Source of the DNA: Escherichia coli phage AZ21
Sequence record: LC788708.1
Direction: 5' to 3' (one strand)
DNA length: 64,000 nucleotides
Within the stretch, counting starts at the first letter, position 1, and each line of letters opens with the position of its first letter. Positions 1-64,000 of the stretch are shown here, one piece after another. Position numbers and translations under genes: made by a program. The notes below the pieces were generated by a model. It saw only the letters and a list, made by a program, of their open reading frames with translations. It made no database searches and was not told the DNA's origin.

Positions 1-467
1 TCGTACGTCCTAATGAACCTCTAGGCAAGTCTCTTGGTATGCTTCCTGGTGATCTAGCAGAAAAGCTAGAGCCTTGGTTGGAGCCAATAGCTGATGGTAT
101 GAAATGGGCCATCGGCGATCATGCATATAAAGGATATGTCGAACGTCAGAAAATTAAATTTTTGGCTATCGAACATGCTCGTGGCAGAACTTTCAACAAC
201 TCCTATGTAATTGTCGATGAAGCTCAGAATATTTCCGTTGAGGCAATGATTTGTCTCCTAACTCGTGTAGGACAAGACTGCCGTTTAATTATCTGCGGAG
301 ATATAGCTCAGAAAGACATTAAAGGTGACTCAGGTCTAGCACTCCTTATGGAAGTCTATGAGAAATACGAAAATGCCCCATTCTCAATGATCGAATTGAT
401 TGATAACGTTCGTTCTGTCGAGTCTAAAGCATTCTATGATATTTTTAAAGACATGGGGAAGGTGTAA
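1..467 (+). CDS. phoH: PhoH-like ATPase, C-terminal part (5' end outside window)
   Basis: Frame is open to the window edge. RPNEPLGKSLGMLPGDL and VIVDEAQN motifs are typical of PhoH. Confidence 0.8.
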   Translation, partial: VRPNEPLGKSLGMLPGDLAEKLEPWLEPIADGMKWAIGDHAYKGYVERQKIKFLAIEHARGRTFNNSYVIVDEAQNISVEAMICLLTRVGQDCRLIICGDIAQKDIKGDSGLALLMEVYEKYENAPFSMIELIDNVRSVESKAFYDIFKDMGKV

Positions 468-468
468 T

Positions 469-690
469 ATGGGAAACGTCGTTCATCTGAGCCGTAAAAC
501 TAAAATACATCGTACTTCACTGAGTGCTGCTAATATTATTACACGTAAGGAAGGAGAAGAAAGTCCTAAGACAACCCTAGCGTGGAAAATTGTAACCTCA
601 AATCCAAATAAACCATTCAATTATAACGAGCTGAGCACCTCCATAGATATTCTATTAAAAGAAGTAGCTAGAGCTAAAGTAATTGAATAA
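469..690 (+). CDS. hypothetical early protein (73 aa)
   Basis: ATG at 469 lies 2 nt after the phoH stop and is preceded by GGAAGGTG. The track ORF start at 400 overlaps phoH. Confidence 0.5.
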   Translation: MGNVVHLSRKTKIHRTSLSAANIITRKEGEESPKTTLAWKIVTSNPNKPFNYNELSTSIDILLKEVARAKVIE

Positions 691-765
691 GCTAAAAAGC
701 TAGACTGGTAATATACAGGGCCTGGGTATGAAAATACTCGGGCCTTTTCTATCAGAAAATTTTAT

Positions 766-794
766 TTGCCTAATGACCAATAATAATGTAGAAT
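766..794 (+). promoter_or_regulatory. sigma70-type promoter upstream of nrdA
   Basis: TTGCCT, 17-nt spacer, TAGAAT. Follows a hairpin plus T-run at about 717-750. Confidence 0.5.
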
Positions 795-832
795 ATTCCT
801 TAAATCCTGATAACTATAAAAAGGAAAGCCAA

Positions 833-3163
833 ATGAGCCATCGCATTGAAAAAGTAATTAAACGTGACGGTACTGTAGAAGACTTTGCTCCTGAAAAAAT
901 CAATGGTTGGGCAGAGTATGGTTGCAAAACAGTTGATGTAAGTTGGTCAGCCATTACTATGGCTGCTCAAAAAACTCTGCCTAAAGGGGTTGTAGATTCC
1001 GACACTCTGATGGATGCATTAATTAAAGCTGCTGAAAGTCTTATTAAAGATAATCCAGCATATGATGTGCCAGCAAAGGAATTACGTCTTGCGCAAATGC
1101 GTAAACGCCTTTATGATTCCTTCGAACCGCCTTCTCTGCGCTTCTTCCATGACCATATGGTTAGCGTAGGTGCATGGGAAGACATGAGTGCATGGATTAC
1201 CGATGAGCAATTTGAAGCTCTGAATCAGGTTATCGACCATGATCGTGACCGTCTTTTTACTAGTGGTGGGCTGAAGCAGTTCTTTGATAAGTATTCCCGC
1301 CGTAACATAGCCACTGGTGAAATTTATGAAACCCCGCAGTTTGCCTACATGGGTATGGCAATGGCGATGCTTTCTCAACCTAACTGGACAATTCTAGATG
1401 CAATCGACCTCTACAACGCAATGTCACTCCACAAAATCAACGTTCCTACGCCGCCACTGGTTGGTCTGCGCTCTAGTGACCGTGGATTTGCTAGTTGCTG
1501 TCTCGTGGATTCCACTGACACGTTGGATTCAATCGACACCGCCGAGCACATCGTCTTCAAAATGGTCGCAGCCAGAGCGGGAATCGGGTATCATCTTGAA
1601 AGCCGATCAATTGCTGATCCGGTGCGAAATGGGGCATTCCCGCATTCCGGAAAACTGCCATATTATCGACACATTGACCGCTCAGTAAAGGCCAATACTC
1701 AGCAAACTCGTGGTGGTTCTGCTACAGTGTCTTATCCATACTTCGACCCTGAAATCATTCAATTGATGCAGGTTAAGCAACAACGTGCTACAGATGAGAA
1801 TAAAATCGATAAGATGGATTATTCTCTGAGCTTTAACAATCTTTTGTTAAAACGTTATCTTAAAAACGAAGATATTACGCTAATGTCATACTTCTATGCT
1901 CCAGAAGTTCATGAAGCGTTTTATAGTGATGACGAGGCTAAATTTGAAGAAATCTACGTGGCAGCGGAGAAACGTGTGGCATCTCTTACAAAGATCGACC
2001 ACGAAGGAAAAACAGTTCCTGCAGCTCCTAAAGTCTCTGCAAAAGAAATCCTAGATACTTGGCTACGTATCCGAATGGAAACAGGACGTATGTATGCTCA
2101 TCACATCGGGGAATCTAATCGTCACGGTAACTTCCTTGATCCGATCCGTATGACAAACCTTTGTGTTGAAATTACTCAGCCTACACGCCCGTTCCATCAT
2201 ATCACAGAGCTGTATAAGACAAAAGAGCAGCTTGATCAAATGAAGCCGGAGGATATTGGTGAAGTATCTCTGTGTAACTTAGGCGGTGTTGTACTTGGAC
2301 GCATGGAATCTCTGGCTGAGTGGGAAAAAACTTGCTACATCCTTCTGAAATTCGTTGATACAATTATTGAGATTCAGGATTATCCGTTCCCAACTATGGA
2401 ATATACGGCTAAGAAACGTCGTAATGTTGGTATTGGCCTGATGAACGCAGCAGGTGCAATGGCAGCAGAAGGTCTGGCTTACGAAGGTATTGAAGCCCGT
2501 AACTGGATCCACCGTGAGGCTGAAAAACTGTCTTACTTCCTGCATAAAGCCTCTGTACGCCTAGCTAAAGAACAAGGTGCATGTGAGTGGTTTGATCGTA
2601 CTAAACCATCTAAAGGAATTCTGGTAATCGACACGTACAAGAAAACTGTTGATGAACTAGTATCCGTAGGCCTAGAAATGGATTGGGAGTCTCTGCGGGC
2701 AGATATTCTGAAATATGGTATGCGTAACTCTGTTCTAACTGCTCAGATGCCGGGAGAAAGTTCTTCTGTTCTGTTAGGTGTTACTAACTCTATTGAACCA
2801 CCTCGTAAGATTGTATCTATCAAGGGTAGTGCAGTAAATAAAGTAATTGCAATTGCTCCGGGTGCAACCGATTGGGAGACGTTAATGAGCTATAAACTGG
2901 CTTATGATGTAGATCGTATCGAGTGGATCAAGTGGGTAGCAACTATGCAGAAATTCTTCAGTCAGTCTATCAGTACGAATATGTACTATGACTACACCAA
3001 GTTTGAGAATGAAATCATTCCTGGCCCAGTAGTAGTTCGTGATTTCATGACTGCTGTTAAGTATGGGTGGAAAACTTTCTATTATGCTAACTTCAACACC
3101 GCAAATGGTGGAGGTGCTGGAGAAGAAGCAGCCGGTTGTGCATTCGGTGGTTGTACTATTTAA
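833..3163 (+). CDS. nrdA: ribonucleotide reductase class Ia alpha subunit
   Basis: 776 aa from ATG 833 with an AAGGAAA RBS. ATP-cone-like VIKRDGTVEDF, TNLCVEITQP active-site motif and a C-terminal Cys pair. The track start at 728 lies in the terminator/promoter region. Confidence 0.93.
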   Translation: MSHRIEKVIKRDGTVEDFAPEKINGWAEYGCKTVDVSWSAITMAAQKTLPKGVVDSDTLMDALIKAAESLIKDNPAYDVPAKELRLAQMRKRLYDSFEPPSLRFFHDHMVSVGAWEDMSAWITDEQFEALNQVIDHDRDRLFTSGGLKQFFDKYSRRNIATGEIYETPQFAYMGMAMAMLSQPNWTILDAIDLYNAMSLHKINVPTPPLVGLRSSDRGFASCCLVDSTDTLDSIDTAEHIVFKMVAARAGIGYHLESRSIADPVRNGAFPHSGKLPYYRHIDRSVKANTQQTRGGSATVSYPYFDPEIIQLMQVKQQRATDENKIDKMDYSLSFNNLLLKRYLKNEDITLMSYFYAPEVHEAFYSDDEAKFEEIYVAAEKRVASLTKIDHEGKTVPAAPKVSAKEILDTWLRIRMETGRMYAHHIGESNRHGNFLDPIRMTNLCVEITQPTRPFHHITELYKTKEQLDQMKPEDIGEVSLCNLGGVVLGRMESLAEWEKTCYILLKFVDTIIEIQDYPFPTMEYTAKKRRNVGIGLMNAAGAMAAEGLAYEGIEARNWIHREAEKLSYFLHKASVRLAKEQGACEWFDRTKPSKGILVIDTYKKTVDELVSVGLEMDWESLRADILKYGMRNSVLTAQMPGESSSVLLGVTNSIEPPRKIVSIKGSAVNKVIAIAPGATDWETLMSYKLAYDVDRIEWIKWVATMQKFFSQSISTNMYYDYTKFENEIIPGPVVVRDFMTAVKYGWKTFYYANFNTANGGGAGEEAAGCAFGGCTI

Positions 3164-3171
3164 TAAAAACA

Positions 3172-3197
3172 AGGAGATCTTCGGGTCTCCTTTTTCT
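3172..3197 (+). terminator. rho-independent terminator after nrdA
   Basis: AGGAGATC-ttcg-GGTCTCCT hairpin followed by a T-run. Confidence 0.7.
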
Positions 3198-3209
3198 TTG
3201 AAATTTTAC

Positions 3210-3238
3210 TTGCTAATCGCTACCAGATTTGCTATAAT
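3210..3238 (+). promoter_or_regulatory. T5 early-type promoter (nrdB)
   Basis: TTGCTA, 17 nt, TATAAT. Confidence 0.7.
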
Positions 3239-3269
3239 ATTCCTGAAATAGTGAGAAAGAGGAAAATCA

Positions 3270-4415
3270 ATGACTACTTTACTAAACCTGAATTGGGATC
3301 ATACTAACGCTGACCTTTTCCTGGGAGATTCTCTCGGTATCGCAGATTATGTACGTGTAGCACATCCAGAACTAGAACGTCTGGCACTTCTGCAACGCTC
3401 TCAATTTTGGACTGAAACTGAAATCAGTCTGGAAGCAGATAAGAAACAATGGCCCAATCTCCCTCGTGAAATTCAGGAAATTACACTCCTGAACTTAGCA
3501 TGGCAAACTCAAACTGATTCCTTTATCAGTCGTGCCCCTGAAGCAGCTATTATGCCACTTGTAAGTCGTCCAGAATTGGAAGGTATGCTCAAACAGTGGA
3601 GCTATTTTGAAGACCTGCATAGTCGTGCTTATAGCAATATTATTCGTAATGTGCTGACTGATCCAGCAGAATTTATTGATTCTGTAACCAAAAACCAAGA
3701 AGCATTCGCGCGCATCGCTGATTCTGTTGAACTATTCGATGAACTGTACCAGTTAGGTCAGTATTTCATCGCAGTACGCGATCATCGTGGAGACAATACA
3801 TATCCAGAAACTGAGTTCCCTGAAGTTAAACGTGAAACTCAGGCTAAACTATTGGACGCTTACTTTGCGATCTATGGTCTGGAAGCAATGCAGTTTTACG
3901 CATCCTTTGCATGTACCTTTGCATTAGCAGAGAACGATATTCTGCAAGGTATTGCTAAAAATCTGCAATTAATCGCTAAAGATGAAGCTCTGCACACTCA
4001 GATGTCCAAAGCAATCATCCAGATTATGTTTCAGCAATTTGACAAAGATCTGGTAGATGAGGCAGTAGCTAAAGCACCAGCACAGCTCCTGAAAACTCTG
4101 AAAACTGAAATTGAATGGGGTCATTTCATTTTCAAAGGTCGTAGTCTGATTGGCTTGAATGCAGAACTTCTAGAAGAATATCTGTACTTTGTGGGGCGCA
4201 ATGCATTTATGCACATCGGTGTAGAATGGCCTAGTCACTTACCAGTAATCACCAAAAACCCTATTCCGTGGATCATGAACTGGTTGGATACTACTTCTCT
4301 ACAGCCTGCTCCGCAAGAAATCCAGATTGGTGCAGCTTACCGTGTAGGTCAGGTAACTGAGACCTCTACTGATACTCTGAAAGATCTGGGTAATGAATTT
4401 GGAGATTTCTTATGA
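3270..4415 (+). CDS. nrdB: ribonucleotide reductase class Ia beta subunit
   Basis: 381 aa. Diiron-ligand contexts FEDLHSRAY and KDEALHTQ. Lies adjacent to nrdA. Confidence 0.92.
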   Translation: MTTLLNLNWDHTNADLFLGDSLGIADYVRVAHPELERLALLQRSQFWTETEISLEADKKQWPNLPREIQEITLLNLAWQTQTDSFISRAPEAAIMPLVSRPELEGMLKQWSYFEDLHSRAYSNIIRNVLTDPAEFIDSVTKNQEAFARIADSVELFDELYQLGQYFIAVRDHRGDNTYPETEFPEVKRETQAKLLDAYFAIYGLEAMQFYASFACTFALAENDILQGIAKNLQLIAKDEALHTQMSKAIIQIMFQQFDKDLVDEAVAKAPAQLLKTLKTEIEWGHFIFKGRSLIGLNAELLEEYLYFVGRNAFMHIGVEWPSHLPVITKNPIPWIMNWLDTTSLQPAPQEIQIGAAYRVGQVTETSTDTLKDLGNEFGDFL

Positions 4416-4945
4416 TTACAGCAATGTATGCAGTTGGGCCGAATGGGGAGTTCGGCCTCCGCGGTAAACTTCCATGGGGTTCCTTCAAAGAAGAACTAGA
4501 TGCTTTCTATTCTCAACTGGACGTATTAAATCCAGATAACATCATCATTGGTGCGGGTACTTATTTAGCTCTTCCATACGCCGTTAGAGAACGTATGATT
4601 AGGGCTTCTGACCTATTTATTCGTGTTGATCGTCCACTGCCAGACGATATTACGCATGATATTTACACTCCAATTTCTAAGATTGGGGATACATTACCTA
4701 CGTTTCTGAAAGATCAGCAGACAGTGGTTTTAGGTGGCGCAACATTATTGTACGAAATGTATATTCATGGACATATTGAGAGTGCTTTTGTATCCACAAT
4801 CTTTAGTAGTCAAAAACTAGAGGCAGATGTACATCTGGATAATATGATTCTAGATTACAACTATGAATCTACTCGTTTAGTTTACGCAACTGGCGCAAAC
4901 AGTGATAACAGCCTGCGATTTGTACAGGAATTGGTTACTTATTAA
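4412..4945 (+). CDS. frd: dihydrofolate reductase
   Basis: 177 aa with an ATGA start/stop overlap with nrdB. GKLPW motif. Sits between nrdB and thyA as in T5. Confidence 0.75.
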
Positions 4946-5799
4946 TGGATCAGTATATCGAAGTTGGAAAACGCATTCTATCAGATGGTCAGTGGGTAAC
5001 GAATCCTAGAACAGGGGTTCGTTGCCTCACTATTATTGATGCAGACTTTACTTTTAACGTAGGTGCAGGGGAATTTCCCCTTATTACTACTCGTAAGGCG
5101 TTTGCAAAACAAGCAATAATGGAAATGATTGGGTATCTACGTGGATATGACTCAGCAGCACAATTCCGTGCTATTGGTGTTAACACATGGAATGCTAATG
5201 CAAATGAAAACTCAGCTTGGCTAGACAATCCATACCGTAAAGGTGAGGATGATATGGGACGAGTCTATGGTGTTCAAGGACGTCAGTGGACTAATTCCGA
5301 TGGTCTTATGTTTGACCAACTAGCCAAGATTTATCATAATCTGAAAAGGGGCATTGATGATCGTGGGGAAATTCTAACCTTCTGGAATCCGGGAGAGTTC
5401 TCAAAGGGTTGCTTACGTCCATGTATGCACACTCATCAGTTCTCTATTTTGGGAGATACATTATACCTGAACTCTTTCCAGAGATCTAATGACTTCCTGT
5501 TAGGCCAAGTATTTAACATGGTTCAGTGCTATACGCTTCTAGCATTAATGGCTCAGATTACAGGCCTTAAACCAGGAATTGCACGCCAGAAGATTATCAA
5601 TCTTCATATCTATGAGGATCAGTATAATGTTTTGATGGAGCATAAGCAATTCGATCGTAAACCTTTTGCACCTCCTACTCTAGAAATTAATCCAAATATC
5701 CGAACTCTGGAGGATGTATTGACCTGGGTAAATAAGGATGATTTTACTGTTCGTGGTTACGAACACCACCCTGCTATTGCATACCCCTTTACGGTATAA
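4945..5799 (+). CDS. thyA: thymidylate synthase
   Basis: 284 aa. [10 protein letters not shown] (catalytic Cys) and [13 protein letters not shown] motifs. Confidence 0.92.
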
Positions 5800-5802
5800 T
5801 AT

Positions 5803-6156
5803 ATGTTGACAATACTATTATTTGTTATATTCTTCCTGAAACATTTTATGGCTGATTATCCCCTCCAAACTCCATACATGTTAAGGAAGACCCACAAAAT
5901 AGGGTGGAAACTTCCATTACTAACCCATTCTCTAGTACATGCTGGACTAACCTTTATAATTCTTACTATGTTCACATCACTAGGAATGGCTATAACTTTA
6001 GCTATAATGGAATTAATTCTACACTTTATCATAGATTACTGGAAAGCACAATGCTGTAAATACGATATAAGTGATTCCAGGTTTTGGATAGCTTTAGGAT
6101 TTGATCAGTTACTCCATTACTTAACCTATGCTCTCATAATTTTAATTATAATTTAG
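5803..6156 (+). CDS. small integral membrane protein (117 aa)
   Basis: At least 3 hydrophobic helices. Starts directly after thyA. Confidence 0.6.
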   Translation: MLTILLFVIFFLKHFMADYPLQTPYMLRKTHKIGWKLPLLTHSLVHAGLTFIILTMFTSLGMAITLAIMELILHFIIDYWKAQCCKYDISDSRFWIALGFDQLLHYLTYALIILIII

Positions 6157-6161
6157 CTCAA

Positions 6162-6190
6162 ATAGCCCTTCGGGGCTATTATATTTAAAT
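6162..6190 (+). terminator. hairpin terminator
   Basis: ATAGCCC-ttcg-GGGCTAT followed by an AT-rich tail. Confidence 0.5.
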
Positions 6191-6195
6191 TTCAT

Positions 6196-6224
6196 TTGCT
6201 TATTTAGTGAAATTTAAATATAAT
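6196..6224 (+). promoter_or_regulatory. T5 early-type promoter
   Basis: TTGCTT, 17 nt, TATAAT, with a downstream TATAAATTGGAGG box. Confidence 0.7.
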
Positions 6225-6250
6225 ATATTTTATAAATTGGAGGTACACAT

Positions 6251-6508
6251 ATGGGACTCTTTAGAAAGAAAGTTTATTTAACAGAAGAGCAAGAACACAA
6301 ACTTCTTACTCTATCAGAATACTATCATTTACCATATGATTATTTTGTAGATAGAGCAATAGAGGAATTCTTAGATAGAGAATTAGAGGCTATAAAACCT
6401 AAGCCTCCTGAGCCGTCTTTAGCATCAAAGGGTCACCAAAGAGAATCCCCAAGAGTTCCGCCAATGCCCCCAATTCCACCAAAAACTAGAGTTGTAACAG
6501 AGTTGTAA
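6251..6508 (+). CDS. hypothetical early protein (85 aa, Pro-rich C-terminus)
   Basis: GGAGG RBS and its own promoter. Confidence 0.6.
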   Translation: MGLFRKKVYLTEEQEHKLLTLSEYYHLPYDYFVDRAIEEFLDRELEAIKPKPPEPSLASKGHQRESPRVPPMPPIPPKTRVVTEL

Positions 6509-6524
6509 TAGAAGGTAAAAAATA

Positions 6525-7004
6525 ATGTCGGTTTTCCACATTTACACAGATGGTGCTTGTAAGTCTAACCCAGGTCCAGGTGCTTGGGGTTTTATTGTCT
6601 ATAATGATAACGACGATCGTTTAGGTTCTAAATCTGGTTATAATCCTAAAACTACAAATAATGAGATGGAACTCACAGCTATTGTAGAAGCTCTACGTTG
6701 GTCTGTTAAAAAAGATAATAGACCAATTGCTATCTATACTGACTCTGCTTATTGCAAAAATGGCATGGAAAGCTGGATGTTTTCTTGGCAAAGGAAAGGC
6801 TGGAAGAAAGCAGATGGTGAAGTTCCTCTTAATCTAGAACTTTGGCAGGAAGCATTTAAATTAACACAGCAGTATATCAACTTTCATAATACTAATCCTA
6901 CCTTTATTAAGGTTAAAGGACATTCTGGTATTAGTGGTAATGAAGCTGTAGACGCCTTATGTAATACAGTTATTACTGAAGCTGAAATGGCTGAGATGTT
7001 ATAA
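6525..7004 (+). CDS. rnh: ribonuclease HI
   Basis: YTDGAC..GPGAWG, NNEMELTA, YTDSAY and GHSG..GNE.VD motifs (the RNase HI DEDD set). Confidence 0.9.
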   Translation: MSVFHIYTDGACKSNPGPGAWGFIVYNDNDDRLGSKSGYNPKTTNNEMELTAIVEALRWSVKKDNRPIAIYTDSAYCKNGMESWMFSWQRKGWKKADGEVPLNLELWQEAFKLTQQYINFHNTNPTFIKVKGHSGISGNEAVDALCNTVITEAEMAEML

Positions 7005-7021
7005 ATAAATTAAAAATTTTC

Positions 7022-7050
7022 TTGCTTAAAGCCCTCTAATTTAGTATAAT
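7022..7050 (+). promoter_or_regulatory. T5 early-type promoter
   Basis: TTGCTT, 17 nt, TATAAT. Confidence 0.7.
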
Positions 7051-7077
7051 ATTCGTATTGAAAGTGAGGAGGGATTT

Positions 7078-7356
7078 ATGCGAATTTATAACTCAAATTC
7101 ATTAGGATTTAAACCATTGAGAAAACGTGCACAATCACCTCGTCAAATAAGAAAGGCTAATATTGGTGAGCCAGAGACACGCCTTCCACCTCCTCCAGAA
7201 CAACGTTTAGTTTATCTGGACGAAGAATTAGCTGAACGCGAAAGAAAAGCTCAAGAAGAGATTGAGCGTAAGAAAATGTGTACTGCTCCAGCGTATAATA
7301 AAGGGGCGTATCAATACGTCTCAGATGCCGAACAAGCTAAGATGGTTGGTAGATAA
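7078..7356 (+). CDS. hypothetical early protein (92 aa)
   Basis: GAGGAGGG RBS and its own promoter. Confidence 0.6.
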   Translation: MRIYNSNSLGFKPLRKRAQSPRQIRKANIGEPETRLPPPPEQRLVYLDEELAERERKAQEEIERKKMCTAPAYNKGAYQYVSDAEQAKMVGR

Positions 7357-7372
7357 TTTTTAAAAAATTCAT

Positions 7373-7401
7373 TTGCTAAACGCTTCAAATTCTCGTATAA
7401 T
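7373..7401 (+). promoter_or_regulatory. T5 early-type promoter
   Basis: A-tract, TTGCTA, 17 nt, TATAAT, CATAAATTGA box. Confidence 0.75.
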
Positions 7402-7439
7402 ATACTTCATAAATTGATAAACAAAAAGGAAAACAAATA

Positions 7440-7955
7440 ATGGCTAAGCAGAAAAACGCAAAAACTCAAGCAGCTCCGGCAGTTAAAACTTTCCCGAAGA
7501 CTGAGGCTAATCGCAAAGCTCGGCTGGAACGTCACCTGCGTAAGCATCCTACAGATGCTCAGGCTGCGCAAGCACTGAATAATCCGGCTCCGATTCGTCA
7601 GAAGCCTAAAGCTAAAAATGCCACCCGTAAATCCTACAAAATGGTTATGTATGTAGAAAATTACGGCCACAAATCTGTCCCAGTTTCCCTGAGCTTTAAC
7701 GCTGGGGCTGAATTGTTCTCTCGTAATGGTATGTCTATGAAAGACTATGAGAAGGCAGTTAACCAGAAGCGTAAACCAACAGCAGATGTATTGCGCGATA
7801 CTCGTGGACAGTTTGGTTCTGTTAAGCCAAGTATCTTTGGCGTAGAGTATAGTAAAGATAATGTTCGTGCTCTGTGTTACGGTGTAGGTATTAAGTTCAC
7901 GGGTGATTCTGCTCGTAAATCTGCTAAACCAGCTCGCAAGCGTAAAGCGAAGTAA
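7440..7955 (+). CDS. basic Lys/Arg-rich early protein (171 aa)
   Basis: AAGGAA RBS. Lys/Arg-rich termini. Codon choice resembles the capsid gene. Confidence 0.65.
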   Translation: MAKQKNAKTQAAPAVKTFPKTEANRKARLERHLRKHPTDAQAAQALNNPAPIRQKPKAKNATRKSYKMVMYVENYGHKSVPVSLSFNAGAELFSRNGMSMKDYEKAVNQKRKPTADVLRDTRGQFGSVKPSIFGVEYSKDNVRALCYGVGIKFTGDSARKSAKPARKRKAK

Positions 7956-8019
7956 TAGATAAATAGGGGCGAAAGCCCCTACAATCGACTAATTCTCTAA
8001 CTAATCAAGGATATTTTTT

Positions 8020-8235
8020 ATGTTCTCTAAGAAACCACGTTCTGTTACTGAAATCGTTGCTTCCTTTACCACTATCACTGATGAGCTTCAAGCTCGTATT
8101 GAGGCTGATCAAAAAATCGCTGCTGATATTCAGAAACAGCAGGAAGAACTCGCTTTAAAGTTGGCTGAAACCAACAAGAGTGAAAAATCTGCCCAAACTA
8201 TTATGGAAAATATCCTTAAACTGCTGGGCAAGTGA
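8020..8235 (+). CDS. hypothetical coiled-coil protein (71 aa)
   Basis: AAGGA RBS. GC hairpins flank both sides (7965-7980 and about 8246-8263). Confidence 0.55.
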   Translation: MFSKKPRSVTEIVASFTTITDELQARIEADQKIAADIQKQQEELALKLAETNKSEKSAQTIMENILKLLGK

Positions 8236-8279
8236 TTTAAATCAGGGGGGGGCGAAAGCCCCTCTTATTTGGAGAAACT

Positions 8280-8516
8280 ATGCGTAATTTTGTAGCAAAG
8301 AATGATTTTAACCGTGCTAGCACTCATAAGTCCGCTAGAGATTATACACGACTTTCTAGTCATGAGGTAATGGATACCTGTTATGAAGAGCTGGAAGGTA
8401 GCTGGAATGAGTGTCCCGACTTCTCTATGGAAGAGAACTGGGATGTCAGTGAGGATATGCTTCCTGGTTTTAAAGACCCCAAGAAGTGGGAGTCTATTAA
8501 AGAGACAGCTCTTTAA
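8280..8516 (+). CDS. hypothetical acidic protein (78 aa)
   Basis: GGAG RBS. The antisense 88-aa ORF is judged a shadow. Confidence 0.55.
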   Translation: MRNFVAKNDFNRASTHKSARDYTRLSSHEVMDTCYEELEGSWNECPDFSMEENWDVSEDMLPGFKDPKKWESIKETAL

Positions 8517-8544
8517 TAGTTTTCTACACAATAAAGGATAAGTT

Positions 8545-9246
8545 ATGAAAGTAAAACCATTTGGTATGCTAGATATTGAATCTCTAGGAACTCCAGGAGA
8601 TTGTGGTACTACCCATATCGCAATGCCTTCATTCGCTTTTGTGGCTATGCATGGAATTGATAAAGACCCTGATCTAGTATTTGTTACTTTAGATGTACAA
8701 GATCAACTTAATTCTGGTGCCAAAGTTACAGCATCTACTCTAGCATTCTGGATGGATCAGGCTAAACATAGCCCGTCTGCTATCCACATTATGGAAGCTA
8801 TGAATGAGCGTAATCCAAAACTGGTTGCCTTCCAAAATGGTAAACATCATTGCACTAATAAACTTGGCTCTAACCATGCTGCCTTCTCTATGGCTCAAAA
8901 TATTATGGAGTTGGCTCTAGGCGAAAATGCTTTGTATTATGGCAATGGCCCAGAGTTTGATATGACTATCTACTCTGCAAACACTTTCCATGCTGGAACC
9001 AATGAAGAAATAGTTCCGTGGAAATTCTGGAACTTGGGTAATGTTAGATCTCTTCGTAATCTCTGGATGCAAACTGGCTATAGTTATAAAGCTCTAGAAA
9101 CCGAAGGTATTAGCTGGGCAATAGCTAAAATGGAGAAGATGGACACCATTCGTTATGGGATCTATCCGGTTAAGCACGACCCAGCATTCGATGCCCTAGT
9201 TGAGAGCTATTGTGTTGCAGCTATGATCGAAAAAATGAAAATTTGA
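8545..9246 (+). CDS. DEDDh-type 3'-5' exonuclease (Rv2179c-like fold suspected)
   Basis: N-terminal MLDIESLGTPG (Exo I) and C-terminal KHDPAFDAL (Exo III H-x4-D). Confidence 0.6.
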   Translation: MKVKPFGMLDIESLGTPGDCGTTHIAMPSFAFVAMHGIDKDPDLVFVTLDVQDQLNSGAKVTASTLAFWMDQAKHSPSAIHIMEAMNERNPKLVAFQNGKHHCTNKLGSNHAAFSMAQNIMELALGENALYYGNGPEFDMTIYSANTFHAGTNEEIVPWKFWNLGNVRSLRNLWMQTGYSYKALETEGISWAIAKMEKMDTIRYGIYPVKHDPAFDALVESYCVAAMIEKMKI

Positions 9247-9247
9247 T

Positions 9248-9276
9248 TTGCTTCCGGCTCCAAAATTCTGTATAAT
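9248..9276 (+). promoter_or_regulatory. T5 early-type promoter
   Basis: TTGCTT, 17 nt, TATAAT, CATAAATTTGAG box. Confidence 0.75.
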
Positions 9277-9316
9277 ATATTCATAAATTTGAGAAAACAA
9301 TAAAAGGAAAACAAAT

Positions 9317-9499
9317 ATGCCAGTATCTAAAAATGTTCGTAAAAATGGTAAGAAAGCTACTCGTAATCTGGGTATCCGTCGTATGGCTGAACGTCAATCA
9401 GGTATCCAGAAAATCTTTGATCTGCTAAATCGTGCTAATCCTAAAATTGATAACAGTAACGATACTGTTCTGCGCACCCTGCTGGCAATTGGTCTGTAA
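9317..9499 (+). CDS. small basic protein (60 aa)
   Basis: AAGGAA RBS and its own promoter. Highly basic N-terminus. Confidence 0.55.
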   Translation: MPVSKNVRKNGKKATRNLGIRRMAERQSGIQKIFDLLNRANPKIDNSNDTVLRTLLAIGL

Positions 9500-9552
9500 T
9501 AGACCAAATTTAAACAAATTCAAATCTCAAACTTCATATAAGGAAGCAAATA

Positions 9553-10191
9553 ATGACTACTCGTATCTCTAAAACTCGCGCTCTGGCAACTATCAAATCT
9601 CTGGAAGCTAAAATCCGTAAAGCTACTGAACAACAGCTTCTGATCGCTGTTGGTGAAGGTAAGGATAAAAACCAGGTTGTAGTTGGCGCTGCAATCGAAG
9701 TAGATGCCCTGTCTACTCGTATTAAAACTGATTTCCAATCTCTGCTGGATATGATGTCTCAGCGTGATCGTATTAAATCTGCTCTGATTAAGAGCAATGC
9801 AGAAACAATCGTTGAGATTGGTTCTCGTAAGATGACTGTTGCGGAAGCAATTGAAGCTAAGCGTTCTATGGAGCTTAAAGCTCAGCTGCTGGCTAACATG
9901 CGTAAGCAGTTCCATGCCGCTACGATTAAGTTTAATACGCAGAAAGCACAGTTTGATGCTAAATATGAGCGTTTGCAGGATAGCATGGCTACCCGCGATA
10001 AGAAAACTTCCGAAGATGAAGTTAAAATGCAGCTCAATCTGCTGGAACTCAAGAATACTCCATTCTTGATTGATCCGCTGGAACTGGAGAAGCTGATTAA
10101 GCAGCATGACGAGGAATACCAGGACTTTGCAACAAATGTTGACTTTGTTCTATCCGAGTCTAACGCCTCTACCTTCATTGAAGTAGAGTAA
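9553..10191 (+). CDS. coiled-coil early protein (212 aa)
   Basis: AAGGAA RBS. Strongly host-optimal-looking codons. Three overlapping track ORFs are treated as shadows. Confidence 0.7.
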   Translation: MTTRISKTRALATIKSLEAKIRKATEQQLLIAVGEGKDKNQVVVGAAIEVDALSTRIKTDFQSLLDMMSQRDRIKSALIKSNAETIVEIGSRKMTVAEAIEAKRSMELKAQLLANMRKQFHAATIKFNTQKAQFDAKYERLQDSMATRDKKTSEDEVKMQLNLLELKNTPFLIDPLELEKLIKQHDEEYQDFATNVDFVLSESNASTFIEVE

Positions 10192-10202
10192 TAATTTAAA
10201 AG

Positions 10203-10553
10203 CTAGTAAATCGGTAGACGAAAGCCCAAGCATCTTACCTCGCAGCAGCGGTTGAAATACGAGGTTAAATAAGACCGCTGACCATACTATAAAGTATAAT
10301 CTATTGGAGATTATGTTTATTACACCAGCCTCTTAAGCTGACACGTAAGAACAAAGCGTCGTTGATATTACCGACACAACTTCAAAGATCAACATTTAAG
10401 TATGAAAGCTGAAAAGTTTAAAGAACTCAAACTTCTAAACTTCTAAAGCTAAAAGATGCAAAGTATTCGTTGATGATTCAAACCCTAGATCAAAGGTACA
10501 TGGCTCATAAGATATGGCCTGTGGCGCCTCTAGGCTGTTTATCGGTTTACTAG
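10203..10553 (+). ncRNA. candidate structured non-coding region
   Basis: ORF-free. A 17-bp closing helix pairs 10203-10219 with 10537-10553 (G-U pairs allowed). An internal interleaved CCTCG/GCGGT/CGAGG/ACCGC pattern suggests a pseudoknot. Confidence 0.3.
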
Positions 10554-10574
10554 TTTCACAATTTAAAAATGTAT

Positions 10575-10603
10575 TTGCTAATTTACTAAGTTATCTGTAT
10601 AAT
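10575..10603 (+). promoter_or_regulatory. T5 early-type promoter
   Basis: TTGCTA, 17 nt, TATAAT. Confidence 0.75.
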
Positions 10604-10633
10604 ATATTTTTAAATTGATGAAACGAGGCTATT

Positions 10634-10951
10634 ATGACTTTTCATATTTTGATTGATGATGTGCGTAATCTTCACGGAATGGACATTATCATTCGAACCC
10701 CAGAAGCCGCTGTAGAGTTTCTGAATAAAACTGATACCACAGGCCACTTCGTTTATATGGATAATGACTTGGCTGTAGATGGTATGGAAGGTTATCAAAT
10801 TCTTCGTTTACTCTTAGAATTTGGGCAGAGACCAAAGAAAGTGGTACTAGTAACCTCAAACCCAGTAGCTAAGCAAAATATGCGTAATGATTTGCTTGAC
10901 TTAGGGTATAAAGAAAATCCCAATCGTGTTGAATATGATTGGCAGGAGTAA
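10634..10951 (+). CDS. receiver(REC)-like domain protein (possibly cREC family)
   Basis: 105 aa. N-terminal HILIDDVR and a later VYMDNDL pattern resemble receiver-fold proteins. Confidence 0.45.
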   Translation: MTFHILIDDVRNLHGMDIIIRTPEAAVEFLNKTDTTGHFVYMDNDLAVDGMEGYQILRLLLEFGQRPKKVVLVTSNPVAKQNMRNDLLDLGYKENPNRVEYDWQE

Positions 10952-10956
10952 AAAGA

Positions 10957-11406
10957 ATGAAGGCAGCTTTGCTTTTAGTAGCTGCCCTTACCTTCAGCTT
11001 TAGTAGTCAGGCATCGCACGATGCAAAAGAAATAGATTGCATTGCTAAAAATATCTATTTCGAGAGTCGCGGTGAGGGCATAAAGGGAATGACGGCGGTT
11101 GCACATGTTACTAAAAACCGTGTAAACTCCGGTAAATTCCCAGATTCCTACTGTAAAGTAGTATATCAGTCTAACCAGTTCTCTTGGGTATCTAAGAGAC
11201 CAAAAGTTGATAAAACTGATGAGGCTTGGCAAACCGCTAAGAATTTAGCTAGAGTGATATACTACGTTGATTTACCACAAGATCCTACGTATGGAGCACT
11301 ATACTTCCATAGTGGTAAAGATAAACCTTACTGGACAAAGAAGTTTAAGAAAACAACTAAGATTAAGGGACATACGTTTTATAAACCTGTTGTCACTAAA
11401 ACTTAA
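10957..11406 (+). CDS. secreted SleB/CwlJ-family cell-wall hydrolase
   Basis: Signal peptide MKAALLLVAALTFSFSSQA. CIAKNIYFESRGE..VAHV..NR motif of the Hydrolase_2 family. Confidence 0.75.
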   Translation: MKAALLLVAALTFSFSSQASHDAKEIDCIAKNIYFESRGEGIKGMTAVAHVTKNRVNSGKFPDSYCKVVYQSNQFSWVSKRPKVDKTDEAWQTAKNLARVIYYVDLPQDPTYGALYFHSGKDKPYWTKKFKKTTKIKGHTFYKPVVTKT

Positions 11407-11414
11407 AAATTTAC

Positions 11415-11443
11415 TTGCTTAGCTACTTAAATTTCTGTATAAT
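11415..11443 (+). promoter_or_regulatory. T5 early-type promoter
   Basis: TTGCTT, 17 nt, TATAAT, CATAAATTAATGAGAGG box. Confidence 0.75.
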
Positions 11444-11474
11444 ACTTTCATAAATTAATGAGAGGAAGCGAAAT

Positions 11475-11645
11475 ATGAAATCAGTTGTAATTATTGGTGT
11501 TAACACTCGCGGTATTCGTACTACGAAAACTGTTAAAACTTCTAACGTTGCTGAAATCACTACGAACCCTAAAAAGTTTGATTTCGCCAAAGTCTCAGCA
11601 GTTATGACAGAACAATCTTTTAACCAAGCATTGGGGATGAAATAA
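11475..11645 (+). CDS. small protein (56 aa), below the track cutoff
   Basis: ATG 32 nt downstream of the promoter -10 hexamer (ends 11443), after a GAGAGGAAG RBS. TAATG coupling to the next gene. Confidence 0.55.
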   Translation: MKSVVIIGVNTRGIRTTKTVKTSNVAEITTNPKKFDFAKVSAVMTEQSFNQALGMK

Positions 11646-12079
11646 TGGGTGAAAATATTCTAATGACCCTTCGTGGACTGCTTAGTCTAGCACGTACCCA
11701 CGGTGATAAGGAGAGGGCACTTAATCTTCAGACCATGATTGGTGATCTGCAACGTATTGATAAAGACATTGTTACTCGAACCGAGTTCGTAGCCTATCTG
11801 AAAGCTCAGATTAAGGCTCTAGAAAATGCAAAACAACGCGCTATTAAAGTTGGTACGGAAGTTCCTACTGATGTAGACTATGAGCAACTGCTTTATTCCA
11901 TGCTGCAAGAGTATCAGCCAAGTCAACTGACTGAAGTTCAGATTCGTGAGTATTTTGCAGAACTGGTTAAATTAAACCCAGGTATTACCAAAGCTCTATT
12001 AATGAAAACTATTAAGGCAGAATTTCCTGGACGTTATGACGGTAAAACAACTGCTTTGATTGCTAGTGAATTTTTCTAA
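11645..12079 (+). CDS. hypothetical early protein (144 aa)
   Basis: Translationally coupled. Long clean ORF. Confidence 0.65.
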   Translation: MGENILMTLRGLLSLARTHGDKERALNLQTMIGDLQRIDKDIVTRTEFVAYLKAQIKALENAKQRAIKVGTEVPTDVDYEQLLYSMLQEYQPSQLTEVQIREYFAELVKLNPGITKALLMKTIKAEFPGRYDGKTTALIASEFF

Positions 12080-12087
12080 AAATTCAC

Positions 12088-12116
12088 TTGCTAAATGCTT
12101 ATAAATTCTATATAAT
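12088..12116 (+). promoter_or_regulatory. T5 early-type promoter driving an ORF-free region and tRNA-Arg
   Basis: TTGCTA, 17 nt, TATAAT. Confidence 0.7.
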
Positions 12117-12193
12117 ATATTCATAAATTAGATGATAATTAGGCATCTAATTTATAAATAGTGGGGTGTGGAAATCACTTATGTAGTAACACT

Positions 12194-12267
12194 GCCGTCC
12201 TAGTATAATTGGTATTATCAAGCCGTAACTGGTGGAAGATGTAGGTTCGAATCCTACGGTCGGTAAG
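12194..12267 (+). pseudogene. tRNA-like element or degenerate tRNA
   Basis: Good T-arm GTAGG-TTCGAAT-CCTAC. D-arm has A14 and G18G19. The acceptor pairs with one mismatch. No foldable anticodon arm and no CCA. Confidence 0.3.
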
Positions 12268-12766
12268 AACTGGATAACTGATGCTTTTAACGTAAAAGCT
12301 TCCGAGGTTAGTTGCGCACTGCCTAAACCACGCGGTAGTTGGTTCCAGACTAACCAACCAGTCTGCTGAATAGTTTTATTACGATTTAACTATGTCCAGG
12401 CTAAAGAAGAACTTTAGAAGGTATTCTAGGATAGTGAAGTTCTTTCTCCACATCGGAGTAGTTTTTCAAGCTATCCACAAAGTGGGAAATGCTGACATGA
12501 GAGATGTCACTAATGGTGCACAATAGCACAGGTAATTCGCGATAATTCCTGTTGAGTAGCAGCAAAAGGCGGGAAGTCATGACCCCAAGCCTAACCGAGT
12601 CCTCAATATACCGCAGGGCATAACCACTAAGTCACCCTGACTTAAACTGGAAAATAATAGACGTTACTGTATTTTGTCTTGAAATACTTAATGAGTGAGA
12701 CTTATGACTCTCCCGGTATCGTCTGTATTTTTAAGAGTTTTTACGAGAGTTCTTAAAAATACTTAA

Positions 12767-12841
12767 ACGGGGTGTAGTCTAAGGGAGAGGCAGGAGTCTT
12801 CTAAATTCCTTTATGCAGGTTCGAATCCTGTCACCTCGGCC
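12767..12841 (+). tRNA. tRNA-Arg (anticodon TCT), CCA encoded
   Basis: Hand-folded cloverleaf: acceptor CGGGGTG/CACCTCG, anticodon loop CTTCTAA, T-arm GCAGG-TTCGAAT-CCTGT. Confidence 0.8.
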
Positions 12842-12876
12842 AATTTTATTAACTGTAACTAAAACAAAGGAAACAT

Positions 12877-13824
12877 ATGTTTAATACTAAAAATATGAAA
12901 GAATTGACTTCTGAGCAGAAAGTAATTCGTACTATTAAACGTTGGGGTATTGGTGCTGTAGTTGGTTTAGCAGGTTTAATCCTAGCTTTTAATTCGTATA
13001 CCATTGTTTCTGATGGTACGGTTAAAACCCAAACATTCCTGGGTAAAGTAGACCCTAATCCAGTATTACCTGGTTTCCATCTTGTAAACCCGTTTGCATC
13101 TTTCGATACTTTTAGTACGAAAGATATTTCTATGAAACTGGATAAACTTCAGGTTCCTAGCCAGGATAAGTTTAAGTCTACAGTTGACATTACCGTTATG
13201 TTGCAGTTTGATGGTGCTAAAGCTCCTATTAACCGTGTTAACGCAGGTACTCAGGATCAAGCTCTGAACAAGTACGTTGAAGAGAAGATGCTGTCTACGA
13301 TTCGTGAGTTTGGTAAGTCTGTACCAAAAGCACAAGATCTGTTCGACGCTAAGATTCAGGCTCAACTGCAAACCGCTATTCAGCAAGAAGTAGAAGAGTA
13401 TGCGCGTCCTTATGGCTACACCGTTAAGCAAGTATTCCTTCAGGATATTACTCTGCCACCGGTAATCATGGAACAGGTACAAAACACCAAAGTTCGTGAA
13501 GAACAAGTTAACGCTGCAAAAGCTGAACTAGCTCGTGTTGAACAAGAAGCACAGCAGAAAGTTAAGCAAGCTGAGGCTGATCGTTCTGCTCGTGAAAATA
13601 TGGCAGTAGCTAACGAACGTGACGCAGATGCTAAACTGTATGCGGCTAAGAAAGAAGCTGAAGCTAACACCGCTCTGCAGCGTACCATCACTCCAGAGAT
13701 GATTCGCTGGAAACAGCTGGAAGTTGATATGAAACGCGCTGAAAAATATCAGGGTGGCGTTCCTCAGACTGTTGTAGGTACTGGTTATGATGGCCAGATG
13801 ATTATGGATATGCGTAATAAGTAA
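12877..13824 (+). CDS. SPFH/band-7 (prohibitin/HflC-like) membrane protein
   Basis: 315 aa. N-terminal TM, then a band-7-like core, then a long Ala/Glu/Gln coiled coil. Confidence 0.7.
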   Translation: MFNTKNMKELTSEQKVIRTIKRWGIGAVVGLAGLILAFNSYTIVSDGTVKTQTFLGKVDPNPVLPGFHLVNPFASFDTFSTKDISMKLDKLQVPSQDKFKSTVDITVMLQFDGAKAPINRVNAGTQDQALNKYVEEKMLSTIREFGKSVPKAQDLFDAKIQAQLQTAIQQEVEEYARPYGYTVKQVFLQDITLPPVIMEQVQNTKVREEQVNAAKAELARVEQEAQQKVKQAEADRSARENMAVANERDADAKLYAAKKEAEANTALQRTITPEMIRWKQLEVDMKRAEKYQGGVPQTVVGTGYDGQMIMDMRNK

Positions 13825-13847
13825 TAGTTACACGTAATCTTCGAAAC

Positions 13848-13883
13848 AAGCCCGCGTTTCCTCCGAGAGCGCGGGCTTTTCTG
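13848..13883 (+). terminator. rho-independent terminator
   Basis: 9-bp stem AAGCCCGCG/CGCGGGCTT plus a T-run. Confidence 0.75.
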
Positions 13884-14027
13884 TATTTAAGGCAAAAGAA
13901 AAGCCCATAAGTTATTCAACTAAGGTCTTTAGTACTTAATTCTTTAGAATCATATACTATTATTGCAGCAACAACGTGCTACCACTAAATGCCCTACGAT
14001 TTTCCTCTAAAAAGTTAAAAAATTCGA

Positions 14028-14056
14028 TTGCTTGAATGCTAAATTCTCTGTATAAT
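14028..14056 (+). promoter_or_regulatory. T5 early-type promoter
   Basis: TTGCTT, 17 nt, TATAAT, ATAAATTTGAGAGAGG box. By recall, very close to the classic PN25 sequence. Confidence 0.8.
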
Positions 14057-14086
14057 ATATTTATAAATTTGAGAGAGGAATCAAAT

Positions 14087-14383
14087 ATGAAACGCATTGT
14101 ACTTGCATTGACTCTAGTATCTACTTCTGTATTTGCTGCTCCACAACAGGAACTTTGTCAAGTTCAAGTTTGTAATAAGCTAGAACGATTTACTTTGGAT
14201 ATTTGGTCACACATTAAAGATAATATGGGTGAGCAATGTTTTGATATTGTTCTGCCAAAAGAACAAGCTGTTCCTGGTGCTGTTCTCAGCTCAGAATCAC
14301 GTTGGTGGCAAGGTTCTTCTATCAATCCAACTAAGAAGTCAGTGACACGTATCAAACAAGTGTATCAGTGCAGTGTTCAGTAA
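14087..14383 (+). CDS. secreted Cys-containing protein (98 aa)
   Basis: Signal peptide MKRIVLALTLVSTSVFA. The start was moved from the track's 14036, which lies inside the promoter. Confidence 0.6.
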   Translation: MKRIVLALTLVSTSVFAAPQQELCQVQVCNKLERFTLDIWSHIKDNMGEQCFDIVLPKEQAVPGAVLSSESRWWQGSSINPTKKSVTRIKQVYQCSVQ

Positions 14384-14391
14384 AATTTCAC

Positions 14392-14420
14392 TTGCTTAAT
14401 GCCGAAATTTTCTATATAAT
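14392..14420 (+). promoter_or_regulatory. T5 early-type promoter
   Basis: TTGCTT, 17 nt, TATAAT. Confidence 0.75.
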
Positions 14421-14451
14421 ATATTCTATAAATTATAGATAGGAGTCATAT

Positions 14452-14970
14452 ATGACTGTTGACGAGTTAAAACAACATCTTTTATCTAGGGGCTTTGATA
14501 GTGATAAGTATCACTGTTGGCTCTCTCCACATGGATGGTTAACAGTTCCACTGTATGATTTCTCTGGCATGTTACGTGGATATCAAACATATAACCCTAG
14601 TGCAGCTAAAGGTCATGGAAAATGTCCTTCTGAAGCTAAATATTTTACGCATTCTTCTACTCAATGTCTATGGGGTTTAGAAACTCTTACAGGTAATGAA
14701 GACCTAGTATTAGTTGCAGAATCTGTATTTAAAGCTGTGGCACTACACAACGCGGGATATCCCGCACTAGCAATGCTAGGATCTTCCCCTAGCAAAGCAC
14801 TGCTAAAGCAGCTAAAATTACAACCTTTTAAAGTAGTAGCCGTAGGCGATAATGATTCTGCTGGTGAGAAGTTTGCTAAAAAACTAAATGGGTTTACTTC
14901 CCTCATGGATTTAGATGAAATGAATACAGAAAACTTGAAAAATTTTCTTGCCATGAAGCTAAATTTCTAA
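14452..14970 (+). CDS. Toprim-domain protein
   Basis: LVAESVFKA (Toprim Glu) and VGDNDSAGEKF (DxD) motifs. Confidence 0.6.
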   Translation: MTVDELKQHLLSRGFDSDKYHCWLSPHGWLTVPLYDFSGMLRGYQTYNPSAAKGHGKCPSEAKYFTHSSTQCLWGLETLTGNEDLVLVAESVFKAVALHNAGYPALAMLGSSPSKALLKQLKLQPFKVVAVGDNDSAGEKFAKKLNGFTSLMDLDEMNTENLKNFLAMKLNF

Positions 14971-14976
14971 TATAAT
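14948..14976 (+). promoter_or_regulatory. T5 early-type promoter embedded in the CDS 3' end, driving tRNAs
   Basis: TTGCCA, 17 nt, TATAAT. CATAAATTTGG runs directly into tRNA-Ser. Confidence 0.65.
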
Positions 14977-14990
14977 ATATTCATAAATTT

Positions 14991-15084
14991 GGAAGATTAA
15001 CCCTAAAGGTAAGGGAGCTGTTTGCTAAACAGCCAGTAGCTGTGGAGACACGGTGTGCCAGTTCGAATCTGGCATCTTCCTCCA
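14991..15084 (+). tRNA. tRNA-Ser (anticodon GCT), class II, CCA encoded
   Basis: Acceptor GGAAGAT/ATCTTCC, anticodon arm GCTGT-TTGCTAA-ACAGC, long variable arm, T-loop GTTCGAATC. Confidence 0.85.
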
Positions 15085-15089
15085 AATTT

Positions 15090-15167
15090 GGTTCTCAAGC
15101 TCATTTGGTATGAGCCGTCGCCTCATAAGCGAAAGGTAGGCAGGTTCGAATCCTCCGGGAGCCACCA
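15090..15167 (+). tRNA. tRNA with CAT anticodon (Met or lysidine-Ile), CCA encoded
   Basis: Acceptor GGTTCTC/GGGAGCC (with G-U pairs), anticodon loop CTCATAA, T-loop TTCGAAT. Confidence 0.75.
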
Positions 15168-15186
15168 AATTAAATAAGGACAACTA

Positions 15187-15375
15187 ATGGAATTATTCAT
15201 AGTTTCTATTAAATTTGCACAAGATAGAGAACATTCGGACGAGTTTAAACAAGGGTACAGACTAGTAAAGGCTACATCTGAACTACATGCTATGGACAAA
15301 GTAGTAGACTATATGTATAAAGTAGAAGACGTTTACTACGTCAATGCTTTAGAAGCCTCAAAAGTAATTAACTAG
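15187..15375 (+). CDS. hypothetical protein (62 aa)
   Basis: AAGGA RBS, directly after the tRNA. Confidence 0.5.
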   Translation: MELFIVSIKFAQDREHSDEFKQGYRLVKATSELHAMDKVVDYMYKVEDVYYVNALEASKVIN

Positions 15376-15383
15376 GAGACTAT

Positions 15384-15569
15384 ATGTCCAAATTTCAAGA
15401 ACTCAAGCAAGAGCTAGAAGAGTGTGCCTGCCCAAAATGCTTCGGAGTAGGTGAGTGGAACGATGCTGAACCCGGTGATACACGGTATAATACATACGTT
15501 TGTACATATTGTAATGGTTCTGGTATTAATCCTGAATGTGGTATTTCTCTAGACATTGAGCGAGGTTAA
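15384..15569 (+). CDS. small zinc-ribbon protein (61 aa)
   Basis: CPKCFGVG and CTYCNGSG pairs (DnaJ-type CxxCxGxG). Confidence 0.6.
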   Translation: MSKFQELKQELEECACPKCFGVGEWNDAEPGDTRYNTYVCTYCNGSGINPECGISLDIERG

Positions 15570-15570
15570 G

Positions 15571-15909
15571 ATGGATATTTTTACTACTCCGGCAATAAAC
15601 CTTTTAGGTGTTGGCTTGTTCCAAGCTACGGTGTATCGTACTGATGATTCTACTGATGTGGTAACGTTCATCGTACCTGAGTTCTTCCTAGAAAAGTTCT
15701 TTGAAGAGTTTGAGCAGTTCCGTGAAGAACACAATGCTCATTCCGATATGGAAGATCTAGCAGCTATGTTCCCTGCGGTTTACGGCTATATCTTTGAAGG
15801 TAATGGCCTAGATCTTAATAAATCTGAACTCGTTGAACTTAACTGGGGCATCAATTTTGAAGTTGGCTCTCCATTCCCTCGATATTTCCAGGGTTTAGAG
15901 ATTCGCTAA
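15571..15909 (+). CDS. hypothetical acidic protein (112 aa)
   Basis: ATG 15571 after a GAGG RBS. The track start at 15556 is non-ATG and overlaps the upstream gene. Confidence 0.6.
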   Translation: MDIFTTPAINLLGVGLFQATVYRTDDSTDVVTFIVPEFFLEKFFEEFEQFREEHNAHSDMEDLAAMFPAVYGYIFEGNGLDLNKSELVELNWGINFEVGSPFPRYFQGLEIR

Positions 15910-15917
15910 GATTACAT

Positions 15918-15994
15918 GGGGGTGTAATCGAATTGGCATAGGTACTGGACTTAAAATTCAGGTTTTGTGGGTTCGAATCCCACCACCCCTACCA
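15918..15994 (+). tRNA. tRNA with anticodon TAA (Leu by anticodon) but a short variable arm, CCA encoded
   Basis: Acceptor GGGGGTG/CACCCCT, anticodon arm CTGGA-CTTAAAA-TTCAG, 5-nt variable region, T-arm GTGGG-TTCGAAT-CCCAC, discriminator A. Confidence 0.7.
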
Positions 15995-16009
15995 AATTAA
16001 GGAAATAAA

Positions 16010-16132
16010 ATGAAAGCTATTAAGAAAGCACTGCGTAAATTTATGTATTGTCGTTTTCATAGCATCAAGGCTTCAACTAATGGTACTACTTACGATCGCT
16101 ATGATCCTAAGTTTGGCTTACATTCTAAATAA
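16010..16132 (+). CDS. possible mini-protein (40 aa)
   Basis: ATG after AAGGAAATAAA directly downstream of the tRNA. Below the track cutoff. Confidence 0.35.
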   Translation: MKAIKKALRKFMYCRFHSIKASTNGTTYDRYDPKFGLHSK

Positions 16133-16145
16133 CTGGAGAAAACAA

Positions 16146-16352
16146 ATGGCTAATCCTGAAATTACGGCACAACGCTTTATGCTGAAAGGAATTATTGCTG
16201 AAGCAGGCATGACAGAAGAAGTTGCAGATTTTCAAAAGCAATTCCTCAATATTCTCACTCAAGCCAAAGAGCTAGGAGAGAAAGAACATGGCGCGGCTAT
16301 TATGGCAATCACATTGGTTGGGCTTGATCTGGCTGAAGAATCAGGAGTTTAA
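16146..16352 (+). CDS. hypothetical protein (68 aa)
   Basis: ATG 16146 after a GGAGAAAAC RBS, in frame with track ORF 16080. Confidence 0.55.
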   Translation: MANPEITAQRFMLKGIIAEAGMTEEVADFQKQFLNILTQAKELGEKEHGAAIMAITLVGLDLAEESGV

Positions 16353-16382
16353 CTCCTCCAAGCAGAAATTTTAAAAATGTAC

Positions 16383-16412
16383 TTGCTTTTTGCTTAAGAT
16401 TTCTGCTATAAT
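16383..16412 (+). promoter_or_regulatory. T5 early-type promoter
   Basis: TTGCTT, 18 nt, TATAAT. Confidence 0.65.
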
Positions 16413-16441
16413 AGTTATATAAGTTGATGAGAGGAATCAGA

Positions 16442-16717
16442 ATGTTAAAACGTTTTGCAGCAACTGGTATTGAAAGCTCAGTATGTAAATCCTGGGGTGG
16501 TTGGGAAGGTGAGATCGAGTGGCTTCAGTTCTACAATGTAGAACTTCTTCCAGAGATCAAAGCTCAATGTATTGAGGCTGGTATGGCTCCTGATGCTACG
16601 GCTGATGTTGAAATCAGCATGAATAAGCTAGAGGGTCGAGTAGTCACTGTTACTGATGAAGGTGAAGAGGTATTCGAACTTCCATTCACTTTGAAAGTCA
16701 CTCCTTCATTTGATTAA
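16442..16717 (+). CDS. hypothetical protein (91 aa)
   Basis: ATG after the GAGAGGAATCAGA box. Confidence 0.6.
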   Translation: MLKRFAATGIESSVCKSWGGWEGEIEWLQFYNVELLPEIKAQCIEAGMAPDATADVEISMNKLEGRVVTVTDEGEEVFELPFTLKVTPSFD

Positions 16718-16753
16718 CTGATACAGCACTGAGCAAGTTCTTTAAAATTTGAC

Positions 16754-16782
16754 TTGCTCAGTGCCTTAAAACTTGATATAAT
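16754..16782 (+). promoter_or_regulatory. T5 early-type promoter driving tRNA-Tyr
   Basis: TTGCTC, 17 nt, TATAAT. Confidence 0.65.
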
Positions 16783-16847
16783 ATTTATCTAATTTGGAAA
16801 CATATTTAAAAGTGTTTAAATGAGAATTTTTGAATACTTCTAAATAT

Positions 16848-16935
16848 GGGCGTTTATTCCGTAAGTGGTAGCGGAGGGGATTGTAAATCCCTGGTCATTG
16901 CGACTCGAGTGGTTCGACTCCATTAACGCCCACCA
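16848..16935 (+). tRNA. tRNA-Tyr (anticodon GTA), class II, CCA encoded
   Basis: Acceptor GGGCGTT/AACGCCC, anticodon arm GGGGA-TTGTAAA-TCCCT, long variable arm, T-loop TTCGACT. Confidence 0.85.
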
Positions 16936-16952
16936 AATTAAAGGTAAAGGAT

Positions 16953-17144
16953 ATGTATATTGATCGGATAATTCAAGAAGCTGCAAATAGGGGTATTATA
17001 CAGTTGGGTTCACCCGCTGATATAAATAAAGATCTAATATTAGAAAGCCTCACATTTGGTACAGCTAACTTTGGTCGCGATAGTAATCGTCGATATAGCT
17101 TGAAGTTATCTGCACTATCTTTTATCAAGTATAACAAATTATAG
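16953..17144 (+). CDS. hypothetical protein (63 aa)
   Basis: AAAGGTAAAGGA RBS. Lies between two tRNAs. Confidence 0.5.
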   Translation: MYIDRIIQEAANRGIIQLGSPADINKDLILESLTFGTANFGRDSNRRYSLKLSALSFIKYNKL

Positions 17145-17218
17145 TTAGTTGGCAGAGTGGTTATGCACCTCCTTCATACGGAGCGACTACAGTGGTTCAA
17201 CTCCACTACTAACTACCA
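17143..17218 (+). tRNA. second tRNA with CAT anticodon (Met/fMet/Ile2), CCA encoded
   Basis: Acceptor AGTTAGT/ACTAACT, anticodon loop TTCATAC, T-arm AGTGG-TTCAACT-CCACT. Confidence 0.75.
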
Positions 17219-17401
17219 AAGATAAGATCAGGCCTTTGTGCCAGATCTCTGTGTTTATTAAACTGAATGGGACTATCAATCCACAAGCCGGACTACGAGC
17301 GATTATCGGGTATTCACTTAATAAACAGCCTGCCTCCCAGTTTTTATCTTGCTTCTGGGTTAACAAAAAGCTGAGCCAAATTCTAACATCAGGGAGATCT
17401 A

Positions 17402-17770
17402 ATGAAAGCATATCAAAGTCTTAAGTCTGGCGTAATTAACCTTGTTCATGATAACCAGATCATTCAGCTATATTCTAAAGATGGTGAACTTAAACAAAAG
17501 GTTCTAGTTGAAGATCTAGAGGGTATCACACCTCATTTTGACCCTGAGGCCTTCCGCATTGTAGATGTAGAAGTGGTTCCTCAAGTCGAGGGTGGTCAGC
17601 ACCTAAATGTCAATGTGTTAAGCCGTGATCAGCTTTTGGATGCACAGAAACATCCTGAAAAATATCCTCAGTTGACCATCCGTGTCTCTGGCTATGCTGT
17701 TCGATTTAACGCATTGACGCGTGAACAACAGAACGACGTTATTAGTCGTACATTTACTCAGGCGATATAA
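17402..17770 (+). CDS. autonomous glycyl-radical cofactor (GrcA/YfiD-like)
   Basis: The C-terminal [36 protein letters not shown] matches the glycyl-radical loop of PflB/GrcA by recall. Confidence 0.85.
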
Positions 17771-17851
17771 TGGGGTTTGGATACGATTTCTCCCAACTAC
17801 GCAAGGTAGTCGAGCAAACTCCATTTATCTCCCAAGTTTTAGGAGAAATGT

Positions 17852-18151
17852 GTGGATCGAGCATTAAGACGCCATCACCGGCAACGTGTGAAAAACAATC
17901 GCAAGAAGTATTGGACAGTCTTCCCACATGAAGAAAGCCCTAAGAGGTTAGGCATTATCACTACCACTCCTTGCATCTGTTCTTGTTGGATGTGTGGGAA
18001 TCCTCGCAAATACTATAAGAATAGTAAAGCAGGCATGAAAATTTCGGAGATTAAAAAGATGGATGCAATGATTATGGGCATCACCTTTACAGGTGGTATC
18101 TCTGATGAATTCGACGGTTTTGTAACTCAGGATATTGTCGAAATTATCTAA
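17852..18151 (+). CDS. hypothetical basic Cys-rich protein (99 aa)
   Basis: GTG start 6 nt after AGGAG. Contains CICSCWMCGNP. Confidence 0.5.
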   Translation: MDRALRRHHRQRVKNNRKKYWTVFPHEESPKRLGIITTTPCICSCWMCGNPRKYYKNSKAGMKISEIKKMDAMIMGITFTGGISDEFDGFVTQDIVEII

Positions 18152-18161
18152 TTAATAATAA

Positions 18162-18196
18162 ACCCCAGCTATTGAATACGTAGTCTGGGGTTTTCT
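18162..18196 (+). terminator. rho-independent terminator
   Basis: ACCCCAG...CTGGGGT stem plus TTTT. Confidence 0.65.
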
Positions 18197-18215
18197 TGTA
18201 TATAGGATTTTCGAA

Positions 18216-18401
18216 ATGAAAATTTTTAAAGTGAACTATAGCGGCCTGTGGTTAGGTGGTACAGCTATTGTTGTTGCGGAAACTGCGGAAGAAGCAATCG
18301 AACTGGCTAGAAATCATAGAAGTTCTATAGAATTCGAGAATGTGACAGCAGAAGAACTCCCTAGCAGTGGGGTAGTATACAACGATAACGGAGACTACTA
18401 A
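18216..18401 (+). CDS. hypothetical protein (61 aa)
   Basis: AGGA RBS. Confidence 0.5.
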   Translation: MKIFKVNYSGLWLGGTAIVVAETAEEAIELARNHRSSIEFENVTAEELPSSGVVYNDNGDY

Positions 18402-18460
18402 ATGTTATATTTTGAAGTTAGACCACATTAAGTTACTTTAACAGACTTAATGGAGGTATT

Positions 18461-18814
18461 ATGAGCCGTACATATCGTAAACAATCGGGGAATCGTCACT
18501 GGCGTGATGCACATCGTTCTAAATTCAACTTTACTCTTGGGTACAATCGTCGTTTCTTTGCTTTGAAGGAGCCAGCAGTCCCGTATACTAGAGAAGAAGT
18601 TGAAAAGGAATTACAAGACGATATCATTAAATATGAGAAGAAGGATGGTTATAACTGGAATTCCATTAGTAAGAATGTTAAGTGGCACTCTAATAAAATG
18701 GTTCGTCAAGGGAATCGTCAAGAACTTCACCGCGTGATGAAAGATCCAGAAAATTACGACTATAATCGCGATCATGACATGCGTAAGCGTGGGTTATGGT
18801 GGTGCTATGACTAA
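18461..18814 (+). CDS. hypothetical basic protein (117 aa)
   Basis: GGAGG RBS. Confidence 0.6.
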   Translation: MSRTYRKQSGNRHWRDAHRSKFNFTLGYNRRFFALKEPAVPYTREEVEKELQDDIIKYEKKDGYNWNSISKNVKWHSNKMVRQGNRQELHRVMKDPENYDYNRDHDMRKRGLWWCYD

Positions 18815-18831
18815 ATTCTGAAATAATTCAT

Positions 18832-18860
18832 TTGCTAAACCTCTCTTTTCTTGCTATAAT
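18832..18860 (+). promoter_or_regulatory. T5 early-type promoter
   Basis: TTGCTA, 17 nt, TATAAT, TATAAATTGATGAGAGAGG box. Confidence 0.75.
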
Positions 18861-18890
18861 ATGTTTATAAATTGATGAGAGAGGTTTGAA

Positions 18891-19172
18891 ATGAAAACTC
18901 GTCTAGACTGTGCTGTTCATGTTCTTGAGCATGATGTTGCGGGAACCTGTATGTCCTACCATGAAGCAGGTCGTTTAATTAAAGAACGTGTGGCAGATGT
19001 GTGCGGATTGAAGATTACTGCTGAGGAAGCTGATGATCTTTTAGGTCAAGCACTGGAGAAAACCGAAATGTTCCTCTGCGATTCTTGTTCTTGGTGGTGT
19101 GAAGCTCACGAACGTTCTTTCAACGATTATGATGTATGTCGTGATTGTAGTGGGGAGGATGAAGATGAATAA
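18891..19172 (+). CDS. hypothetical Cys-rich acidic protein (93 aa)
   Basis: Has its own promoter and RBS. CDSCSWWC and CRDC motifs. Acidic tail. Confidence 0.6.
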   Translation: MKTRLDCAVHVLEHDVAGTCMSYHEAGRLIKERVADVCGLKITAEEADDLLGQALEKTEMFLCDSCSWWCEAHERSFNDYDVCRDCSGEDEDE

Positions 19173-19464
19173 GTTTATTATTGCACTGATGATCTCCGCA
19201 GTTAGTTTCGGTTCTCTGGCGTCTACCAAAGTTTCTATGAAAAATGGTAATGTTAAAGTCCAACAGAACGGTATTATTACCGAGTATGGTAAAGTTCGCG
19301 ATGTTAAAGAACGTAATGGTAAAGTAGAAATCTATACTAATAAAAACTTCTCTACTCCAGCCGTTACTATTGGCAAACGTGGTGAAATAACCACTCAACG
19401 TACTAATAGTTCCAGCTCTTTTACTTGTCGTTATGATTGCGACTTTGAAGGTGAAGATGAATAA
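19165..19464 (+). CDS. secreted protein (99 aa)
   Basis: ATG 19165 overlaps the upstream stop. Signal peptide MNKFIIALMISAVSFGSLA. Confidence 0.6.
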   Translation: MNKFIIALMISAVSFGSLASTKVSMKNGNVKVQQNGIITEYGKVRDVKERNGKVEIYTNKNFSTPAVTIGKRGEITTQRTNSSSSFTCRYDCDFEGEDE

Positions 19465-19852
19465 TTTAGACCCTAGAATTAAATTTGCAATTACAGAAAT
19501 CCAAGATCAAATTGATGAGGACTTCACTGTTTGGTCAAGGTCTGGTAATGGGGAATATTGCCAGCTTTATAGCATGAAAATGGGTATCTCAATTGAGCTT
19601 AATATCAACTCTGAAGGCAGAGTAGAAGCCCAACCCATGTTCAGTGTTCCAGGCTTCTCTGGATTTGTTGCAGGTATAAAATTGTGTCTACCAAATAACC
19701 ATCTTCATCGAATTATTTGTCAGCTAGAGACTATTAAGCATTTCTTGCCAGAAGATAACATTAATGACTACTACCACGAAGTTGTAGCAGCTCATATGAT
19801 GAAAGAATCTAAACGTCGGAGAGAAGAACGTGAAAAGACTAAACATCAATAG
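19457..19852 (+). CDS. hypothetical protein (131 aa)
   Basis: ATG 19457 lies in the same GAAGATGAATAA junction motif as the previous gene pair. Confidence 0.6.
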   Translation: MNNLDPRIKFAITEIQDQIDEDFTVWSRSGNGEYCQLYSMKMGISIELNINSEGRVEAQPMFSVPGFSGFVAGIKLCLPNNHLHRIICQLETIKHFLPEDNINDYYHEVVAAHMMKESKRRREEREKTKHQ

Positions 19853-20126
19853 CACAGTGCAGATTCCAGCAACTAAGGATGTTTTAACATTCCTACGGAG
19901 TGAAAACGCTCAGTTTTGGCATGATCATGTTGTAAAGAACGGTAGTATTCCAGATGTAGTTGCCTTTGCCAAAAAACGTATTGAAGAATATAAAGATCCA
20001 GAGATTAAAGATGGGATGATCACTATACAATTGTGGGTAGCCATGAATACGTTTGGGCCTACTATGAGTCTAGGAGTTACTCCACTGTTTACTAATATTC
20101 TAATTAAGGAAAAGGATCTGAAATGA
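19830..20126 (+). CDS. hypothetical protein (98 aa)
   Basis: GTG start after GGAGAGAAG. Overlaps the upstream end. Confidence 0.55.
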   Translation: MKRLNINSTVQIPATKDVLTFLRSENAQFWHDHVVKNGSIPDVVAFAKKRIEEYKDPEIKDGMITIQLWVAMNTFGPTMSLGVTPLFTNILIKEKDLK

Positions 20127-20407
20127 TTATCTCTCCATTTGCTCTTTGGTTCGTCATTGGATCTATAGTAGCTATTTACAGCTTGGTTGATGATCTGTAT
20201 ATTTCTAAGAATAAAGATGTAATATTATACGTTATACATAAAACTCGACCGTTAGATCTGCCTCCTCTTGATGATAAAACATTACTCAGATGTGCTAGAT
20301 CTATGATATTTGTTGTGGATATTCTTCTAGGCCCAACATCTGTGTTTTTCTTTTATAGAAAGACTCGTAATATGAAAAAATTTAAAGCTGAAATGCAGAA
20401 TACCTAA
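20123..20407 (+). CDS. 2-TM membrane protein (94 aa)
   Basis: ATGA coupling. N-terminal and C-proximal hydrophobic helices. Confidence 0.6.
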   Translation: MIISPFALWFVIGSIVAIYSLVDDLYISKNKDVILYVIHKTRPLDLPPLDDKTLLRCARSMIFVVDILLGPTSVFFFYRKTRNMKKFKAEMQNT

Positions 20408-20517
20408 AGAACTCGCGTAGGACCGAGTTGCGTCACCTGCAACTGTTACGGATAAGGGAGTCGTGCCCCTTAGTGCGGTAAGTGGTGAGGTGGCTGCTAG
20501 CCATAACTGGAGATAAT

Positions 20518-20862
20518 ATGACTATATTACTAATTCTTGTTACAACTTGGTTTTTAATAGGTGCTGGATACGCAATAGCTATTATTAGACATTTGGACGA
20601 ATACTCTGCTGAATGGTTTGTTAAATATCTACGTATTGATGATCAAGAACAGAAGTTTAAAGATGAAAAGCAGAAAAAAGCAGTAAATAATATGACAGCC
20701 AAAGAATGCTTGTTCTACATGCGTATTGTAGGGTTCTTTGGACTATTAGTTGCTGGCCCAATTGGTTCTACCATTGCTCCCTATAAAGAAACAGTTGCTG
20801 ACATCAAATTGTGGAGAAATGCAGGGGTACTACGCAAAGCTAGAGAAACTAATATTACATAA
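20518..20862 (+). CDS. 2-TM membrane protein (114 aa)
   Basis: ATG 20518 after a CTGGAG RBS. Same architecture as the preceding gene. Confidence 0.6.
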   Translation: MTILLILVTTWFLIGAGYAIAIIRHLDEYSAEWFVKYLRIDDQEQKFKDEKQKKAVNNMTAKECLFYMRIVGFFGLLVAGPIGSTIAPYKETVADIKLWRNAGVLRKARETNIT

Positions 20863-20956
20863 GATTGATACTAAATCAACTTACTAGCAAAAGCAAATAA
20901 TGACAAAGTCCAGCCTGCACTTTTGCGACTGGGCTATTTTTATAATAAAATTTTAG

Positions 20957-20985
20957 TTGCTTAGATGCCCAAACTTTTGTATAAT
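20957..20985 (+). promoter_or_regulatory. T5 early-type promoter
   Basis: TTGCTT, 17 nt, TATAAT. Confidence 0.75.
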
Positions 20986-21016
20986 ATGTTTATAGATTGA
21001 GGCAAGAGGATTAAAT

Positions 21017-21715
21017 ATGAGGATTATTTCTAAGTTCGCCGATGTGTATGATTTGCAGAACAGTTTGTTCGACCCAGATCGTGTTTGGGAACGTAAAACT
21101 GAAGAGTTGCTGGTTAAAGTAACCGATGATGCAGAAAAGAACATTGTGCATACTCGCCAGGTATTTCGTGATGGTTCGCTATCTTTCCGTGGTGATTTCG
21201 AATATTTTGTAAACCCACTATTTGTTGCAGGTGAAGTTTACTGGTTACACGAGCTGTACTGCTGGCATCCAGCATTTAGCTTCAAAACGTTTAATCTCGA
21301 CACTATGTTCGATAAAATGGAAGAGATGGGATTACATGCTCGCTCTTACTTAATGGATAAGAGTCGTGGAGATGTTCGTGAAACAGTACGTGATTTGCTC
21401 TCTGAAGCAAAACCTAAAGCAGAACGTATCTTATCCGAACTGCGTGTACCGATTGCATATGTGAAAGGTATTAAGAAGAACGATAACGATGATGTTCGTA
21501 ACTTCGTGATTCAGACTAACATTCGTTTCCATCAGTCAGGTATTCCGTGGCAGGAAATTGAAAGTAACTTATACCGTTTACACCAAGTTCTCGAACAGTA
21601 TATCTTCGGTGTACTAGGAACTGGTGAGCCTGATATGATTAAAGTATCAGATAAAGACAGGTTAGCAGCGCATGGATTTGATACAAAAACTTCTTTCAGG
21701 AATATGGCACGGTAA
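21017..21715 (+). CDS. hypothetical protein (232 aa)
   Basis: Has its own promoter and RBS. Long clean ORF. Confidence 0.7.
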   Translation: MRIISKFADVYDLQNSLFDPDRVWERKTEELLVKVTDDAEKNIVHTRQVFRDGSLSFRGDFEYFVNPLFVAGEVYWLHELYCWHPAFSFKTFNLDTMFDKMEEMGLHARSYLMDKSRGDVRETVRDLLSEAKPKAERILSELRVPIAYVKGIKKNDNDDVRNFVIQTNIRFHQSGIPWQEIESNLYRLHQVLEQYIFGVLGTGEPDMIKVSDKDRLAAHGFDTKTSFRNMAR

Positions 21716-22121
21716 GTGGTATATCCTGGGAGCAGGTCTAGCGATAGGCATCGGGTTCGGTGCTTATCACTTAGTAGATAAAGTGGAGACTTTAGCAGGA
21801 GATCTTGCGGTAGCTACTAAAAAGATTTCTTCTCTAGAAACTTCCCTTAATAAGGTGAAAGCTGAAAGTGAACTTCGGGAGACTCGGATGAATCAGTATT
21901 TCACGATGAATAATACTTCTCAAGCAGATCTAGACAAAAAGATTAAGCAGTTAGATAAAGCTCTTAGTCGACAAGATATTATAGCTGCAAAGCCTGGATT
22001 GGTAACATTAATTGCTAAAAAGCAGAGTAAAGAGTTCGAGGAAAGATTAGCGTGTTTAACTGGAAACTTGGAATACTGCTCGCAGCCGCAATCACAATCA
22101 CAGGCTGTGCAGAAGAAATAA
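21672..22121 (+). CDS. i-spanin (Rz-like)
   Basis: N-terminal TM WYILGAGLAIGIGFGAY followed by a coiled coil. Its 3' end is overlapped by a lipoprotein ORF. Confidence 0.65.
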   Translation: MDLIQKLLSGIWHGKWYILGAGLAIGIGFGAYHLVDKVETLAGDLAVATKKISSLETSLNKVKAESELRETRMNQYFTMNNTSQADLDKKIKQLDKALSRQDIIAAKPGLVTLIAKKQSKEFEERLACLTGNLEYCSQPQSQSQAVQKK

Positions 22122-22405
22122 AACCAGAGCCATCTCATGAGTTAAAGCAAGCTCATGTAGACTGGCCTAAAGGACTTCAACCTTGTAGCTTTGACTTTAA
22201 GTTTGAAAAGAAATTAGCTACAAATGGAGAAGATGGCGTAGTAGTTGTTGTACCATACAAAGATTGGAATGCAAAAGCAAAATGTGAGGAAGCAGTTTAC
22301 TCTTACATTTCACGACTGACTGGTATGGTTTGCTTCTATCGCCAAGATTTACAAGAAAAACGTTGCTTAGTTTACTATCCACCAATTAACAATAGGAAAG
22401 ATTAA
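22052..22405 (+). CDS. o-spanin lipoprotein (Rz1-like)
   Basis: Lipobox ITITGC after a hydrophobic leader. Overlaps the i-spanin 3' end in another frame. GTG start. Confidence 0.65.
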   Translation: MFNWKLGILLAAAITITGCAEEIKPEPSHELKQAHVDWPKGLQPCSFDFKFEKKLATNGEDGVVVVVPYKDWNAKAKCEEAVYSYISRLTGMVCFYRQDLQEKRCLVYYPPINNRKD

Positions 22406-23157
22406 TGTCAGTATTAGTCGGTTTACATGGTGAAGCTGGTTCGGGAAAAGATACCGTTGCAAAATTAATTATCGATTGGTGTAATGACACGTATCCAACG
22501 TGTTTATCCCGTCGTTATAGTTTTGCTAAGCCCGTTTATGAACTTGCATCCGTAATCCTCGGTGTAACTCCGGAGTTTCTAGGAGAGCGCAGGGGAAAAG
22601 AGATTGACCAATGGTTTACTGTCACACAATCTCAATTGGAGCGAGCCAGAGATGTGTGGTTTAAGTACGGTATCGATAAGTTTGAAGACTTCTCGTACAT
22701 TTGGCCTATTTTTGAGGAAAAGTATCTTAATCCTCAACAACTTATCTCAGAGAATAAAGAAGACGGATTTTATAGTTTATTTATTTCTCCGAGAAAAATG
22801 TTACAGCTCGTAGGGACAGAGCTAGGAAGGCAGCTGGTGCATGAACGCATTTGGCTCATAATTCTGGAGCAATCCATCGCTAAAGACGACCCAGATGTCG
22901 CCGTAATAACAGATGTTAGATTCCCCAATGAAGGAGAGTTACTCAGAGAAACAAACCATTTAGATATGGATTCTTTGATAGTAAATGTAGTACCCGCTGA
23001 GCAGAAGTTCACTATTAAATCAGATCATCCATCTGAAAGTGGTATTCCTGCAAAATATATTACTCACGAATTAGTTAATAAATTCGATGGTATCAATAAC
23101 CTTAAACTAGAAGTTTATAACTTCTGTGACTTAGAGCTAGAACCACTAGTTGGATAA
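22405..23157 (+). CDS. dnk: deoxynucleoside monophosphate kinase
   Basis: 250 aa. P-loop GEAGSGKDT. Size and position match the T5 dNMP kinase by recall. Confidence 0.75.
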   Translation: MSVLVGLHGEAGSGKDTVAKLIIDWCNDTYPTCLSRRYSFAKPVYELASVILGVTPEFLGERRGKEIDQWFTVTQSQLERARDVWFKYGIDKFEDFSYIWPIFEEKYLNPQQLISENKEDGFYSLFISPRKMLQLVGTELGRQLVHERIWLIILEQSIAKDDPDVAVITDVRFPNEGELLRETNHLDMDSLIVNVVPAEQKFTIKSDHPSESGIPAKYITHELVNKFDGINNLKLEVYNFCDLELEPLVG

Positions 23158-23169
23158 TCAAGGATCGCT

Positions 23170-23769
23170 ATGACTAATAAAAAAGAAGAAAAGACTAACC
23201 TGTTTCACTCCATTCGCCAATCTAACGAGTATACCTTTTTCTTTGATGAAGAATTAGGCCCGCCTGATGAATACCGTGATTTATCAATGGTACTTATGCA
23301 GGCAAATGAGGACGACGAAATTAATCTGATGATTAATGGCCCAGGTGGTTATGTTGATACTGCTGCACAGTTAGCTAACTTAATTGCTAATTGCCGTGGA
23401 ACAGTTATAGGGCATCTGATTGGTCCTAGTGCTTCTGCTTACTGCACAATTTTCCTATCCTGTCATGGATGGGTAGTACATCCACATGCTACGTTAATGG
23501 GACACACGTTCTCTGGCGGATTCTGTGAGAAAGGTCAGGAAATCAAGAAAGCCTATGAATCTTACAACAAGTTTGTAGAAGATATGATGCTAGATGTCTA
23601 CTATCCCTTTTTCTCAATAGATGAAATCGACGAGATGGTAAAAGACAACAAAAATATCTATCTAGATAGCAAGGAAATCCATAAGCGTATTGAAATCTTG
23701 GCGAAATATCGATCTGAGCAATATAATAAAGCCCAGTTACCTCAATCCGAGGAGTACAACGAAGAGTAA
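23170..23769 (+). CDS. ClpP/NfeD-class serine protease-like protein
   Basis: INLMINGPGGYVDTAAQLANLI resembles the ClpP family INSPGG motif. Confidence 0.6.
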   Translation: MTNKKEEKTNLFHSIRQSNEYTFFFDEELGPPDEYRDLSMVLMQANEDDEINLMINGPGGYVDTAAQLANLIANCRGTVIGHLIGPSASAYCTIFLSCHGWVVHPHATLMGHTFSGGFCEKGQEIKKAYESYNKFVEDMMLDVYYPFFSIDEIDEMVKDNKNIYLDSKEIHKRIEILAKYRSEQYNKAQLPQSEEYNEE

Positions 23770-23777
23770 GTAATTTT

Positions 23778-23810
23778 AAGCCAGGGTTTAACGACCCTGG
23801 CTTTTCTTTT
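23778..23810 (+). terminator. rho-independent terminator
   Basis: AAGCCAGGG...CCCTGGCTT stem plus a T-rich tail. Confidence 0.75.
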
Positions 23811-23872
23811 ATCTAAAATTCTTCTTGACAACGACAAAATTTTGTGCTCCAAAGAAAATCTTTAAAAACACA

Positions 23873-23901
23873 TTGTAATTTTCCTCCAAAATTAGTATAA
23901 T
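23873..23901 (+). promoter_or_regulatory. promoter of the lysis cassette
   Basis: TTGTAA, 17 nt, TATAAT. An isolated TTGACA sits at 23825. Confidence 0.55.
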
Positions 23902-23925
23902 GGTACTGGTTAGAGGAGGTTACAA

Positions 23926-24582
23926 TTGGAAAAGTTCTTACAATTATTAACGGTACTGCTCCAAGAAGCGAAAGATCCAGCATCGCTTCTTAAACGTCTG
24001 CTAACTATCTTAGTTGCTGTCATTATTTTCTTATTTGTTAGTAATACTAGCGAGGTGATGTCATTCTTAAAGACTTTCTCCACGTCTGCGGTTCTACAGG
24101 ATGTTCAAACTCAAAGGATAGATAACTTTCCTAATGTAGCTAGAGAAAAGAGCATGGTACTCTTTTCTCAAACGGGTGCGGATGCTGTTTTTGTAGTCAA
24201 GTATAAACCCGATGCCATTAATGATTATTCTAACATTATTGCATGGGAAAGCAATGCGCAATTAGATAGGGCTGACTTGGCCGATAAAGCAGTAAATAAA
24301 ACGTCTGAGCTATACAGACGTCACTTAGAGGGCTTTAACTACGCATCGGATTTAAGTGTAAGAGTAAATAAATATACGGGGTTAAATATACCTGCGTTTA
24401 AGAACGTTACTTTTAATTACATATACACTTGTCCATATTTCAATCTAAACAATATCTATGCTGGATATATTGGTATTGCTTGGAAAGATAATCCTGTAGA
24501 TGCAGCCGATTCTGAGAGATTTAAGGAATATTTAACAAAGCTCTGTTCTCCACAACAGAGATCTTTAGGTAGATCAATATGA
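23926..24582 (+). CDS. holin (T5 type)
   Basis: 218 aa. TTG start after GAGGAGG. N-proximal TM. Immediately precedes and overlaps the endolysin. Confidence 0.7.
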   Translation: MEKFLQLLTVLLQEAKDPASLLKRLLTILVAVIIFLFVSNTSEVMSFLKTFSTSAVLQDVQTQRIDNFPNVAREKSMVLFSQTGADAVFVVKYKPDAINDYSNIIAWESNAQLDRADLADKAVNKTSELYRRHLEGFNYASDLSVRVNKYTGLNIPAFKNVTFNYIYTCPYFNLNNIYAGYIGIAWKDNPVDAADSERFKEYLTKLCSPQQRSLGRSI

Positions 24583-24992
24583 GTTTTAAATTTGGTAAAA
24601 ATAGCGAAAAACAATTAGCTACCGTTAAGCCAGAGCTACAAAAAGTAGCTCGTAGAGCGTTAGAATTATCCCCATATGATTTCACAATCGTACAGGGTAT
24701 TCGTACAGTAGCACAAAGTGCCCAGAATATTGCTAATGGTACTTCATTTTTAAAAGATCCTAGTAAAAGCAAGCATATTACTGGGGATGCGCTTGATTTT
24801 GCTCCATATATTAATGGCAAAATTGATTGGAATGACTTAGAAGCATTTTGGGCGGTTAAAAAGGCTTTTGAACAAGCGGGTAAAGAACTAGGTATTAAAC
24901 TTCGTTTTGGTGCTGATTGGAATAATTCTGGAGACTATCACGATGAAATAAAACGTGGTACCTATGATGGCGGTCATGTCGAACTAGTTTAA
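24579..24992 (+). CDS. lys: endolysin, L-alanyl-D-glutamate peptidase (T5 Lys type)
   Basis: 137 aa. By recall the sequence is essentially that of T5 endolysin (MSFKFGKNSEKQL...HITGDA.DF...GGHVELV metal ligands). Confidence 0.88.
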   Translation: MSFKFGKNSEKQLATVKPELQKVARRALELSPYDFTIVQGIRTVAQSAQNIANGTSFLKDPSKSKHITGDALDFAPYINGKIDWNDLEAFWAVKKAFEQAGKELGIKLRFGADWNNSGDYHDEIKRGTYDGGHVELV

Positions 24993-25003
24993 TTAATAAT
25001 TGA

Positions 25004-25026
25004 GGCGGGAATATTCCCGCCTTTTT
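25004..25026 (+). terminator. rho-independent terminator
   Basis: Perfect palindrome GGCGGGAAT/ATTCCCGCC plus TTTTT. Confidence 0.8.
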
Positions 25027-25069
25027 AGGCAAAGGGGGCTTTAATAATTTTTGAAGATAGGAGAAAGCC

Positions 25070-25486
25070 ATGTTTGCAGAACTATTCACTATGATGCTGC
25101 TAAGTATCTGGAAAATAAGTCTAGTAGTATTCGTTTTAATGATAGTCTTTACTATCCTTGCATTAACTACCCGAAATAGCTTATTAATAAAGGTTATTCA
25201 CGGACTAGAGTATATAATTATGGGTTCATTCGGCGTTTGTAAATGCAATTGCCATAGAGATACGAAATATTGTTGGTTATGGATGGAACTAGAGAATCCT
25301 ATATCCATAGCTTTGGCTGTTTCATTCGGCATGATTCTTATGGCCCTTACTCTAGCATTAATACCTTTGATGTTAGCTGGGGGAGTTACAGCGTATTTCA
25401 CCCTTTTCTCCCCGATACTTATGTACTCAATTTACCCGATAACTATGTATCTAGTTAGGAAAAGATTTATCCATGCAGTAGATTAA
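25070..25486 (+). CDS. multi-pass membrane protein (138 aa)
   Basis: AGGAG RBS. About 4 hydrophobic helices. Confidence 0.6.
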   Translation: MFAELFTMMLLSIWKISLVVFVLMIVFTILALTTRNSLLIKVIHGLEYIIMGSFGVCKCNCHRDTKYCWLWMELENPISIALAVSFGMILMALTLALIPLMLAGGVTAYFTLFSPILMYSIYPITMYLVRKRFIHAVD

Positions 25487-25499
25487 GATAAAAAAGTAG

Positions 25500-25528
25500 T
25501 TGACTTTTAGCCCTACTTATTATATAAT
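25500..25528 (+). promoter_or_regulatory. T5 early-type promoter
   Basis: TTGACT, 17 nt, TATAAT, CATAAATTAG box. Confidence 0.75.
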
Positions 25529-25563
25529 ATATACATAAATTAGTTAAGAGAGGTATATATATT

Positions 25564-25992
25564 ATGTCTGATCGTTTCTATACTCAAATGGCGGAACATT
25601 TTCGTATACCACATTACGAGCTAAACATTGCACTCCGTGATCATGACTCTCCTGAGTACAAAAAGCTCGAAAAGAAAGCGGAAAAATCTATTGATACAAA
25701 GGTAGGTGCATCTATGTCTAAGGGCAAAAAGTTAACTCGTCTTGATCTTAATAAAATTTTAACTGAACTTTTGGGTACTGATATTGAAGGTGCTAAATTA
25801 CCGCTTCTTGTACTAGAGACTATGATTAAAAAGGTCAAAAATAAAGAATATAAGAAGGTAGAAGTCCCGGAAGGCAGATTAAAAGCTCCTTATCAGGAAG
25901 CATTAACCGAGTGTTTGGGTGTAAATCTTGATCTGAGCACCGCAACCGTAAAAACTATGAAAAACTTCTTAGAGGCCATTAATAAATTGTGA
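25564..25992 (+). CDS. hypothetical protein (142 aa)
   Basis: Has its own promoter and RBS. Confidence 0.65.
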   Translation: MSDRFYTQMAEHFRIPHYELNIALRDHDSPEYKKLEKKAEKSIDTKVGASMSKGKKLTRLDLNKILTELLGTDIEGAKLPLLVLETMIKKVKNKEYKKVEVPEGRLKAPYQEALTECLGVNLDLSTATVKTMKNFLEAINKL

Positions 25993-26495
25993 TTACTAGG
26001 GAAAGATTATTAGAGGTACTAGAGTATCACGAAGATGGTACTCTAACCTGGAAACCTAGACCAGAAGGTACAAGAGGTTGGAATACCAGCCTTAACAATA
26101 TGCCTGCTGGGTCTATTAATGCTGATGGCTATCTAATGCTCTCTATTGATAGAGAACGAATACTTGCGCATAGGGCAATCTTCTTTATGCACAAAGGCTA
26201 TTTACCTGATATAGTAGATCATGATGATACCAATACTCTAGATAATCGTATTGGTAACTTAAGAGAAGCTACAAAAGCTCAAAATGCTTTTAATAGGAAA
26301 TCGGCTAATAAAAATAACCTATTGGGATTAAAAAATATATCTCAAAGAGGGAAGTCTTTTAGAGTAAAAATCTCTAGGGCAGGAATCAATTATATGAAAA
26401 CGTGCAGTTCTTTGGAAGAAGCAATTGCATGGAGAGATGAAAAACTAGAAGAACTCCACGGTGAGTTTGCCAGCAAAGGAAATAAAAATGTCTAA
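25989..26495 (+). CDS. HNH-family homing endonuclease with AP2-like DNA-binding tail
   Basis: GYL.LSI....ILAHR..F....G......VDH.D.N..DNR..NLR motif. GTGA overlap with the upstream gene. Confidence 0.75.
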   Translation: MITRERLLEVLEYHEDGTLTWKPRPEGTRGWNTSLNNMPAGSINADGYLMLSIDRERILAHRAIFFMHKGYLPDIVDHDDTNTLDNRIGNLREATKAQNAFNRKSANKNNLLGLKNISQRGKSFRVKISRAGINYMKTCSSLEEAIAWRDEKLEELHGEFASKGNKNV

Positions 26496-26778
26496 ATTAG
26501 TCTATCTATTAAAAGGTTCCACCTGTAACCCGTGTAAACTTTTCGAGCCAGTATTTGATAAAGTAGTCAGTGACTATAATTTGGAAATCCATAAAGAGAC
26601 TGATAATACAGAATTAATGCAGAAATTTGGTGTGCGCCAAGTTCCTGTAGTAGTTCTGGCGGATCGCTTACCTAATGGTCGAGTAGAAGCTAATCATATT
26701 CTGATTGGACGTCAGCTTCGTAAAGAAACTATGCACGAAGCTATTAAAAATTTCCTGGATGATAATCCAGAGGACTAA
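26488..26778 (+). CDS. thioredoxin/glutaredoxin-fold protein
   Basis: 96 aa from ATG 26488. CNPC redox motif near the N-terminus and VP.VV later on. Confidence 0.65.
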   Translation: MSKLVYLLKGSTCNPCKLFEPVFDKVVSDYNLEIHKETDNTELMQKFGVRQVPVVVLADRLPNGRVEANHILIGRQLRKETMHEAIKNFLDDNPED

Positions 26779-26784
26779 TAAACA

Positions 26785-26815
26785 AAGCCTGATTTTAGCT
26801 GATCAGGCTTTTATT
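26785..26815 (+). terminator. rho-independent terminator
   Basis: AAGCCTGAT...ATCAGGCTT stem plus T-run. Confidence 0.75.
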
Positions 26816-26819
26816 TTAC

Positions 26820-26848
26820 TTGCTTTTTGCTAAAAATTTTGGTATAAT
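26820..26848 (+). promoter_or_regulatory. T5 early-type promoter
   Basis: TTGCTT, 17 nt, TATAAT. Confidence 0.75.
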
Positions 26849-26875
26849 ACTTATATAAATTGATTGGAGGATTAA

Positions 26876-27121
26876 ATGTTAGCGGAACAAGCAAAACGTT
26901 TAGCTAGAATAAATAGAGCTGCACTCCTTAAGAGCAAGAAGAAAACGTATAAGTATGTTAAAAAGAGAATAGTTTCTTCTGTAGGGATTGGAAGTTCTTT
27001 TGTACAGTTTAATCGTGATGAAATTAGTTATGAAGTTATAAAAGCCCTCTATAAAGAGGGTTATACTCTCCAACTATCTAATGATTATGGCACAACTATT
27101 TTAACTGTTATTTGGGAATAA
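26876..27121 (+). CDS. hypothetical protein (81 aa)
   Basis: GGAGG RBS. Confidence 0.55.
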   Translation: MLAEQAKRLARINRAALLKSKKKTYKYVKKRIVSSVGIGSSFVQFNRDEISYEVIKALYKEGYTLQLSNDYGTTILTVIWE

Positions 27122-27123
27122 TT

Positions 27124-27987
27124 ATGAAAAAAGAATTTAATGTACATAAAACTCTAGTAGTGCCTGATGATGCCAACTTGTTTTTCGTTGGTGATATTCA
27201 TGGATGCAATGATTTGCTAGAAGATGCGTTGAAGTTAGCTGGGTATAATAGCAAAAAAGATTGCGTAGTATGTGTCGGAGACTTAATAGACCGAGGCACA
27301 CAAAACCTACAAGTTTTAGCCAAATTCCTGTATAATCCACGTTTTATCAGTGTACGTGGTAATCATGACCAATTTATGATTGTAGGAGATTGGGCTAATT
27401 GGATGTATAATGGTGGTATGTGGGCTATGAATGAACTAGATGCAGACACCATTAAAAATATTGCCGAAGATATGGCTGAAAAAATGCCAGTATTCCTAAC
27501 TGTTAGACATCGTGGTAAGAAGTTTGGTGTTGTTCATGGTGGTGTACCTTTTACGTACAAAGAATGTGGTAATGAAGTAGAAACCCCAGTATGGGATAAT
27601 CTTATTGCACAAATAGAAGCAGCTAAGGAAAACCCACATGACCATCCTGAATACCATATTGAACCATATTTATGGGATCGAGATGTAATCCAAGAAATAG
27701 GCTTCTACTTGTCCAAAAATGGTGAGGAACACCCGTATTTCCAGCGTTATGCAGGATTTAAAGAAAAATACATGGTAGAAGTGCCAGAAGTTAAAGGTGT
27801 AGATTTCGTGTTTCACGGACATACTGGAGTTCCTTACCCACTTCTTTATAAGAACCGTGTTTATCTTGATACTGGCGGTGTTTTCAACGGGCAGTTGACG
27901 GTTGCGCAAGTTAACGATGAAACTGGCAAAATCACCACATTTACCACAGATAAAAATAATAGCTGCGGTGTACAGAGGATTCTTTAA
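27124..27987 (+). CDS. Ser/Thr protein phosphatase-type metallophosphoesterase
   Basis: GDIHG, GDLIDRG and RGNHD motifs (lambda-PPase family). Confidence 0.8.
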   Translation: MKKEFNVHKTLVVPDDANLFFVGDIHGCNDLLEDALKLAGYNSKKDCVVCVGDLIDRGTQNLQVLAKFLYNPRFISVRGNHDQFMIVGDWANWMYNGGMWAMNELDADTIKNIAEDMAEKMPVFLTVRHRGKKFGVVHGGVPFTYKECGNEVETPVWDNLIAQIEAAKENPHDHPEYHIEPYLWDRDVIQEIGFYLSKNGEEHPYFQRYAGFKEKYMVEVPEVKGVDFVFHGHTGVPYPLLYKNRVYLDTGGVFNGQLTVAQVNDETGKITTFTTDKNNSCGVQRIL

Positions 27988-28508
27988 TGAAAGTTCGCTT
28001 TTGGAGTGATCTCCACTTGGGGCATGCAAATATTACTAAATTCAGACCAATCTTCTCTACTATGGAAGAGCATGATGAATTTATTATGGATACTATTACA
28101 TCTATGAAAGATAAGCGTACAGTATTCTATATTTTAGGAGACGCATTTGTATCTAGAAATGGTTTGGAGAAGTTCGAAAAACTCTTTGGCAATGTTAGAA
28201 CTACGTTAGTTTTGGGAAACCACGACTTAGAACGAGAAGGATTATCTTTCAAAGACTTAATAGGGGTTGTAGATAATGTACAATCACTAGTTAAATATAA
28301 AAACTTCTGGCTTTCCCATGCTCCAGTGCACCCTGGGGAGCTGAGGGGTAAAAAGAACCTACATGGACATACTCACTTTGAGTTAATGGGAGACCCTCGT
28401 TATATTAACGTTTGTATCGAGTATGCAAAATCTCCAGTACGCCTGGAAGACATCATGAGTGGTAAGTACACTTCACATGATAAAACTAGCTGGATGTTAA
28501 ATGTCTGA
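27987..28508 (+). CDS. second metallophosphoesterase (173 aa)
   Basis: SDLHLGH, GDAF, LGNHD and GHTH motifs. TAATG coupling. Confidence 0.7.
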   Translation: MKVRFWSDLHLGHANITKFRPIFSTMEEHDEFIMDTITSMKDKRTVFYILGDAFVSRNGLEKFEKLFGNVRTTLVLGNHDLEREGLSFKDLIGVVDNVQSLVKYKNFWLSHAPVHPGELRGKKNLHGHTHFELMGDPRYINVCIEYAKSPVRLEDIMSGKYTSHDKTSWMLNV

Positions 28509-28623
28509 GTATATAGCTGAGGGTATTATTAAACGAATCATACAAGCGATAGCAATACTTATAATCATTTGTATTGCTATTGGTGCGGGATTAGGCATTT
28601 TAATTAAAAGTTTTATTTGCTAA
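28501..28623 (+). CDS. possible 40-aa single-TM peptide
   Basis: ATG overlaps the upstream stop. AILIIICIAIGAGLGILI helix. Below the track cutoff. Confidence 0.4.
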   Translation: MSEYIAEGIIKRIIQAIAILIIICIAIGAGLGILIKSFIC

Positions 28624-28645
28624 AATGCTTAAGTTTCTGTATAAT
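28617..28645 (+). promoter_or_regulatory. T5 early-type promoter
   Basis: TTGCTA, 17 nt, TATAAT. Confidence 0.75.
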
Positions 28646-28675
28646 TACTTTATAAATTGATGAGAAGGAATCAAA

Positions 28676-29104
28676 ATGAACAAAGTTGATAAAGCTCTAG
28701 TTTTCGCAGCAGCAGATAAGTTTGAACAAGTTAAGGCAACTTTCCGAACCTTGTTCCAGTCTTACGTTCAAGATAAGTCTAATCCTATCTCTGAACGTTT
28801 GATGGTCTGGGAATGCTACGCAACTGATGCCCTATTAATGGCATATTACAGGGGTGAGGCAGACGAAGAGATCGAAGAACTTTTTACTGAAGATACTCCA
28901 CGTTATCAGGCAGTTTATTTCCAAGACCTAGCTGAGCGCATCATTCCTGATGATCTTTGGAATAAATACTACGGTGATCCTGAAGATGAAGGAATGACTC
29001 CAGAAGCCTGTATTGAGCTGATCTGCAAAGATCATCCTGAAATTGCAGAGAAATTTGAAAAAGTTTTTGCTTCTGAGTTCTCCGGCGTTGTTAACGATTG
29101 GTAA
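28676..29104 (+). CDS. hypothetical acidic protein (142 aa)
   Basis: Has its own promoter and RBS. Confidence 0.65.
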   Translation: MNKVDKALVFAAADKFEQVKATFRTLFQSYVQDKSNPISERLMVWECYATDALLMAYYRGEADEEIEELFTEDTPRYQAVYFQDLAERIIPDDLWNKYYGDPEDEGMTPEACIELICKDHPEIAEKFEKVFASEFSGVVNDW

Positions 29105-29121
29105 GTAATTAAAAAATTCAG

Positions 29122-29150
29122 TTGCTTTAAGCCTTAAAATTCTGTATAAT
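29122..29150 (+). promoter_or_regulatory. T5 early-type promoter
   Basis: TTGCTT, 17 nt, TATAAT, CATAAATTAATGAGAGAGG box. Confidence 0.75.
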
Positions 29151-29182
29151 AAGTTCATAAATTAATGAGAGAGGAAATTCTA

Positions 29183-29461
29183 ATGAAAAACATGACTAAA
29201 GACTTCGACGCCTCTAACCTTACCAAGACTGAAATGGCCAATGTATTAGCAATTCTCCTCGACATGCAAGGATTTGAGGGGCAACTGATGAAAATGTCTA
29301 TTCCAGCGATGAAGAAGATGTACGATTCCCTTAACAAGAACGCTATGGCCTTTAACTTAGCAAAACAAGAGGCGCGCTTTGCTAAGGAGCATCAAGCAGT
29401 GGCAGAACGCCGAGCAGCTAGCTTTGAGCGTGAAGTTAAGCAACTGAAAGGTAAGAAATAA
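29183..29461 (+). CDS. hypothetical protein (92 aa)
   Basis: ATG 29183 after the promoter-box RBS. Confidence 0.6.
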   Translation: MKNMTKDFDASNLTKTEMANVLAILLDMQGFEGQLMKMSIPAMKKMYDSLNKNAMAFNLAKQEARFAKEHQAVAERRAASFEREVKQLKGKK

Positions 29462-29483
29462 GGACTAAGGGAGTATATAATTA

Positions 29484-29765
29484 ATGTTAATTGAAATTCT
29501 CATTGGATTGCTAGTGCTTATGACACTAGCAGCGATTGGTGGGGTTATTGGTATTGTAAGCATACGAAAAAACATGGAGAGTATGCTTATTACTAATAGT
29601 GGACTTCACTGCCGCTTAATAGAACAAGAACAAGATATTGAACTAGCACAAAGACGCTCGGATATTCTAAAAGAAAAATTAAACAATATTGAAGCAATAG
29701 CTGGGAATACAAAACTACCTAATAAAGTAATGCGTGCTCAGATAATTACGGAGATTAAAAAATGA
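29484..29765 (+). CDS. single-TM coiled-coil protein (93 aa)
   Basis: GGGAG RBS. N-terminal TM. Confidence 0.6.
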   Translation: MLIEILIGLLVLMTLAAIGGVIGIVSIRKNMESMLITNSGLHCRLIEQEQDIELAQRRSDILKEKLNNIEAIAGNTKLPNKVMRAQIITEIKK

Positions 29766-30007
29766 TGATGTTTATTCTAGCGTTTTATCTAATTGTGGTT
29801 GGTGTACTGGTTACTAAATATCACACATGGACGCCAAAGAATGTTGTTAAGGTAGCCTTATTTGTTATTCCAGTTCCACTTATTATCTTTTCTATGTTAC
29901 TAGTGATGTTAGTTGGTAAAGTAACAAAAACCGATATTAAACGAATTGCGGATGAATTGCAACAGTCTTGTGATATGGTAGAGGATATTCTTAAAGATGA
30001 AGCTTAA
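29762..30007 (+). CDS. 2-TM membrane protein (81 aa)
   Basis: ATGA coupling. Confidence 0.6.
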   Translation: MMMFILAFYLIVVGVLVTKYHTWTPKNVVKVALFVIPVPLIIFSMLLVMLVGKVTKTDIKRIADELQQSCDMVEDILKDEA

Positions 30008-30323
30008 TTTTAATGAATTAAATACCTTACATGAGATATTACAGTTTGTGAATAACAATATTAGTATTCCGGACGATACACTAGAAGTTCTCAGGATAAT
30101 TGAGAAAAAGGTAGGAATTGAAATTGAGGACTCTTGGAAACCACTTTCTGTATTAACACCACTTAATATGAAAGTGATAGTTAAAAATATCAATACTGGT
30201 GAAGAGTGTGAAATGATTCGTAAAGAACTAGCTGATAGCTATTCACCAAAGTCTGTAGTAATGTACCATGATGATACTGCTAAGACTCTACAGACAGCTA
30301 ATTACGTATGGCGTCTCCCATGA
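29997..30323 (+). CDS. hypothetical protein (108 aa)
   Basis: Start overlaps the upstream gene's end. Confidence 0.6.
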   Translation: MKLNFNELNTLHEILQFVNNNISIPDDTLEVLRIIEKKVGIEIEDSWKPLSVLTPLNMKVIVKNINTGEECEMIRKELADSYSPKSVVMYHDDTAKTLQTANYVWRLP

Positions 30324-30466
30324 TTGATTTAGTACCAATTACTGCTGGGCTAATAGCACTATTAGTGCTTGCAGTTTTTATTATTGTGGAGCAGGCCAAA
30401 GTAATAAGGAGACTTAAAAACAATGATAAAACGTCTTGTTTATCAGGCACCAAAGATTGTAACTGA
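30320..30466 (+). CDS. possible 48-aa single-TM peptide
   Basis: ATGA coupling. ITAGLIALLVLAVFIIV helix. Below the track cutoff. Confidence 0.4.
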   Translation: MIDLVPITAGLIALLVLAVFIIVEQAKVIRRLKNNDKTSCLSGTKDCN

Positions 30467-30623
30467 GTATTTTGTATTACTGCCTCAGATTGTATTTCTA
30501 ACAGCATTATTTAATATACTTTTTCGGCATCTAGGAATAACGGAAAATATCTTCTACACTTCTGAACTACTTCCTTTTATGTACGAAGGCATCATCGTGG
30601 CAATTAACGGAGTTCGTAAATGA
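30423..30623 (+). CDS. small membrane protein (66 aa)
   Basis: AAGGAG RBS. Confidence 0.55.
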   Translation: MIKRLVYQAPKIVTEYFVLLPQIVFLTALFNILFRHLGITENIFYTSELLPFMYEGIIVAINGVRK

Positions 30624-31081
30624 CAGCACTACAACAACTACAGAATTACTGGTTTGATAACCAATTTAACGATCTCTTCATCCAGTTGTTTGTCGAAACG
30701 AACGGACGCTTCAACTACCGATTCTTTAATAAGTTTCACGAAACAAAATTCTCGCATACAGAAATTAATGCAGCGATCCAAGACCTAACTGGTTCTAAAG
30801 TAATTCAGTATCGTGAAGTAGACTTTACACCAGATTGTTTTGGGTTTGAATTGTTTAAGAAAGCATATAAATTTGGTAAGTTTGAGGATGCTCGTCAATG
30901 GGTTCATGATTTCTGGTACAACACTGATATTGTTCCTAGTCGTGTGCTGATTCTTAACTGGATTGCTAAACAACATCCACCTAAAGCTCAATCGTCCTTC
31001 TTACCAACTGACACAGGAAACCTTTACCATGACAGAAAAGAAAAATCCATTGCTGGAGCAGATGAAGGAATGGGAGAGTAA
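30620..31081 (+). CDS. hypothetical protein (153 aa)
   Basis: ATGA coupling. Confidence 0.65.
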   Translation: MTALQQLQNYWFDNQFNDLFIQLFVETNGRFNYRFFNKFHETKFSHTEINAAIQDLTGSKVIQYREVDFTPDCFGFELFKKAYKFGKFEDARQWVHDFWYNTDIVPSRVLILNWIAKQHPPKAQSSFLPTDTGNLYHDRKEKSIAGADEGMGE

Positions 31082-31400
31082 TATTGAATCTGGTCTGGTA
31101 GACGGAGAAGATATTGTTAACTCTATGCTAGAAGTAACAATAGATAATATAAATCCTATTTTGGCCAGTGAAACCTCAGATCTTATAGGACTTTCTAGTA
31201 CTTTCGATTCTTTGGCTAAATTAGCCTTAGATGACAAAGAGATAACCAAAGAAGATCTCGCCTCAGCTATGAATATGGCTATTAACGCTTACATTGGCAA
31301 ACGTACCGATGAACTCGACAAACAAATCAAAAAGCGTGATACAACACTAAATCTTATGGAAACGGCCACTATTTTAAGAAGTGGTAAACAACTTCATTAA
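31029..31400 (+). CDS. hypothetical acidic protein (about 123 aa; start uncertain)
   Basis: ATG 31029 after AGGAAA. An alternative ATG lies at 31062. Confidence 0.55.
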   Translation: MTEKKNPLLEQMKEWESNIESGLVDGEDIVNSMLEVTIDNINPILASETSDLIGLSSTFDSLAKLALDDKEITKEDLASAMNMAINAYIGKRTDELDKQIKKRDTTLNLMETATILRSGKQLH

Positions 31401-31454
31401 TTCTAGAGGCCGGGACTTGATTGTTCTGGCCTTTTGTGTTTCAAGGAATATAAT

Positions 31455-31652
31455 ATGAAAGCACTAGATAATTACTTAAAGGCTAAATATAGTCCTATAG
31501 AAGATCAATCTGCTGTAACTTGTGAAATAAGTCGAAATAATACAGTACGATTAGCTCAAAAAGGCGGAGGAACATCTGCTAATATTATTTGGCTATCCGA
31601 AGAACAAGCAAAAGACTTGTACCATAAACTAGACAAGTTATTTAATAAGTAG
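31455..31652 (+). CDS. hypothetical protein (65 aa)
   Basis: ATG after AAGGAATATA. Confidence 0.5.
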   Translation: MKALDNYLKAKYSPIEDQSAVTCEISRNNTVRLAQKGGGTSANIIWLSEEQAKDLYHKLDKLFNK

Positions 31653-31653
31653 T

Positions 31654-32094
31654 ATGAGAGAAAAAGTAAATGAATTACTAATCGAGGAAGCTAACAACTT
31701 TCCAATAAATAGGTTTGTCAAATCTGATGGATCTATTAATAGAACTAAGATTAAGCAGCTACATCCCGACTTTCAACAAGAAGCACTAAACCTTATATTT
31801 ATCAAGAAAGCTGTTGCAGTTCATGGGGCTTTCTTTGGGTATGAGCGTGTAAATTACAAAACAATGCAACAGCAAGTCGAGATCTACTGTCCAGATCATG
31901 AAGGGTATTATTGGCAAACTGCTAGATCTCATTTAGAAGGGCATGGTTGTCGACTGTGTGCACACAAGGTTGTGCAGCGTGTCACGGATTATGGAACTTA
32001 TACCGTACCAGCATGTTATCATAAATTTGTAGTTGACGATAATCATATAGTTTGGTATAATAAGTTTTCAAAGTTAAGAATGGAGATAAAATAA
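31654..32094 (+). CDS. hypothetical Cys/His-containing protein (146 aa)
   Basis: CPDHEG...HGCRLCAH suggests a zinc-binding site. Confidence 0.6.
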   Translation: MREKVNELLIEEANNFPINRFVKSDGSINRTKIKQLHPDFQQEALNLIFIKKAVAVHGAFFGYERVNYKTMQQQVEIYCPDHEGYYWQTARSHLEGHGCRLCAHKVVQRVTDYGTYTVPACYHKFVVDDNHIVWYNKFSKLRMEIK

Positions 32095-32279
32095 TGGAAA
32101 CTCTTTTTCTTTTAATGCTCGTAGGTTCTCTGTTACTAATACTAGCACTTCTACTAATCTGCAATATTCTTAACAACAAGAATCTAGAGCTAAAGTGTGA
32201 GAACCAAATCCTTAATCGTGAACTTAAACAATATAACATCGCAGCCCATAAACTGTTAGACAAACTGGAGAATAAATAA
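32094..32279 (+). CDS. single-TM coiled-coil protein (61 aa)
   Basis: TAATG coupling. Confidence 0.55.
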   Translation: METLFLLMLVGSLLLILALLLICNILNNKNLELKCENQILNRELKQYNIAAHKLLDKLENK

Positions 32280-32884
32280 TGACTTTTAATACACAACAAT
32301 CTATTCAAGTAGTGCCAGATCATGAACTGAACACATGGGATTATAGCTTTAAAGATTTAACTGCTACTATACAATTTAAATCTATGAAGCTAACATTTGC
32401 ACACACTGATCTTAGAGCCTGTAAAGATCTTGAGGATAAGCTCGAAGATGCTCGTAAGATTTTTGGCAAGGCTCGCATCCCGGCTGATAATCTAATTAAC
32501 GCATTAATCGATGTAGGATACAAACTCGTGAAGACTGAGGTGAACCGCCCTAGTACTCCAGTGACTGTTAGAGATCCGTGGCAGCCAGGGACAATCTCAA
32601 TGCTAAATAAATCATCGGATATACACAATGTTCCATGCGGTGGTGTGGTAAGTAGTACGCAGTCATACAAGTTTGGTGAAGATTACGGCCCTTCTGTGCA
32701 GTTGAAACATACTCAAGAAGCTTTTGAATCTGATATGCGAAGCGTAGCACCTGTGGATGCTGGAGTTTCTAGGAGTTCTGTTTGTACTATTCATTTTAAT
32801 AATCCTAGTAAACATGGAAGTTTAGAGGATGCTATCCTTGAAGCGTTGGGAGCTGCTATTAATGAAGATAAAAGAGGTAGTTAA
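32279..32884 (+). CDS. hypothetical protein (201 aa)
   Basis: TAATG coupling. Confidence 0.65.
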   Translation: MTFNTQQSIQVVPDHELNTWDYSFKDLTATIQFKSMKLTFAHTDLRACKDLEDKLEDARKIFGKARIPADNLINALIDVGYKLVKTEVNRPSTPVTVRDPWQPGTISMLNKSSDIHNVPCGGVVSSTQSYKFGEDYGPSVQLKHTQEAFESDMRSVAPVDAGVSRSSVCTIHFNNPSKHGSLEDAILEALGAAINEDKRGS

Positions 32885-33774
32885 TGGGATTTTATAGTAA
32901 TAGAAAACCAAAAGGTGTAACTGGTAAATTCGCAGTTGAAGAAAGACCTTTTCCACCGGTCGATGTAGAGAAACTACGTGAACTTCTAGAAATGCTAGAA
33001 GGTTGCCATGAACGTTGTTATTCTGAACTCTCTTTAAATGAGAAACGTGTTGTTGAGATGTTCTGTATTCGTTCAGCTAGAACAGCTAAAGGTACTTCTC
33101 CAAAAGATGAAGTAAAAGAGTACAGAGTTCTAGTGATGCATGCTTGGGCACAACGTTTTGCAGTTCATTCGCTTCAGGAATGGTTTAATCTTCCAGCCTA
33201 TAAAGATTTTCATGTTTACGAAGATGAGGTTATGAATTATAATGAGTTGTATGGTTTGTCCTTCAAAAAGACAGGCTCACCGATGCATGATGCACTCAAT
33301 TCATTCCCTGATCATTACCTTCCAGTTCGTGAATATAGAGATCGTGAAGGAAATAAACCCTGCTTCACTATTTGGAATAAGTCTAAGACGATATCTGATC
33401 TAGATAATTATTGGTTTCGCACAAAAGAAGGATTCCTAGGAACAGAACCTTTACCTAAGGATCTCAAACCTATCCTTCCGCCTGCGAAACCTAAACATGA
33501 AGTAACGATTGCTATTAATAGAATAATTCTAGGAGCAGATGATCTTACTAAACAAATCGCCGCAGTTATCGCAGTTCTGTTTGACGGTACAAATTCTTCT
33601 GCACGTTATGAGAAGCTAACGGATAACAAATTGCAGATACCTAACGAGTTGTATGAGAGTTCGTGCAAGATCTATGATAACTTTAGTAAAGTAGATTACC
33701 CCGTGAGATCCATTAAAGAACTCATGGAGTATGCGGAGATGGGGATGAAAGGAAATCTCATGTTCGATGAATAA
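32884..33774 (+). CDS. hypothetical protein (296 aa), last gene of the early arm
   Basis: TAATG coupling. Long clean ORF. Confidence 0.7.
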   Translation: MGFYSNRKPKGVTGKFAVEERPFPPVDVEKLRELLEMLEGCHERCYSELSLNEKRVVEMFCIRSARTAKGTSPKDEVKEYRVLVMHAWAQRFAVHSLQEWFNLPAYKDFHVYEDEVMNYNELYGLSFKKTGSPMHDALNSFPDHYLPVREYRDREGNKPCFTIWNKSKTISDLDNYWFRTKEGFLGTEPLPKDLKPILPPAKPKHEVTIAINRIILGADDLTKQIAAVIAVLFDGTNSSARYEKLTDNKLQIPNELYESSCKIYDNFSKVDYPVRSIKELMEYAEMGMKGNLMFDE

Positions 33775-33781
33775 ACTCTAC

Positions 33782-33810
33782 TTGACGTTATGATTTCTGC
33801 ATGTTATAAT
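33782..33810 (+). promoter_or_regulatory. near-consensus sigma70 promoter reading into an ORF-free region
   Basis: TTGACG, 17 nt, TATAAT. Confidence 0.65.
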
Positions 33811-33817
33811 AACTCTA

Positions 33818-33990
33818 TGAAATAACATAGAATAAAGAGATCCACCCGGATACGGATGGTGGATGGGAAACTTCTATTTCCCCCGTAGCTTGTCGGAGGG
33901 CTAGGGAAATCTTAAGAAGTTTTGTACCATCTCACGCAATTCGTATCCCAGGGGTGGAGCATCTCTTCCAATCTTTGGGGATCTTATACT
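33818..33990 (+). ncRNA. candidate promoter-driven structured transcript
   Basis: No ORF. Local hairpins CTATG-aaataa-CATAG, TCCACC..GGTGGA and GGGAAA..TTTCCC. Long-range pairing CCACCCGGATACG / CGTATCCCAGGGGTGG. Confidence 0.3.
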
Positions 33991-34138
33991 TAAATTAAAG
34001 GTAAAACTTTTGGTCACATAATTTACATTCAAGATGATACACTGGTTGCCGCCATTCTTCCTAGGATGGCACAACACTTTCTTCTAGACTCCTAAGTTTC
34101 TAGGAATACTAACTCTAGAGTTTACACTAAACTTTGAA

Positions 34139-34876
34139 TCGGATTCGCACATGCTCTAGGGCAGTTTTTCATCTACTATAAATATCCTAGGCCGGTTTTC
34201 CTATACAGGGCGGTTATGGGGAGGGCGGTTATTTCTAGACAATAAAATTTACTCTTGTCAGTCCAGAAATTACTGTCGGATTTGCACATTGTGTTTCTAG
34301 AAATTTATGGTCGGATTTGCACAATTGCCTAAGTTTTTAGGAACATATAATCTCCTGAAAATGGCAGCATTATTTCGGGCCGAAGGCCCATGATTGCCTG
34401 AGTTTTTTTAGAGACACAGAAATTTTCACTTGTCAAGCTATTTTGCCCCATTTTGCTAATAAAATTTTACTTTATCTCCCCTAATCTCAAATTAACCCAA
34501 ATCTTCTCAACTCTTCTCCAAAATCCCCGCAAATCAGGTGCTCCGCACCAAACATGCGCCCCTCCCGTAGTTCCCCCAAGTTTCTCTCGATCTCTCAACT
34601 TCTCCCCAAACTCATACAATCACACACCCTCCAATCGAAGTCACAAAAATCTTGTCGGATTCGCACAAATAAACCCATGTCGGATTTGCACATATTCTAG
34701 TTAATTCCACAGGATTGATGCGCAGCATCGGATTGCTGGAGTTTTTGGGAGAATTCATTGTCGGATTCGCACACTATAAAAATTTTTCGGGTCGGATTTG
34801 CACACTACCAAAAATTGTCGGATTCGCACATACACGCCCACGCGTAATCCATGGGGGCAAATGTCGGATTTGCACA
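34139..34876 (+). repeat. array of nine direct 14-bp iterons GTCGGATT(T/C)GCACA
   Basis: Copies start at 34139 (lacks the first G), 34275, 34310, 34654, 34679, 34760, 34791, 34817 and 34863. All share one orientation. Confidence 0.9.
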
Positions 34877-34881
34877 AAAGC

Positions 34882-34899
34882 GCAGGGCAATTGCCCTGC
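34882..34899. repeat. perfect 18-bp palindrome GCAGGGCAATTGCCCTGC
   Basis: Read directly from the sequence. Confidence 0.9.
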
Positions 34900-34904
34900 T
34901 TGCC

Positions 34905-35100
34905 TGAATGCGAATGATAATGAGAATCATTTGCATTTAAAAAGCGGAATGAGAATGATAATAATTCGCATTTAAGAATGGAAGTGAGAATTATTCAGGA
35001 AGTGAAACGATTCTCATTTAAAAAGTGAAACGATTCTCATTTAGAAAGTGAAACGCGAATGATAATGATTCGTATTTAAGAATGGAAGTGAGAAACACTA
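34905..35100. promoter_or_regulatory. cluster of Fur-box-like imperfect palindromes and short tandem repeats
   Basis: 19-mers at 34916-34934 and 34951-34969 match GATAATGATAATCATTATC at 16/19 and 15/19 by hand. A 23-bp unit AGTGAAACGATTCTCATTTAAAA is tandem at 35001 and 35024. A ~40-bp direct repeat lies at 34947-34990 and 35054-35094. Confidence 0.6.
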
Positions 35101-35281
35101 TTATTTAAGTTATCCACAGACTTATCAACAGCACGATTTGACTTGACAGAATCCTAGCCATTTTGAGGCGTTATCAACAGACTTATCAACAGCTTATCCT
35201 ACTGTATAAATATACAGTATTCCTATGCAGTGAATAATTCTAATATACAGCTAAAACGCTCTCAAACGCATTCTAACGCGT
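35086..35281. repeat. left arm of a ~200-bp imperfect inverted repeat carrying DnaA-type boxes
   Basis: TTATCCACA at 35110. TTATCAACA at 35122, 35171 and 35183. Aligns with the reverse complement of 39128-39330. Confidence 0.85.
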
Positions 35282-35413
35282 TTAATTTTGGTGGGGATAC
35301 TAAAACAAGGGCAAAATTGGAGGAGGCTTGAAAATTAGTTAGCTCGCTAATGATCACACACGGCGACACGTAACACCCTAACCATTAGCAGGCTAACCAT
35401 CGCGGGCGTGGTC

Positions 35414-35434
35414 AAATGAGAATGATTCTCATTT
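35414..35434. repeat. perfect 21-bp palindrome AAATGAGAAT-G-ATTCTCATTT (Fur-box-like core)
   Basis: Read directly. The TGAGAATGATTCTCA core differs from TGATAATNATTATCA at one symmetric position pair. Confidence 0.85.
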
Positions 35435-35475
35435 GTGGATTGGGGGCGCTTCCTGATAGTTGCGCCCCGTGATTA

Positions 35476-35589
35476 TTATAGTAGGGGGCAACCGTTACGC
35501 TTTGCCCACTCCCGCCACTCATCTTGGTGCCTAGACTTGCGACGGCGTACTAAAAACCGCTTGTACCAGTGATTAAACCATCGTTTCAT
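35476..35589 (-). CDS. possible 37-aa basic Trp-rich peptide, last gene of the leftward cassette
   Basis: ATGA overlap with the upstream gene's stop. MKRWFNHWYKRFLVRRRK... Below the track cutoff. Confidence 0.35.
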   Translation of the reverse strand: MKRWFNHWYKRFLVRRRKSRHQDEWREWAKRNGCPLL

Positions 35590-35789
35590 AAATCCTCCTC
35601 CGGTAGTCGATGCGTGATCTTTTCCTCCTCCCCATAGGAATCCACCAAATACTGATAATAACCATCGTGATCATAAATCACTTTATCATATTCCCCACGC
35701 TCGACCGCTTGCCGATTTTCCAACGTATCAGGCACAAAGAAAGTATCAACGGTAACAGTAGTTTTAGTTACAACAATTTTATCACTCAT
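35586..35789 (-). CDS. pre-early-region hypothetical protein (67 aa)
   Basis: Co-directional cassette. AGGGG RBS region. Confidence 0.55.
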   Translation of the reverse strand: MSDKIVVTKTTVTVDTFFVPDTLENRQAVERGEYDKVIYDHDGYYQYLVDSYGEEEKITHRLPEEDL

Positions 35790-35809
35790 AATGCCATCGC
35801 CCCTAGAAT

Positions 35810-35828
35810 GAGAATGATTATCAATATC
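35810..35828. promoter_or_regulatory. Fur-box-like 19-mer GAGAATGATTATCAATATC
   Basis: 16/19 to the Fur consensus by hand. Lies in the intergenic gap of the leftward cassette. Confidence 0.45.
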
Positions 35829-35915
35829 ATTGTGAAGCCATTACCAAATCGTAAACGCTGGGAATGTTTCCCAGCGGTATTATTAGACTTATGGCTTTGT
35901 GTTTTTCGCCACCAG

Positions 35916-36116
35916 CTATTCACGGTAGACGCTCCATCCGTCTAGCTTCCATTCTTCCCCCTTGCGAATATTGAAAAACCAATCATTAAAATTGTAACCA
36001 TCTTCTGACATGATCACGCCGTTTTCTTTCATGTACAAAAATTCATCACTAGTAAAATATTGATTACTAACTTTAAAACCTTGTTTCATTTTTTCTAGTG
36101 CTTCATCTTTAGTCAT
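35916..36116 (-). CDS. small protein (66 aa) with DUF2829/Tad2-like N-terminal pattern (tentative)
   Basis: MTKDEALEKMKQGFKV... and a Trp-rich C-terminal part. ATGA coupling to the upstream gene. Confidence 0.55.
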   Translation of the reverse strand: MTKDEALEKMKQGFKVSNQYFTSDEFLYMKENGVIMSEDGYNFNDWFFNIRKGEEWKLDGWSVYRE

Positions 36117-36457
36117 TGCGCCACCTTTCGAAACGCTGTTTCAATACTATCCGCAGTGGATTGAATATATGCGCCTTTGAGTATCAGCCGCTCGGTGCAT
36201 ATCTTGCGAAAAATATTAATAAAATCGTCCTCATTTTCTGCGATTAATGCCTCACCCATAACCTGAACGTCGCAAGATGCAAAGGTCAAAAATTGAAACG
36301 CTAGTTCACGGGCAACGACCGCATTGATTTTATAATGCGCCTTGCCTTCATAGATATTAATAACGCCCTTATAAGCTGGCGAAAGCTGATTTAAGTAGTT
36401 TGCTAATAATGCCGGACGGCAATTAGCAACAAAACGATTGCCCTCATAAATAACCAT
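36113..36457 (-). CDS. hypothetical protein (114 aa)
   Basis: Co-directional cassette. Confidence 0.6.
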   Translation of the reverse strand: MVIYEGNRFVANCRPALLANYLNQLSPAYKGVINIYEGKAHYKINAVVARELAFQFLTFASCDVQVMGEALIAENEDDFINIFRKICTERLILKGAYIQSTADSIETAFRKVAQ

Positions 36458-36584
36458 TTGATAGTCTCCCGATTAGATAGCCAGATAATAACATAAAGAT
36501 CCCCAATAAAAGAGGATCATTCTTAAATAAGGTGGCGGTAAAACCGCCAACCATTGCAAGGAGAATAACAATAATGCTTTTCAT
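36444..36584 (-). CDS. possible 46-aa 2-TM peptide
   Basis: ATGA overlap with the upstream stop. MKSIIVILLAMVGGFTATLF...LLLGIFMLLSGYLIG. Below the track cutoff. Confidence 0.45.
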   Translation of the reverse strand: MKSIIVILLAMVGGFTATLFKNDPLLLGIFMLLSGYLIGRLSNGYL

Positions 36585-36793
36585 AGTACCCCACGAAACG
36601 CAGCGTAAAAGGTGGCAAAGTGTTTAACTGTTTCAGCAATCACGTTGCCGCGCTTATCAAATTTCTTTTCTGTAACACGAAAGGCATTTTTATTACGTGC
36701 TACATATTCGATTTTACAATCTTCCCGCTCGAACGTGTTAACATCCACCAGCTTAAAGCCTTTCGAACGTGCAAGAGAAACGTTGCGGATCAT
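36581..36793 (-). CDS. hypothetical basic protein (70 aa)
   Basis: AGGGGA RBS. Confidence 0.55.
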   Translation of the reverse strand: MIRNVSLARSKGFKLVDVNTFEREDCKIEYVARNKNAFRVTEKKFDKRGNVIAETVKHFATFYAAFRGVL

Positions 36794-36795
36794 TT

Positions 36796-36978
36796 TTATT
36801 CCCCTTTACTAGTCATGCAGCCCAGCAGATAAGAAAATACAGCGATGCCAGCACCAATAGTAACCATTGGTTTTATATTTACTAAACCGCAATAGGAATC
36901 CTGAATACCATAAGCGGTGGCGAAAAGAGTCAAAATAGCGCCCAAGATACCCGCTAAAATAGCTCGAAAAATAACCAT
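36796..36978 (-). CDS. 2-TM membrane protein (60 aa)
   Basis: GAGGAG RBS. Two hydrophobic helices. Confidence 0.55.
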   Translation of the reverse strand: MVIFRAILAGILGAILTLFATAYGIQDSYCGLVNIKPMVTIGAGIAVFSYLLGCMTSKGE

Positions 36979-37027
36979 TTGTAATACTCCTCTAGTTAGT
37001 GGGGCGAAAGTAACGCCCCGTTATTAA

Positions 37028-37258
37028 TTACATTAAAATAATTTTTGCCGCTTGTTTTTTGGTACAGTGTTCCGCTTTCAGGGTGTCCAGCAAAAAGCCC
37101 GCCGTTTGCTGATCGATTTTATCGGCATTATATAGTTCTTGGATGGTGTTATAAGTTTTAGCAATGCCGTATTCTTGTACCATTTCTTGAATAATCCAGC
37201 GATTTGATACCCAGCCTTTACCAGTGAAAAGAGCGTCAGAAGAAGAGTAAGCAACCAT
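37028..37258 (-). CDS. hypothetical protein (76 aa)
   Basis: ATG 37258 after a GGAGG RBS. The track start at 37291 lacks an RBS. Confidence 0.55.
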   Translation of the reverse strand: MVAYSSSDALFTGKGWVSNRWIIQEMVQEYGIAKTYNTIQELYNADKIDQQTAGFLLDTLKAEHCTKKQAAKIILM

Positions 37259-37321
37259 TTTAAGCCTCCAAATTTTTGGGAAAATTTTCAACCGTCCTCA
37301 AACGGTGTAAAGGCATTATAA

Positions 37322-37348
37322 CAAAAAAGGCCGCCATAAAAGGCGACC
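37322..37348 (-). terminator. rho-independent terminator (minus strand)
   Basis: GGTCGCC-ttttat-GGCGGCC followed by TTTTTT on the minus strand. Confidence 0.65.
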
Positions 37349-37364
37349 TTTACAAAACTTTACA

Positions 37365-37859
37365 TTAAACTACTTGTAAGGATTCAATATTGAAACATCG
37401 TTTCAGTTCGTCATGCAAAACGGCATATTCATCCCATCGGGTACTATCAGGAATATAAACAAGCTGTTTTAATCGGTTTGCATATATTACCGCTTTGTTA
37501 TCAATTATCTCGACGCCACCATATTTAATAATTAATTTCATGACGGAATTAATAGGATCGCCGCCGTTTACATATGCGCCGGATTTACTTAATTGATAAT
37601 GATAAAGGCTTGCATATACGTTTTCATTTTCATACCATTCGCCAGTCTCTTCGTCTTCATAGCCATCGCTACCAAAACGAGAAGCATTATCAACAGCCAT
37701 TTCATGAGCAAAAGCGTCCAGATCCGTACCAGCAGGAACAAAATATTCCTCGGTATTCCCTTCCCCGCAATAGCCAGTATGACAATCGACTAAAATGATC
37801 ATATCATGTTTAGCCTTGCTCACTTCCCCTAGCGAGAAGCCGTATTTTTCTTCTAACAT
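37365..37859 (-). CDS. hypothetical acidic protein (164 aa)
   Basis: ATG 37859 after AGGAGACTAATT. Confidence 0.65.
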   Translation of the reverse strand: MLEEKYGFSLGEVSKAKHDMIILVDCHTGYCGEGNTEEYFVPAGTDLDAFAHEMAVDNASRFGSDGYEDEETGEWYENENVYASLYHYQLSKSGAYVNGGDPINSVMKLIIKYGGVEIIDNKAVIYANRLKQLVYIPDSTRWDEYAVLHDELKRCFNIESLQVV

Positions 37860-37923
37860 AATTAGTCTCCTATTAATTAACAAGGAAATAGTAAAGCGGG
37901 GAAATAATCCCCGCTAGATATTA

Positions 37924-38157
37924 TTACTCGTTTTCGGTGTTAGTGGTAAAAGTAGAGATATCGATACCTTTTACCATTTCATCGATCATCTCAGCGATGT
38001 TAAAACTTTGCACCATTTCTAACATTGCCGCTTCCATAGCCGCCCCTGCTACCGCTTTCGCTTTCTGATTAGTCGGGGCGTACTGGTCAACCGCTACACT
38101 CAGCAGGTTAGCGATCACTACACGACCAATCGGCGTATCAATATAGCCTTTGATCAT
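37924..38157 (-). CDS. 77-aa ORF, probably the C-terminal part of the upstream gene
   Basis: Open in the +1 frame relative to 38138-38929. No RBS of its own. Confidence 0.5.
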   Translation of the reverse strand: MIKGYIDTPIGRVVIANLLSVAVDQYAPTNQKAKAVAGAAMEAAMLEMVQSFNIAEMIDEMVKGIDISTFTTNTENE

Positions 38158-38929
38158 AAACGGTGCTTTTTTTAGCCGCTACTTTCGTGATTTGAGTTAG
38201 TGCAATTTTACCAGCTTCCAGTTTTGCAGCGTTTACAACAGCGGATTTATTAGCGGCAACGATATTAGCGATCTTGGTCATGGTATTTTTTCCTTTGTTT
38301 TCAGTAGTTTGAGTATTAACGCTTTGAGTGTTAGAGCTTACAACCTGTTTTTCAATATTGTCAACTGGTTTTAGTGTAAATCCAGCATTTGCAACGTTTG
38401 ATTCATTCCCATACTCTAAATAATCACTAGGGATCAACATGTTGCCACTAGCGCGTTCAAAACATAACACGCCAGTTGTAGAAATTACATTACTATCAGC
38501 ACTTTTGTAATTAGCTGATAGTTCACGCCAAATGCTAGTTAATAACGATCCGACACTATCAGTCCTGATATTACTTACTTTTGTTGCTGTTACTTGCTCT
38601 TTTTCTTGCACGTTATATAATCGCGCAATGTAACCACTATTAGATTCACTATAACCAACAATGATAAAATCAATATCTCTTCCACGTTGATTGCGGAAAA
38701 TGTGATAATCACGGTTGAAAATTACTAGCGCCCTTTTCTGGTCTAGTAATTGTGTGAAATCTTCAACTGAATAATGAGTACCCTCATCGTCTAAAATTCT
38801 ATCATGAATCTTTTCGATAATAGTAGCGGTATGCTGTACGCTTGCCGCGCTACTACCCTCTAACAGATTGCGCAAACTGCCTTTAATAATAGTGGCGTTT
38901 GCTGGTACTGCAATTCTTACAGTAGACAT
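38138..38929 (-). CDS. first gene of the leftward cassette (263 aa as written)
   Basis: GGGAG RBS. Ends 27 nt after an A7 run at 38167-38173. Confidence 0.65.
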   Translation of the reverse strand: MSTVRIAVPANATIIKGSLRNLLEGSSAASVQHTATIIEKIHDRILDDEGTHYSVEDFTQLLDQKRALVIFNRDYHIFRNQRGRDIDFIIVGYSESNSGYIARLYNVQEKEQVTATKVSNIRTDSVGSLLTSIWRELSANYKSADSNVISTTGVLCFERASGNMLIPSDYLEYGNESNVANAGFTLKPVDNIEKQVVSSNTQSVNTQTTENKGKNTMTKIANIVAANKSAVVNAAKLEAGKIALTQITKVAAKKSTVYDQRLY

Positions 38930-38961
38930 TTTATTTTGTCTCCCTCGTTAATCGGTGAGTG

Positions 38962-38991
38962 AATGATAAGGGTAATTTTCTAGCATAGGCA
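38962..38991 (-). promoter_or_regulatory. candidate promoter of the leftward cassette
   Basis: On the minus strand: A-tract, TTGCCT, 18 nt, TATCAT. Confidence 0.4.
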
Positions 38992-39127
38992 AATATTATT
39001 TTACTTTTTTATTTTCCTTGCCTAGCGTCTAATTTTATGCTAACCGCGCAGCGGTGCAATAAAGAGCAAACCACGGCGAAGCCACCAGCCCGACGCATTG
39101 AGGCTTTACTTTAATATTACCTTACAG

Positions 39128-39330
39128 CGTTTAGCTCGTTAGAATGCGTTTTGGGCCACTTAAAATTGATTGCAGTTGTTAACACTACCTTTCTACCCTG
39201 TATATTTATACAGTGGAATAACCTGTGGATAAGTCTGTGCAAAAGTCCTTATATCACCGCCTATCGTGTCAAGTTATTTTGTGCTGTGGAAAACATTGTG
39301 GATAACTTAAATGATAGTGCTTCTCACTTA
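39128..39330. repeat. right arm of the ~200-bp imperfect inverted repeat with DnaA-type boxes
   Basis: TGTGGATAA at 39224 and 39297. TGTGGAAAA at 39285. The shared core CTGTATAAATATACAG is also present. Confidence 0.85.
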
Positions 39331-39554
39331 GGCTAATGATTTCTTATAGTTATTATTTCTCATTAATTTATAAGTATATTATATATTATCAAATAGTTAG
39401 TTGGCTAATGAGATTTTCCGTGATTAATAGTCTGCTAATAATTCAGGTCGTTACAATCCACCAGCATGATTATCATTCTAGCAATTATTAGTCTGCTATC
39501 TTTCCGATACATACTAACAAATAAAAGTCAATTAATTTATTTCATAAAATAAGT

Positions 39555-39591
39555 AGTTATCCACTGGAAAATAAAAGTCAAGTGGATAACT
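39555..39591. repeat. palindrome of two inverted DnaA-like boxes
   Basis: AGTTATCCACT - 15 nt - AGTGGATAACT. A further TTATCAACA lies at 39624. Confidence 0.8.
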
Positions 39592-40034
39592 AGGAAAATT
39601 TCATTTTTGCTTTTGGGGATAAGTTATCAACAAGGCTAGAATGCGCCTAAAACGCTCCAGAACGCGATGAAGTTTTTAGCCACCCCATCATAAGGGGATA
39701 GGCCGTTTATCGCTGCCACGAGCTTTTTAGATTTTGTCAAGTAGGGGAAAGCAAATATAAATGAAAAAATTACTTGCCTATTTGCTTTATTTTGTGGTAT
39801 TCGCGCCCGTTTCTTTTAATTTTAGGCCGTCGCCGGACGTGGTGCGGTGAATTTTGTCTTTACGTTTCTTTACAAAAATAAGGTTGCGCCATTTTCGGGA
39901 ATCCCCTATTATTTATCACGTAGGGCGGCAATGACGAACTACACGGCGGGAAGTTTACCGCCACGCTCTTTAAAAATTGGGTACATCTTAAAGCCTATCG
40001 GCGGTAAACTTATTTATTATAAGGAATCGACGAT

Positions 40035-40247
40035 ATGAAACAAACTTTATTGATCACTGGCAAGCCTATTAAGGCACTAGATAGCAAAACAAAAAATTTG
40101 TTGACAGTAGCGCAAAGATCGGTAAAATACCGATTCACGCAGTACAAGAAAGACCGCCAGCAAGGTTTAGAAATGATCTGGCGAAACATTATGATTGACT
40201 TGAAAGAAAATCATAAAAAACTGCAAAAAAATTATTTGACAACCTAG
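40035..40247 (+). CDS. doubtful 70-aa basic ORF inside the bracketed segment
   Basis: AAGGAAT RBS-like sequence, but the segment contains several -35/-10-like elements. Confidence 0.3.
   Translation: MKQTLLITGKPIKALDSKTKNLLTVAQRSVKYRFTQYKKDRQQGLEMIWRNIMIDLKENHKKLQKNYLTT
40101..40128 (+). promoter_or_regulatory. candidate pre-early promoter
   Basis: TTGACA, 16 nt, TAAAAT. Confidence 0.45.
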
Positions 40248-40264
40248 CCGATAGGTTTTAAGAT
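40236..40264 (+). promoter_or_regulatory. candidate pre-early promoter of the A2-A1-dmp operon
   Basis: TTGACA, 17 nt, TAAGAT. Confidence 0.55.
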
Positions 40265-40391
40265 GTACCCAGTTCGATAAGAGCGATAACTTGATAAAAT
40301 TTGACGGTCGGTGCTTACCATAATGCGCCCCGCCCCCTAACGGGATATAGCGGCCTACGTGGAGTTCTTTAAATTGATTATAGCGGCGAGA

Positions 40392-40445
40392 GGATTGTTA
40401 CTTATTACCTGCTAGTATTTTCTAGTAGGTAATAAGTAACAATCC
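40392..40445. repeat. 54-nt near-perfect palindrome (24-bp stem, 6-nt loop)
   Basis: GGATTGTTACTTATTACCTGCTAG-tatttt-CTAGTAGGTAATAAGTAACAATCC. Lies just upstream of the first operon RBS. Confidence 0.9.
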
Positions 40446-40468
40446 ATCAAATAACTGGAGTTTATATT

Positions 40469-40720
40469 ATGCAAAACGTTATTACCGCGCCTAAAATTGG
40501 TCAATCCGTCTTTATTCCTTTCGTTACTAAAACGGATGAATTAACCGGAAAGGCCGAACGTATTAAAGGTGCGGCGCTTATGCCGTTCGATACAATCGAC
40601 GCGGTATATGCTGAAAATGAACGCAGTAACAACGGCAAGCCCGTTTTTAGCGTTCGCGTTAAATCCGGCGATGTTGTAAAGGTTGTTCAACGCAACGAAA
40701 AATGGGAAGCTGTGTTGTAA
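40469..40720 (+). CDS. pre-early hypothetical protein (83 aa)
   Basis: CTGGAG RBS. Followed by a hairpin at 40734-40763. Confidence 0.65.
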   Translation: MQNVITAPKIGQSVFIPFVTKTDELTGKAERIKGAALMPFDTIDAVYAENERSNNGKPVFSVRVKSGDVVKVVQRNEKWEAVL

Positions 40721-40818
40721 TTTAGTGTTAACTTTATATCCCCCTTATTTCAGGGGGATATAACGATTAACATTAAGTTAATCTAATCCCTTAAATTAAA
40801 CTAATAGGAGTTTTTACC

Positions 40819-41226
40819 ATGACTAACGCAAAAACCGCAAAATTCGCATGGAATGAAGAAAACACTCAGAAAGCTGTTACCATGTACCAGCAGTTAATCA
40901 ACGAAAACGGTTTAGATTTTGCAAATAGCGACGGCCTGAAAGAGATTGCAAAAGCAGTAGGCGCGGCCTCCCCCGTATCCGTTCGGTCAAAATTGACCAG
41001 TGCAAAAGCCTATCAAAAAAGCGATAAGCCGCGTAAAGTTGGCGGCGGTAGCTCTGTGCGTAAAGCTCACTATGTGCGAGTAATTGCAAAACACGCTATC
41101 GATTCCGGTATTATCAAAGACGCCGATGATCTGGCAAGCCTTGAAAGTGCTAAACTGGAAACGCTGGACGCGGTGGCGCAACTGTTAGGCGTTGCCGATG
41201 AAGTAAAACAAGCCGTAGGTGAATAA
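40819..41226 (+). CDS. A2: pre-early protein A2
   Basis: 135 aa. Size, position just upstream of A1 and recalled sequence character match T5 A2. Confidence 0.75.
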   Translation: MTNAKTAKFAWNEENTQKAVTMYQQLINENGLDFANSDGLKEIAKAVGAASPVSVRSKLTSAKAYQKSDKPRKVGGGSSVRKAHYVRVIAKHAIDSGIIKDADDLASLESAKLETLDAVAQLLGVADEVKQAVGE

Positions 41227-41316
41227 TAGTTATACCTTGCCCCCTTCTAGTGAGGGGGCACTAATATAACTGTTTAGCGATAGTTATTTTCTTCCCTTAA
41301 ATCAGGAGTTTTAAAA

Positions 41317-41514
41317 ATGGTTTTCTTCCCTACTGAATCTTTGATTCTAGGCTTGTTTATTATGGCGGCCTCATTATTGTTCGCTTATTTTCAGAATGAT
41401 TTAGATTCGTATTATTTTAAACGTAAATCTAAATTAGCAAAACGTTTGGGCTTGCTTTGTTTTATCGCTGCCGTTGCCTGTGGTGTTAGTTCGAGTCTAG
41501 TACCATTAAATTAA
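41317..41514 (+). CDS. pre-early 2-TM membrane protein (65 aa)
   Basis: CAGGAG RBS. Two hydrophobic helices. Confidence 0.6.
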   Translation: MVFFPTESLILGLFIMAASLLFAYFQNDLDSYYFKRKSKLAKRLGLLCFIAAVACGVSSSLVPLN

Positions 41515-41601
41515 TGTTGCAAATTATAACGCCTATTATTCGAGGCGTTATATTTGGCAATATTGCCATTATTAACCTAATCCCTTTAATGGAGTTTTAT
41601 T

Positions 41602-43272
41602 ATGATTATTTCCGCAGAAAAACAAACCGTTATCCTGAAAATGGCCGCTGATTTCAATTTCTACGGTAAACGCCTGCGCGCCACTAAACTGGAGGTCTGC
41701 GACGATATTTCAAAAGCGGTCTACGATACAACGAAACACTCCACCGCTATCTGCGACTGGCTGGAAGCAAATAAACCAGCGAAACCAAAAGCGGCAAAAG
41801 TAGCAAAAGCCATTAAAAACGGTGAGCGCCCCGAAGCGGCTGGGATTGTTTCTAGTACCGTGGAGCAGTGGGAAGTAAAACAAGGTAAACGCTTTATTAT
41901 TACATCGATTCAGAATAATACTTTCCCGCATAAAAACTTTTTAGCCTCACTGGAGCAATTTGCTAAATATATCGGGGCTGATTTGCTCGTTTCTAAGTAT
42001 ATTTATAATAAAAACGGTTTTCAAAATGGGGAAGGTGCTGACGGAATCAAATATGATTCCGCGTTTGATAAATATATTTGCAGCAAAAACGTGTTTTTGA
42101 ATAACCGCCGCTTTGCTTTCATGGCTGAAATTAATGTTTTGCCTACCGCAGATTATCCGCTTTCTGGATTCGCAGAAACTGCAACGGCTTTAAATATTGA
42201 AGGTCTGGCAATTGGTCACGCTAAAATTACCGCTGAAAGCGTACCAGCTTTAAAAGGTGAAGTAGTGCGCCGTATGTACTCAACCGGAACGGCAACGCTC
42301 AAAAACTACATTCAGCAGAAAGCAGGACAAAAGGCCGAGGCGCTGCATAACTTCGGTGCGCTTATTGTTGAGTTCGACGAGGACGGGGAATTTTTTGTAC
42401 GCCAGCTTGAAACGATGGACGAAAGCGGGGTATTTTATGATCTGAATGTGTGTGCTACTCCTGCCGGATGCTATGAAACATCGGGGCATGTTTTAGGCTT
42501 GCAGTATGGCGATATTCACGCCGAAAAATTAGATGAGGAGTGCGCCGCCGCGTCATGGGGGCATGGTGATACTTATGGGCTAGTAGATATTCTTAAACCA
42601 AAATATCAGTTTGTGCATGACGTGCATGATTTTACATCGCGCAATCATCATAACCGCGCATCGGGTGTATTCCTAGCAAAACAGTACGCCGCCGGACGTG
42701 ATAAGGTTATTGATGATCTTATCGATACGGGGCGCGTGCTGGAATCAATGGAGCGTGATTTTTCTCAAACAATCATTGTTGAATCGAATCACGATTTGGC
42801 GTTATCCCGTTGGCTTGATGATCGTAATGCTAACATCAAAGACGATCCAGCAAACGCAGAACTGTATCACCGCCTGAATGCTGCAATTTACGAGGCAATC
42901 GGTGAACATGACGAAACGTTCAACGTGCTAGATTATGCGCTGCGCAAGGTTGCAGGTTGTGAGTTTAACGCCATTTTCCTGACCACTGACCAATCTTTCA
43001 AGATTGCAGGCATTGAATGCGGCGTACACGGTCACAACGGCATTAATGGCAGTCGTGGCAATCCCAAACAATTTAAGAAATTGGGCAAGTTAAACACTGG
43101 TCATACTCATACGGCAAGCATTTACGGCGGGGTATATACCGCTGGCGTAGCTGGTAGTCTGGATATGGGTTACAACGTTGGCGCGTCAAGCTGGACGCAA
43201 ACTCATTTAATTACCTATGCAAACGGTCAGCGCACTTTGATTGACTTTAAGAACGGTAAATTTTTTGCGTAA
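41602..43272 (+). CDS. A1: pre-early protein A1 (metallophosphoesterase-type nuclease motifs)
   Basis: 556 aa, the T5 A1 length by recall. C-terminal half has GDIHAEK, VESNHD, GVHGHNG and TGHTH motifs of calcineurin-like/Mre11-type phosphoesterases. Confidence 0.8.
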   Translation: MIISAEKQTVILKMAADFNFYGKRLRATKLEVCDDISKAVYDTTKHSTAICDWLEANKPAKPKAAKVAKAIKNGERPEAAGIVSSTVEQWEVKQGKRFIITSIQNNTFPHKNFLASLEQFAKYIGADLLVSKYIYNKNGFQNGEGADGIKYDSAFDKYICSKNVFLNNRRFAFMAEINVLPTADYPLSGFAETATALNIEGLAIGHAKITAESVPALKGEVVRRMYSTGTATLKNYIQQKAGQKAEALHNFGALIVEFDEDGEFFVRQLETMDESGVFYDLNVCATPAGCYETSGHVLGLQYGDIHAEKLDEECAAASWGHGDTYGLVDILKPKYQFVHDVHDFTSRNHHNRASGVFLAKQYAAGRDKVIDDLIDTGRVLESMERDFSQTIIVESNHDLALSRWLDDRNANIKDDPANAELYHRLNAAIYEAIGEHDETFNVLDYALRKVAGCEFNAIFLTTDQSFKIAGIECGVHGHNGINGSRGNPKQFKKLGKLNTGHTHTASIYGGVYTAGVAGSLDMGYNVGASSWTQTHLITYANGQRTLIDFKNGKFFA

Positions 43273-43328
43273 TTAAATTATTTCCCTAGCGGCTTGAAAT
43301 ACAGCCGCTATTACAGGAGCTAAATTAA

Positions 43329-43607
43329 ATGGCTATTAAAATTAATCTTCCCAATATTAAAAACACCGCTGATATATGGTCGATTGATACTATATTGCGT
43401 GGCACTGTATACCGTAATTTAAAAGATAATAATTGTTATATTTATCAAAATGAATTAAACGGCCATATTTACATAATCGAGTCCGATGGTTTTTGTTCTT
43501 TTGAGACTGATTATGAAGCGCAAGATCATATACAGGCAAATGATATTCCTGACGTATGGAAAGAAACAAACCTTGCTTTTGTTGTAAGTCTTGAAGCTAA
43601 CAAATAA
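43329..43607 (+). CDS. pre-early hypothetical protein (92 aa)
   Basis: CAGGAG RBS. Confidence 0.6.
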   Translation: MAIKINLPNIKNTADIWSIDTILRGTVYRNLKDNNCYIYQNELNGHIYIIESDGFCSFETDYEAQDHIQANDIPDVWKETNLAFVVSLEANK

Positions 43608-43645
43608 ATTAAATATCTTATTAAATTAATTGGAGTTTTACAAAT

Positions 43646-44038
43646 ATGAAAAAGCAAAATATTCCATTCGATCGCGCTCAGTCTTCTATTGTTCTGGTTT
43701 ATTCTAATGGTGAGCGTTACCACGTCGAGGCGGGGCACGTTATTGATGAATTATTAGATTTCAATGACGCTTTACAGGTTACTACCTTTGCCTACACGCA
43801 AGGCCGCGCAAGTAGTTACATTAAGGCCGCAGGCGTTTATGTTGACACGGTGAAACAAGAAACGATTATCATCGACGCAGTAAAATCCGGTCTAGCCTTT
43901 GCAGTTGTCGCGCCTTGCCCCTCTTGTCTTGATGATCAGCTAACGAGTGCGAAAGTATACACCTGCGCGGGCATTCGTTCCCATGTATCAGGAGAGGATA
44001 TTAGTTTTATCGCTGATGCGTTGGCTTATGGTCTTTAA
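43646..44038 (+). CDS. pre-early hypothetical protein (130 aa)
   Basis: TTGGAG RBS. Confidence 0.6.
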   Translation: MKKQNIPFDRAQSSIVLVYSNGERYHVEAGHVIDELLDFNDALQVTTFAYTQGRASSYIKAAGVYVDTVKQETIIIDAVKSGLAFAVVAPCPSCLDDQLTSAKVYTCAGIRSHVSGEDISFIADALAYGL

Positions 44039-44118
44039 TAGTTGATTTATTATTGCCCGCTGATAGATAGCGGGCAATGCTGGATAAACTACATCCCTTT
44101 AATGGAGAACGTAACAAA

Positions 44119-44853
44119 ATGAATCAAGTTAAAACGAATATTTCCCGTAACTTCCCGCATATTTCCCGCGTCATGATCTGGGATCTTGATGGCACTATCG
44201 TTAATTCATTCCATCGTGTAGCGCCTTGCTTTGATAGTGAGGGTAATCTAGATTTAAATAAGTATAAGAATGAGGCTTGCAAACATGATTTAATAATGCA
44301 GGATACTTTATTGCCTTTGGTGGAATATATGCGCCAATGCATGAATGACGCAAATACTTTAAACATTATTTGTACCGCTCGATTAATGAGCAAATCGGAT
44401 TATTATTATTTGCGCAAACAAGGCTTGCGAGGGCGTGGGGATAGCAATATCCGCGTGTTTTCCCGCGACACGCTGCATAAATATTTTGAAGCTGATAAGG
44501 TTAGCGAGATATACCACAGTAAAGACGCAGTTTATAAATCGTATTACTTTGAATTATTTAAACAGCTATATCCGAACGCTGATTTCACAATGATTGATGA
44601 TCATAAAGGTGTATTATCAGCGGCGGCGTCATACGGATTTAAAACGCTAGACGCGCAAGCCGTTAACGATATTCTATCAATCGGCGTGGCATTGATAGGC
44701 GGAACCTTTATTGATGAATCTCTCGATGATGATAATGATTATCAGTTCCTAGCCGATCGATTGAAATTATGTTGGGAAAGTATGACCGAAGAAGAACGCG
44801 CAGAATATAGTTGCAGCCCGCAACAATATATTGAGAAATTAAAAGTTGCGTAA
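44119..44853 (+). CDS. dmp: 5'-deoxyribonucleotidase (HAD family)
   Basis: 244 aa from ATG 44119. The track start at 44077 lies in hairpin 44052-44078. HAD motif I is IWDLDGTIV. Confidence 0.8.
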   Translation: MNQVKTNISRNFPHISRVMIWDLDGTIVNSFHRVAPCFDSEGNLDLNKYKNEACKHDLIMQDTLLPLVEYMRQCMNDANTLNIICTARLMSKSDYYYLRKQGLRGRGDSNIRVFSRDTLHKYFEADKVSEIYHSKDAVYKSYYFELFKQLYPNADFTMIDDHKGVLSAAASYGFKTLDAQAVNDILSIGVALIGGTFIDESLDDDNDYQFLADRLKLCWESMTEEERAEYSCSPQQYIEKLKVA

Positions 44854-44870
44854 TAATTAAAGTTGAAATA

Positions 44871-44907
44871 GTTTCATCCTGCAATTAAAATGGTTGCGGG
44901 ATGAAAC
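44871..44907 (+). terminator. 14-bp GC-rich hairpin closing the A2-A1-dmp operon
   Basis: GTTTCATCCTGCAA-9 nt-TTGCGGGATGAAAC. No clear T-run. Confidence 0.5.
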
Positions 44908-45017
44908 AATTACCCTGCTAATAGTAACGGGGGTGGCGGTTAGCAGACTAAGTATTCTCCCCCAACCCACTGGACACACCTCCATGTGTAATCCTATGAA
45001 ATTTGGCAAAAGTCAAA

Positions 45018-45263
45018 TTAGCGCATAGAAGGGTCATCAAACCTGTGCTCTGGTCTGAACTCACGGAATCTCTTCCACGACGCCCGAGATCCATCAGACC
45101 ACTCCCGCTCAAACTCCGCACGTTTCTCGTCAAACTTCCGCTCCCTTTCCGCAATCTCTCGCGTCACCCCCGCGATATATTCCCGATGCTTGTTAATTGC
45201 CGCAGTTGTCCCGAAAACTCCCGCGAGTATCCCGATAATAAAAGCAATTACAATACTAAACAT
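45018..45263 (-). CDS. N-terminal-TM protein with a charged tail (81 aa)
   Basis: Last of a coupled minus-strand chain. Confidence 0.6.
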   Translation of the reverse strand: MFSIVIAFIIGILAGVFGTTAAINKHREYIAGVTREIAERERKFDEKRAEFEREWSDGSRASWKRFREFRPEHRFDDPSMR

Positions 45264-45450
45264 CTAATTCCCTCTCAATTTGCAGAATACGGGTACTATC
45301 ACAACGTTGCAGTAGTGCTAGCTTTTCTAGAGTAACTTGTTGTTGTTTTACCTGAGCTTCTAGAGTTTTTAGGCGGAGATACACGATACGAGAGACAATG
45401 AGGATTACCCAGACTAATATTACCATTAGTGTAATTGCCGCTTCCATCAT
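45256..45450 (-). CDS. single-TM coiled-coil protein (64 aa)
   Basis: ATGA coupling to the upstream mini-ORF. Confidence 0.6.
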   Translation of the reverse strand: MMEAAITLMVILVWVILIVSRIVYLRLKTLEAQVKQQQVTLEKLALLQRCDSTRILQIERELDV

Positions 45451-45554
45451 TTACGTTTCTCCAATAATAAGGTTTCAATTCTAGCTAAATGATTATCTAA
45501 AATACATTGTCCAATAATCACAATCCCTAGTAGTGCAATAATTACCCATTCCAT
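45447..45554 (-). CDS. 35-aa single-TM peptide
   Basis: TAATG overlap upstream and ATGA overlap downstream. MEWVIIALLGIVIIGQCIL... Below the track cutoff. Confidence 0.5.
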   Translation of the reverse strand: MEWVIIALLGIVIIGQCILDNHLARIETLLLEKRK

Positions 45555-45682
45555 TAAATCCACCCCGCCATAGCTGCTAACCAAAAACCTACGAAGATTA
45601 GGAATAATACAAAACCAAATCCGTAAATATTAATCCACGCTTCATATACTTCTCCGCGTCTGTTCTTTCTTTTATTTGACAT
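45554..45682 (-). CDS. C-terminal-TM peptide (42 aa; start may be 45691)
   Basis: GGAG about 10 nt upstream of ATG 45682. GFGFVLFLIFVGFWLAAMAGWI helix. Confidence 0.5.
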   Translation of the reverse strand: MSNKRKNRRGEVYEAWINIYGFGFVLFLIFVGFWLAAMAGWI

Positions 45683-45797
45683 ATCTTTCATGCTCCAATA
45701 AATGTGGTATCTGGAATATTTTACAGTTTGTGCACAACCAACCATGCTTGTGACTTCCTAGAAGGACTTCTCATTTTCTTGCATAGTGGTTTCTGCC

Positions 45798-45835
45798 AAT
45801 ATACCATCCAAAAAATAAAAAATTTAGTTTACTTG
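45798..45835 (-). promoter_or_regulatory. candidate promoter of the tiny-membrane-protein chain
   Basis: On the minus strand: T/A-rich tract then TGGTATATT (extended -10 like). Confidence 0.3.
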
Positions 45836-45856
45836 GATGTCGTTTTGCTTTATACT
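45828..45856 (+). promoter_or_regulatory. candidate + strand promoter reading antisense through llp towards pb5
   Basis: TTTACT, 17 nt, TATACT. Same hexamer style as the promoter at 49837. Confidence 0.35.
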
Positions 45857-45858
45857 AA

Positions 45859-46125
45859 TTACAGGTAGTTAGATTGCTCTAGTTTAAATTTACAATCACC
45901 GTATTTAAGATCAAACTGACTGAGATCCCACCACCCAAACTTAGTACGGAGCTGTACTACTGGGAAGCGATCTCCCTTAATACGAACTTTTTGAACTTTG
46001 AGGCCATAATGTTCTTCTCCTGCACCTCCAAAAGATTTTACAAATCCCGTACAAAATGGTTTGGGAGCAGGTGCACAACCAGATAACATAACTGCGGCAA
46101 CTAGTGCAATCACAAACTTTTTCAT
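45859..46125 (-). CDS. llp: receptor-blocking lipoprotein (Llp-like)
   Basis: Lipobox MLSGC after the signal sequence. Divergent from and adjacent to the receptor-binding protein gene, as in T5. Confidence 0.75.
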   Translation of the reverse strand: MKKFVIALVAAVMLSGCAPAPKPFCTGFVKSFGGAGEEHYGLKVQKVRIKGDRFPVVQLRTKFGWWDLSQFDLKYGDCKFKLEQSNYL

Positions 46126-46156
46126 ATTTATCTCTCCATTTCTAATTTATGAATCT

Positions 46157-46185
46157 ATTATAGCAAAATAGAGGGATGAAAGCAA
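46157..46185 (-). promoter_or_regulatory. T5 early-type promoter for llp
   Basis: On the minus strand: TTGCTT, 17 nt, TATAAT, followed by the CATAAATTAG box. Confidence 0.7.
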
Positions 46186-46210
46186 ATACATTTTTATAAT
46201 AGGAGATTAT

Positions 46211-47968
46211 ATGGGTTTTTTCGCTGGTAAGTATAGCGATGGTAAGACCGTACTATCTTTAAATACTGAATCTGGTGGTGACATTAATCGTCACTATAGT
46301 CCAAATGCCAATAGTATTTTTCATAGTGATATGCCATTTGTCCTAGTTGATGGTACTTATGAGTCTGGGTTAGGTGATGCCGGTAATGGGTTTTTTGTAT
46401 GTCAGATGCCCTCTGACATAATAAATATTAAATCTAACGATCCTGGTAGAGTTATACTAACTGCTATTGAAATTAATGGTACTCACAGAGCTTTTCTTAA
46501 CGGTACTCAGAGTAAAGTAGGTCAAACTATAGCTGCCACTCAAGCAGATCCTTTTAGATCTTTTGCTAGTGTTTCCCAGACTAGTGGATTTGCATTTGGT
46601 AATAGCCTGGCATCTGGTACATATAACTATAATCCATCTATAGGGCATGAAGAATCTATTTCTAGAAATGGTACTGGTGGAACCACCCTACATAGTACGT
46701 ATCATGGTATAGTTAGGCCAGGTGCAGGAGCTCCAGTAGGGGTTACTGTTGCAGAAGCTTTTGCACAGTTGGGTTTTCCTACTAATAGTAGTACAGTACC
46801 TATAGATGGTAATAATCAATATTACTGGGACCCAGGATGGATGTCTCCTTTAGGATCAGCACACAGAGGGCACGATTGGTTTTATGTTTGTAACTCTAAC
46901 ATACGTGGGTATGGTGGGGTAAGACAAGGTCTTCCTGGTAGTGTAAATACTATGTATCATGATGGTGGCAACAGATTTGTTTGTAGGGGTTCTACAACTA
47001 ATTTAGCTAATCAATCTAGTGATTCTACAATACTACAAGATTGGTATAACATAACTCCTACTAAGGTTATTTGGTACGTCTTGAATTTAAGATATTCTGG
47101 CGGCAATATGAGTATCTCTGGTAATCCTTTTACTGGTTCAGATATTCTTATATCTCCTTCTAATTTCATAATTAAAGGGGTTAGTCTTCCCAATACTGGA
47201 TACAAGTTTATTAACCAGAACGCTTTCGGTAACTTAGGTTATAGACCAGATATGGAATATATTGGAAATAATGCAGCGTACACTGGGGCCTTCGGAGATA
47301 CTACTGCAAGGTGTGAACTTGTAGGTTCTAGTAATGGGGGTTTATGGTCTCCTGTGGACTATGGAGGGGCTAAGTCTCAAATTAGTATTTACAAATTCGG
47401 AGCTGGTAAGCAATGGTACGTAAACTCTAATGATAATACTATCGGTAATGAACACGGGGTTGTTTGGGGGCCTTCAGCAGTTCCACTACGACTTTTTAGC
47501 GGAAATGTTGGTAGTTCTTACATGGGGGATGATATTACTCCCAGCTATCCAGGAACTGGAGATAGATACGTTGGTTTATCAACTATTGGGCTAGGTATAC
47601 CGGGTGGCAATGCTACCGTAATTCTTACCACTGAAGTTATATCAGGTAATCTTAACTGCGCGGGTGTTCCCGCTAATACATGGAATAACGGTGTATTTCA
47701 GGTTCAAGGAAGAAGAGCATATAGTTATAGTAATGGGGATGCAATATTTCATCAGATTTTAACATTACCAGTAGGGTATTTAGTACCTTTTCATACTACA
47801 TCTGCTTTTAGATACACACCTAACAATGCCCTAAGTAGAAATAGTTTTATATACACTGCTAAAAATCTGGGGAATGGAAATGTAGAGCTAGGGGTAGTTA
47901 TGCACGTAAGTTTAGGTAGTGCAGTTTTCCTACCTAGATTAAGAGTAACAGTTCAACGCCTAACCTAA
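46211..47968 (+). CDS. receptor-binding tail protein (pb5 family, 585 aa)
   Basis: Sits between llp and terminase as T5 oad does. Gly/Asn/Ser-rich. The length differs from the recalled 640-aa T5 pb5, so the receptor type is not inferable here. Confidence 0.7.
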
Positions 47969-47978
47969 AGGAGGATAT

Positions 47979-48461
47979 ATGGCAAATGATGTATTAGTTC
48001 CCGATCTCATGTCTCCCGAAGGCATGGATGTTATTGAAGCCTATTTACAGTGCGGTAGTGATGTTCCTGCCGCCGCTCGTAGTCTTGGAATGTCCGAGAT
48101 TGCATTTCGTGATATAATGAATCGTGGGGAAGTTAAAAACTATCTCAACGATATCTTTATGGAAAGCGGCTTCCGTAATCGTGACCGCTTATTCGGAGTT
48201 CTTGATGAAGTTATCAAACGCAAGTTGGAAGAACTCGAAGAAACTGGCATGGGTTCTGACCAGGATATCATGGATATTCTCTGGAAGGCGCACAAGATGA
48301 AGATGGAAGAAATGAAAATGATGGTAGAACTGGAGAAAGTGAAGGCAGCAGCCCGTACTCCGGCTAACCAGACTAATATTCAGAATAATATTATTGCTGG
48401 AAGTGGTGACGAAAACTATATGAATCTTATTACCGCTCTAGCAGGAGGAGGTAAGAGATAA
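47979..48461 (+). CDS. terminase small subunit
   Basis: 160 aa, immediately upstream of and overlapping the large subunit. N-terminal HTH-like region. Confidence 0.7.
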
Positions 48462-49777
48462 TGAAAGTCTCTAGAGATTATATTAACACCACAGATGTTA
48501 TTGACTTTGGTATTGACAAACGATTTTTTCGTCTGCCAGTCTCTAGCATTCTAGCTCAAGAGGGGATTACACCTAACGCCCCTCAGGTTGCAATTATTAA
48601 TGCGTTAGAAGATCCTAGACACCGTTTCGTAACTGCGTGTGTATCACGTCGTGTAGGTAAGTCATTCATCGCATATACACTTGGGTTCCTAAAACTTCTG
48701 GAACCCAATGTGAAGGTGCTGGTAGTTGCACCTAACTACTCACTGGCTAACATAGGTTGGTCACAGATTCGTGGTCTTATTAAGAAGTATGGATTACAGA
48801 CTGAACGTGAGAACGCAAAAGATAAAGAGATTGAACTAGCGAATGGTTCTCTCTTTAAGCTGGCTTCTGCGGCGCAGGCTGACTCCGCGGTTGGTCGTTC
48901 ATATGACTTCATCATTTTTGACGAAGCAGCGATTTCCGACGTTGGTGGTGCAGCTTTCGATATTCAGTTACGTCCTACTCTAGATAAGCCAAACTCTAAA
49001 GCTCTGTTTATTTCCACACCTCGTGGTGGTAACTGGTTTAAAGAGTTCTATGAGAAAGGATTTAACGAAACTCTACCTAACTGGGTATCTATTCATGGTA
49101 CATATCGTGATAACCCACGTGCTGATCTGAACGATATCGAAGAAGCGCGTCGTACTGTTAGTAAAAACTACTTCCGTCAAGAATATGAGGCTGACTTCTC
49201 TGTATTCGAAGGTCAGATCTTTGACACCTTCAATGCTATCGAACATGTTAAAGACCTCAAAGGTATGCGCCACTTCTTTAAAGATGATGAGGCTTTCGAA
49301 ACATTACTTGGTATCGACGTTGGTTATCGTGACCCTACAGCAGTTCTTACTATCAAGTATCACTATGATACTGATGTTTATTACGTACTGGAAGAATATC
49401 AGCAAGCTGAAAAGACTACAGCTCAACACGCTGCTTATATCCAACACTGCATAGATCGTTATAATGTTGATCGTATATTTGTAGACTCCGCCGCTGCTCA
49501 GTTCCGTCAGGACTTAGCATATGAACATGAAATCGCTTCTGCTCCTGCTAAGAAATCTGTCCTAGATGGTCTGGCATGCCTACAAGCACTGTTCCAGCAA
49601 GGTAAGATCATCGTAGATGCTTCATGTACCTCATTGATCCACGCCCTAGCGAACTACAGGTGGGACTTCCAGGAGGGCGAAGAGAAATTATCACGTGAAA
49701 AACCACGTCATGATGCGAACTCTCACCTTTGTGACGCACTGCGTTATGGAATTTACTCAATTTCCCGTGGGAAATAA
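48461..49777 (+). CDS. terminase large subunit
   Basis: 438 aa. Walker A-like RRVGKS, Walker B IIFDEAA, and C-terminal nuclease Asp residues (FVDSAA, HLCDALRY). Confidence 0.88.
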   Translation: MKVSRDYINTTDVIDFGIDKRFFRLPVSSILAQEGITPNAPQVAIINALEDPRHRFVTACVSRRVGKSFIAYTLGFLKLLEPNVKVLVVAPNYSLANIGWSQIRGLIKKYGLQTERENAKDKEIELANGSLFKLASAAQADSAVGRSYDFIIFDEAAISDVGGAAFDIQLRPTLDKPNSKALFISTPRGGNWFKEFYEKGFNETLPNWVSIHGTYRDNPRADLNDIEEARRTVSKNYFRQEYEADFSVFEGQIFDTFNAIEHVKDLKGMRHFFKDDEAFETLLGIDVGYRDPTAVLTIKYHYDTDVYYVLEEYQQAEKTTAQHAAYIQHCIDRYNVDRIFVDSAAAQFRQDLAYEHEIASAPAKKSVLDGLACLQALFQQGKIIVDASCTSLIHALANYRWDFQEGEEKLSREKPRHDANSHLCDALRYGIYSISRGK

Positions 49778-49836
49778 ATAAGTATAGGATGGGATACTAC
49801 TCAGTTGGTATCCCATTCCTGCATTTTAAAATCCCC

Positions 49837-49865
49837 TTTACAAATTCGACATGATTATGTATACT
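49837..49865 (+). promoter_or_regulatory. promoter of the endonuclease insert
   Basis: TTTACA, 17 nt, TATACT. Confidence 0.5.
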
Positions 49866-49948
49866 ATATTCATTGATCGGGAGAACTTCTCCCCTAATAG
49901 AACGTAAACAAGAAAAATTAGTGCTCTATACGGAGTGTAGGAGATTCT

Positions 49949-50623
49949 ATGGGTCGACAAAAGCTAACAATAAAAGATATAAATACTAGATTAGCTGATC
50001 GTGGAATCCAAATTGTCGGTGAATATGTAAACCAACGTACAAAAACAGTATTTAAGTGCCAAAGAGCACACGTTTGGGAAGCAACGCCACATTCTATACT
50101 CCATATTAAGAGGGGTTGCCCACACTGCGCACCTAATACTATATTGCTAGATGAAGTTAATAACAGGATATCCAGTATAGGGTATACACTGTTAAATAAC
50201 TATACTAATGCAAAAACAAAACTACATCTACGCTGTAATAATGGTCATGAATGCGATATTACCTTAGATGGGTTGACGCAAGGTAGAAGATGTCCTTATT
50301 GCTCCCTTAAATGGGATAATGGTGGATTTCTCTATATCATGTCCTCTTCTAGGGGTACTAAAGTAGGTATAGGTTTATACCCCGAGAAGCGATTGAACGA
50401 GGTTAAAAGAGAGTCTGGATTTTCAGATCTATACTTATTTACCACGTATCACTTACCTGATAGAGAAACTGCTCTAGATTTAGAAAAAGAAGTCCATAGA
50501 GAATATTATAATAAAAACTGTGGGTTTTCAAAATTTACAGGAAGCACAGAATTTTTTAATGTTGCTCCAGAGGATATAGTAGTCTTTCTAAGTAACTTTG
50601 GATTGGAGGAATATGGCCACTAA
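49949..50623 (+). CDS. T5orf172/GIY-YIG-like putative homing endonuclease with zinc-ribbon repeats
   Basis: Two CxxC...CPxC modules, then GFLYIM...GTKVGIG...R..E motif. Confidence 0.65.
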   Translation: MGRQKLTIKDINTRLADRGIQIVGEYVNQRTKTVFKCQRAHVWEATPHSILHIKRGCPHCAPNTILLDEVNNRISSIGYTLLNNYTNAKTKLHLRCNNGHECDITLDGLTQGRRCPYCSLKWDNGGFLYIMSSSRGTKVGIGLYPEKRLNEVKRESGFSDLYLFTTYHLPDRETALDLEKEVHREYYNKNCGFSKFTGSTEFFNVAPEDIVVFLSNFGLEEYGH

Positions 50624-51050
50624 TACTAAGTACAAACGTGATGCCATTTCCATAATGAGGGATGGTATAAAATCTAGGTATAGTAAGGATGGTTGCTGTG
50701 CTATATGCGGTAGTGATGAAGCCCTAGAACTTCATCACTATCATACTATATCTCAACTAATTAAAAATTTTGCTAAAGAACTCCAGCTGGATTTCACTGA
50801 TGAGAATATCGTCCTTTCAAATAGGGAAGCATTCTATAAGAAATATGAGCATGAATTAGTTAGAGACGTAGTAACATTATGCCAGCATCATCACCAATTA
50901 TTACATAAGGTTTACACAAAAGAACCTCCTTTATTTTCTGCTAATAAGCAAAAAGTGTGGGTTCAAAAGCAGAAAGACAAATTACAGAATCCTCAAGAAA
51001 AGACACAAGTCAAGACTGAAACAAAATCAGGATTCGCAAGGTTCTTATAA
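50613..51050 (+). CDS. HNH endonuclease
   Basis: CAICGS...LELHHYH...CQHHHQLLH (HNH with a zinc-finger frame). Confidence 0.8.
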   Translation: MATNTKYKRDAISIMRDGIKSRYSKDGCCAICGSDEALELHHYHTISQLIKNFAKELQLDFTDENIVLSNREAFYKKYEHELVRDVVTLCQHHHQLLHKVYTKEPPLFSANKQKVWVQKQKDKLQNPQEKTQVKTETKSGFARFL

Positions 51051-52267
51051 TGGGTTTTAAAAGCTGGATTACTGAAAAGCTAAATCCGGGTCAACGTATT
51101 ATAAGAGACATGGAACCAGTTAGTCATCGCACTAACCGTAAGCCTTTTACCACTGGACAAGCCTACAGTAAAATTGAGATTCTCAATAGAACTGCTAATA
51201 TGGTTATAGATAGTGCGGCGGAGTGTTCTTATACTGTCGGAGATAAATATAATATTGTCACGTATGCCAATGGCATCAAGGCAAAGACTCTAGACACTCT
51301 CTTAAATGTACGACCTAATCCATTCATGGATATAAGCACATTCCGTAGACTTGTAGTCACTGACCTACTTTTTGAAGGTTGTGCATACATCTATTGGGAT
51401 GGCACAGCACTTTACCATGTCCCTGCTGCACTAATGCAAGTAGAGGCAGATGCCAATAAGTTTATCAAAAAATTTATATTTAATAACCAGATAGACTATC
51501 GCGTAGATGAGATTATCTTTATAAAGGATAACAGTTACGTGTGTGGCACAAATTCTCAAATTTCTGGACAATCTCGTGTTGCTACTGTTATTGATTCTCT
51601 TGAGAAGCGTTCTAAGATGCTTAACTTTAAAGAGAAGTTCCTAGATAACGGAACCGTGATTGGTCTTATTCTTGAGACGGATGAAATCCTGAACAAGAAA
51701 TTGCGTGAGCGTAAACAAGAAGAATTACAACTAGATTATAATCCTAGTACTGGTCAGTCCTCTGTCCTGATTCTAGATGGTGGTATGAAAGCTAAACCGT
51801 ACTCCCAAATATCCTCTTTTAAAGATCTAGACTTTAAGGAAGACATTGAAGGATTTAATAAATCTATCTGTCTAGCCTTTGGTGTTCCGCAAGTGCTACT
51901 TGATGGTGGTAATAATGCGAACATTAGACCAAATATCGAACTGTTCTATTATATGACTATCATCCCTATGCTGAACAAGCTGACTAGTTCTCTTACTTTC
52001 TTTTTTGGTTATAAGATTACTCCTAATACTAAGGAAGTAGCTGCATTAACACCAGATAAAGAATCTGAGGCTAAACATTTAACCTCATTGGTTAATAATG
52101 GTATTATAACTGGTAATGAAGCTCGCTTAGAGCTGAACCTTGAACCTTTAGATGATGAGCAGATGAATAAGATTCGTATTCCTGCTAACGTTGCTGGTTC
52201 TGCAACAGGTGTATCCGGTCAAGAAGGTGGTAGACCTCAAGGTTCCACCGAGGGAGATAAAGAATGA
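51050..52267 (+). CDS. portal protein (pb7)
   Basis: 405 aa. Synteny terminase-portal-protease-capsid. Confidence 0.85.
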   Translation: MGFKSWITEKLNPGQRIIRDMEPVSHRTNRKPFTTGQAYSKIEILNRTANMVIDSAAECSYTVGDKYNIVTYANGIKAKTLDTLLNVRPNPFMDISTFRRLVVTDLLFEGCAYIYWDGTALYHVPAALMQVEADANKFIKKFIFNNQIDYRVDEIIFIKDNSYVCGTNSQISGQSRVATVIDSLEKRSKMLNFKEKFLDNGTVIGLILETDEILNKKLRERKQEELQLDYNPSTGQSSVLILDGGMKAKPYSQISSFKDLDFKEDIEGFNKSICLAFGVPQVLLDGGNNANIRPNIELFYYMTIIPMLNKLTSSLTFFFGYKITPNTKEVAALTPDKESEAKHLTSLVNNGIITGNEARLELNLEPLDDEQMNKIRIPANVAGSATGVSGQEGGRPQGSTEGDKE

Positions 52268-52752
52268 TTGATTATAGTGGTCTAAAGACCATTTTTGGAG
52301 AAAAACTGCCAGAATCTCATATCTTCTTTGCTACGGTTGCTGCGCATAAATATGTTCCTAGCTATGCTTTTCTGCGTAGAGAACTAGGACTTTCATCTGC
52401 GCATACTAACCGTAAAGTATGGAAGAAATTTGTAGAGGCTTATGGTAAGGCTGGTCCAGTAGACGTTGTCCCTGGAGCCCCTACGTTGCAGGTAACTCCG
52501 GGTGAAAATTCAGTAACTTATATAATTACTGAGGGTACTAATACCGACTCACCAATCACCCAGTATAAAGTATACTATACTGATGGGGTTACTGCGAAAA
52601 CCTATAACTCTGGATCTTCTAAAACAGGTACTATTCCTACCTTAGAAGCAAAAGAGTATACTTTCCAGGCAGTAGCTGTTAATGGGGCGGGAGAATCTCC
52701 TAAGTCTACAGCAGTAAAAGCTACCCCAACTGCACCTGGTGTTGGAGGCTAA
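52264..52752 (+). CDS. capsid decoration protein (pb10-like) with a C-terminal FN3/Ig-like domain
   Basis: 162 aa. Sits between portal and protease. C-terminal beta-sandwich-like repeat PGAPTL..Y.V.Y......S...... Confidence 0.55.
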   Translation: MIDYSGLKTIFGEKLPESHIFFATVAAHKYVPSYAFLRRELGLSSAHTNRKVWKKFVEAYGKAGPVDVVPGAPTLQVTPGENSVTYIITEGTNTDSPITQYKVYYTDGVTAKTYNSGSSKTGTIPTLEAKEYTFQAVAVNGAGESPKSTAVKATPTAPGVGG

Positions 52753-52755
52753 TAA

Positions 52756-53388
52756 ATGACACAAGCTGCTATTGACTATAACAAGTTAAAATCAGCACCG
52801 GTTCATTTAGATGCTTATATTAAATCTATTGATAGCGAATCCAAAGAGGGTGTTGTAAAAATCCGTGGATTCGCTAATACAATTAGTAAAGATCGCGCTG
52901 GTGATGTAATTCCTGCTTCGGCATGGAAAACATCTAATGCACTTGCTAACTACATGAAAAACCCGATTATTCTTTTCGGACATGACCATCGTCGTCCAAT
53001 CGGCAAGTGTATTGATCTTAACCCTACTGAAATGGGTCTCGAAATCGAATGCGAGATCTATGAAAGTTCTGATCCGGCTATCTTTTCACTAATTAAAAAC
53101 GGTGTACTGAAAACTTTTAGTATCGGATTCCGCTGCCTAGATGCAGAGTGGGATGAAGCTACTGATATATTTATTATTAAAGATTTAGAACTATACGAAG
53201 TTTCGGTAGTTTCTGTACCTTGTAATCAGGACTCAACATTCAACCTCGCTAAGAGTATGAATGGTCATGATTATACTGAATGGCGTAAATCTTTTACTGC
53301 AATAAGTTCTAAAGCTGTCCCAGCTCAAGAACGTAATCTTTCTGAACTAGAAAAACTTGCGATAGCTTTAGGCTACGTTAAAGAATAA
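52756..53388 (+). CDS. prohead protease (pb11)
   Basis: 210 aa, HK97-type S78-like. Immediately upstream of the major capsid gene. Confidence 0.8.
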   Translation: MTQAAIDYNKLKSAPVHLDAYIKSIDSESKEGVVKIRGFANTISKDRAGDVIPASAWKTSNALANYMKNPIILFGHDHRRPIGKCIDLNPTEMGLEIECEIYESSDPAIFSLIKNGVLKTFSIGFRCLDAEWDEATDIFIIKDLELYEVSVVSVPCNQDSTFNLAKSMNGHDYTEWRKSFTAISSKAVPAQERNLSELEKLAIALGYVKE

Positions 53389-53405
53389 CGGAGAATTATT
53401 TAAAA

Positions 53406-54782
53406 ATGACTATTGATATTAATAAGCTGAAAGAAGAACTTGGTCTGGGTGATCTGGCTAAATCTCTGGAAGGTCTGACCGCTGCTCAGAAAGCTGCTGA
53501 AGCTGAACGTATGCGTAAAGAGCAGGAAGAAAAAGAACTGGCTCGTATGAATGATCTGGTTTCTAAAGCAGTTGGCGAAGATCGTCAGAAGCTAGAAGAA
53601 GCTCTGGAACTGGTTAAATCCCTGGATGAAAAATCTAAGAAGAGCGCAGAACTGTTTGCACAGACTGTAGAAAAACAGCAGGAAACTATTGTTGGTCTTC
53701 AGGACGAAATCAAATCTCTGCTAGCAGCTCGTGAAGGTCGTTCCTTCGTCGGTGATAGCGTAGCTAAAGCACTGTATGGTACTCAAGAAAACTTTGAAGA
53801 CGAAGTGGAGAAACTGGTTCTTCTGTCCTACGTGATGGAAAAAGGTGTATTTGATACCGAACATGGCCAGAGACACCTGAAAGCTGTAAACCAGTCCTCT
53901 TTAGTAGAAGTTTCTAGTGAAAGCTATGAAACTATTTTCTCCCAGCGTATTATTCGTGATCTGCAGAAAGAACTGGTAGTTGGTGCACTGTTCGAAGAAT
54001 TGCCGATGTCCAGCAAATTGCTGACTATGCTGGTTGAACCAGAAGCTGGTAAAGCTACTTGGGTAGATGCTAGTGCATATGGTACTGATGCTACTACTGG
54101 TGACGAAGTTAAAGGTGCTCTGACTGAAATTCAGTTCAAAACCTATAAACTGGCTGCTAAGTCCTTCATTACTGATGAAACTGAAGAAGATGCAATCTTC
54201 TCCCTGCTACCGTTGCTGCGTAAGCGTCTGATTGAAGCACACGCTGTTTCTATCGAAGAAGCATTTATGACTGGTGACGGTACTGGTAAGCCTAAGGGTC
54301 TGCTGAAACTGGCTGAAGGCGATAAGGCTAAAGTTATTACTGAAGCTAAAGCTGATGGTTCTGTTCTGGTAACTGCTAAAACTATCTCTAAACTGCGTCG
54401 TAAACTGGGCCGTCATGGTCTGAAACTGAGCAAACTGGTACTGATCGTATCTATGGATGCTTATTACGATCTGCTGGAAGATGAAGAATGGCAGGATGTT
54501 GCCCAGGTTGGTAACGATGCTGTTAAACTGCAAGGTCAGGTTGGTCGTATTTACGGTCTGCCGGTTGTAGTTTCTGAGTTCTTCCCGGCTAAAGCTAACT
54601 CTGCAGAGTTCGCAGTTATTGTTTATAAAGATAACTTCGTAATGCCGCGTCAGCGTGCTGTTACTGTTGAACGTGAGCGCCAAGCTGGTAAACAACGTGA
54701 TGCGTACTACGTTACTCAGCGTGTTAACCTGCAACGTTACTTCGAAAACGGCGTTGTATCCGGTACTTACGCTGCATCTTAA
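53406..54782 (+). CDS. major capsid protein precursor (pb8)
   Basis: 458 aa. Coiled-coil delta domain followed by an HK97-fold-sized body. Strong codon bias. Confidence 0.9.
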   Translation: MTIDINKLKEELGLGDLAKSLEGLTAAQKAAEAERMRKEQEEKELARMNDLVSKAVGEDRQKLEEALELVKSLDEKSKKSAELFAQTVEKQQETIVGLQDEIKSLLAAREGRSFVGDSVAKALYGTQENFEDEVEKLVLLSYVMEKGVFDTEHGQRHLKAVNQSSLVEVSSESYETIFSQRIIRDLQKELVVGALFEELPMSSKLLTMLVEPEAGKATWVDASAYGTDATTGDEVKGALTEIQFKTYKLAAKSFITDETEEDAIFSLLPLLRKRLIEAHAVSIEEAFMTGDGTGKPKGLLKLAEGDKAKVITEAKADGSVLVTAKTISKLRRKLGRHGLKLSKLVLIVSMDAYYDLLEDEEWQDVAQVGNDAVKLQGQVGRIYGLPVVVSEFFPAKANSAEFAVIVYKDNFVMPRQRAVTVERERQAGKQRDAYYVTQRVNLQRYFENGVVSGTYAAS

Positions 54783-54801
54783 TACAGGCTTTTCAGCCGA
54801 T

Positions 54802-54841
54802 AAGGAGAGCTTCGGCTCTCCTTTTTTATTGGGAAAAATAA
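54802..54841 (+). terminator. terminator plus conserved late-gene leader motif
   Basis: AAGGAGAGC-ttcg-GCTCTCCTT then TTTTTTATTGGGAAAAATAAA abutting ATG 54842. Confidence 0.75.
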
Positions 54842-55354
54842 ATGCAAATCATCACAGCCGAAGATTATAGATTATATGGTGGTTTAAAACGACCTGAATT
54901 AGAATCTGGTGTAGAAATGATGATTACTGCTGCCAATGCGCTGATTACGAGCCTTCTAGGCATGGATGATGCTGATGCGGTAGACCAGTTAATCAATACA
55001 AAACCTACACGTAGGAAATATTTTCTGAGCTCACCATCTGCTACCTCCGTAACTAAAGTGACGATTAACGATAATGAGATTGACCCAGAGCAGTATAAGC
55101 TATACTCTGATGGTATTATCCTTCTCAAATTTAATCCTCCAGAAGGTTATATGGATGTAGCATATACACAAGGTGGATTCAATCCAATACCTGAAGATCT
55201 CAAACTTGCAGCATGTATGTTAGTAGATCATTGGCACAAACAAGATTACCGCCAAGCTAAAACAATTGGTGGTGAAACAGTAACCTTCAATAGCACTAAG
55301 TCTGGTATCCCAGAGCATATTCGTACTATTATTGAAGTGTATAGGAGAGTATAA
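54842..55354 (+). CDS. head completion/adaptor protein
   Basis: 170 aa. First gene after the capsid terminator. Called from synteny with T5. Confidence 0.6.
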   Translation: MQIITAEDYRLYGGLKRPELESGVEMMITAANALITSLLGMDDADAVDQLINTKPTRRKYFLSSPSATSVTKVTINDNEIDPEQYKLYSDGIILLKFNPPEGYMDVAYTQGGFNPIPEDLKLAACMLVDHWHKQDYRQAKTIGGETVTFNSTKSGIPEHIRTIIEVYRRV

Positions 55355-56121
55355 TGTCTCTTTCCGATCTAGCTAAACAAATTATTAAAGAGCAGCTAGA
55401 TACTGCAGGACGATCTGAAAATAATAAGAATACTGTTGTGTATTCTGTTGAGACAGGGTTAAAAGATCCTACCAGAGATGGTACTGTTGCTCAAGTATCT
55501 TTTAAGTTTTCAAAACCCGTATCACAAGATCTTCTTGATGTTAGAACAGCCTCTATACTAAAAGCAGTATCCTCTAGTTTAGATCTTTCGGGGGATTTAG
55601 GTGCTCTAGAGAACTTAATACAAGCAACCGCGGGTAAAAAATCCTCTGTAGGTAAAAAACGTTCTACAGGCAGAGTACAGGTAAACTTTGGGGATCCTAG
55701 AGACGTAGAGGATGGATACTCAGGTGCAATAACAGGTGCTTCCGGACGTTTTGTATCAAATAGCAATATGAAGGTTATATTAGAGATAGTTGCTAAAGAG
55801 TACTTAATAAAGGATATGAAAAAGACAGGAGCGCCATTAAAATTTAGAACTGGCAGGTTTGCAAATTCTCTGAAAATTAAGGATGTTATGCTTAGAGATG
55901 CAGAGACTAGTAAAGGTGCTCCTGAATTAAACGTGACGTATAATTATATGGTACGTCCATATTCTGTATTTAATCCAGCAGTATCTACATATCGAAGATT
56001 ATCTCTACGACCTTACCCAGGCGCTAGAAACCCCCAAAAACTTATTGGTGAGGCTATAGCAAAAGCTGCAAGAGACCTGATTCACTCTAGATATAAAATC
56101 AAGGTTAATCAAGGAACCTAA
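55354..56121 (+). CDS. head-tail joining / tail completion protein
   Basis: 255 aa. TAATG coupling. Called from synteny. Confidence 0.55.
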   Translation: MSLSDLAKQIIKEQLDTAGRSENNKNTVVYSVETGLKDPTRDGTVAQVSFKFSKPVSQDLLDVRTASILKAVSSSLDLSGDLGALENLIQATAGKKSSVGKKRSTGRVQVNFGDPRDVEDGYSGAITGASGRFVSNSNMKVILEIVAKEYLIKDMKKTGAPLKFRTGRFANSLKIKDVMLRDAETSKGAPELNVTYNYMVRPYSVFNPAVSTYRRLSLRPYPGARNPQKLIGEAIAKAARDLIHSRYKIKVNQGT

Positions 56122-56124
56122 TAA

Positions 56125-56610
56125 ATGGATTATAGAACAAGTATTGCACAAGCTCTGGTTGACCGTATATCTAAACAGTTGGATGGTTCTCAACCTGACG
56201 AATATTTTAATAACCTATATGGAAACGTTTCTCGTCAAACTTATAAATTTGAGGAAATACGAGAGTTTCCTTATGTGGCAGTTCATATCGGAACTGAAAC
56301 TGGGCAGTATCTTCCTTCGGGCCAACAGTGGATGTTTTTAGAACTTCCAATCCTGGTGTACGATAAAGAGAAAACAGACATTCAAGAGCAACTTGAAAAA
56401 CTCGTAGCGGATATAAAAACCGTTATTGACACAGGTGGAAATTTAGAATATACTGTTAGTAAACCTAATGGATCGACCTTCCCATGTGAGGCAACTGATA
56501 TGATCATTACATCAGTTAATACAGATGAGGGTCTACTGGCCCCATATGGTTTAGCAGAAATAAATGTAACAGTGAGGTATCAGCCTCCACGTAGGTCACT
56601 TCGCAGATAA
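56125..56610 (+). CDS. tail terminator protein (p142-like)
   Basis: 161 aa, directly upstream of the tail tube gene. Confidence 0.6.
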   Translation: MDYRTSIAQALVDRISKQLDGSQPDEYFNNLYGNVSRQTYKFEEIREFPYVAVHIGTETGQYLPSGQQWMFLELPILVYDKEKTDIQEQLEKLVADIKTVIDTGGNLEYTVSKPNGSTFPCEATDMIITSVNTDEGLLAPYGLAEINVTVRYQPPRRSLRR

Positions 56611-56636
56611 GTTACAGATTAGGAGAAAATAATTAA

Positions 56637-58031
56637 ATGTCTTTACAACTATTACGTAATACTCGAATCTTCGTGTCTACGGTTAAGACTGGTCATAATA
56701 AGACCAACACGCAAGAGATTCTAGTTCAGGATGATATTTCTTGGGGTCAGGACAGTAACTCAACAGATATTACTGTTAATGAAGCTGGTCCGCGTCCAAC
56801 TCGTGGTTCTAAACGTTTTAACGACTCTTTAAACGCGGCTGAGTGGAGTTTCTCTACTTACATCCTGCCCTATATCAATAAAGATGATCAGAAGCAAATC
56901 GTTCCTGACTATATGTTATGGCATGCACTTTCTAGTGGTAAAGCTATTAACTTAGAAGGTAATACAGGGGCACACAATAACGAGGCTAACTTCATGGTTA
57001 ACTTCAAAGATAACTCCTATCATGAGTTAGCAATGTTACATATTTATATTCTGACTGATAAAGCATGGAGTTATATCGATTCCTGTCAGATTAATCAGGC
57101 AGAAGTTAACGTTGATATCGAAGATATTGGCCGTGTAACTTGGTCCGGTAATGGTAATCAGCTTATTCCTCTGGATGAGCAACCATTTGACCCAGATGAG
57201 TTAGGTATTGATGATGAAACTTATATGACTATCCAGGGTTCTTATATTAAGAACAAACTAACGATCTTGAAGATCAAGGATATGGATACCAATAAGTCTT
57301 ATGACATACCTATTACTGGTGGTACTTTCACCATTAATAATAACATCACGTATCTAACCCCGAATATTATGTCCCGTGTAAATATTCCGATCGGTTCATT
57401 TACTGGCGCATTTGAACTAACTGGTTCATTAACTGCTTATCTGAATGATAAATCTCTTGGTTCTATGGAGCTGTATAAAGATCTTATCAAAACTCTGAAG
57501 GTAGTTAACCGCTTCGAAATTGCTCTAGTACTTGGTGGTGAATACGATGAAGAACGTCCTGCGGCTATTTTGGTAGCTAAACAAGCACACGTTAATATTC
57601 CTACTATTGAAACTGATGATGTACTTGGTACTTCAGTAGAGTTTAAAGCTATTCCATCTGATCTGGATGCTGGTGATGAAGGTTACTTAGGCTTCTCTAG
57701 TAAATATACCAAAACAACTATTAATAACTTGATTGTTAATGGTGATGGTGCTACTAATGCTGTAACCGCAATTACTGTTAAATCTGCTGGTGATGTTACT
57801 ACAGTAAATAACTCGGCTACTCTTCAAATGAGTGTTGAAATTACTCCTTCTTCCGCAAAGAATAAAGAAGTTACTTGGGCTATCACTGCTGGTGATGCAG
57901 CTACTATCAATGCAGCAGGACTATTAACAGCCCATGCTAGTAAAACAGGTGCGGTAACTGTTGAAGCTACAGCTAAGGATGGTTCTGGAGTTAAAGGTAC
58001 TAAACAGATTACTGTAACAGCAGGTGGTTAA
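56637..58031 (+). CDS. tail tube protein pb6 with a C-terminal Big_2 Ig-like domain
   Basis: 464 aa, the T5 pb6 length by recall. The C-terminus AVTAITVKSAG...EVTW.ITAGDAATI...G.LTA...G.VTV.A resembles Big_2. Confidence 0.85.
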   Translation: MSLQLLRNTRIFVSTVKTGHNKTNTQEILVQDDISWGQDSNSTDITVNEAGPRPTRGSKRFNDSLNAAEWSFSTYILPYINKDDQKQIVPDYMLWHALSSGKAINLEGNTGAHNNEANFMVNFKDNSYHELAMLHIYILTDKAWSYIDSCQINQAEVNVDIEDIGRVTWSGNGNQLIPLDEQPFDPDELGIDDETYMTIQGSYIKNKLTILKIKDMDTNKSYDIPITGGTFTINNNITYLTPNIMSRVNIPIGSFTGAFELTGSLTAYLNDKSLGSMELYKDLIKTLKVVNRFEIALVLGGEYDEERPAAILVAKQAHVNIPTIETDDVLGTSVEFKAIPSDLDAGDEGYLGFSSKYTKTTINNLIVNGDGATNAVTAITVKSAGDVTTVNNSATLQMSVEITPSSAKNKEVTWAITAGDAATINAAGLLTAHASKTGAVTVEATAKDGSGVKGTKQITVTAGG

Positions 58032-58035
58032 TTAA

Positions 58036-58935
58036 ATGTACTACTCTCTAATGAGAGAGTCAAAAGTTATAGTTGAGTATGATGGTAGGGCATTTCATTT
58101 TGATGCCCTATCAAACTATGATATACAGACTTCCTACGAGGAATTCAAGACTCTTCGTAGGACTGTTCATCGTAGAACTAACTATGCAGACTCTATTATA
58201 AATGCTCAAACTCCCTCTTCTATCTCTCTAGCCGTAAATTTCAGTAATACTCTTACGGAGGCTAACTTCTTTGAATGGTTAGGTTTTGATAGAAAAGGTA
58301 ATACTTTCTTACTCCCACTATATAGTAGTAATATTGAACCTATTATGTTCAATATCTATATAGTAAACAAAGATAGTAACTGTGTATATTTTGAAAACTG
58401 TTATGTATCTACGGTAGATTTTTCTTTAGATAAGAACATACCAATTCTTAATGTTGGTATTGAGTCTGGGAAATTCTCAGAAGTATCTACCTATAGAGAA
58501 GCAGCTTCTATTATACAGGGTGAAGTAATGTCTTACAGCCCAGTAATAGCTTCTACTAATGGCAGCATCTTACCAGGTCTTATTTCTGCCTCTTTATCTT
58601 TCCAACAGCAGTGTTCCTGGAGAGAGGATAAGAGTGTTTTTGATATAAATAAAATTTATAATAATAAAAGAGCCTATGTAACTGAAATGAATGCTTCGGC
58701 AACCATTTCTCTATACTACTTAAAACGTTTTGCAGGAGATATGGTTTATAATATAGAACCGGAGATAGATATACCTTTAACAATAAGAAATAATAATATT
58801 TCTATAGATTTTCCTTCAGCACGTATTACAAAACGCCTAGATTTCTCAGATGTGTATAGAGTTGAGTGGGATATTATACCTACTGCTTCTTCAGACCCAG
58901 TGAGAATAGATTTCTTTGGAGAAATTAAAAAATGA
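58036..58935 (+). CDS. minor tail protein (p140-like)
   Basis: 299 aa. Lies between the tube and chaperone genes. Confidence 0.6.
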   Translation: MYYSLMRESKVIVEYDGRAFHFDALSNYDIQTSYEEFKTLRRTVHRRTNYADSIINAQTPSSISLAVNFSNTLTEANFFEWLGFDRKGNTFLLPLYSSNIEPIMFNIYIVNKDSNCVYFENCYVSTVDFSLDKNIPILNVGIESGKFSEVSTYREAASIIQGEVMSYSPVIASTNGSILPGLISASLSFQQQCSWREDKSVFDINKIYNNKRAYVTEMNASATISLYYLKRFAGDMVYNIEPEIDIPLTIRNNNISIDFPSARITKRLDFSDVYRVEWDIIPTASSDPVRIDFFGEIKK

Positions 58936-59336
58936 TTAATTTAAAAGATATTACTCTTGATACTCGTACTATTACTCTTTCCTACCCAGGTATGCCGAAC
59001 TTTAAACTAGAACTTAACTATATGTCTCGTGCTACCTCTAAACGTGTTATTTCTTCTGCTAAACGCGATGAATGGGTTAACGGTACTTTGGTTCAGGTAC
59101 AGGATGATGATAAGTTCATTGAAGCCTTTGTTGACGCAGCTATTAAAGGTTGGACTGGTTTGACTGTAGGTGACGTTGAAAAACTAATGCTGATTGAAAC
59201 AGATGCTGATCCTGCTACTGAAGTTCCTTTTAGCCGCGATAATGCTGTAATGCTTATGCAGAACTCTGCTGCGTTTGATTCTTGGATCAACCAGACAGTG
59301 TTCCACTTAGACACTTTTCGTAGCCCAAAAGCGTAA
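58932..59336 (+). CDS. tail assembly chaperone (G-like)
   Basis: 134 aa, upstream of the tape measure. ATGA coupling. Confidence 0.7.
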   Translation: MINLKDITLDTRTITLSYPGMPNFKLELNYMSRATSKRVISSAKRDEWVNGTLVQVQDDDKFIEAFVDAAIKGWTGLTVGDVEKLMLIETDADPATEVPFSRDNAVMLMQNSAAFDSWINQTVFHLDTFRSPKA

Positions 59337-59766
59337 AGAACTTCTGGATGCTGTTGCTGATTTTGCAGATAAATGTATTAAGAGCTCAGCATCTAAAATG
59401 ACCAAACAACAATATTTAATACTTTGCGAGTCAATGGGTATAGAGCCTGATCCTAAGGCTATGCCCGTTGAACTTGAGGATTTTCCACCTATTGTATCTA
59501 TTAGTATGAATATTTATAACAGTCTGATTGACTGTTTCATACCGGGTGACTTTCCTATTTTTATAGGTAAGGATAAAGCTGCATTAGGTGTTTTATTTGA
59601 TATTTATGGGATTACTGATCCTATAGAAAAAGAATTTGTTCTACACATTATCAATATATTTGATGCTAAAGCTGTAGACGCTGCACGTAAACATGCTGAG
59701 AAGCATAAACCGCAAAACGGGAGGATCCCTAACGTTAAGCCACATGCTAGATCTCGTGCACGGTAA
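59311..59766 (+). CDS. tail assembly chaperone extension (T-like), +1 frame
   Basis: The frame is open from 59311 and overlaps the G ORF by 26 nt. The internal ATG at 59398 lacks an RBS. Confidence 0.55.
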   Translation, partial: TLFVAQKRKELLDAVADFADKCIKSSASKMTKQQYLILCESMGIEPDPKAMPVELEDFPPIVSISMNIYNSLIDCFIPGDFPIFIGKDKAALGVLFDIYGITDPIEKEFVLHIINIFDAKAVDAARKHAEKHKPQNGRIPNVKPHARSRAR

Positions 59767-59801
59767 AAGTTTCCTCCAATGGGCGTTCCACGATGAGGCT
59801 T

Positions 59802-59848
59802 GGCTCTGGGTGATTTGCCCAGAGCCTTTTTTATTGGGAAAAATAAAA
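59802..59848 (+). terminator. terminator plus conserved late-gene leader motif
   Basis: GGCTCTGGG-tgatttg-CCCAGAGCC then TTTTTTATTGGGAAAAATAAAA, 1 nt before ATG 59850. Confidence 0.75.
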
Positions 59849-59849
59849 C

Positions 59850-62800
59850 ATGACTGATAAGCTAATACGAGAATTACTAATAGACGTTAAACAGAAGGGG
59901 GCAACTCGTACTGCAAAGTCTATTGAAAACGTATCTGATGCGTTGGAAAATGCTGCTGCTGCTTCCGAACTGACAAATGAGCAGTTAGGTAAAATGCCCA
60001 GAACTCTTTATTCCATTGAGAGGGCAGCAGACAGAGCAGCGAAAAGTCTTACTAAAATGCAAGCTAGTAGGGGTATGGCTGGTATCACTAAATCCATTGA
60101 TGGTATTGGTGATAAGCTAGATTACCTGGCTATCCAACTTATTGAAGTAACAGATAAACTAGAAATTGGATTTGATGGAGTTTCTAGATCTGTTAAAACA
60201 ATGGGTAATGATGTTGCAGCTGCAACAGAAAAAGTCCAGGATAGATTATATGATACTAATAGAGCATTAGGTGGTACAGCTAGAGGTTTTAACGACACTG
60301 CTGGTGCCGCTGGTAGAGCTTCTAGAGCTATTGGTAATACTTCTGGTTCAGCACGTGGTGCAACTCGTGATTTTGCGGCAATGGCTAAGATCGGTGGTAG
60401 TCTACCTATTATGTACGCAGCTCTTGCTTCCAACATCTTCGTTTTGCAATCAGCATTTGAACAACTTAAACTAGGTGATCAGCTAAATCGTCTAGAAAAA
60501 TTTGGTGTTATAGTAGGTACTCAGACAGGTACTCCTGTTCAGACCCTTGCTAGATCACTACAAGAAGCTGCTGGATATGCTATTTCTTTTGAGGAAGCAA
60601 TGAGACAGGCATCTTCAGCATCTGCTTATGGATTTGATGCTGAACAGCTTAATAAATTTGGTTTAGTAGCTCGTCGTGCGGCTGCTGTTCTTGGCGTTGA
60701 TATGACTGATGCACTTAACCGTGTAATTAAGGGCGTATCTAAACAAGAAATCGAACTTCTGGATGAACTTGGTGTCACCATCCGTCTTAATGACGCATAC
60801 GCTGATTATGTTAAACAGTTAAATGCTGCAAACACAGGTATAACATATAATGTTAATAGTCTTACCACTTTCCAGAAGCAACAAGCATACGCTAATGCGG
60901 TAATTGCTGAATCTACTAAGCGTTTCGGCTACCTAGATGAAGTACTACGTGCAACTCCATGGGAGCAGTTTGCTGCTAATGCAGATGCTGCACTAAGAAA
61001 AATACAACAAGCTGCTGCTAAGTATTTAGGGCCAGTAATTGATGCTATCAACACAGTATTTTATACGTCTCAGGCTTCTATATCTGCTGAGGCAGCTAGG
61101 GCTCAAGAAAAAACTAATAGACAGATAGACCCTACCAACGTTGGTGCTGTTGCTTTAAGTTTAGCTGCTTCTGAAGAAGGCTATAATAAAGCTCTAGATA
61201 TGTATAAGGAATCTCTTGATAAGCGTAATAAGCTAAAATCTGAGTTTGATAAACGAATGGAACAAGCAGATTTCTATACAAAATTAGCTATACGTCAAGT
61301 TGGTGAAGGTATTCCTATTGGTATTGCAGCAGCAGGTGCTTCGGAGGCCAATAAGCAATTTGTAGCAGAAACTGCAGCTATGGGTCTACAAGTAACTAGA
61401 CTTGGTAAGGAAGTAGAGGATTCTACAGAGAATCTCAATGCTTGGAAATCAGCGTATCAAGCTGCTGGGGCTGCTGCTGCAAATGCTAGTCCAGAGTTTC
61501 AGAAGCAAATTAATCTCCAGAGAGATACTACTGATCCTGATGCTGTATACGATTTTAACTCTACTGTATTAAAAGGACTAACTGAGCAGCAGAAAGCGTA
61601 CAATCAGACTAAGAAAACTGCTAGTGACTTAGCTAATGACTTTCAAAATATAGCTAGTAGCACAGATACTGCTGCTAAAACCAGTGCAACTTTTGAAGAG
61701 GTAATTAAAAACATATCGTCTCTATCCGCAGGAACTGGTAAGAGTGCTGATGATTATGTTAAAAGCCTCAACTTAGGGTTTAACACTCTGTCTGAAATGA
61801 AAACTGCGTCTCAGGCCTTATCTGAGTACGTTAAACTAACGGGTAATGAGACTAAGAACCAGTTAGCAGTTCAACAGAAGATAGCGGATGTATATAACCA
61901 AACTAAGGATAAAGAAAAAGCACAGGAAGCTGGTAGACGTTTAGAGTTGCAACAGTTAGAAGAGCAAGAAACTGCTTTACACCGTGTTCTTCAAACAAAC
62001 CAGGGAAATAAAGCTGTTGAAAAAGAAATTGAAAAAATTCAGCTGGAGAAACTTAAACTTACTAATCAGGGTATGGAGGCTCAGAAGAAGGTTAAGGATT
62101 ACACAGATAAAATTCTGGGTGTAGATCGTGAGATAGCCCTCTTAAATAACCGTACTATGACAGATACTCAGTATCGTCTAGCACAGTTAAATCTTGAATT
62201 GACCGTTGAAAAAGAGAAGTACGAATGGTACACAAAACAAGCTGATAAACAGAAAGAGGCAGAACAGTCTAGACGTGCTCAAGCTCAAATTGAACGTGAA
62301 ATCTGGAAATTCCGCCAAGATCAGATTGCTTCAATGGCTGCTGGTAGAGAGGAAGAACAGCAAAGACAATTTACTGCTAAACCATTAATGGGAAATGCGG
62401 AGCGCCTACAGGAACAGCTAAAATTATATGAAGACTTAAAGCAGAAAACATTAGGTAATGCTGCGGCACAAGCGGAATATAATAAAAAGATAGCTGAAAC
62501 TAGGGCACAACTAGCAGGTTTAAGGGCACAGAGAAATGCGGAGATGCAAGCTTCTGTTGGATCTTCTTTAGGTGCTGTGTACACCCCTACAACTGGACTA
62601 TCTGGAGAAGATAAAGATTTTGCTGATATGGGAAATAGGATGGCTTCTTATGACCAGGCAATATCTAAACTATCCGAGCTAAACTCTGAAGCAACCGCTG
62701 TAGCTCAAAGCATGGGTAACCTAACCAATGCTATGATTCAGTTCTCTATGGGGTCTTTAGACACGACTTCCACGATCGCAGTAGGTATGCAAGCTGTATC

Positions 62801-63530
62801 CTCTATGATTCAATATAGTACTAGTCAACAGGTTAGTGCAATTGATCAGGCTATCGCAGCAGAGCAGAAACGTGATGGTAAATCAGAAGCATCTAAAGCT
62901 AAGTTGAAGAAGTTGGAAGCTGAAAAGCTGAAGATTCAACAAGACGCAGCTAAGAAGCAGATTATCATCCAAACTGCGGTAGCAGTAATGCAAGCGGCAA
63001 CAGCTGTACCGTACCCGTTCTCTATTCCTTTGATGGTGGCGGCAGGTTTGGCAGGTGCCTTAGCTCTTGCTCAAGCATCTTCTGCATCTGGCATGTCTTC
63101 TATTGCAGATTCTGGGGCGGATACAACTAGTTATTTAACCTTAGGAGAACGTCAGAAGAATATAGATGTGTCCATGTCTGCTAATGCTGGTGAATTATCT
63201 TATATTCGTGGCGATAAAGGCATAGGTGGTGCTAACTCTTTCGTTCCCCGTGCTGAGGGTGGTAATATGTACCCTGGGGTTAGCTATCAAATGGGTGAGC
63301 ATGGTACAGAAGTAGTTACCCCTATGGTTCCTATGAAAGCTACACCTAATGATGAGCTAAAAATCTCATCTAACTCAACTTCAGGAAGACCTATCATCTT
63401 GAATATTAGTGCTATGGATGCTGCAAGTTTTAGAGAGTTTGCTTCTAGTAATAGTAGTGCTCTAAGAGACGCAGTAGAATTAGCTCTGAATGAGAACGGT
63501 GCTAGTCTGAAAACATTAGGAAATTCTTAA
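59850..63530 (+). CDS. tape measure protein pb2
   Basis: 1226 aa. Ala/Gln-rich coiled coil with C-proximal hydrophobic segments. Position after the chaperones. Confidence 0.9.
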   Translation: MTDKLIRELLIDVKQKGATRTAKSIENVSDALENAAAASELTNEQLGKMPRTLYSIERAADRAAKSLTKMQASRGMAGITKSIDGIGDKLDYLAIQLIEVTDKLEIGFDGVSRSVKTMGNDVAAATEKVQDRLYDTNRALGGTARGFNDTAGAAGRASRAIGNTSGSARGATRDFAAMAKIGGSLPIMYAALASNIFVLQSAFEQLKLGDQLNRLEKFGVIVGTQTGTPVQTLARSLQEAAGYAISFEEAMRQASSASAYGFDAEQLNKFGLVARRAAAVLGVDMTDALNRVIKGVSKQEIELLDELGVTIRLNDAYADYVKQLNAANTGITYNVNSLTTFQKQQAYANAVIAESTKRFGYLDEVLRATPWEQFAANADAALRKIQQAAAKYLGPVIDAINTVFYTSQASISAEAARAQEKTNRQIDPTNVGAVALSLAASEEGYNKALDMYKESLDKRNKLKSEFDKRMEQADFYTKLAIRQVGEGIPIGIAAAGASEANKQFVAETAAMGLQVTRLGKEVEDSTENLNAWKSAYQAAGAAAANASPEFQKQINLQRDTTDPDAVYDFNSTVLKGLTEQQKAYNQTKKTASDLANDFQNIASSTDTAAKTSATFEEVIKNISSLSAGTGKSADDYVKSLNLGFNTLSEMKTASQALSEYVKLTGNETKNQLAVQQKIADVYNQTKDKEKAQEAGRRLELQQLEEQETALHRVLQTNQGNKAVEKEIEKIQLEKLKLTNQGMEAQKKVKDYTDKILGVDREIALLNNRTMTDTQYRLAQLNLELTVEKEKYEWYTKQADKQKEAEQSRRAQAQIEREIWKFRQDQIASMAAGREEEQQRQFTAKPLMGNAERLQEQLKLYEDLKQKTLGNAAAQAEYNKKIAETRAQLAGLRAQRNAEMQASVGSSLGAVYTPTTGLSGEDKDFADMGNRMASYDQAISKLSELNSEATAVAQSMGNLTNAMIQFSMGSLDTTSTIAVGMQAVSSMIQYSTSQQVSAIDQAIAAEQKRDGKSEASKAKLKKLEAEKLKIQQDAAKKQIIIQTAVAVMQAATAVPYPFSIPLMVAAGLAGALALAQASSASGMSSIADSGADTTSYLTLGERQKNIDVSMSANAGELSYIRGDKGIGGANSFVPRAEGGNMYPGVSYQMGEHGTEVVTPMVPMKATPNDELKISSNSTSGRPIILNISAMDAASFREFASSNSSALRDAVELALNENGASLKTLGNS

Positions 63531-63537
63531 AACTGGA

Positions 63538-63579
63538 GGAGGACTTTGAGTCCTCCTTTTCTTTATGGAAAAATAAAAA
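63538..63579 (+). terminator. terminator plus variant of the leader motif
   Basis: GGAGGACT-ttg-AGTCCTCC then TTTTCTTTATGGAAAAATAAAAA. Confidence 0.7.
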
Positions 63580-63583
63580 TTTC

Positions 63584-63612
63584 TTGATAAAATTTTCTAA
63601 TACTATTATAAT
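63584..63612 (+). promoter_or_regulatory. sigma70-type promoter before the distal tail gene
   Basis: TTGATA, 17 nt, TATAAT. Confidence 0.55.
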
Positions 63613-63639
63613 ATTGTTATTAAAGAGGAGAAATTAACT

Positions 63640-64000
63640 ATGAGATTACCAGACCCATACACGAATCCAGAACTTTCAGGCTTAGGATTCGAAAGTGTTA
63701 ACCTGATTGATAATGACCCAGTAATTCGTGATGAGTTACCAAATGGTAAAGTTAACGAAGTTAAGGTATCTGCTCAATACTGGGGTATAAATATTTCTTA
63801 TCCAGAATTATTTCCAGATGAATATAGTGTTCTAGATGCTTTTATTCTAGAATACAAAAGGACTGGTGGTTATATAGATGTTATATTACCCCAATACGAA
63901 GCTTTCAGAGTTAGAGGTAATACTAGTCTAGTAAATATACCTGCTGGACAGAAGGGTTCTAATATAACTATGGATACAAAAGGACTTCTTACAGGTACTC
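63640..64000 (+). CDS. distal tail protein (pb9/Dit-like), 3' end outside window
   Basis: GAGGAG RBS. First gene after the tape measure. The ORF runs off the window. Confidence 0.65.
   Translation, partial: MRLPDPYTNPELSGLGFESVNLIDNDPVIRDELPNGKVNEVKVSAQYWGINISYPELFPDEYSVLDAFILEYKRTGGYIDVILPQYEAFRVRGNTSLVNIPAGQKGSNITMDTKGLLTGT

What the first reader, a model, noticed from the sequence alone, without database searches (positions are those of the whole stretch)
34905..35434. Cluster of Fur-box-like palindromes (GAGAATGATTCTC family) in the non-coding region and inside the leftward cassette
- **Matches to the E. coli Fur consensus GATAATGATAATCATTATC, by hand alignment:** 34916-34934 matches 16/19, 34951-34969 matches 15/19 and 35810-35828 matches 16/19.
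- **Perfect palindrome:** the 21-bp palindrome at 35414-35434 has the core TGAGAATGATTCTCA. This differs from the 7-1-7 Fur motif at a single symmetric position pair.
- **Related half-sites:** these recur in the 23-bp tandem repeats at 35001-35046.
- **Why it matters:** such density is unlikely to be accidental.
- **Possible roles:** iron-responsive control of pre-early transcription. Titration of host Fur by replicating phage DNA, which would derepress iron uptake and so serve the phage's own iron-dependent class Ia RNR. Operators for an unidentified phage repressor with a Fur-like specificity.
Basis: partly seen in the sequence, partly recalled or inferred. Interest (0 to 1): 0.6.

Follow-up and report, generated by a model that had tools for sequence, protein, structure and literature searches.

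The report
Fur-box arrays at T5 injection stop
The non-coding "injection stop" region of this T5-like coliphage holds a dense, family-wide conserved array of sequences that look exactly like top-grade binding sites for the host iron regulator Fur, next to known DnaA boxes; this gives a testable candidate for the unknown host factor behind T5's two-step DNA entry.

Summary

- **Source:** the window is Escherichia phage AZ23, a Tequintavirus. The finding lies in the T5 "Repeat Region 3", the injection-stop-signal (iss) region. The motifs are T5's catalogued but unexplained DRC repeats and palindromes E to I.
- **Score:** I built a Fur weight matrix from 16 experimentally proven E. coli sites. 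All 8 sites of at least 17 bits in the 104-kb genome fall within 900 bp (18.9 to 27.5 bits). Shuffles give 0.01.
- **Arrangement:** four of them form Fur-typical overlapping pairs 6 bp apart.
- **Conservation:** equivalent arrays sit between the DRD repeats/7.9% nick and the DnaA boxes in Tequinta-, Epseptima- and Sugarlandvirus, Pantoea phage AAS21 and Vibrio phage PG07.
- **Independent check:** in bacterial genomes the exact palindrome lies upstream of fur, ECF sigma factor, TonB-receptor, FTR1 and ferritin-like genes.

There is no promoter to control, and the region is a convergent-transcription gap. Titration is implausible because T5 destroys host DNA early.

Best reading: genuine Fur operators that, with the DnaA boxes, form a host-protein-coated segment at the first-step/second-step transfer border. 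Fur binding itself and any role in DNA entry are untested. A phage protein such as A2 remains a rival.

The parts
34913..34937 (.). Fur-like operator pair A: two overlapping 19-bp sites centred at 34922 (18.9 bits) and 34928 (23.6 bits), 6 bp apart. Equivalent to T5 DRC4/palI.
   Evidence: Matrix scan. Alignment to T5. T5 annotation.
34948..34972 (.). Fur-like operator pair B: sites centred at 34957 (20.4 bits) and 34963 (25.4 bits). It lies 35 bp from pair A. Equivalent to T5 DRC3/palG.
   Evidence: The 35-nt spacing recurs in other genera.
35001..35046 (.). Two 23-nt tandem repeats, each with one good half-site ATTCTCATT. As full sites they are weak (8.8 bits, centres 35009 and 35032).
   Evidence: The copy number of this module varies among relatives.
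35052..35076 (.). Fur-like operator pair C: sites centred at 35061 (12.6 bits) and 35067 (23.1 bits). Equivalent to T5 DRC1/palE.
35415..35433 (.). Isolated palindromic Fur-like operator AATGAGAATGATTCTCATT (27.5 bits), downstream of a terminator-like hairpin (GGGGCGC...GCGCCCC, about 35445-35471). The unit GG(C/T)G(C/T)GGTCAAATGAGAA is shared with Vibrio phage PG07. T5 has nothing aligned here.
   Evidence: Missing from T5 in the alignment.
35807..35831 (.). Fur-like operator pair D inside the leftward cassette: sites centred at 35816 (27.2 bits) and 35822 (21.2 bits). It sits between a terminator-like hairpin (35856-35876) and the ATG of ORF 35586-35789(-). The stronger site is identical in TrudiRoth; saus176N has a close variant.
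35110..35191 (+). Two pairs of DnaA and DnaA-like boxes: TTATCCACA at 35110-35118, and TTATCAACA at 35122-35130, 35171-35179 and 35183-35191. These correspond to T5 IRC'-spacer-IRD'.
   Evidence: Sequence. Repeat family D12. Davison 2020, 10.1101/866236.
35200..35219 (.). Palindrome D (TACTGTATAAATATACAGTA). It is conserved even in the Vibrio phages.
34880..34899 (.). Palindrome J (34882-34899) and the sequence GCGCAGGG (34880-34887), which corresponds to the T5 7.9% major single-strand nick. The first Fur-like site starts 14 nt further on.
   Evidence: T5 annotation. Alignment.
34139..34877 (+). Nine DRD direct repeats (TCGGATTYGCACA), iteron-like, straddling the inferred end of the terminal repeat.
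   Evidence: Repeat family D3. T5 annotation.

Best explanation
The elements are genuine operators for the host ferric uptake regulator Fur. They are arranged as an array of three overlapping site pairs plus half-site modules, mostly in 35-bp register. The array lies between the 7.9% nick/DRD repeats and the paired DnaA boxes of the T5-type injection-stop region. Two further operators sit behind terminator-like hairpins at the end of the pre-early cassette.

**Proposed mechanism.** When the first about 8% of the genome has entered, this segment is the last DNA exposed to the cytoplasm. Holo-Fur dimers already present in the cell coat about 170 bp of it, two per overlapping pair on opposite faces of the helix. 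DnaA binds the adjacent boxes. The resulting host-protein nucleoprotein block marks the border between first-step and second-step DNA. It would help hold the DNA there, and/or stop RNA polymerase from reading out of the pre-early cassette into DNA that is still spanning the envelope, until phage A1/A2 restart transfer. Because only iron-loaded Fur binds DNA, the block would depend on iron status.

**Shown here:**
- sequence identity with Fur operators;
- statistical excess;
- 6-bp pairing;
- position in the region;
- conservation across genera;
- absence of a promoter context.

**Inferred:** that Fur actually binds (my estimate about 0.8), and that binding serves the two-step transfer (about 0.35).
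For: 1. **Score.** Eight sites of 18.9-27.5 bits against a matrix of 16 proven E. coli sites whose leave-one-out mean is 19.7. They are the only sites of at least 17 bits in the genome. Shuffles give 0.01.
2. **Fur-specific architecture.** Four pairs overlap with a 6-bp shift. Chen et al. 2007 report this spacing for all 11 of their initially footprinted E. coli Fur sites.
3. **Deep conservation of motif and position despite sequence turnover.** Arrays scoring up to 28.5 bits lie between the DRD-type repeats/nick and the DnaA boxes in T5, TrudiRoth, saus176N, Sugarland (Klebsiella), AAS21 (Pantoea) and Vibrio phage PG07. PG07 shares only a 49-nt BLAST match with the window. Its DRD-type repeats have changed sequence, while the DnaA and Fur-like boxes have not. 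That pattern is expected if the latter two are read by conserved host proteins.
4. **Not circular.** The 9-mers shared by all five distant arrays are AATGCGAAT, AATGAGAAT and AATGATAAT.
5. **Selection pattern.** Among 16 distinct T5-like sequences, positions that are informative for Fur are less variable than uninformative positions within the sites and than spacer positions (P about 0.005).
6. **Independent genomic context.** The exact palindrome AATGAGAATnATTCTCATT occurs in at least 120 bacterial loci, and 101 of 121 occurrences are not inside long ORFs. Of the first 20 flanking ORFs, 14 had Pfam matches. These include FUR itself, 2 ECF sigma factors, 2 ZnuA, 2 SBP_bac_6-type solute-binding proteins (of the kind that includes Fe3+ transporters), a TonB-receptor plug, FTR1, a siderophore-type binding protein, a ferritin-like protein and AhpC.
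7. **A pre-existing factor is required.** First-step transfer stops in vivo without protein synthesis, yet ejection runs to completion in vitro. A pre-existing host factor is therefore implied and is still unidentified (Davison 2020; BF23 paper PMC10644984).
8. **Position.** The array starts 14 nt from the T5 7.9% nick equivalent. In T5 it spans the estimated shear point at 9618.
Against: - No experiment shows that Fur binds this DNA.
- I know of no report that fur mutants are defective for T5 growth (my own knowledge, not tested here), so any role would be non-essential or redundant with DnaA.
- The phage half-sites favour G and CG (AATGAGAAT, AATGCGAAT) over the Fur optimum AATGATAAT. AATGCGAAT is absent from the 32 proven E. 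coli half-sites. This could mean a binder with a slightly different preference.
- Two Vibrio lineages, D149 and Cilsick, carry unrelated repeat arrays in the homologous slot. A Fur-type array is therefore not obligatory.
- Proteins bound on the cytoplasmic side do not obviously stop DNA that is being pushed from the capsid, so the braking step is conjecture.
- 83% of E. coli Fur clusters overlap promoters. These do not.
Confidence: 0.5

Rival explanations
1. The boxes are operators for a phage-encoded or virion-borne DNA-binding protein whose specificity happens to resemble Fur's. The obvious candidate is A2, which is essential for second-step transfer. Binding would serve the restart of DNA transfer and not the stop.
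For: - A2 is a DNA-binding protein, essential, and thought to associate with viral DNA to assist second-step transfer by an unknown mechanism.
- A2 is conserved across the family.
- The phage half-site preference (G, CG) deviates slightly from the Fur optimum.
- Some Vibrio lineages have other arrays in the same slot, as expected for a co-evolving phage protein.
Against: - AZ23 A2 is about equally diverged from A2 of PG07 (40%), D149 (43%) and Cilsick (43%). Yet only PG07 keeps the Fur-type array, so array type does not track A2 divergence.
- The A2 model (pLDDT 85) is all-helical with no significant structural match and no Fur-like winged helix.
- The genome encodes no Fur homologue.
- The 6-bp overlapping hexamer architecture and the identical sequence upstream of bacterial iron genes fit Fur specifically.
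- The stop itself needs no phage protein synthesis.
Confidence: 0.2
2. The region is, or derives from, a replication-origin-like or terminus-processing module: iterons (DRD x9), AT-rich repeats and paired DnaA boxes, as in iteron plasmids. On this view the AT-rich repeats act as unwinding or bending elements and their Fur likeness is secondary.
For: - The order iteron-like DRD repeats, then a 32% G+C repeat block, then paired DnaA boxes resembles P1, F or pSC101-type origins (the comparison rests on my own knowledge).
- Module copy number is fluid, 233-410 nt.
- D149 and Cilsick have other AT-rich repeats in the same place.
Against: - T5 origins were mapped near the genome centre, and replication genes are not on first-step DNA (Davison 2020).
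- Unwinding elements do not need a 9-1-9 palindrome with a Fur information profile, nor the pattern of position-specific conservation seen here.
- The isolated boxes at 35424 and 35816 lie away from the DnaA/iteron block.
Confidence: 0.1
3. The boxes are classical Fur operators over promoters, giving iron-responsive transcription of a small pre-early ORF (35586-35789) and/or of an unannotated non-coding RNA in the gap.
For: - The 35816/35822 pair lies 27 nt upstream of an ORF start and just after a terminator-like hairpin.
- Most E. coli Fur clusters overlap promoters.
Against: - Promoter-like sites are not enriched.
- The best candidate reading into the array has a -10 hexamer that is not conserved.
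- There is no Rfam match.
- The main array sits in a convergent-transcription gap without ORFs.
- In T5 no site of at least 15 bits lies at an annotated pre-early promoter.
Confidence: 0.1
4. The boxes act as a decoy that titrates Fur away from host operators to raise iron uptake for the phage's ribonucleotide reductase.
For: - There are several high-affinity sites per terminal repeat and two repeats per genome, multiplied by replication.
- The phage encodes nrdA and nrdD.
Against: - T5 degrades host DNA within minutes, during the pre-early phase (abstract). Host iron genes cannot be derepressed when phage copy number rises.
- The conserved placement next to the nick and DnaA boxes is unnecessary for a decoy.
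Confidence: 0.05

Closest known systems
T5 Repeat Region 3 / injection stop signal: direct repeats DRC1-4 and palindromes E, F, G, H, I (Heusterspreute 1987; Wang 2005; Davison 2015 and 2020)
   Same: It is the same locus. Window 35480-34860 (reverse complement) aligns with T5 9150-9700. The Fur-like sites coincide with DRC1/palE, DRC3/palG and DRC4/palI. The neighbours are the same too: palD, paired DnaA boxes, palJ, the 7.9% nick and the DRD repeats.
   Different: The literature I could read lists these elements as repeats and palindromes of unknown function. It names only DnaA, with IHF and Fis as possibilities, as binding proteins. 'Fur' does not occur in Davison 2020 or in the 2026 T5 preprint, and three searches pairing T5-related terms with Fur terms returned nothing relevant. 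AZ23 also has two boxes that T5 lacks, at 35424 and 35816/22.
E. coli Fur operator clusters (for example ryhB, gpmA, fhuF, iucA; Chen et al. 2007, PMC2189734)
   Same: The 19-bp 9-1-9 motif, scores in the top range of the E. coli genome, overlapping sites 6 bp apart, and multi-site clusters spanning tens of bp to over 100 bp. The reverse complement of site 34963 (AATGCGAATTATTATCATT) shares 13 of 19 positions with the ryhB operator AATAATAATCATTCTCATT.
   Different: There is no overlapping promoter and no downstream gene for the main array. The array is periodic, in 35-bp register, and lies in a lytic phage's terminal repeat.
Fur sites in lambdoid prophage DNA upstream of nohA/nohB, the Nu1 terminase homologues (Chen et al. 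2007, Table 4)
   Same: These are strong Fur sites (22.3 and 25.3 bits; nohA confirmed by gel shift) in phage-derived DNA, near genome-end-processing genes and not near iron genes.
   Different: Each is a small cluster of 3-4 overlapping sites within 25-28 bp and not a periodic array. The function is equally unknown, the phage family is unrelated, and they were not examined here.
Davison's DnaA-box model of the T5 injection stop (bioRxiv 10.1101/866236)
   Same: The same logic applies: a pre-existing host DNA-binding protein recognises conserved boxes at the iss. The Fur arrays directly adjoin those DnaA boxes.
   Different: It concerns a different protein, and it too is untested. Fur is cytosolic and metal-dependent, which would add an iron input that the DnaA model lacks.

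Membership tests
Fur operator (Fur box) | 19-bp 9-1-9 inverted repeat that scores as a site against a matrix of proven sites (Chen et al. use at least 10 bits for genome scans). | tested here: met
   Eight sites of 18.9-27.5 bits. The proven sites have a leave-one-out mean of 19.7. Shuffles give 0.01 sites of at least 17 bits.
Fur operator (Fur box) | Overlapping sites shifted by 6 bp (hexamer register), allowing two dimers on opposite faces. | tested here: met
   Pairs at 34922/34928, 34957/34963, 35061/35067 and 35816/35822. The 6-nt spacing is seen 9 times across 7 phages.
Fur operator (Fur box) | The same sequence is used in front of Fur-regulon genes in bacteria. | tested here: met
   The exact palindrome lies next to FUR, ECF sigma, ZnuA, Fe3+-type binding protein, TonB plug, FTR1, ferritin-like and AhpC genes. 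101 of 121 occurrences are not inside long ORFs.
Fur operator (Fur box) | Overlaps or adjoins a promoter that it represses (83% of E. coli clusters). | tested here: not met
   There is no promoter enrichment, no conserved -10/-35 pair and no downstream gene for the main array. The result is inconclusive for the 35816/22 pair.
Fur operator (Fur box) | Bound by Fur-Fe2+/Mn2+ in vitro or in vivo. | not testable with these tools
   Needs EMSA, footprinting, FURTA or ChIP.
T5-type injection stop region (Repeat Region 3) | Long untranslated stretch at the inner end of the terminal repeat, between the last pre-early ORF and the early genes. | tested here: met
   The non-coding gap is 33775-35585. The terminal-repeat equivalent is window about 34410-44976.
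T5-type injection stop region (Repeat Region 3) | Ordered elements: palD, paired DnaA boxes, DRC/palE-I, palJ with the nick sequence, then the DRD repeats. | tested here: met
   Collinear alignment with T5 9238-10579 at 87% identity. Repeat families. T5 features.
T5-type injection stop region (Repeat Region 3) | DNA transfer actually pauses here. | not testable with these tools
   Known for T5 and BF23 from the literature. Not known for AZ23.
Phage-encoded Fur-family regulator system | A Fur-family protein (PF01475) encoded by the phage. | tested here: not met
   tblastn with E. coli Fur against the whole AZ23 genome gives a best E of 0.17 over 48 aa. A2 has no Fur-like fold.

The most novel reading that the evidence does not exclude
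Host Fur, together with DnaA, is the long-sought pre-existing host factor of the T5 injection stop. Iron-loaded Fur coats the array at the 8% border, so the pause between first-step and second-step DNA transfer, or the protection of that border from transcription, is gated by the iron status of the cell. That would be fitting for a phage family that enters through iron-regulated TonB-dependent receptors. Related Fur-box arrays in other uncultivated phage contigs would then point to a wider use of Fur as an architectural protein by phages.
Probability: 0.15. Interest if true: 0.85.

Novelty: new variant of a known kind. Interest (0 to 1): 0.68.

Why it matters
What stops T5 DNA after 8% has entered has been unexplained since the Lanni model of the 1960s. 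The stop needs no phage protein synthesis and does not occur in vitro, so a host factor is expected but unidentified.

This analysis turns a set of catalogued but unexplained repeats in the iss into a concrete molecular hypothesis: top-grade Fur operators next to the DnaA boxes. Standard tools can test it, namely fur mutants, iron chelation, EMSA, and the T5 reverse genetics that now exists.

It would also be an unusual use of Fur sites: periodic, without a promoter, and apparently architectural. It would link iron status to the entry programme of phages that use iron-regulated receptors.

Even if Fur turns out not to be the binder, the family-wide conserved 19-bp motif defines the site of whichever protein is.

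Tried and rejected
- **Promoter and terminator scan of 33800-36200.** Promoter-like sites are not enriched (10 against 6.3 +/- 3.0). The best one reading into the array is not conserved. The classical promoter-operator reading was rejected for the main array.
- **Rfam scan of 33700-36200 at E up to 1.** Only a chance snoRNA-like match at 19 bits. No known RNA.
- **Phage Fur homologue.** tblastn with E. coli Fur on the window and on the full genome found nothing.
- **A2 as a Fur-like protein.** Pfam gave only a weak EcoEI_R_C hit (E 0.085). There was no PDB sequence match. The AlphaFold model (pLDDT 85) had no Foldseek hit below E = 0.7. The fold is uninformative and not Fur-like.
- **Literature.** Three searches pairing T5-related terms with Fur terms ('phage T5' + 'Fur box'; 'first step transfer' + 'ferric uptake regulator'; 'Tequintavirus' + 'Fur') returned nothing relevant, and a broader search ('Fur box' + 'lytic phage' + 'phage genome') found no paper. 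Davison 2015 (PMC4743489) is not held. Heusterspreute 1987 and Wang 2005 were not looked up, so an earlier mention of Fur cannot be excluded.
- **The 16-mer scan of viral contigs.** It mostly returned unrelated contigs. I used them as a 784-kb negative control.
- **Column-wise conservation.** It is complicated by gain and loss of repeat modules. The test uses only columns with at least 12 of 16 sequences, and it does not correct for relatedness.
- **Chance or AT-richness.** Rejected on the shuffles.
Full report
**Identity of the locus.**
- The window is 100% identical to Escherichia coli phage AZ23 (LC788707.1, Tequintavirus). Window position equals record position minus 33912.
- The finding lies in the long untranslated stretch between rightward genes ending at 33774 and a leftward cassette starting at 35789.
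- The reverse complement of window 34860-35480 aligns collinearly with T5 9150-9700. BLAST maps T5 1-10579 onto window 44976-33977.
- This is therefore T5's "Repeat Region 3", the presumed injection stop signal (iss) at the inner end of the terminal repeat.
- In the T5 record the same stretch is annotated with palindrome D, inverted repeats D'/C', direct repeats C1-C4, palindromes E to J, the 7.9% major nick and nine DRD repeats.
- Davison (bioRxiv 10.1101/866236) describes these as highly conserved, writes that it is "impossible to guess" their functions, and highlights only the DnaA boxes.

**Checking the observation.**
- The hand counts are right: 16/19, 15/19 and 16/19 (17/19 on the other strand). 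The 21-mer at 35414-35434 is a perfect 10-1-10 inverted repeat.
- For a proper test I rebuilt the single-dimer (9-1-9) Fur model of Chen et al. 2007 (PMC2189734). I used 16 footprinted or gel-shifted E. coli K-12 sites, with coordinates from their Tables 3-4 and sequences fetched from NC_000913.3.
- Leave-one-out scores reproduce the published ones, so the matrix is a fair copy.
- In the window, the eight sites of at least 17 bits are centred at 34922, 34928, 34957, 34963, 35067, 35424, 35816 and 35822 (18.9-27.5 bits). No other exists in the window or in the rest of the 104-kb genome.
- The proven E. coli sites average 19.7 bits. Only 42 clusters in the 4.6-Mb E. coli genome reach 17 bits.
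- Dinucleotide-preserving shuffles of 34890-35840 give 0.01 such sites on average. 784 kb of unrelated viral DNA holds three.
- Four of the five locations are pairs shifted by exactly 6 bp. This is the arrangement Chen et al. report for all 11 of their initially footprinted E. coli sites.
- The position at which GAGAAT departs from GATAAT is among the least informative of the half-site (G in 28% of real half-sites). ATTCTCATT occurs verbatim in the gpmA, ryhB, exbB and fepB operators.

**Independent check without the matrix.**
- The exact palindrome AATGAGAATnATTCTCATT was found in at least 120 loci of a one-genome-per-species bacterial collection. 101 of 121 occurrences were not inside long ORFs.
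- I took the first 20 flanking ORFs in list order. Six had no family and look spurious.
- The other 14 comprised a FUR-family gene, two ECF sigma factors, two ZnuA-type and two SBP_bac_6-type (FbpA-like) binding proteins, a TonB-dependent receptor plug, an FTR1 iron permease, a siderophore-type periplasmic binding protein, a ferritin-like protein, AhpC, a porin and an RPE65 protein.
- The phage palindrome is therefore a sequence that bacteria across phyla place in front of Fur-regulon-type genes.

**Conservation.**
- The region is alignable in over 400 T5-like phages. More telling are distant relatives.
- Arrays of 4-9 sites (up to 28.5 bits) lie in the same slot, between the DRD-type repeats with the GCGC nick sequence and the DnaA boxes. 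This holds in T5, Epseptimavirus (TrudiRoth, saus176N), Klebsiella phage Sugarland, Pantoea phage AAS21 and Vibrio phage PG07.
- PG07 shares only a 49-nt BLAST match with the window. Its DRD-type repeats have a different sequence (AGAATCCGCACTCACA), yet its DnaA boxes and Fur-like boxes are unchanged.
- That contrast is what one expects if the DRD repeats are read by a co-evolving phage protein and the other two by conserved host proteins.
- Spacings between sites are drawn from 6, 17, 23, 29, 35 and 41 nt, with 6 and 35 dominant in all genera.
- The 9-mers common to all five distant arrays, found without the matrix, are AATGCGAAT, AATGAGAAT and AATGATAAT.
- Information falls off outside +/-9 of the site centre (those sites were chosen with the matrix, so this part is partly circular).
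- Module number is fluid: 233-410 nt between the last DRD repeat and the first DnaA pair.
- Among 16 distinct sequences, the positions informative for Fur are less variable than the uninformative positions within sites and than spacers. Mean column entropy is 0.22 against 0.51 and 0.38 (P about 0.005, not corrected for relatedness).
- The isolated box at 35424 has no aligned counterpart in T5, but it sits in a unit (…GGTCAAATGAGAA…) shared with PG07.
- The stronger site of the 35816/22 pair is identical in TrudiRoth, and saus176N has a close variant.
- Two other Vibrio lineages, D149 and Cilsick, carry unrelated repeat arrays in the slot. D149 keeps one Fur-like box in the distal conserved unit.

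**What it is probably not.**
- *A promoter operator.* Promoter-like matches are not enriched, and the best one pointing into the array is not conserved. There is no Rfam hit and no ORF. Transcription converges on the gap from both sides. In T5 no site of at least 15 bits lies at any annotated pre-early promoter.
- *A decoy for Fur.* T5 degrades host DNA in the pre-early phase, so there would be nothing left to derepress.
- *A site for a phage Fur-like protein.* None is encoded.
- *A site for A2.* A2 is the essential pre-early DNA-binding protein and the natural phage candidate. Its model is all-helical with no significant structural neighbour. Its divergence from AZ23 is the same (40-43%) in PG07, which keeps the Fur-type array, and in D149 and Cilsick, which do not. 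This weakens the A2 reading but does not exclude it.

**Most likely mechanism.**
- First-step transfer stops in vivo without protein synthesis, while ejection through FhuA in vitro is complete. A pre-existing host component is therefore implied and remains unidentified. Later papers say the role of the iss repeats is untested.
- The array begins 14 nt from the 7.9% nick equivalent. In T5 it spans the estimated shear point at 9618. It is thus about the last DNA to reach the cytoplasm before the pause.
- I therefore read the array as genuine Fur operators. Together with the adjoining DnaA boxes they would form a host-protein-coated segment at the first-step/second-step border.
- The two outlying operators, each just downstream of a terminator-like hairpin in the direction of pre-early transcription, fit a layered barrier that keeps RNA polymerase away from DNA still spanning the envelope. 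That detail is inference.
- What is shown is sequence identity, excess, architecture, position and conservation. Fur binding (my estimate 0.8) and a role in two-step transfer (0.35) are inferred.
- Points against:
  - a bias toward G/CG half-sites that are not the Fur optimum;
  - lineages with other arrays in the slot;
  - no known T5 phenotype of fur mutants (my own knowledge);
  - no obvious physical way for a cytoplasmic complex to brake DNA pushed from the capsid.

**Comparison with known systems and novelty.**
- The elements themselves are already catalogued in T5, and Fur operators are a well-known kind.
- What appears new is the equation of the two. 'Fur' is absent from Davison 2020 and from the 2026 T5 preprint, and three searches pairing T5-related terms with Fur terms found nothing relevant. 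Older subscription papers could not be read.
- Also new is the context: a periodic, promoter-less array in a lytic phage's terminal repeat.
- The nearest precedents are the strong Fur sites upstream of the prophage terminase-homologue genes nohA and nohB, whose function is also unknown.
- I class this as a new variant of a known kind. Interest is fairly high because it makes an old open question directly testable.

Noticed in passing
IMG/VR loci L329 (1810-1888), L294 (2688-2780), L273 (4749-4997), L295, L332: The exact palindrome AATGAGAATnATTCTCATT occurs in at least 120 viral contigs. Fourteen loci have 3 or more sites of at least 17 bits within 400 nt, and 11 of those lack T5-type DRD repeats. 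L329 carries three perfect 30-nt tandem copies. L273 and L294 carry the GGCGCGGT-type unit next to the box, as seen in AZ23 and PG07, so they may be distant Demerecviridae.
   Followed up: partly
L140 (Vibrio phage D149) 6980-7210; L139 (Vibrio phage Cilsick) 1-120: In the slot where T5-like phages have Fur-type arrays, D149 has four copies of an unrelated AT-rich repeat (ATTATTGTAYTATTATAYTATTGTAYGACAAA). Cilsick has CTAGACTTCTAKCCATC-type repeats. Neither reaches 14 bits on the Fur matrix. What binds them is unknown.
   Followed up: partly
window 34139-34877; L136 (Vibrio phage PG07) 1470-1930: The nine iteron-like DRD repeats (TCGGATTYGCACA) have a different sequence in PG07 (AGAATCCGCACTCACA), while the neighbouring DnaA and Fur-like boxes are unchanged. 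This suggests the DRD repeats are read by a co-evolving phage protein. The order iterons, AT-rich repeats, DnaA boxes also resembles iteron-plasmid origins.
   Followed up: no
window 35371-35434; L136 2375-2450; L140 7480-7530; L139 415-470: A short unit, ACGTAAC ... GCCGGAnnGGCGCGGT (GGGCGTGGT in AZ23), flanks the distal Fur-like box. It is recognisable in AZ23, PG07, D149 and Cilsick despite otherwise unalignable DNA. Its function is unknown.
   Followed up: no
window 44728-44746 (centre 44737) = T5 231-249: A 16.2-bit Fur-like site, with a 17/19 consensus match at 44725-44743, lies inside the dmp coding sequence about 240 bp from the left genome terminus. The T5 site at the equivalent position has the same score.
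   Followed up: no
window 35916-36116 (- strand): This 66-aa pre-early ORF has a weak Pfam match to the Thoeris anti-defence Tad2-like domain (E = 0.005, 17.8 bits, below the 25-bit cut-off).
   Followed up: no
window 34410-44976: The AZ23 record (104 kb) appears to hold a single collapsed copy of the roughly 10.5-kb terminal repeat, placed internally. T5 position 1 maps to window 44976 and the T5 repeat end to about 34410.
   Followed up: partly
window 38930-40035 (T5 repeat regions 1-2): Only weak Fur-like sites lie here (39319 at 13.9 bits, 39348 at 12.3 bits), in the divergent pre-early promoter region that also carries the second copy of the DnaA-box inverted repeat. Epseptimaviruses have somewhat stronger sites further into the same terminal repeat, on the pre-early side of the array (TrudiRoth 5510 at 19.8 bits; saus176N 5606 at 16.0 bits, next to a second DnaA-box cluster at 5523-5584); whether these map to the same region was not checked.
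   Followed up: no

What the first reader, a model, noticed from the sequence alone, without database searches (positions are those of the whole stretch)
35086..39330. About 200-bp imperfect inverted repeats loaded with DnaA-type boxes bracket a 4-kb cassette of small leftward genes
- **The repeat:** 35086-35281 aligns with the reverse complement of 39128-39330. Shared blocks are AAGTGAGAA(A/G)CACTAT, TTTAAGTTATCCACA, ACTTGACA, CAGACTTATC(A/C)ACAG, CTGTATAAATATACAG and AAACGCATTCTAACG.
- **DnaA boxes:** each arm carries 3-4 nonamers matching or one off the consensus TTATCCACA. These lie at 35110, 35122, 35171 and 35183 in one arm, and at 39224, 39285 and 39297 in the other.
- **Contents:** the arms enclose all leftward pre-early-region genes (35476-38929) plus their promoter.
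- **Possible consequences:** such geometry could form a stem-loop or cruciform in single-stranded or supercoiled DNA, load or sequester DnaA symmetrically on both sides, or mark a module exchanged or inverted as a unit.
- **No recombinase:** none is encoded inside.
Basis: partly seen in the sequence, partly recalled or inferred. Interest (0 to 1): 0.7.

Follow-up and report, generated by a model that had tools for sequence, protein, structure and literature searches.

The report
Known T5 inverted repeats flanking pre-early operon
The two ~130-bp inverted repeats are real, but they are the already described IRC/IRD repeats of phage T5's first-injected DNA. I add that each arm also carries a near-perfect LexA (SOS) box, and that the flanked operon has flipped in one phage genus.

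Summary
**Observation: confirmed.**
- The window is a T5-like phage, 100% identical to E. coli phage AZ23.
- Core arms are 35086-35217 and 39198-39329 (132 nt, 76% identical). The alignment score is 108, against a maximum of 32 in shuffles.
- Each arm carries four DnaA-type boxes.

**Novelty: already known.**
- These are T5's IRD'-spacer-IRC' (injection-stop side) and IRC-spacer-IRD repeats.
- Their eight DnaA boxes were compared across 25 T5-like phages by Davison (bioRxiv 10.1101/866236).

**What the comparison of 30 distinct relatives shows:**
- Both arms are always present, with fixed length.
- They lie 1.6-4.1 kb apart.
- They show no concerted evolution and no covariation. They therefore behave as duplex protein-binding arrays, not as a hairpin or cruciform.

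**What I add:**
1. Each arm ends in a LexA-type box (19/20 and 16/20 matches to TACTG(TA)5CAGTA). Providencia and Vibrio T5-like phages keep such boxes next to consensus DnaA boxes. No held paper mentions this.
2. In Sugarlandvirus the whole operon between the arms is inverted, with both inner flanks swapped.
3. Primer mapping shows a published viable T5 deletion removes the A2-side arm and the cassette. The pair is therefore dispensable.

DnaA and LexA binding, and any role in the injection stop, remain untested.

The parts
35086..35217 (+). Core arm on the injection-stop (iss) side. It equals T5 IRD'-spacer-IRC' of Repeat Region 3, read in reverse orientation in this window.
   Evidence: Orthologous arms are 90% identical on average across 30 genomes.
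39198..39329 (-). Core arm on the A2 side. It equals T5 IRC-spacer-IRD of Repeat Region 2. In T5 it lies between the divergent pre-early promoters.
   Evidence: Orthologues are 84% identical on average.
35110..35130 (+). DnaA-type box pair: TTATCCACA, 3 nt, TTATCAACA.
   Evidence: Alignment columns 25 and 37 are conserved.
35171..35191 (+). DnaA-type box pair: TTATCAACA, 3 nt, TTATCAACA. Both boxes are one mismatch from the consensus, at position 6.
   Evidence: Alignment columns 87 and 99.
39224..39244 (-). DnaA box pair: TTATCCACA, 3 nt, TTTTGCACA. Both fit the strict consensus.
39285..39305 (-). DnaA box pair: TTTTCCACA, 3 nt, TTATCCACA. Both fit the strict consensus.
35200..35219 (.). LexA-type (SOS) box TACTGTATAAATATACAGTA at the cassette-proximal end of the iss-side arm. 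It matches the consensus at 19 of 20 positions.
   Evidence: It is kept at 18-19/20 in 30 of 30 genomes. The consensus is taken from PMC6015884.
39196..39215 (.). LexA-type box CCCTGTATATTTATACAGTG at the cassette-proximal end of the A2-side arm. It matches the consensus at 16 of 20 positions.
   Evidence: The CTG-N10-CAG core is kept in 26 of 30 genomes.
35264..35285 (.). Inner-flank block AAACGCATTCTAACGCGTTTAA, inverted copy of 39130-39151. Its motif family, (C/G)TTAGAATGCG / TAAAACGCTC, is unassigned.
   Evidence: Related motifs occur in Vibrio phages.
39130..39151 (.). Inner-flank block TTTAGCTCGTTAGAATGCGTTT, partner of 35264-35285.
35586..38929 (-). Pre-early operon (the 'cassette'). 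It holds homologues of T5.011 (DUF7566, split here into two ORFs), T5.012 to T5.015 and T5.017, plus extra small ORFs. No recombinase family was found.
34139..35094 (+). Context: iss repeat region just outside the iss-side arm. It holds nine TCGGATTYGCACA (DRD) repeats and the AATGAGAATGAT-type repeats.
   Evidence: The region is described as Repeat Region 3 of T5.

Best explanation
**Identity.** These are the known IRD'-spacer-IRC' and IRC-spacer-IRD inverted repeats of the T5-type terminal repeat, the DNA that enters the cell first.

**What each arm is.** Each arm is a fixed-geometry array of sites that match host DNA-binding proteins.
- It holds two tandem pairs of DnaA-type boxes. The boxes of a pair are 3 bp apart and the pairs are 62 bp apart.
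- At the cassette-proximal end it holds one near-consensus LexA box.

**How the arms work (inferred).** They act as double-stranded protein landing pads, not by pairing with each other.

**Which arm matters.**
- The arm next to the injection-stop repeats is the primary element. It is universal and better conserved.
- The second arm lies next to the operon's promoter, between T5's divergent pre-early promoters. It is an accessory, dispensable copy.

**Consequence of the geometry.** Because the copies are inverted, recombination between them can flip the operon they flank. This has happened in Sugarlandvirus. The interval is also a hot spot of gene turnover.

**Shown:** anatomy, conservation, lack of covariation, the inversion, and dispensability of the A2-side arm.
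**Inferred:** that DnaA and LexA bind, and that binding serves the injection pause or pre-early control.
For: - **Identity:** the window is 100% identical to phage AZ23 and about 92% identical to T5-like phages. It aligns to T5 Repeat Regions 2 and 3. The description matches Davison.
- **Statistics:** score 108 against a maximum of 32. Five of 11 strict DnaA sites in the window fall inside the arms.
- **Conservation:** there are 30 distinct arm pairs and only one indel column in 133. The four box positions are conserved in both arms.
- **Orthologues beat paralogues:** orthologous arms are 90% and 84% identical, against 75% between the two arms of one genome. Within-genome and cross-genome identity are equal. 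No compensatory excess is seen.
- **Motif composition survives sequence divergence:**
  - Vibrio phage D332 has 5 TTATCCACA sites against 0.18 expected.
  - Vibrio phage phi 3 has 2 against 0.12 expected.
  - In PR1, D332 and phi 3 the boxes sit beside a CTGTAT-N4-ATACAG box.
- **LexA box:** 19/20 matches, kept at 18-19/20 in 30 of 30 iss-side arms. The pattern occurs in 44 of 46 loci, at or beside the arm or module positions wherever those were mapped.
- **Inversion:**
  - Sug014 matches T5.011 (E = 3e-54), Sug012 matches the 172-aa ORF (E = 4e-23), and Sug011 matches T5.015 (E = 4e-8).
  - These genes keep the same operon order but on the opposite strand.
  - The inner flanks are swapped, with z = 19.
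- **Dispensability:** the T5 deletion runs from about 5391 to 9160. It removes the A2-side arm (6097-6228) and keeps the iss-side arm. The phage is viable.
Against: - No binding data exist. Papers from 2023 and 2026 say functional tests of these repeats are lacking.
- In this phage three of the four iss-side boxes are TTATCAACA. They deviate at position 6 of the DnaA consensus and may bind weakly.
- Box pairs are 3 bp apart. From memory, oriC arrays use 2 bp.
- The LexA boxes do not clearly overlap a conserved promoter.
- Proteins binding DNA that is already inside the cell do not obviously stop further entry.
- The function of the A2-side copy is unexplained, since it can be deleted.
Confidence: 0.6

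Rival explanations
1. The conserved motifs are recognised by phage proteins rather than by host DnaA or LexA. One version is binding by the A2 DNA-binding protein. Another is cleavage by A1/A2 at the palindromes, as in Davison's restriction-type model for restarting transfer.
For: - A1 and A2 are the only essential pre-early genes and are needed for second-step transfer.
- Davison proposes cleavage at palindromes of this region.
- Other conserved blocks in the arms (AGTGAGAA, ATTTAAG, TTGACA) and the TTAGAATGCG-type motifs in the inner flanks match no host consensus that I know.
Against: - The motifs equal the host consensus sequences exactly: TTATCCACA, and 19/20 of TACTG(TA)5CAGTA.
- They stay exact in Vibrio and Providencia phages. 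The Vibrio A2 proteins are only about 36-43% identical to this one, and the surrounding DNA of Vibrio phage D332 is not alignable.
- A phage-specific site would be expected to drift along with its protein.
Confidence: 0.15
2. The pairing is incidental. Only the iss-side arm works, and the A2-side arm is a decaying duplicate kept by its position between promoters.
For: - The A2-side arm is less conserved (84% against 90%).
- Its LexA core is broken in 4 of 30 genomes.
- Its outer 35 nt are missing in Sugarland.
- PR1 has no second module.
- It is deleted in a viable T5 mutant.
Against: - The second module is kept across most Demerecviridae sampled.
- Vibrio phage D332 has a non-alignable module with the same composition at the promoter side. 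That argues for selection rather than decay.
- The deletion mutant makes smaller plaques.
Confidence: 0.15
3. The arms base-pair with each other or form a knot. This could be a stem-loop in single-stranded DNA, a cruciform, or Davison's 'Gordian knot', and it would physically block DNA transfer.
For: - The arms are 132 nt long and 76% complementary.
- Davison suggests a knot involving both repeats.
Against: - No covariation is seen. There are 36 compensatory cells against 28.4 +/- 5.1 in shuffles, and 44 of 500 shuffles reach the observed value.
- Within-genome and cross-genome complementarity are equal.
- The distance between arms varies from 1.6 to 4.1 kb.
- One arm can be deleted and has no counterpart in PR1.
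Confidence: 0.04
4. It is a programmed invertible switch that flips the operon within a phage population.
For: - Inverted repeats flank a complete transcription unit.
- Both orientations exist in nature: T5-type and Sugarland-type.
Against: - No recombinase family is found in the cassette.
- The arms are only 76% identical, with no homogenisation.
- Orientation is fixed within clades. There are 61 records colinear with the window and 65 colinear with Sugarland.
Confidence: 0.03

Closest known systems
T5 terminal-repeat inverted repeats IRC-spacer-IRD (Repeat Region 2) and IRD'-spacer-IRC' (Repeat Region 3, the injection stop signal region). The nomenclature is that of Wang et al., and Davison analysed them in bioRxiv 10.1101/866236.
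   Same: - Same locus and the same ~131-132-bp arms.
- Same eight DnaA/DnaA* boxes in pairs 3 bp apart.
- Same fixed internal spacing and the same variable arm-to-arm distance.
   Different: Nothing essential differs. This phage has a different cassette content, including an extra 172-aa ORF and a split T5.011 homologue. Three of its four iss-side boxes are TTATCAACA.
E. coli uvrB promoter / DARS1 region, where DnaA boxes and LexA boxes are interleaved (PMC6015884).
   Same: DnaA boxes and a LexA box sit side by side in a short non-coding stretch next to promoters.
   Different: There is no sequence homology to any E. coli genome. The box number, order and spacing differ. A DnaA-reactivating or regulatory activity is untested here.
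DnaA-box clusters oriC and datA.
   Same: Several same-orientation DnaA boxes are closely and regularly spaced, and some fit the strict consensus.
   Different: - Spacing is 3 bp rather than 2 bp (the oriC value is from memory).
- No unwinding element was examined.
- T5 replication origins map near the genome centre according to Davison.
Invertible segments bounded by inverted repeats (Mu G, P1 C, Salmonella Hin).
   Same: Inverted repeats bracket a gene block that is found in both orientations.
   Different: - No recombinase is found, and the repeats are long and diverged.
- The two orientations are fixed in different genera, not switching within one genome.

Membership tests
T5-type LTR repeats IRC-spacer-IRD / IRD'-spacer-IRC' | Located in the first-step-transfer DNA of a T5-like phage. 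One arm lies beside the iss repeats and the other lies upstream of the 011-017 operon. | tested here: met
T5-type LTR repeats IRC-spacer-IRD / IRD'-spacer-IRC' | Arms of about 131 bp with the same order of sub-blocks and a constant internal spacing. | tested here: met
   The arms are 132 nt. Sixty arms align in 133 columns with one indel column.
T5-type LTR repeats IRC-spacer-IRD / IRD'-spacer-IRC' | Eight DnaA/DnaA* boxes, in pairs separated by 3 bp. | tested here: met
Host DnaA-binding box cluster | Nonamers fitting TT(A/T)TNCACA, clustered beyond chance and conserved. | tested here: met
   - Five of eight boxes are strict; the other three are one mismatch off.
- Five of the window's 11 strict sites lie in 264 nt.
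- The box positions are conserved.
- Distant phages are enriched.
Host DnaA-binding box cluster | DnaA protein binds the sites. | not testable with these tools
   This needs EMSA, footprinting or ChIP. The literature says it is untested.
Host DnaA-binding box cluster | oriC-like array geometry, with 2-bp gaps between nonamers. | tested here: not met
   The gaps are 3 bp. The oriC value is recalled from memory.
LexA (SOS) operator | A CTG-N10-CAG core with an AT-rich spacer, close to TACTG(TA)5CAGTA. | tested here: met
   - The boxes match at 19/20 and 16/20, and both spacers are 10/10 A or T.
- Only 3 CTGT-N8-ACAG sites occur in 64 kb, and two are these.
- The consensus comes from PMC6015884.
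LexA (SOS) operator | Conserved across relatives whose hosts share the LexA motif. | tested here: met
LexA (SOS) operator | Overlaps or abuts the promoter it represses. | tested here: inconclusive
   Outward-facing promoter-like hexamers lie at or near both boxes. The -35 element is not conserved in T5.
LexA (SOS) operator | LexA protein binds the site. | not testable with these tools
   This needs EMSA or ChIP.
Site-specific invertible segment | A dedicated recombinase is encoded in or next to the segment. | tested here: not met
   Pfam and PHROGs scans of 10 cassette proteins found none.
Site-specific invertible segment | Both orientations coexist within one population. | not testable with these tools
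   Only between-genus orientation differences were seen.
Composite transposon / IS element | A transposase gene and target-site duplications outside the terminal inverted repeats. | tested here: not met
   No transposase family was found. The bases outside the arms (AATGG and AGGCT) are not a direct repeat.

The most novel reading that the evidence does not exclude
All Demerecviridae carry a conserved landing pad at the boundary of their first-injected DNA. It combines a high-affinity LexA box with consensus DnaA boxes.

Binding of these two host regulators could couple the injection pause, its release, or pre-early transcription to the host's replication and SOS state. For example, A1-driven host DNA breakdown could lead to LexA cleavage.

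The LexA component and the Sugarlandvirus operon inversion are not mentioned in any paper I could search.
Probability: 0.25. Interest if true: 0.75.

Novelty: already known. Interest (0 to 1): 0.35.

Why it matters
Why T5 stops injecting after 8% of its genome has been an open question for decades. The repeats and DnaA boxes at the stop site are the main published lead, and they are still untested.

This analysis narrows what the repeats can be doing.
- They are not pairing with each other.
- The pair is not required.
- The iss-side arm is the conserved core.

It also adds a second host factor, LexA, that can be tested with standard reagents (EMSA, lexA(Def) and lexA(Ind-) hosts).

The operon inversion shows that these repeats also shape how the pre-early host-takeover gene set evolves.

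Tried and rejected
- **Chimeric-arm test for the Sugarland crossover point.** Only 9 discriminating columns were available, so it was inconclusive.
- **Second related-loci run with an A2 alignment.** It returned the same 40 loci. Distant genera were fetched from the phage collection instead.
- **LexA boxes as operators of outward-facing promoters.** Promoter-like hexamers exist, but the -35 is not conserved in T5. Not claimed.
- **Host origin of the arm.** No match was found in 5,426 E. coli genomes.
- **Known RNA families in 33000-42000.** None were found.
- **Davison's 2015 review.** It could not be fetched by DOI or by the PMC id I guessed. I cannot exclude that it mentions LexA or the inversion.
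- **Transposon and invertase readings.** Both were rejected, because no enzyme is found, there is no target duplication, and the arms are not homogenised.

Full report
**What the window is.**
- The region 34000-40000 is 100% identical to Escherichia coli phage AZ23. It is about 81-93% identical to many T5-like phages.
- Records written in T5 map orientation match on the minus strand. The window therefore runs opposite to the T5 map.
- In T5 (NC_005859) the first 10,219 bp are the left terminal repeat, the first-step-transfer DNA.
- That repeat contains:
  - the leftward dmp-A1-A2 operon;
  - divergent promoters;
  - the rightward operon T5.011-T5.017;
  - a non-coding 'injection stop signal' (iss).
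- In the window, A1 is 41602-43272 and A2 is 40819-41226. The minus-strand ORFs 35586-38929 are the T5.011-017 homologues.

**Checking the observation.**
- The repeat finder reports three colinear inverted blocks.
- A gapped local alignment joins the first two into a 132-nt core, 35086-35217 against the reverse complement of 39198-39329. It has 104 matches in 136 columns (76%).
- The score is 108. The maximum was 32 in 500 shuffles and 30 in about 1000 random pairs from the window.
- An eighth box, TTTTGCACA at 39236, fits the strict consensus TT(A/T)TNCACA.
- Window-wide, the strict consensus is not enriched (11 sites against 8.5 expected). However, 5 of the 11 sites lie in the 264 nt of the arms.

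**It is already described.**
- Davison's preprint (10.1101/866236) describes T5 Repeat Region 2 with IRC-spacer-IRD (131 bp). This is the inverted repeat of IRD'-spacer-IRC' in Repeat Region 3, the candidate iss.
- He reports eight DnaA/DnaA* boxes 'always in pairs separated by 3 bp', a constant 52-bp spacer, and a highly variable distance between the repeats.
- He compared 25 T5-like phages. He credits the first DnaA-box observation to a 1987 paper.
- My alignment of both window arms with the T5 regions confirms the correspondence.
- A 2023 paper and a 2026 paper state that functional tests of these repeats and boxes are still lacking.

**Behaviour across relatives.**
- Using A2 as anchor I obtained 40 loci. 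Together with T5 and the window itself they give 30 distinct arm pairs.
- Both arms are present in all 30 pairs, in the same relative orientation.
- Sixty arms align in 133 columns with a single indel column.
- The distance between arms ranges from 1590 to 4060 bp.
- Orthologous arms are much more alike than the two arms of one genome:

| Comparison | Mean identity |
|---|---|
| iss-side arm, between genomes | 90% |
| A2-side arm, between genomes | 84% |
| Two arms of one genome | 75.3% |
| Two arms of different genomes | 75.0% |

- The permutation p-value for within-genome against cross-genome identity is 0.08.
- A direct covariation count finds 36 compensatory cells, against 28.4 +/- 5.1 under genome-label shuffles. 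44 of 500 shuffles reach the observed value.
- So nothing selects for arm-arm complementarity, and no gene conversion keeps the arms alike.
- What is conserved in both arms is a set of blocks at fixed positions:
  - four DnaA-type boxes (alignment columns 25, 37, 87, 99);
  - AGTGAGAA, ATTTAAG and TTGACA;
  - a terminal palindrome.
- This is the signature of duplex protein-binding sites, not of a hairpin or cruciform.

**A LexA-type box in each arm.**
- The terminal palindrome is TACTGTATAAATATACAGTA (35200-35219). It matches the LexA-box consensus TACTG(TA)5CAGTA at 19 of 20 positions. The consensus is quoted in PMC6015884.
- The A2-side copy, CCCTGTATATTTATACAGTG (39196-39215), matches at 16 of 20 positions.
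- The 64-kb window has only three CTGT-N8-ACAG sites, against 0.84 expected. Two of them are these.
- The iss-side box is kept at 18-19/20 with an intact CTG-N10-CAG core in all 30 genomes.
- The A2-side box is weaker (mostly 16-17/20), and its core is broken in 4 genomes.
- CTGTAT-N4-ATACAG occurs in 44 of 46 fetched loci. Wherever arm or module positions were mapped, nearly all sites fall at them; the third D332 site lies beyond its promoter-side module.
- Davison's text does not contain 'LexA' or 'SOS'.
- Three full-text searches found no paper linking LexA with T5-like phages.
- I could not read the 1987 paper or Davison's 2015 review. Priority therefore cannot be excluded.

**Deep conservation of composition, not sequence.** I fetched distant Demerecviridae.
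- Providencia phage PR1 has, on the iss side only, a CTGTATATCTATACAG box followed by two TGTGGATAA boxes 4 bp apart.
- Vibrio phage phi 3 has two TTATCCACA boxes, each beside a CTGTATATTTATACA(G/T) palindrome. A 34-nt inverted repeat that includes this palindrome brackets its cassette.
- Vibrio phage D332 has a module on each side of its cassette: 5681-5775 and 8785-8928.
  - Each module has a CTGTATATCCATACAG box and two or three perfect TTATCCACA boxes.
  - The two modules are not alignable as an inverted repeat.
- TTATCCACA occurs 5 times in the D332 locus against 0.18 expected (0 of 200 shuffles reach it). It occurs twice in phi 3 against 0.12 expected.
- The Vibrio A2 proteins are only about 36-43% identical to the window's A2.
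- Keeping the exact host consensus motifs over this distance argues for host DnaA and LexA as the ligands. This is an inference, and binding is untested.

**The cassette is a module and has been inverted.**
- In 27 relatives the cassette is colinear with the window.
- In Klebsiella phages Sugarland and IME260 all genes between the arms read in the same direction as A2. A strong terminator lies next to the A2-side arm.
- Davison described this as the region being 'missing and replaced by other nucleotide sequences' read in the opposite direction.
- Protein comparison shows homology in conserved operon order:
  - Sug014 is a full-length T5.011 homologue (36.5% over 334 aa, E = 3e-54).
  - Sug012 matches the window's 172-aa ORF (E = 4e-23).
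  - Sug011 matches T5.015 (E = 4e-8).
- The inner flanks moved with the genes.
  - Window 35218-35304 (terminator side) matches the reverse complement of Sugarland's A2-side flank (score 64, z = 19).
  - The consensus strings of both flanks are swapped.
- The breakpoints therefore lie within the arms, as expected for recombination between inverted repeats.
- The divergent arrangement is shared by Vibrio, Providencia, Yersinia and E. coli phages. The Sugarland state is therefore the derived one.
- At least 65 records are colinear with Sugarland and 61 with the window.
- No recombinase or transposase family is found in the cassette. This looks like a rare evolutionary event, not a switch.

**Experimental constraint from the literature.**
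- A 2026 preprint (10.64898/2026.04.02.716235) built a T5 mutant deleted 'from hegG to 017' in addition to the left-half deletions of dmp-003, 005 and 007. The mutant is viable and makes smaller plaques.
- I mapped its primers on NC_005859. The homology arms are 5052-5390 and 9161-9497.
- About 5391-9160 is therefore removed. This takes out the A2-side arm (6097-6228) and the whole cassette. The iss-side arm (9411-9542) remains.
- So the paired geometry is not needed for productive infection.

**Interpretation.**
- The finding is real, but it is a rediscovery of a published structure.
- The best-supported reading is a pair of host-factor binding arrays (DnaA-type boxes plus a LexA box). The iss-side arm is the core element and the A2-side arm is an accessory copy.
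- Their inverted arrangement has allowed an operon flip.
- How such a complex would contribute to the injection pause is not established.
  - Proteins bound to DNA already inside the cell do not obviously stop entry.
  - Three of the four iss-side boxes in this phage deviate at position 6 of the consensus.
- Davison's membrane-DnaA tether model remains a hypothesis.
- A LexA link to A1-driven host DNA breakdown is my speculation.

**Other checks.**
- No Rfam family was found in 33000-42000.
- No similarity of the arm to any E. coli genome was found.

Noticed in passing
window 37924-38929 (minus strand): The T5.011 homologue (Pfam DUF7566, 336 aa in T5) is split into two overlapping ORFs of 263 aa (38138-38929) and 77 aa (37924-38157). 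Together they cover profile positions 1-257 and 260-336. This could be a frameshift, a pseudogene or a sequencing error.
   Followed up: partly
window 34139-34877; L044 5700-6000: The nine DRD repeats TCGGATT(T/C)GCACA contain ATTTGCACA, one mismatch from the DnaA consensus. Vibrio cholerae phage phi 3 has an equivalent array, TCGGTTTTGCACCTATA, including one perfect TTTTGCACA, at the same place beside its terminal-repeat end. The iss repeats may be weak DnaA-type sites.
   Followed up: partly
window 39557-39632: Four further near-consensus DnaA-like nonamers lie about 230-300 bp beyond the A2-side arm. Two TTATCCACT boxes face each other (39557 plus strand, 39581 minus strand). TTATCCCCA and TTATCAACA sit back to back (39614 minus, 39624 plus).
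   Followed up: no
window 35233-35285, 39130-39151, 39629-39665; L043 7826-7851, 8727-8754, 9037-9062; L045 5259-5320: An unassigned motif family, TAAAACGCTC... / (C/G)TTAGAAT(G/C)GC, recurs in the inner flanks of the arms and in Repeat Region 1. It also recurs in Vibrio and Yersinia T5-like phages. It matches no consensus that I know.
   Followed up: no
window 39964-40002 / 40247-40285, and 40392-40445: A second inverted repeat (39 nt, 85%) brackets the 70-aa ORF 40035-40247. A near-perfect 24-nt-arm palindrome with a 6-nt loop lies just downstream. PR1 has a similar 27-nt inverted repeat around its gene PR1_7.
   Followed up: no
window 35916-36116 (minus strand): The 66-aa cassette ORF gives a weak Pfam hit to the Thoeris anti-defence Tad2-like domain (E = 0.005, 17.8 bits, below the 25-bit cut-off).
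   Followed up: no
L045 (Yersinia phage phiR201) 8926-9162: The iss-side arm has a duplicated inner part, with two LexA-type boxes at 8926 and 9027. This agrees with Davison's note of an IRD' duplication.
   Followed up: partly
L044 (Vibrio phage phi 3) 6030-6160: Four tandem copies of a 34-bp unit (AGCTAATTTAGCCTTACCTTTATTAGTTCT) lie between the DRD-like array and the DnaA/LexA module.
   Followed up: no

What the first reader, a model, noticed from the sequence alone, without database searches (positions are those of the whole stretch)
35476..38929. A leftward cassette of about 11 tiny genes chained by ATGA/TAATG overlaps, including mini-ORFs missed by the 60-aa cutoff
- **Composition:** between the inverted-repeat arms, the genes of 37-263 aa are packed head to tail.
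- **ATGA junctions:** four junctions are 4-nt ATGA overlaps, at 36113-36116, 36581-36584, 35586-35589 and 36444-36457 (partial).
- **Extra ORFs:** two ORFs below the track threshold fit this coupling exactly. One is a 46-aa two-helix membrane peptide (36444-36584). The other is a 37-aa basic Trp-rich peptide (35476-35589).
- **Membrane content:** three products (46, 60 and possibly 77 aa) are membrane or amphipathic.
- **Unknown function:** none carries a motif I can name.
- **Why it matters:** being on the first-injected DNA, the set is a prime reservoir of host-takeover or anti-defence functions.
Basis: partly seen in the sequence, partly recalled or inferred. Interest (0 to 1): 0.5.

Follow-up and report, generated by a model that had tools for sequence, protein, structure and literature searches.

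The report
T5-like phage pre-early accessory genes
This stretch is the already-studied block of small "first-injected" accessory genes of a T5-like coliphage: its tiny extra genes are real, but the block as a whole is ordinary for this phage family, apart from one unreported candidate immune-signal sponge.

Summary
The window is E. coli phage AZ23 (Tequintavirus, 100% match). [quoted passage not shown] It lies between the known 131-bp inverted repeats next to the injection-stop region.

Corrections:
- The 263-aa and 77-aa ORFs are two halves of one gene (T5.011/DUF7566), split by an A6-to-A7 change.
- There are no TAATG overlaps.
- Two intrinsic terminators break the chain, so only 36978-35476 is tightly coupled.
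- Three products do have named families. The 114-aa protein is the T5.015 Ung-dependent AP-site nickase. The split gene is DUF7566. The 66-aa protein has a Tad2-like (DUF2829) fold.

Toxicity screens and a deletion of the whole block have already been published for T5: 011, 013 and 015 are toxic, and the block is dispensable in the laboratory. The slot after the nickase gene is a swapping hot-spot.

Verdict: a real, correctly located but already known system. The new points are a candidate Tad2-like sponge and a RefSeq/PHROG mislabel.

The parts
38930..39030 (-). Conserved sigma-70 promoter region upstream of the first gene; homologue of the T5 promoter upstream of gene 011
   Evidence: Near-identical to the annotated T5 promoter 6411-6489 and to Lindwurm. 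Promoter-like hexamers at 38992-38963 and 39024-38995. Annor et al. state that the promoter upstream of 011 was characterised experimentally.
37924..38929 (-). One gene, homologue of T5.011 (DUF7566 / phrog_4263), read here as 263-aa + 77-aa ORFs because of an extra A in the run at 38167-38173
   Evidence: The two halves match positions 1-255 and 258-334 of phrog_4263 and 1-257 and 260-336 of PF24450. Relatives have A6 and a single 325-384-aa ORF. A7 has 0 hits and A6 has 28 in IMG/VR. Removing one A gives a 334-aa ORF 59% identical to T5.011.
37895..37915 (-). Intrinsic terminator hairpin after the T5.011 homologue
   Evidence: 8 pairs followed by a T-rich tail. Folding energy -15.7 kcal/mol, z = -5.1. 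T5 annotates a terminator at the same place.
37365..37859 (-). 164-aa acidic protein (phrog_6741), absent from T5; function unknown; confident model with no solved-structure relative
37326..37351 (-). Intrinsic terminator after the 164-aa gene, followed by a TGnTATAAT extended -10 element at about 37323-37315 (the promoter is inferred)
   Evidence: 10 pairs plus T6. Folding energy -17.2 kcal/mol. The sequence is read directly.
37028..37258 (-). 76-aa protein, homologue of T5.012 (phrog_5145); unknown function; followed by a hairpin at 37001-37019 with no T tail
   Evidence: Not toxic in T5.
36796..36978 (-). 60-aa protein with two membrane segments, homologue of T5.013 (phrog_5607)
   Evidence: T5 gene 013 causes lysis-like toxicity on expression. 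Relatives carry 48-49-aa or 59-60-aa forms.
36581..36793 (-). 70-aa basic protein, homologue of T5.014 (phrog_4227), 94-100% conserved in the full-length intact copies (one phage, both repeat copies L019/L025, carries a broken copy); function unknown. The RefSeq/PHROG name 'Ung-dependent endonuclease' on this family appears misplaced
36444..36584 (-). 46-aa mini-gene with two hydrophobic segments (phrog_19184); ATGA overlap upstream and 14-nt overlap downstream; not annotated in AZ23; absent from T5
   Evidence: Annotated in chee130_1, GRNsp8, TrudiGerster and Bas33.
36113..36457 (-). 114-aa homologue of T5.015, the Ung-dependent nickase of abasic sites (92% identical to T5)
   Evidence: UniRef name and Pfam PF26847 sit on the 114-aa family. 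The homologue cited by Mahata et al., EFG4537521.1, is a 114-aa protein.
35916..36116 (-). 66-aa acidic protein (phrog_3474) with a Tad2-like (DUF2829) fold; candidate nucleotide-signal sponge; it occupies a variable slot
   Evidence: Counter-evidence.
35786..35923 (-). 45-aa mini-gene (GTG start here, ATG in several relatives) with a basic N-terminus and a C-terminal membrane segment. It contains a stable hairpin (35856-35876) and a Fur-box-like DNA motif (35810-35828). Not annotated in AZ23
   Evidence: (annotated in about 9 phages).
35586..35789 (-). 67-aa acidic protein, homologue of T5.017 (phrog_6973); unknown function
   Evidence: Not toxic in T5.
35476..35589 (-). 37-aa basic Trp-rich mini-gene with a strong GGAGGAGG Shine-Dalgarno sequence and an ATGA overlap upstream. 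Not annotated in AZ23 or in the T5 record AY543070
   Evidence: (annotated in slur09, T5_ev219, NBEco002 and others).
35443..35468 (-). Hairpin closing the cassette; equivalent of the T5 'putative rho-independent terminator' at 9275-9296
   Evidence: -15.9 kcal/mol, z = -3.6. It has no T tract.
35086..35217 (.). Inverted-repeat arm next to the injection-stop region (Davison's IRD'-spacer-IRC'), with TTATCAACA DnaA-type boxes
39198..39329 (.). Partner inverted-repeat arm (IRC-spacer-IRD), with a TGTGGATAA DnaA box

Best explanation
Region 35476-38929 is the 'right arm' of the pre-early (first-step-transfer) region of a T5-like phage.

**What it is.** It is a mosaic block of 11 small accessory genes, read leftward in the window from a conserved strong sigma-70 promoter. 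It lies between two 131-bp inverted repeats that border the injection-stop region.

**Inferred expression.** By homology with T5, this DNA is on the roughly 8% of the genome that enters the cell first, and host RNA polymerase expresses it in the first minutes.

**Transcription units.**
- The T5.011 homologue, followed by a terminator.
- The 164-aa gene, followed by a terminator.
- A unit starting at the T5.012 homologue. From 36978 to 35476 this unit packs eight genes head to tail with ATGA, 8-nt and 14-nt overlaps, which allow translational coupling.

**What the products do.** They are dispensable accessory host-takeover factors.
- Shown for T5 homologues: the 114-aa protein nicks abasic sites made by host Ung; the DUF7566 protein and the two-segment membrane protein are toxic.
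- Inferred here: the 66-aa protein is a Tad2-like fold and a candidate immune-signal sponge.
- Unknown role: the three mini-proteins of 46, 45 and 37 aa are real, selected products, two of them membrane-embedded.

**The 263/77-aa split.** It is a one-base homopolymer difference in the T5.011 homologue, either a sequencing error or an inactivating mutation of a toxic gene. It is not two genes.
For: - **Identity and synteny:**
- **Promoter conservation:**. **Inverted repeats:**
- **Terminators and hairpins:**
- **Junctions and Shine-Dalgarno sequences:**
- **Family assignments:**
- **Frameshift:**
- **Mini-ORF conservation and selection:**
- **Published function, toxicity and dispensability in T5:**
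- **Published pre-early transcription and proteomics in Tequintavirus Bas33:**
- **Tad2-like fold:**
- **Mosaicism of the slot after the nickase gene:**
Against: - No experimental data exist for AZ23 itself.
- First injection and timing are inferred by homology. The AZ23 record (104 kb) carries one collapsed copy of the repeat, so the terminal-repeat position cannot be read from it.
- Translation of the three mini-ORFs is inferred from selection, not observed. In the Bas33 RNA-seq table the 41-aa homologue has almost no assigned reads. This is likely an artefact of overlapping features, but it gives no support.
- The Tad2 link is below Pfam's threshold. A wide family profile does not reach SPO1 Tad2, and hhalign aligns only 22 N-terminal columns.
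- The promoter after the second terminator is only read by eye.
Confidence: 0.85

Rival explanations
1. The mini-ORFs (46, 45 and 37 aa) are not genes. Their conservation reflects DNA- or RNA-level constraints: ribosome-binding sites of neighbours, a hairpin, a Fur-box-like site, or the start of the injection-stop region.
For: - The 45-aa ORF contains a conserved hairpin, and phage Eos keeps it with a different stem sequence. It also contains a Fur-box-like motif conserved at the nucleotide level.
- Shivani's annotators placed a terminator there.
- The 37-aa ORF lies inside the T5 'iss' feature.
- No PHROG family exists for the 45-aa or 37-aa ORFs.
- The C-terminus of the 46-aa ORF varies between 41, 43, 46 and 47 aa.
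Against: - In-frame dN/dS is 0.11-0.39 for all three, against about 0.3-5 in both other frames of the same DNA.
- Start and stop positions are kept in relatives with only 52-60% amino-acid identity.
- Each has a Shine-Dalgarno sequence.
- The hydrophobic pattern is kept through non-identical residues.
- DNA-level elements may coexist with coding in the 45-aa ORF, but they do not explain the excess of synonymous changes.
Confidence: 0.08
2. One reading: one continuous leftward operon of about 11 independent tiny genes, translationally chained throughout, with the 263-aa and 77-aa ORFs as separate genes.
For: - Four ATGA junctions plus 8-nt and 14-nt overlaps lie between 36584 and 35586.
- A single strong conserved promoter sits upstream.
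- Terminator read-through is possible.
Against: - Two canonical intrinsic terminators and 64-106-nt spacers separate the first three genes.
- The 263/77 pair is one family split at a homopolymer.
- There is no Shine-Dalgarno sequence before the 77-aa ORF.
Confidence: 0.07
3. The A7 run is a genuine, selected inactivation (or slippage-controlled expression) of a toxic gene rather than a sequencing error. Occasional polymerase or ribosome slippage on the A-run would then restore a low dose of full-length protein.
For: - T5 gene 011 is toxic, and the wild-type gene could not be cloned.
- A second phage assembly (phiAPCEc03, L012) has A5 in the same run, which also breaks the frame.
- Homopolymers are slippage-prone (general knowledge).
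Against: - Thirty-three of the 35 compared loci (32 without AZ23's own record) and 28 IMG/VR stretches have A6.
- Single-base homopolymer miscounts are the commonest assembly error (general knowledge).
- A7 is short for efficient slippage.
- Both halves remain free of further stop codons or frameshifts in their own frames, as expected for a very recent change or an error.
Confidence: 0.3
4. The 66-aa protein only looks like Tad2. It is a small alpha/beta protein with another role (for example a protein-protein inhibitor) and does not bind a nucleotide signal.
For: - The Pfam score of 17.8 bits is below the 25-bit cut-off.
- A 94-sequence family profile does not hit Tad2 in the PDB.
- hhalign probability is 34% over 22 columns.
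- The Tad2 ligand contacts W25/N26 align to F21/T22, and the W73/D79 region is not aligned.
- The protein is 23 residues shorter than SPO1 Tad2.
Against: - Tad2 is the top hit by three independent routes: Pfam, PDB sequence search and PDB fold search at probability 0.96, with the next hit at 0.12.
- The viral structure library returns many proteins annotated as DUF2829/Tad2-like. These include 60-63-aa ones at TM 0.65-0.74.
- Of the wider family, 21 of 94 members hit PF11195, the best at E = 1e-5.
Confidence: 0.5

Closest known systems
Phage T5 pre-early genes T5.011-T5.017 (right half of the first-step-transfer DNA, AY543070 6495-9264)
   Same: - Same order and orientation, same promoter, and same flanking IRC/IRD inverted repeats and injection-stop repeats.
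- Amino-acid identity is 48% for the N-terminal and 96% for the C-terminal part of the 011 homologue (59% for the repaired protein), then 91%, 93%, 100%, 92% and 82% for the 012, 013, 014, 015 and 017 homologues, and 86% for the 37-aa ORF.
   Different: - AZ23 has three genes that T5 lacks: the 164-aa, 46-aa and 45-aa genes.
- It carries a Tad2-like 66-aa gene where T5 has the unrelated T5.016.
- It has a frameshifted 011 homologue with a divergent N-terminal domain.
T5.015, Ung-dependent nickase of abasic sites (Mahata et al. 2021, PMC8201957; Pfam PF26847)
   Same: The 114-aa product (36113-36457) is 92% identical to T5.015 and has the same length and position.
   Different: Activity was not tested here. 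RefSeq and PHROGs attach this name to the neighbouring 70-aa family instead, which conflicts with UniProt/Pfam and with the accession cited in the paper.
Tad2 (SPO1 Gp34.65, DUF2829/PF11195), a phage sponge for Thoeris and other nucleotide immune signals
   Same: - N-terminal helix motif (EAL..lkqG.kV) followed by a small antiparallel sheet with short helices.
- Best PDB fold match.
- Phage-encoded, small and acidic.
   Different: - 66 aa against 89 aa, and below the Pfam threshold.
- Ligand-contact residues are not conserved as such.
- Oligomeric state and ligand are unknown.
- No paper in the searched library links Tad2 to T5-like phages.
Early 'host-takeover' gene clusters of other virulent coliphages (T7 class I genes, T4 immediate-early small ORFs); comparison from general knowledge
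   Same: Densely packed small, mostly dispensable, often toxic genes at the genome end that enters first, expressed by host RNA polymerase, with high turnover between relatives.
   Different: Here expression is separated from the rest of the genome by a physical pause in DNA injection. The block is duplicated in the terminal repeats of T5-like phages.

Membership tests
T5-like first-step-transfer (pre-early) right-arm gene block | Homology and synteny with T5.011-T5.017 | tested here: met
   tblastn against T5 and 40 other loci. PHROG families match one-to-one.
T5-like first-step-transfer (pre-early) right-arm gene block | Lies between the IRC-spacer-IRD and IRD'-spacer-IRC' inverted repeats that carry DnaA boxes, next to the repeat-rich injection-stop region | tested here: met
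   Arms at 35086-35217 and 39198-39329, 83% complementary, containing TTATCAACA and TGTGGATAA. Described by Davison.
T5-like first-step-transfer (pre-early) right-arm gene block | Divergent from the A2-A1-dmp unit and driven by the conserved promoter upstream of gene 011 | tested here: met
   In the syntenic phage Lindwurm, the genes to the right of 40000 are named A2, A1 and dmp; AZ23's own record calls them hypothetical. The promoter region is near-identical to T5.
T5-like first-step-transfer (pre-early) right-arm gene block | Located in the terminal direct repeat and injected first, before the pause | not testable with these tools
   The AZ23 record is 104,075 bp with a single collapsed copy. 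There are no injection data.
T5.015 AP-site endonuclease family (PF26847) | Full-length sequence similarity to the protein studied by Mahata et al. | tested here: met
   92% identity over 114 aa. EFG4537521.1, cited in the paper, is a 114-aa member. PF26847 is on the 114-aa gene of the E. coli contig.
T5.015 AP-site endonuclease family (PF26847) | Binds host Ung and nicks abasic sites; toxic in ung+ cells | not testable with these tools
   Biochemistry only; published for T5.
DUF7566 (PF24450) / T5.011 | Match to the family model over its full length in one polypeptide | tested here: not met
   The model is covered (1-257 and 260-336) but by two ORFs in different frames. It becomes intact after removing one A.
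Tad2 / DUF2829 (PF11195) | Score above Pfam's gathering threshold | tested here: not met
   17.8 bits against a 25-bit cut-off, E = 0.005. Ten of 13 close and 21 of 94 distant family members give hits at the E-value limits used (1 and 0.01); the window protein itself is below Pfam's cut-off.
Tad2 / DUF2829 (PF11195) | Fold: N-terminal helix, then an antiparallel sheet with two short helices in the loops | tested here: met
   - AF2 model with pLDDT 92.
- The top two PDB hits are SPO1 Tad2, probability 0.96 and 0.85, TM 0.58.
- BFVD hits to DUF2829/Tad2-like proteins at TM 0.6-0.74.
Tad2 / DUF2829 (PF11195) | Ligand-contact residues of SPO1 Tad2 (W25, N26, W73, D79) | tested here: inconclusive
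   The pairwise alignment puts F21/T22 opposite W25/N26. The C-terminal contacts fall outside the aligned part. Tad2 homologues are known to bind different ligands.
Tad2 / DUF2829 (PF11195) | Homotetramer that sequesters a nucleotide immune signal and restores infection on defended hosts | not testable with these tools
   Needs biochemistry and phage assays.
Small membrane proteins of the T5 pre-early region (T5.013 / phrog_5607; phrog_19184) | Family match plus predicted membrane segments | tested here: met
   - 60-aa product: phrog_5607, E = 1e-31, two hydrophobic segments.
- 46-aa product: phrog_19184, E = 2e-28, two hydrophobic segments.

The most novel reading that the evidence does not exclude
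The 66-aa product (35916-36116) may represent a compact, roughly 65-residue branch of the Tad2/DUF2829 sponge superfamily. That branch has 584 cluster representatives at E <= 0.001. T5-like phages of enterobacteria would place it on the first-injected 8% of their DNA, in a gene-swapping slot. A signal-sequestering protein would then already be present before the bulk of the genome, and any trigger of Thoeris-, Pycsar- or CBASS-type immunity, enters the cell.
Probability: 0.3. Interest if true: 0.55.

Novelty: already known. Interest (0 to 1): 0.3.

Why it matters
- **Annotation.** Three real genes (46, 45 and 37 aa) are missing from the AZ23 record, and one gene is split.
- **Database label.** The widely propagated RefSeq/PHROG name for the Ung-dependent nickase sits on the wrong neighbouring family. 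This will mislead anyone who uses those labels.
- **Biology.** The block is a well-defined, lab-dispensable, rapidly swapping set of first-expressed genes. It is a sensible place to look for anti-defence functions. The Tad2-like protein in the variable slot is a concrete, cheaply testable candidate.
- **Limits.** None of this changes how T5-like pre-early regions are understood.

Tried and rejected
- **PHROG, Pfam and NCBIfam scans.** Scans of ten products gave no NCBIfam hit of value. There is no PHROG family for the 37-aa and 45-aa ORFs.
- **The afdb50 fold library** was unavailable.
- **A Tad2 profile for comparison.** Searching with the 46-residue SPO1 fragment returned only one PF11195 protein. 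The resulting hhalign was weak.
- **A 94-member family profile against the PDB** lost the Tad2 hit.
- **The 45-aa ORF as non-coding.** I first took it for intergenic sequence with a terminator. I rejected that after finding it in 229 records, with ATG starts in several relatives and dN/dS of 0.17-0.39.
- **The 70-aa protein as the nickase.** I first accepted the PHROG name. I rejected it after tracing the accession cited in the paper to the 114-aa family.
- **Programmed frameshifting at the A-run.** The frame needed is +1 or -2, and A6 is near-universal, so an error or mutation is the simpler reading.
- **Davison 2015 (PMC4743489)** is not held.
- **Bas33 RNA-seq counts** for the 41-aa homologue are uninformative.

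Full report
**Identity of the region.** A megablast of 35300-39100 finds a 100% match to Escherichia coli phage AZ23 (LC788707.1, Demerecviridae, Tequintavirus). Partial matches occur in 440 phage records, nearly all T5-like phages of Escherichia and Salmonella.

In the AZ23 record nine 'hypothetical protein' CDSs cover the cassette. In the better annotated relative Lindwurm, the genes to the right of the cassette and divergent from it are A2, A1 and the deoxynucleoside-5'-monophosphatase. These are the hallmark pre-early genes of T5.

The T5 record (AY543070) shows the same arrangement inside the left terminal repeat, 'first-step-transfer DNA; enters host cell first'. The order there is promoter, T5.011, terminator, T5.012 to T5.017, terminator, injection-stop signal. 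The window is the reverse complement of the T5 map.

**The observation.**
- ATGA stop/start overlaps lie at 36113-36116, 36581-36584 and 35586-35589.
- The 46-aa and 114-aa ORFs overlap by 14 nt at 36444-36457.
- I found one more ATGA junction (35786-35789) and an 8-nt overlap (35916-35923).
- There is no TAATG overlap. The 60/70-aa junction is TAAAAATG.
- The flanking inverted-repeat arms are real: 35086-35217 and 39198-39329, 83% complementary. They correspond to the IRD'-spacer-IRC' and IRC-spacer-IRD repeats with DnaA boxes described by Davison.
- Overlapping junctions are also frequent among the plus-strand genes upstream in the same genome. The coupling is normal phage packing, not a special feature.

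**The 263-aa and 77-aa ORFs are one gene.**
- They match positions 1-255 and 258-334 of phrog_4263, and 1-257 and 260-336 of Pfam DUF7566. Lindwurm has a single 987-nt CDS there.
- In 33 of the 35 compared loci (32 without AZ23's own record) the sequence is GCT AAA AAA GCA CCG, with six A. A single ORF of 325-384 aa runs through it. AZ23 has seven A (38167-38173), and phiAPCEc03 has five.
- In IMG/VR the A7 form has 0 matches and the A6 form has 28.
- Removing one A gives a 334-aa protein 59% identical to T5.011.
- The ATG of the '77-aa gene' has no Shine-Dalgarno sequence and is ATT in four relatives, so it is an internal methionine.
- I cannot tell whether A7 is an assembly error or a real disruption of a toxic gene.
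- The N-terminal 255 residues vary widely between phages (43-86% identity), while the C-terminal 77 are 94-100% conserved.

**The chain is interrupted.**
- Canonical intrinsic terminators follow the T5.011 homologue (37915-37895) and the 164-aa gene (37351-37326). Their folding energies are -15.7 and -17.2 kcal/mol.
- A TGTTATAAT extended -10 element follows the second terminator. This is read by eye and is an inference.
- Further stable hairpins lie after the T5.012 homologue, inside the 45-aa ORF and after the 37-aa ORF.
- The promoter region upstream of the first gene is almost identical to the T5 promoter upstream of 011. Annor et al. list that promoter as experimentally characterised.
- Only the eight genes from 36978 to 35476 are packed head to tail.

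**The mini-ORFs are real genes.**

*The 46-aa ORF.*
- It matches phrog_19184 at E = 2e-28.
- It is present full-length in 159 phage records, down to 52% amino-acid identity.
- It is annotated in chee130_1, GRNsp8, TrudiGerster and Bas33 with the same overlaps.
- T5 lacks it.
- Its core of 41 residues is conserved, while the C-terminus ends at 41, 43, 46 or 47 residues.

*The 37-aa ORF.*
- It has no PHROG family but is found in 62 records. One is T5 (9154-9264, 86% identity), where AY543070 does not annotate it.
- Several other phage records do annotate it.

*The 45-aa ORF.*
- It occurs in 229 records and starts with ATG in several phages.
- It keeps its frame and length even in the distant phage Eos, and it is annotated in about nine phages.

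*Selection and signals.*
- Nei-Gojobori estimates give in-frame dN/dS of 0.11-0.32 (46 aa), 0.16-0.23 (37 aa) and 0.17-0.39 (45 aa). The two other frames of the same DNA give about 0.3-5. Accepted neighbours give 0.05-0.23.
- All three have Shine-Dalgarno sequences; the 37-aa ORF has GGAGGAGG.
- By hydropathy, the 60-aa and 46-aa products have two hydrophobic segments each. The 45-aa product has a basic N-terminus and one C-terminal segment. The 37-aa product is very basic, with four Trp. The 77-aa fragment is not strongly hydrophobic.

With the split gene counted once, the cassette holds 11 genes.

**What is known about function.** Mahata et al. expressed T5.002-T5.017 individually. They found 008, 011 and 015 toxic, and showed that 015 binds Ung and nicks the abasic sites it makes.

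Annor et al. repeated the screen for all 17 pre-early genes:
- They found dmp, A1, hdi, hegG, 011, 013 and 015 toxic.
- 013 gave a lysis-like phenotype and 011 disorganised the nucleoid.
- A T5 mutant lacking hegG to 017 is viable.
- 016 is among the least frequent of these genes across the family.

Transcriptome and proteome data for the pre-early region of Tequintavirus Bas33 also exist. They have not been done for the 164-aa, 46-aa, 45-aa, 66-aa and 37-aa products.

**Which gene is the nickase.** PHROGs and RefSeq put 'endonuclease nicking abasic sites generated by host uracil glycosylase Ung' on the 70-aa family (T5.014, YP_006842.1). UniRef calls that protein 'ORF015'. UniProt/UniRef and Pfam PF26847 put the AP-endonuclease name on the 114-aa family, locus tag T5.015.

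Three facts settle it:
- The paper's list of tested genes follows the AY543070 locus tags.
- Annor et al., using NC_005859 numbering, found 015 toxic and 014 not.
- The homologue accession that the paper cites, EFG4537521.1, is a 114-aa protein.

The nickase homologue in the window is therefore 36113-36457. The label on the 70-aa family looks like a numbering mix-up.

**The 66-aa protein.** Evidence for a Tad2 link:
- Pfam gives a sub-threshold hit to 'Tad2-like' (PF11195, E = 0.005, 17.8 bits against a 25-bit cut-off).
- The best PDB sequence hit is SPO1 Gp34.65, which is Tad2 (E = 0.02).
- An AlphaFold2 model from 13 homologues is confident (pLDDT 92.4). It has an N-terminal helix, short strands and two short helices.
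- Its two best Foldseek hits in the PDB are SPO1 Tad2 bound to gcADPR (probability 0.96 and 0.85, TM 0.58). The next hit has probability 0.12.
- In the viral structure library its neighbours include many proteins named DUF2829 or Thoeris anti-defence 2-like. Among them are 60-63-residue ones at TM 0.65-0.74.
- A profile search of 1.84 billion representatives finds 584 relatives, mostly 60-75 residues. Of 94 of these, 21 hit PF11195, the best at E = 1e-5.

Evidence against:
- The 94-member profile does not reach Tad2 in the PDB.
- hhalign to one bona fide PF11195 protein aligns only the first 22 columns, at probability 34%.
- The Tad2 ligand contacts W25/N26 align with F21/T22, and the W73/D79 region is not aligned.

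I conclude that the protein has a Tad2-like fold and is probably a distant relative. A sponge function is a hypothesis. Tad2 relatives are known to bind varied signals. No paper in the searched library links Tad2 with T5-like phages.

**Mosaicism.** The position just downstream of the nickase gene holds at least seven alternative contents in 30-odd relatives:
- the Tad2-like gene plus the 45-aa gene;
- a 71-aa gene;
- T5.016;
- two different roughly 52-aa membrane genes;
- an 87-aa gene;
- a 70-aa gene;
- the 45-aa gene alone;
- nothing.

The 164-aa, 46-aa and 37-aa genes also come and go. This agrees with Davison's remark that this coding region is far more variable than the flanking repeats. 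It fits accessory, conflict-related functions.

**Verdict.** The feature is real and correctly located, but it is the known right-arm pre-early block of T5-like phages. Several details are wrong: the split gene, the TAATG overlaps, the single chain and the claim of no motifs.

The new items are modest:
- three unannotated genes in this record;
- a candidate Tad2-like protein on first-injected DNA;
- a database mislabel;
- Fur-box-like palindromes noticed nearby.

Noticed in passing
34916-34972, 35058-35076, 35415-35433, 35807-35828, 44725-44749: There is a cluster of Fur-box-like sequences. The E. coli Fur consensus GATAATGATAATCATTATC has 6 matches at <=3 mismatches, against 0.05 expected. 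The related palindrome AATGAGAATCATTCTCATT (perfect at 35415-35433) has 10 matches, all within 34919-35825, against 0.04 expected. The motif recurs 2-4 times in the injection-stop region of T5, Lindwurm, GRNsp8, Eos and others. The sections of Davison's paper that I read mention palindromes and DnaA boxes, not Fur.
   Followed up: partly
36581-36793 versus 36113-36457: RefSeq (NC_005859 T5.014, YP_006842.1) and PHROG phrog_4227 name the 70-aa family as the Ung-dependent abasic-site endonuclease. UniProt/Pfam PF26847 and the accession cited in the original paper (EFG4537521.1, 114 aa) point to the 114-aa T5.015 family. The label has spread to many phage records.
   Followed up: yes
35856-35876 (inside the 45-aa ORF): A stable hairpin (-16.7 kcal/mol) followed by UUUACGAUUU lies inside a coding mini-gene. 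In phage Eos the stem sequence differs but a hairpin is kept. In IMG/VR locus L030 the loop is exactly inverted (AAACATT to AATGTTT), changing KH to NV in the peptide. This may be an internal attenuator or terminator that overlaps coding sequence.
   Followed up: partly
37924-38929: The DUF7566/T5.011 homologue has a hypervariable N-terminal roughly 255 residues (43-86% identity between phages) joined to a nearly invariant C-terminal 77 residues (94-100%). This suggests a variable target-recognition domain on a conserved effector or anchoring module.
   Followed up: no
Loci L003, L008, L014, L023, L027, L028, L030, L031, L036, L045 (downstream of the 114-aa gene); not in the window: A 31-aa ORF (MKLYIFVGNVEAANDSAGGDNVRHYWQKYIY and variants) recurs in many relatives in the variable slot. 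In T5 it overlaps the start of T5.016. It may be another unannotated mini-gene or a remnant.
   Followed up: no
Bas33 complement(90079..90204), from the supplement of PMC13250531: The 41-aa homologue of the 46-aa mini-gene is annotated as bas33_0173. It has a mean expression value of 1.6, against about 590 for both neighbours. This is most likely because reads overlapping several features were not counted. Small overlapping genes are therefore invisible in that data set.
   Followed up: no
37365-37859 and relatives P0196, P0197, P0199: Some homologues of the 164-aa protein carry a 17-25-residue insertion with a CPEC...C..C pattern, resembling a zinc ribbon, at the acidic loop.
   Followed up: no
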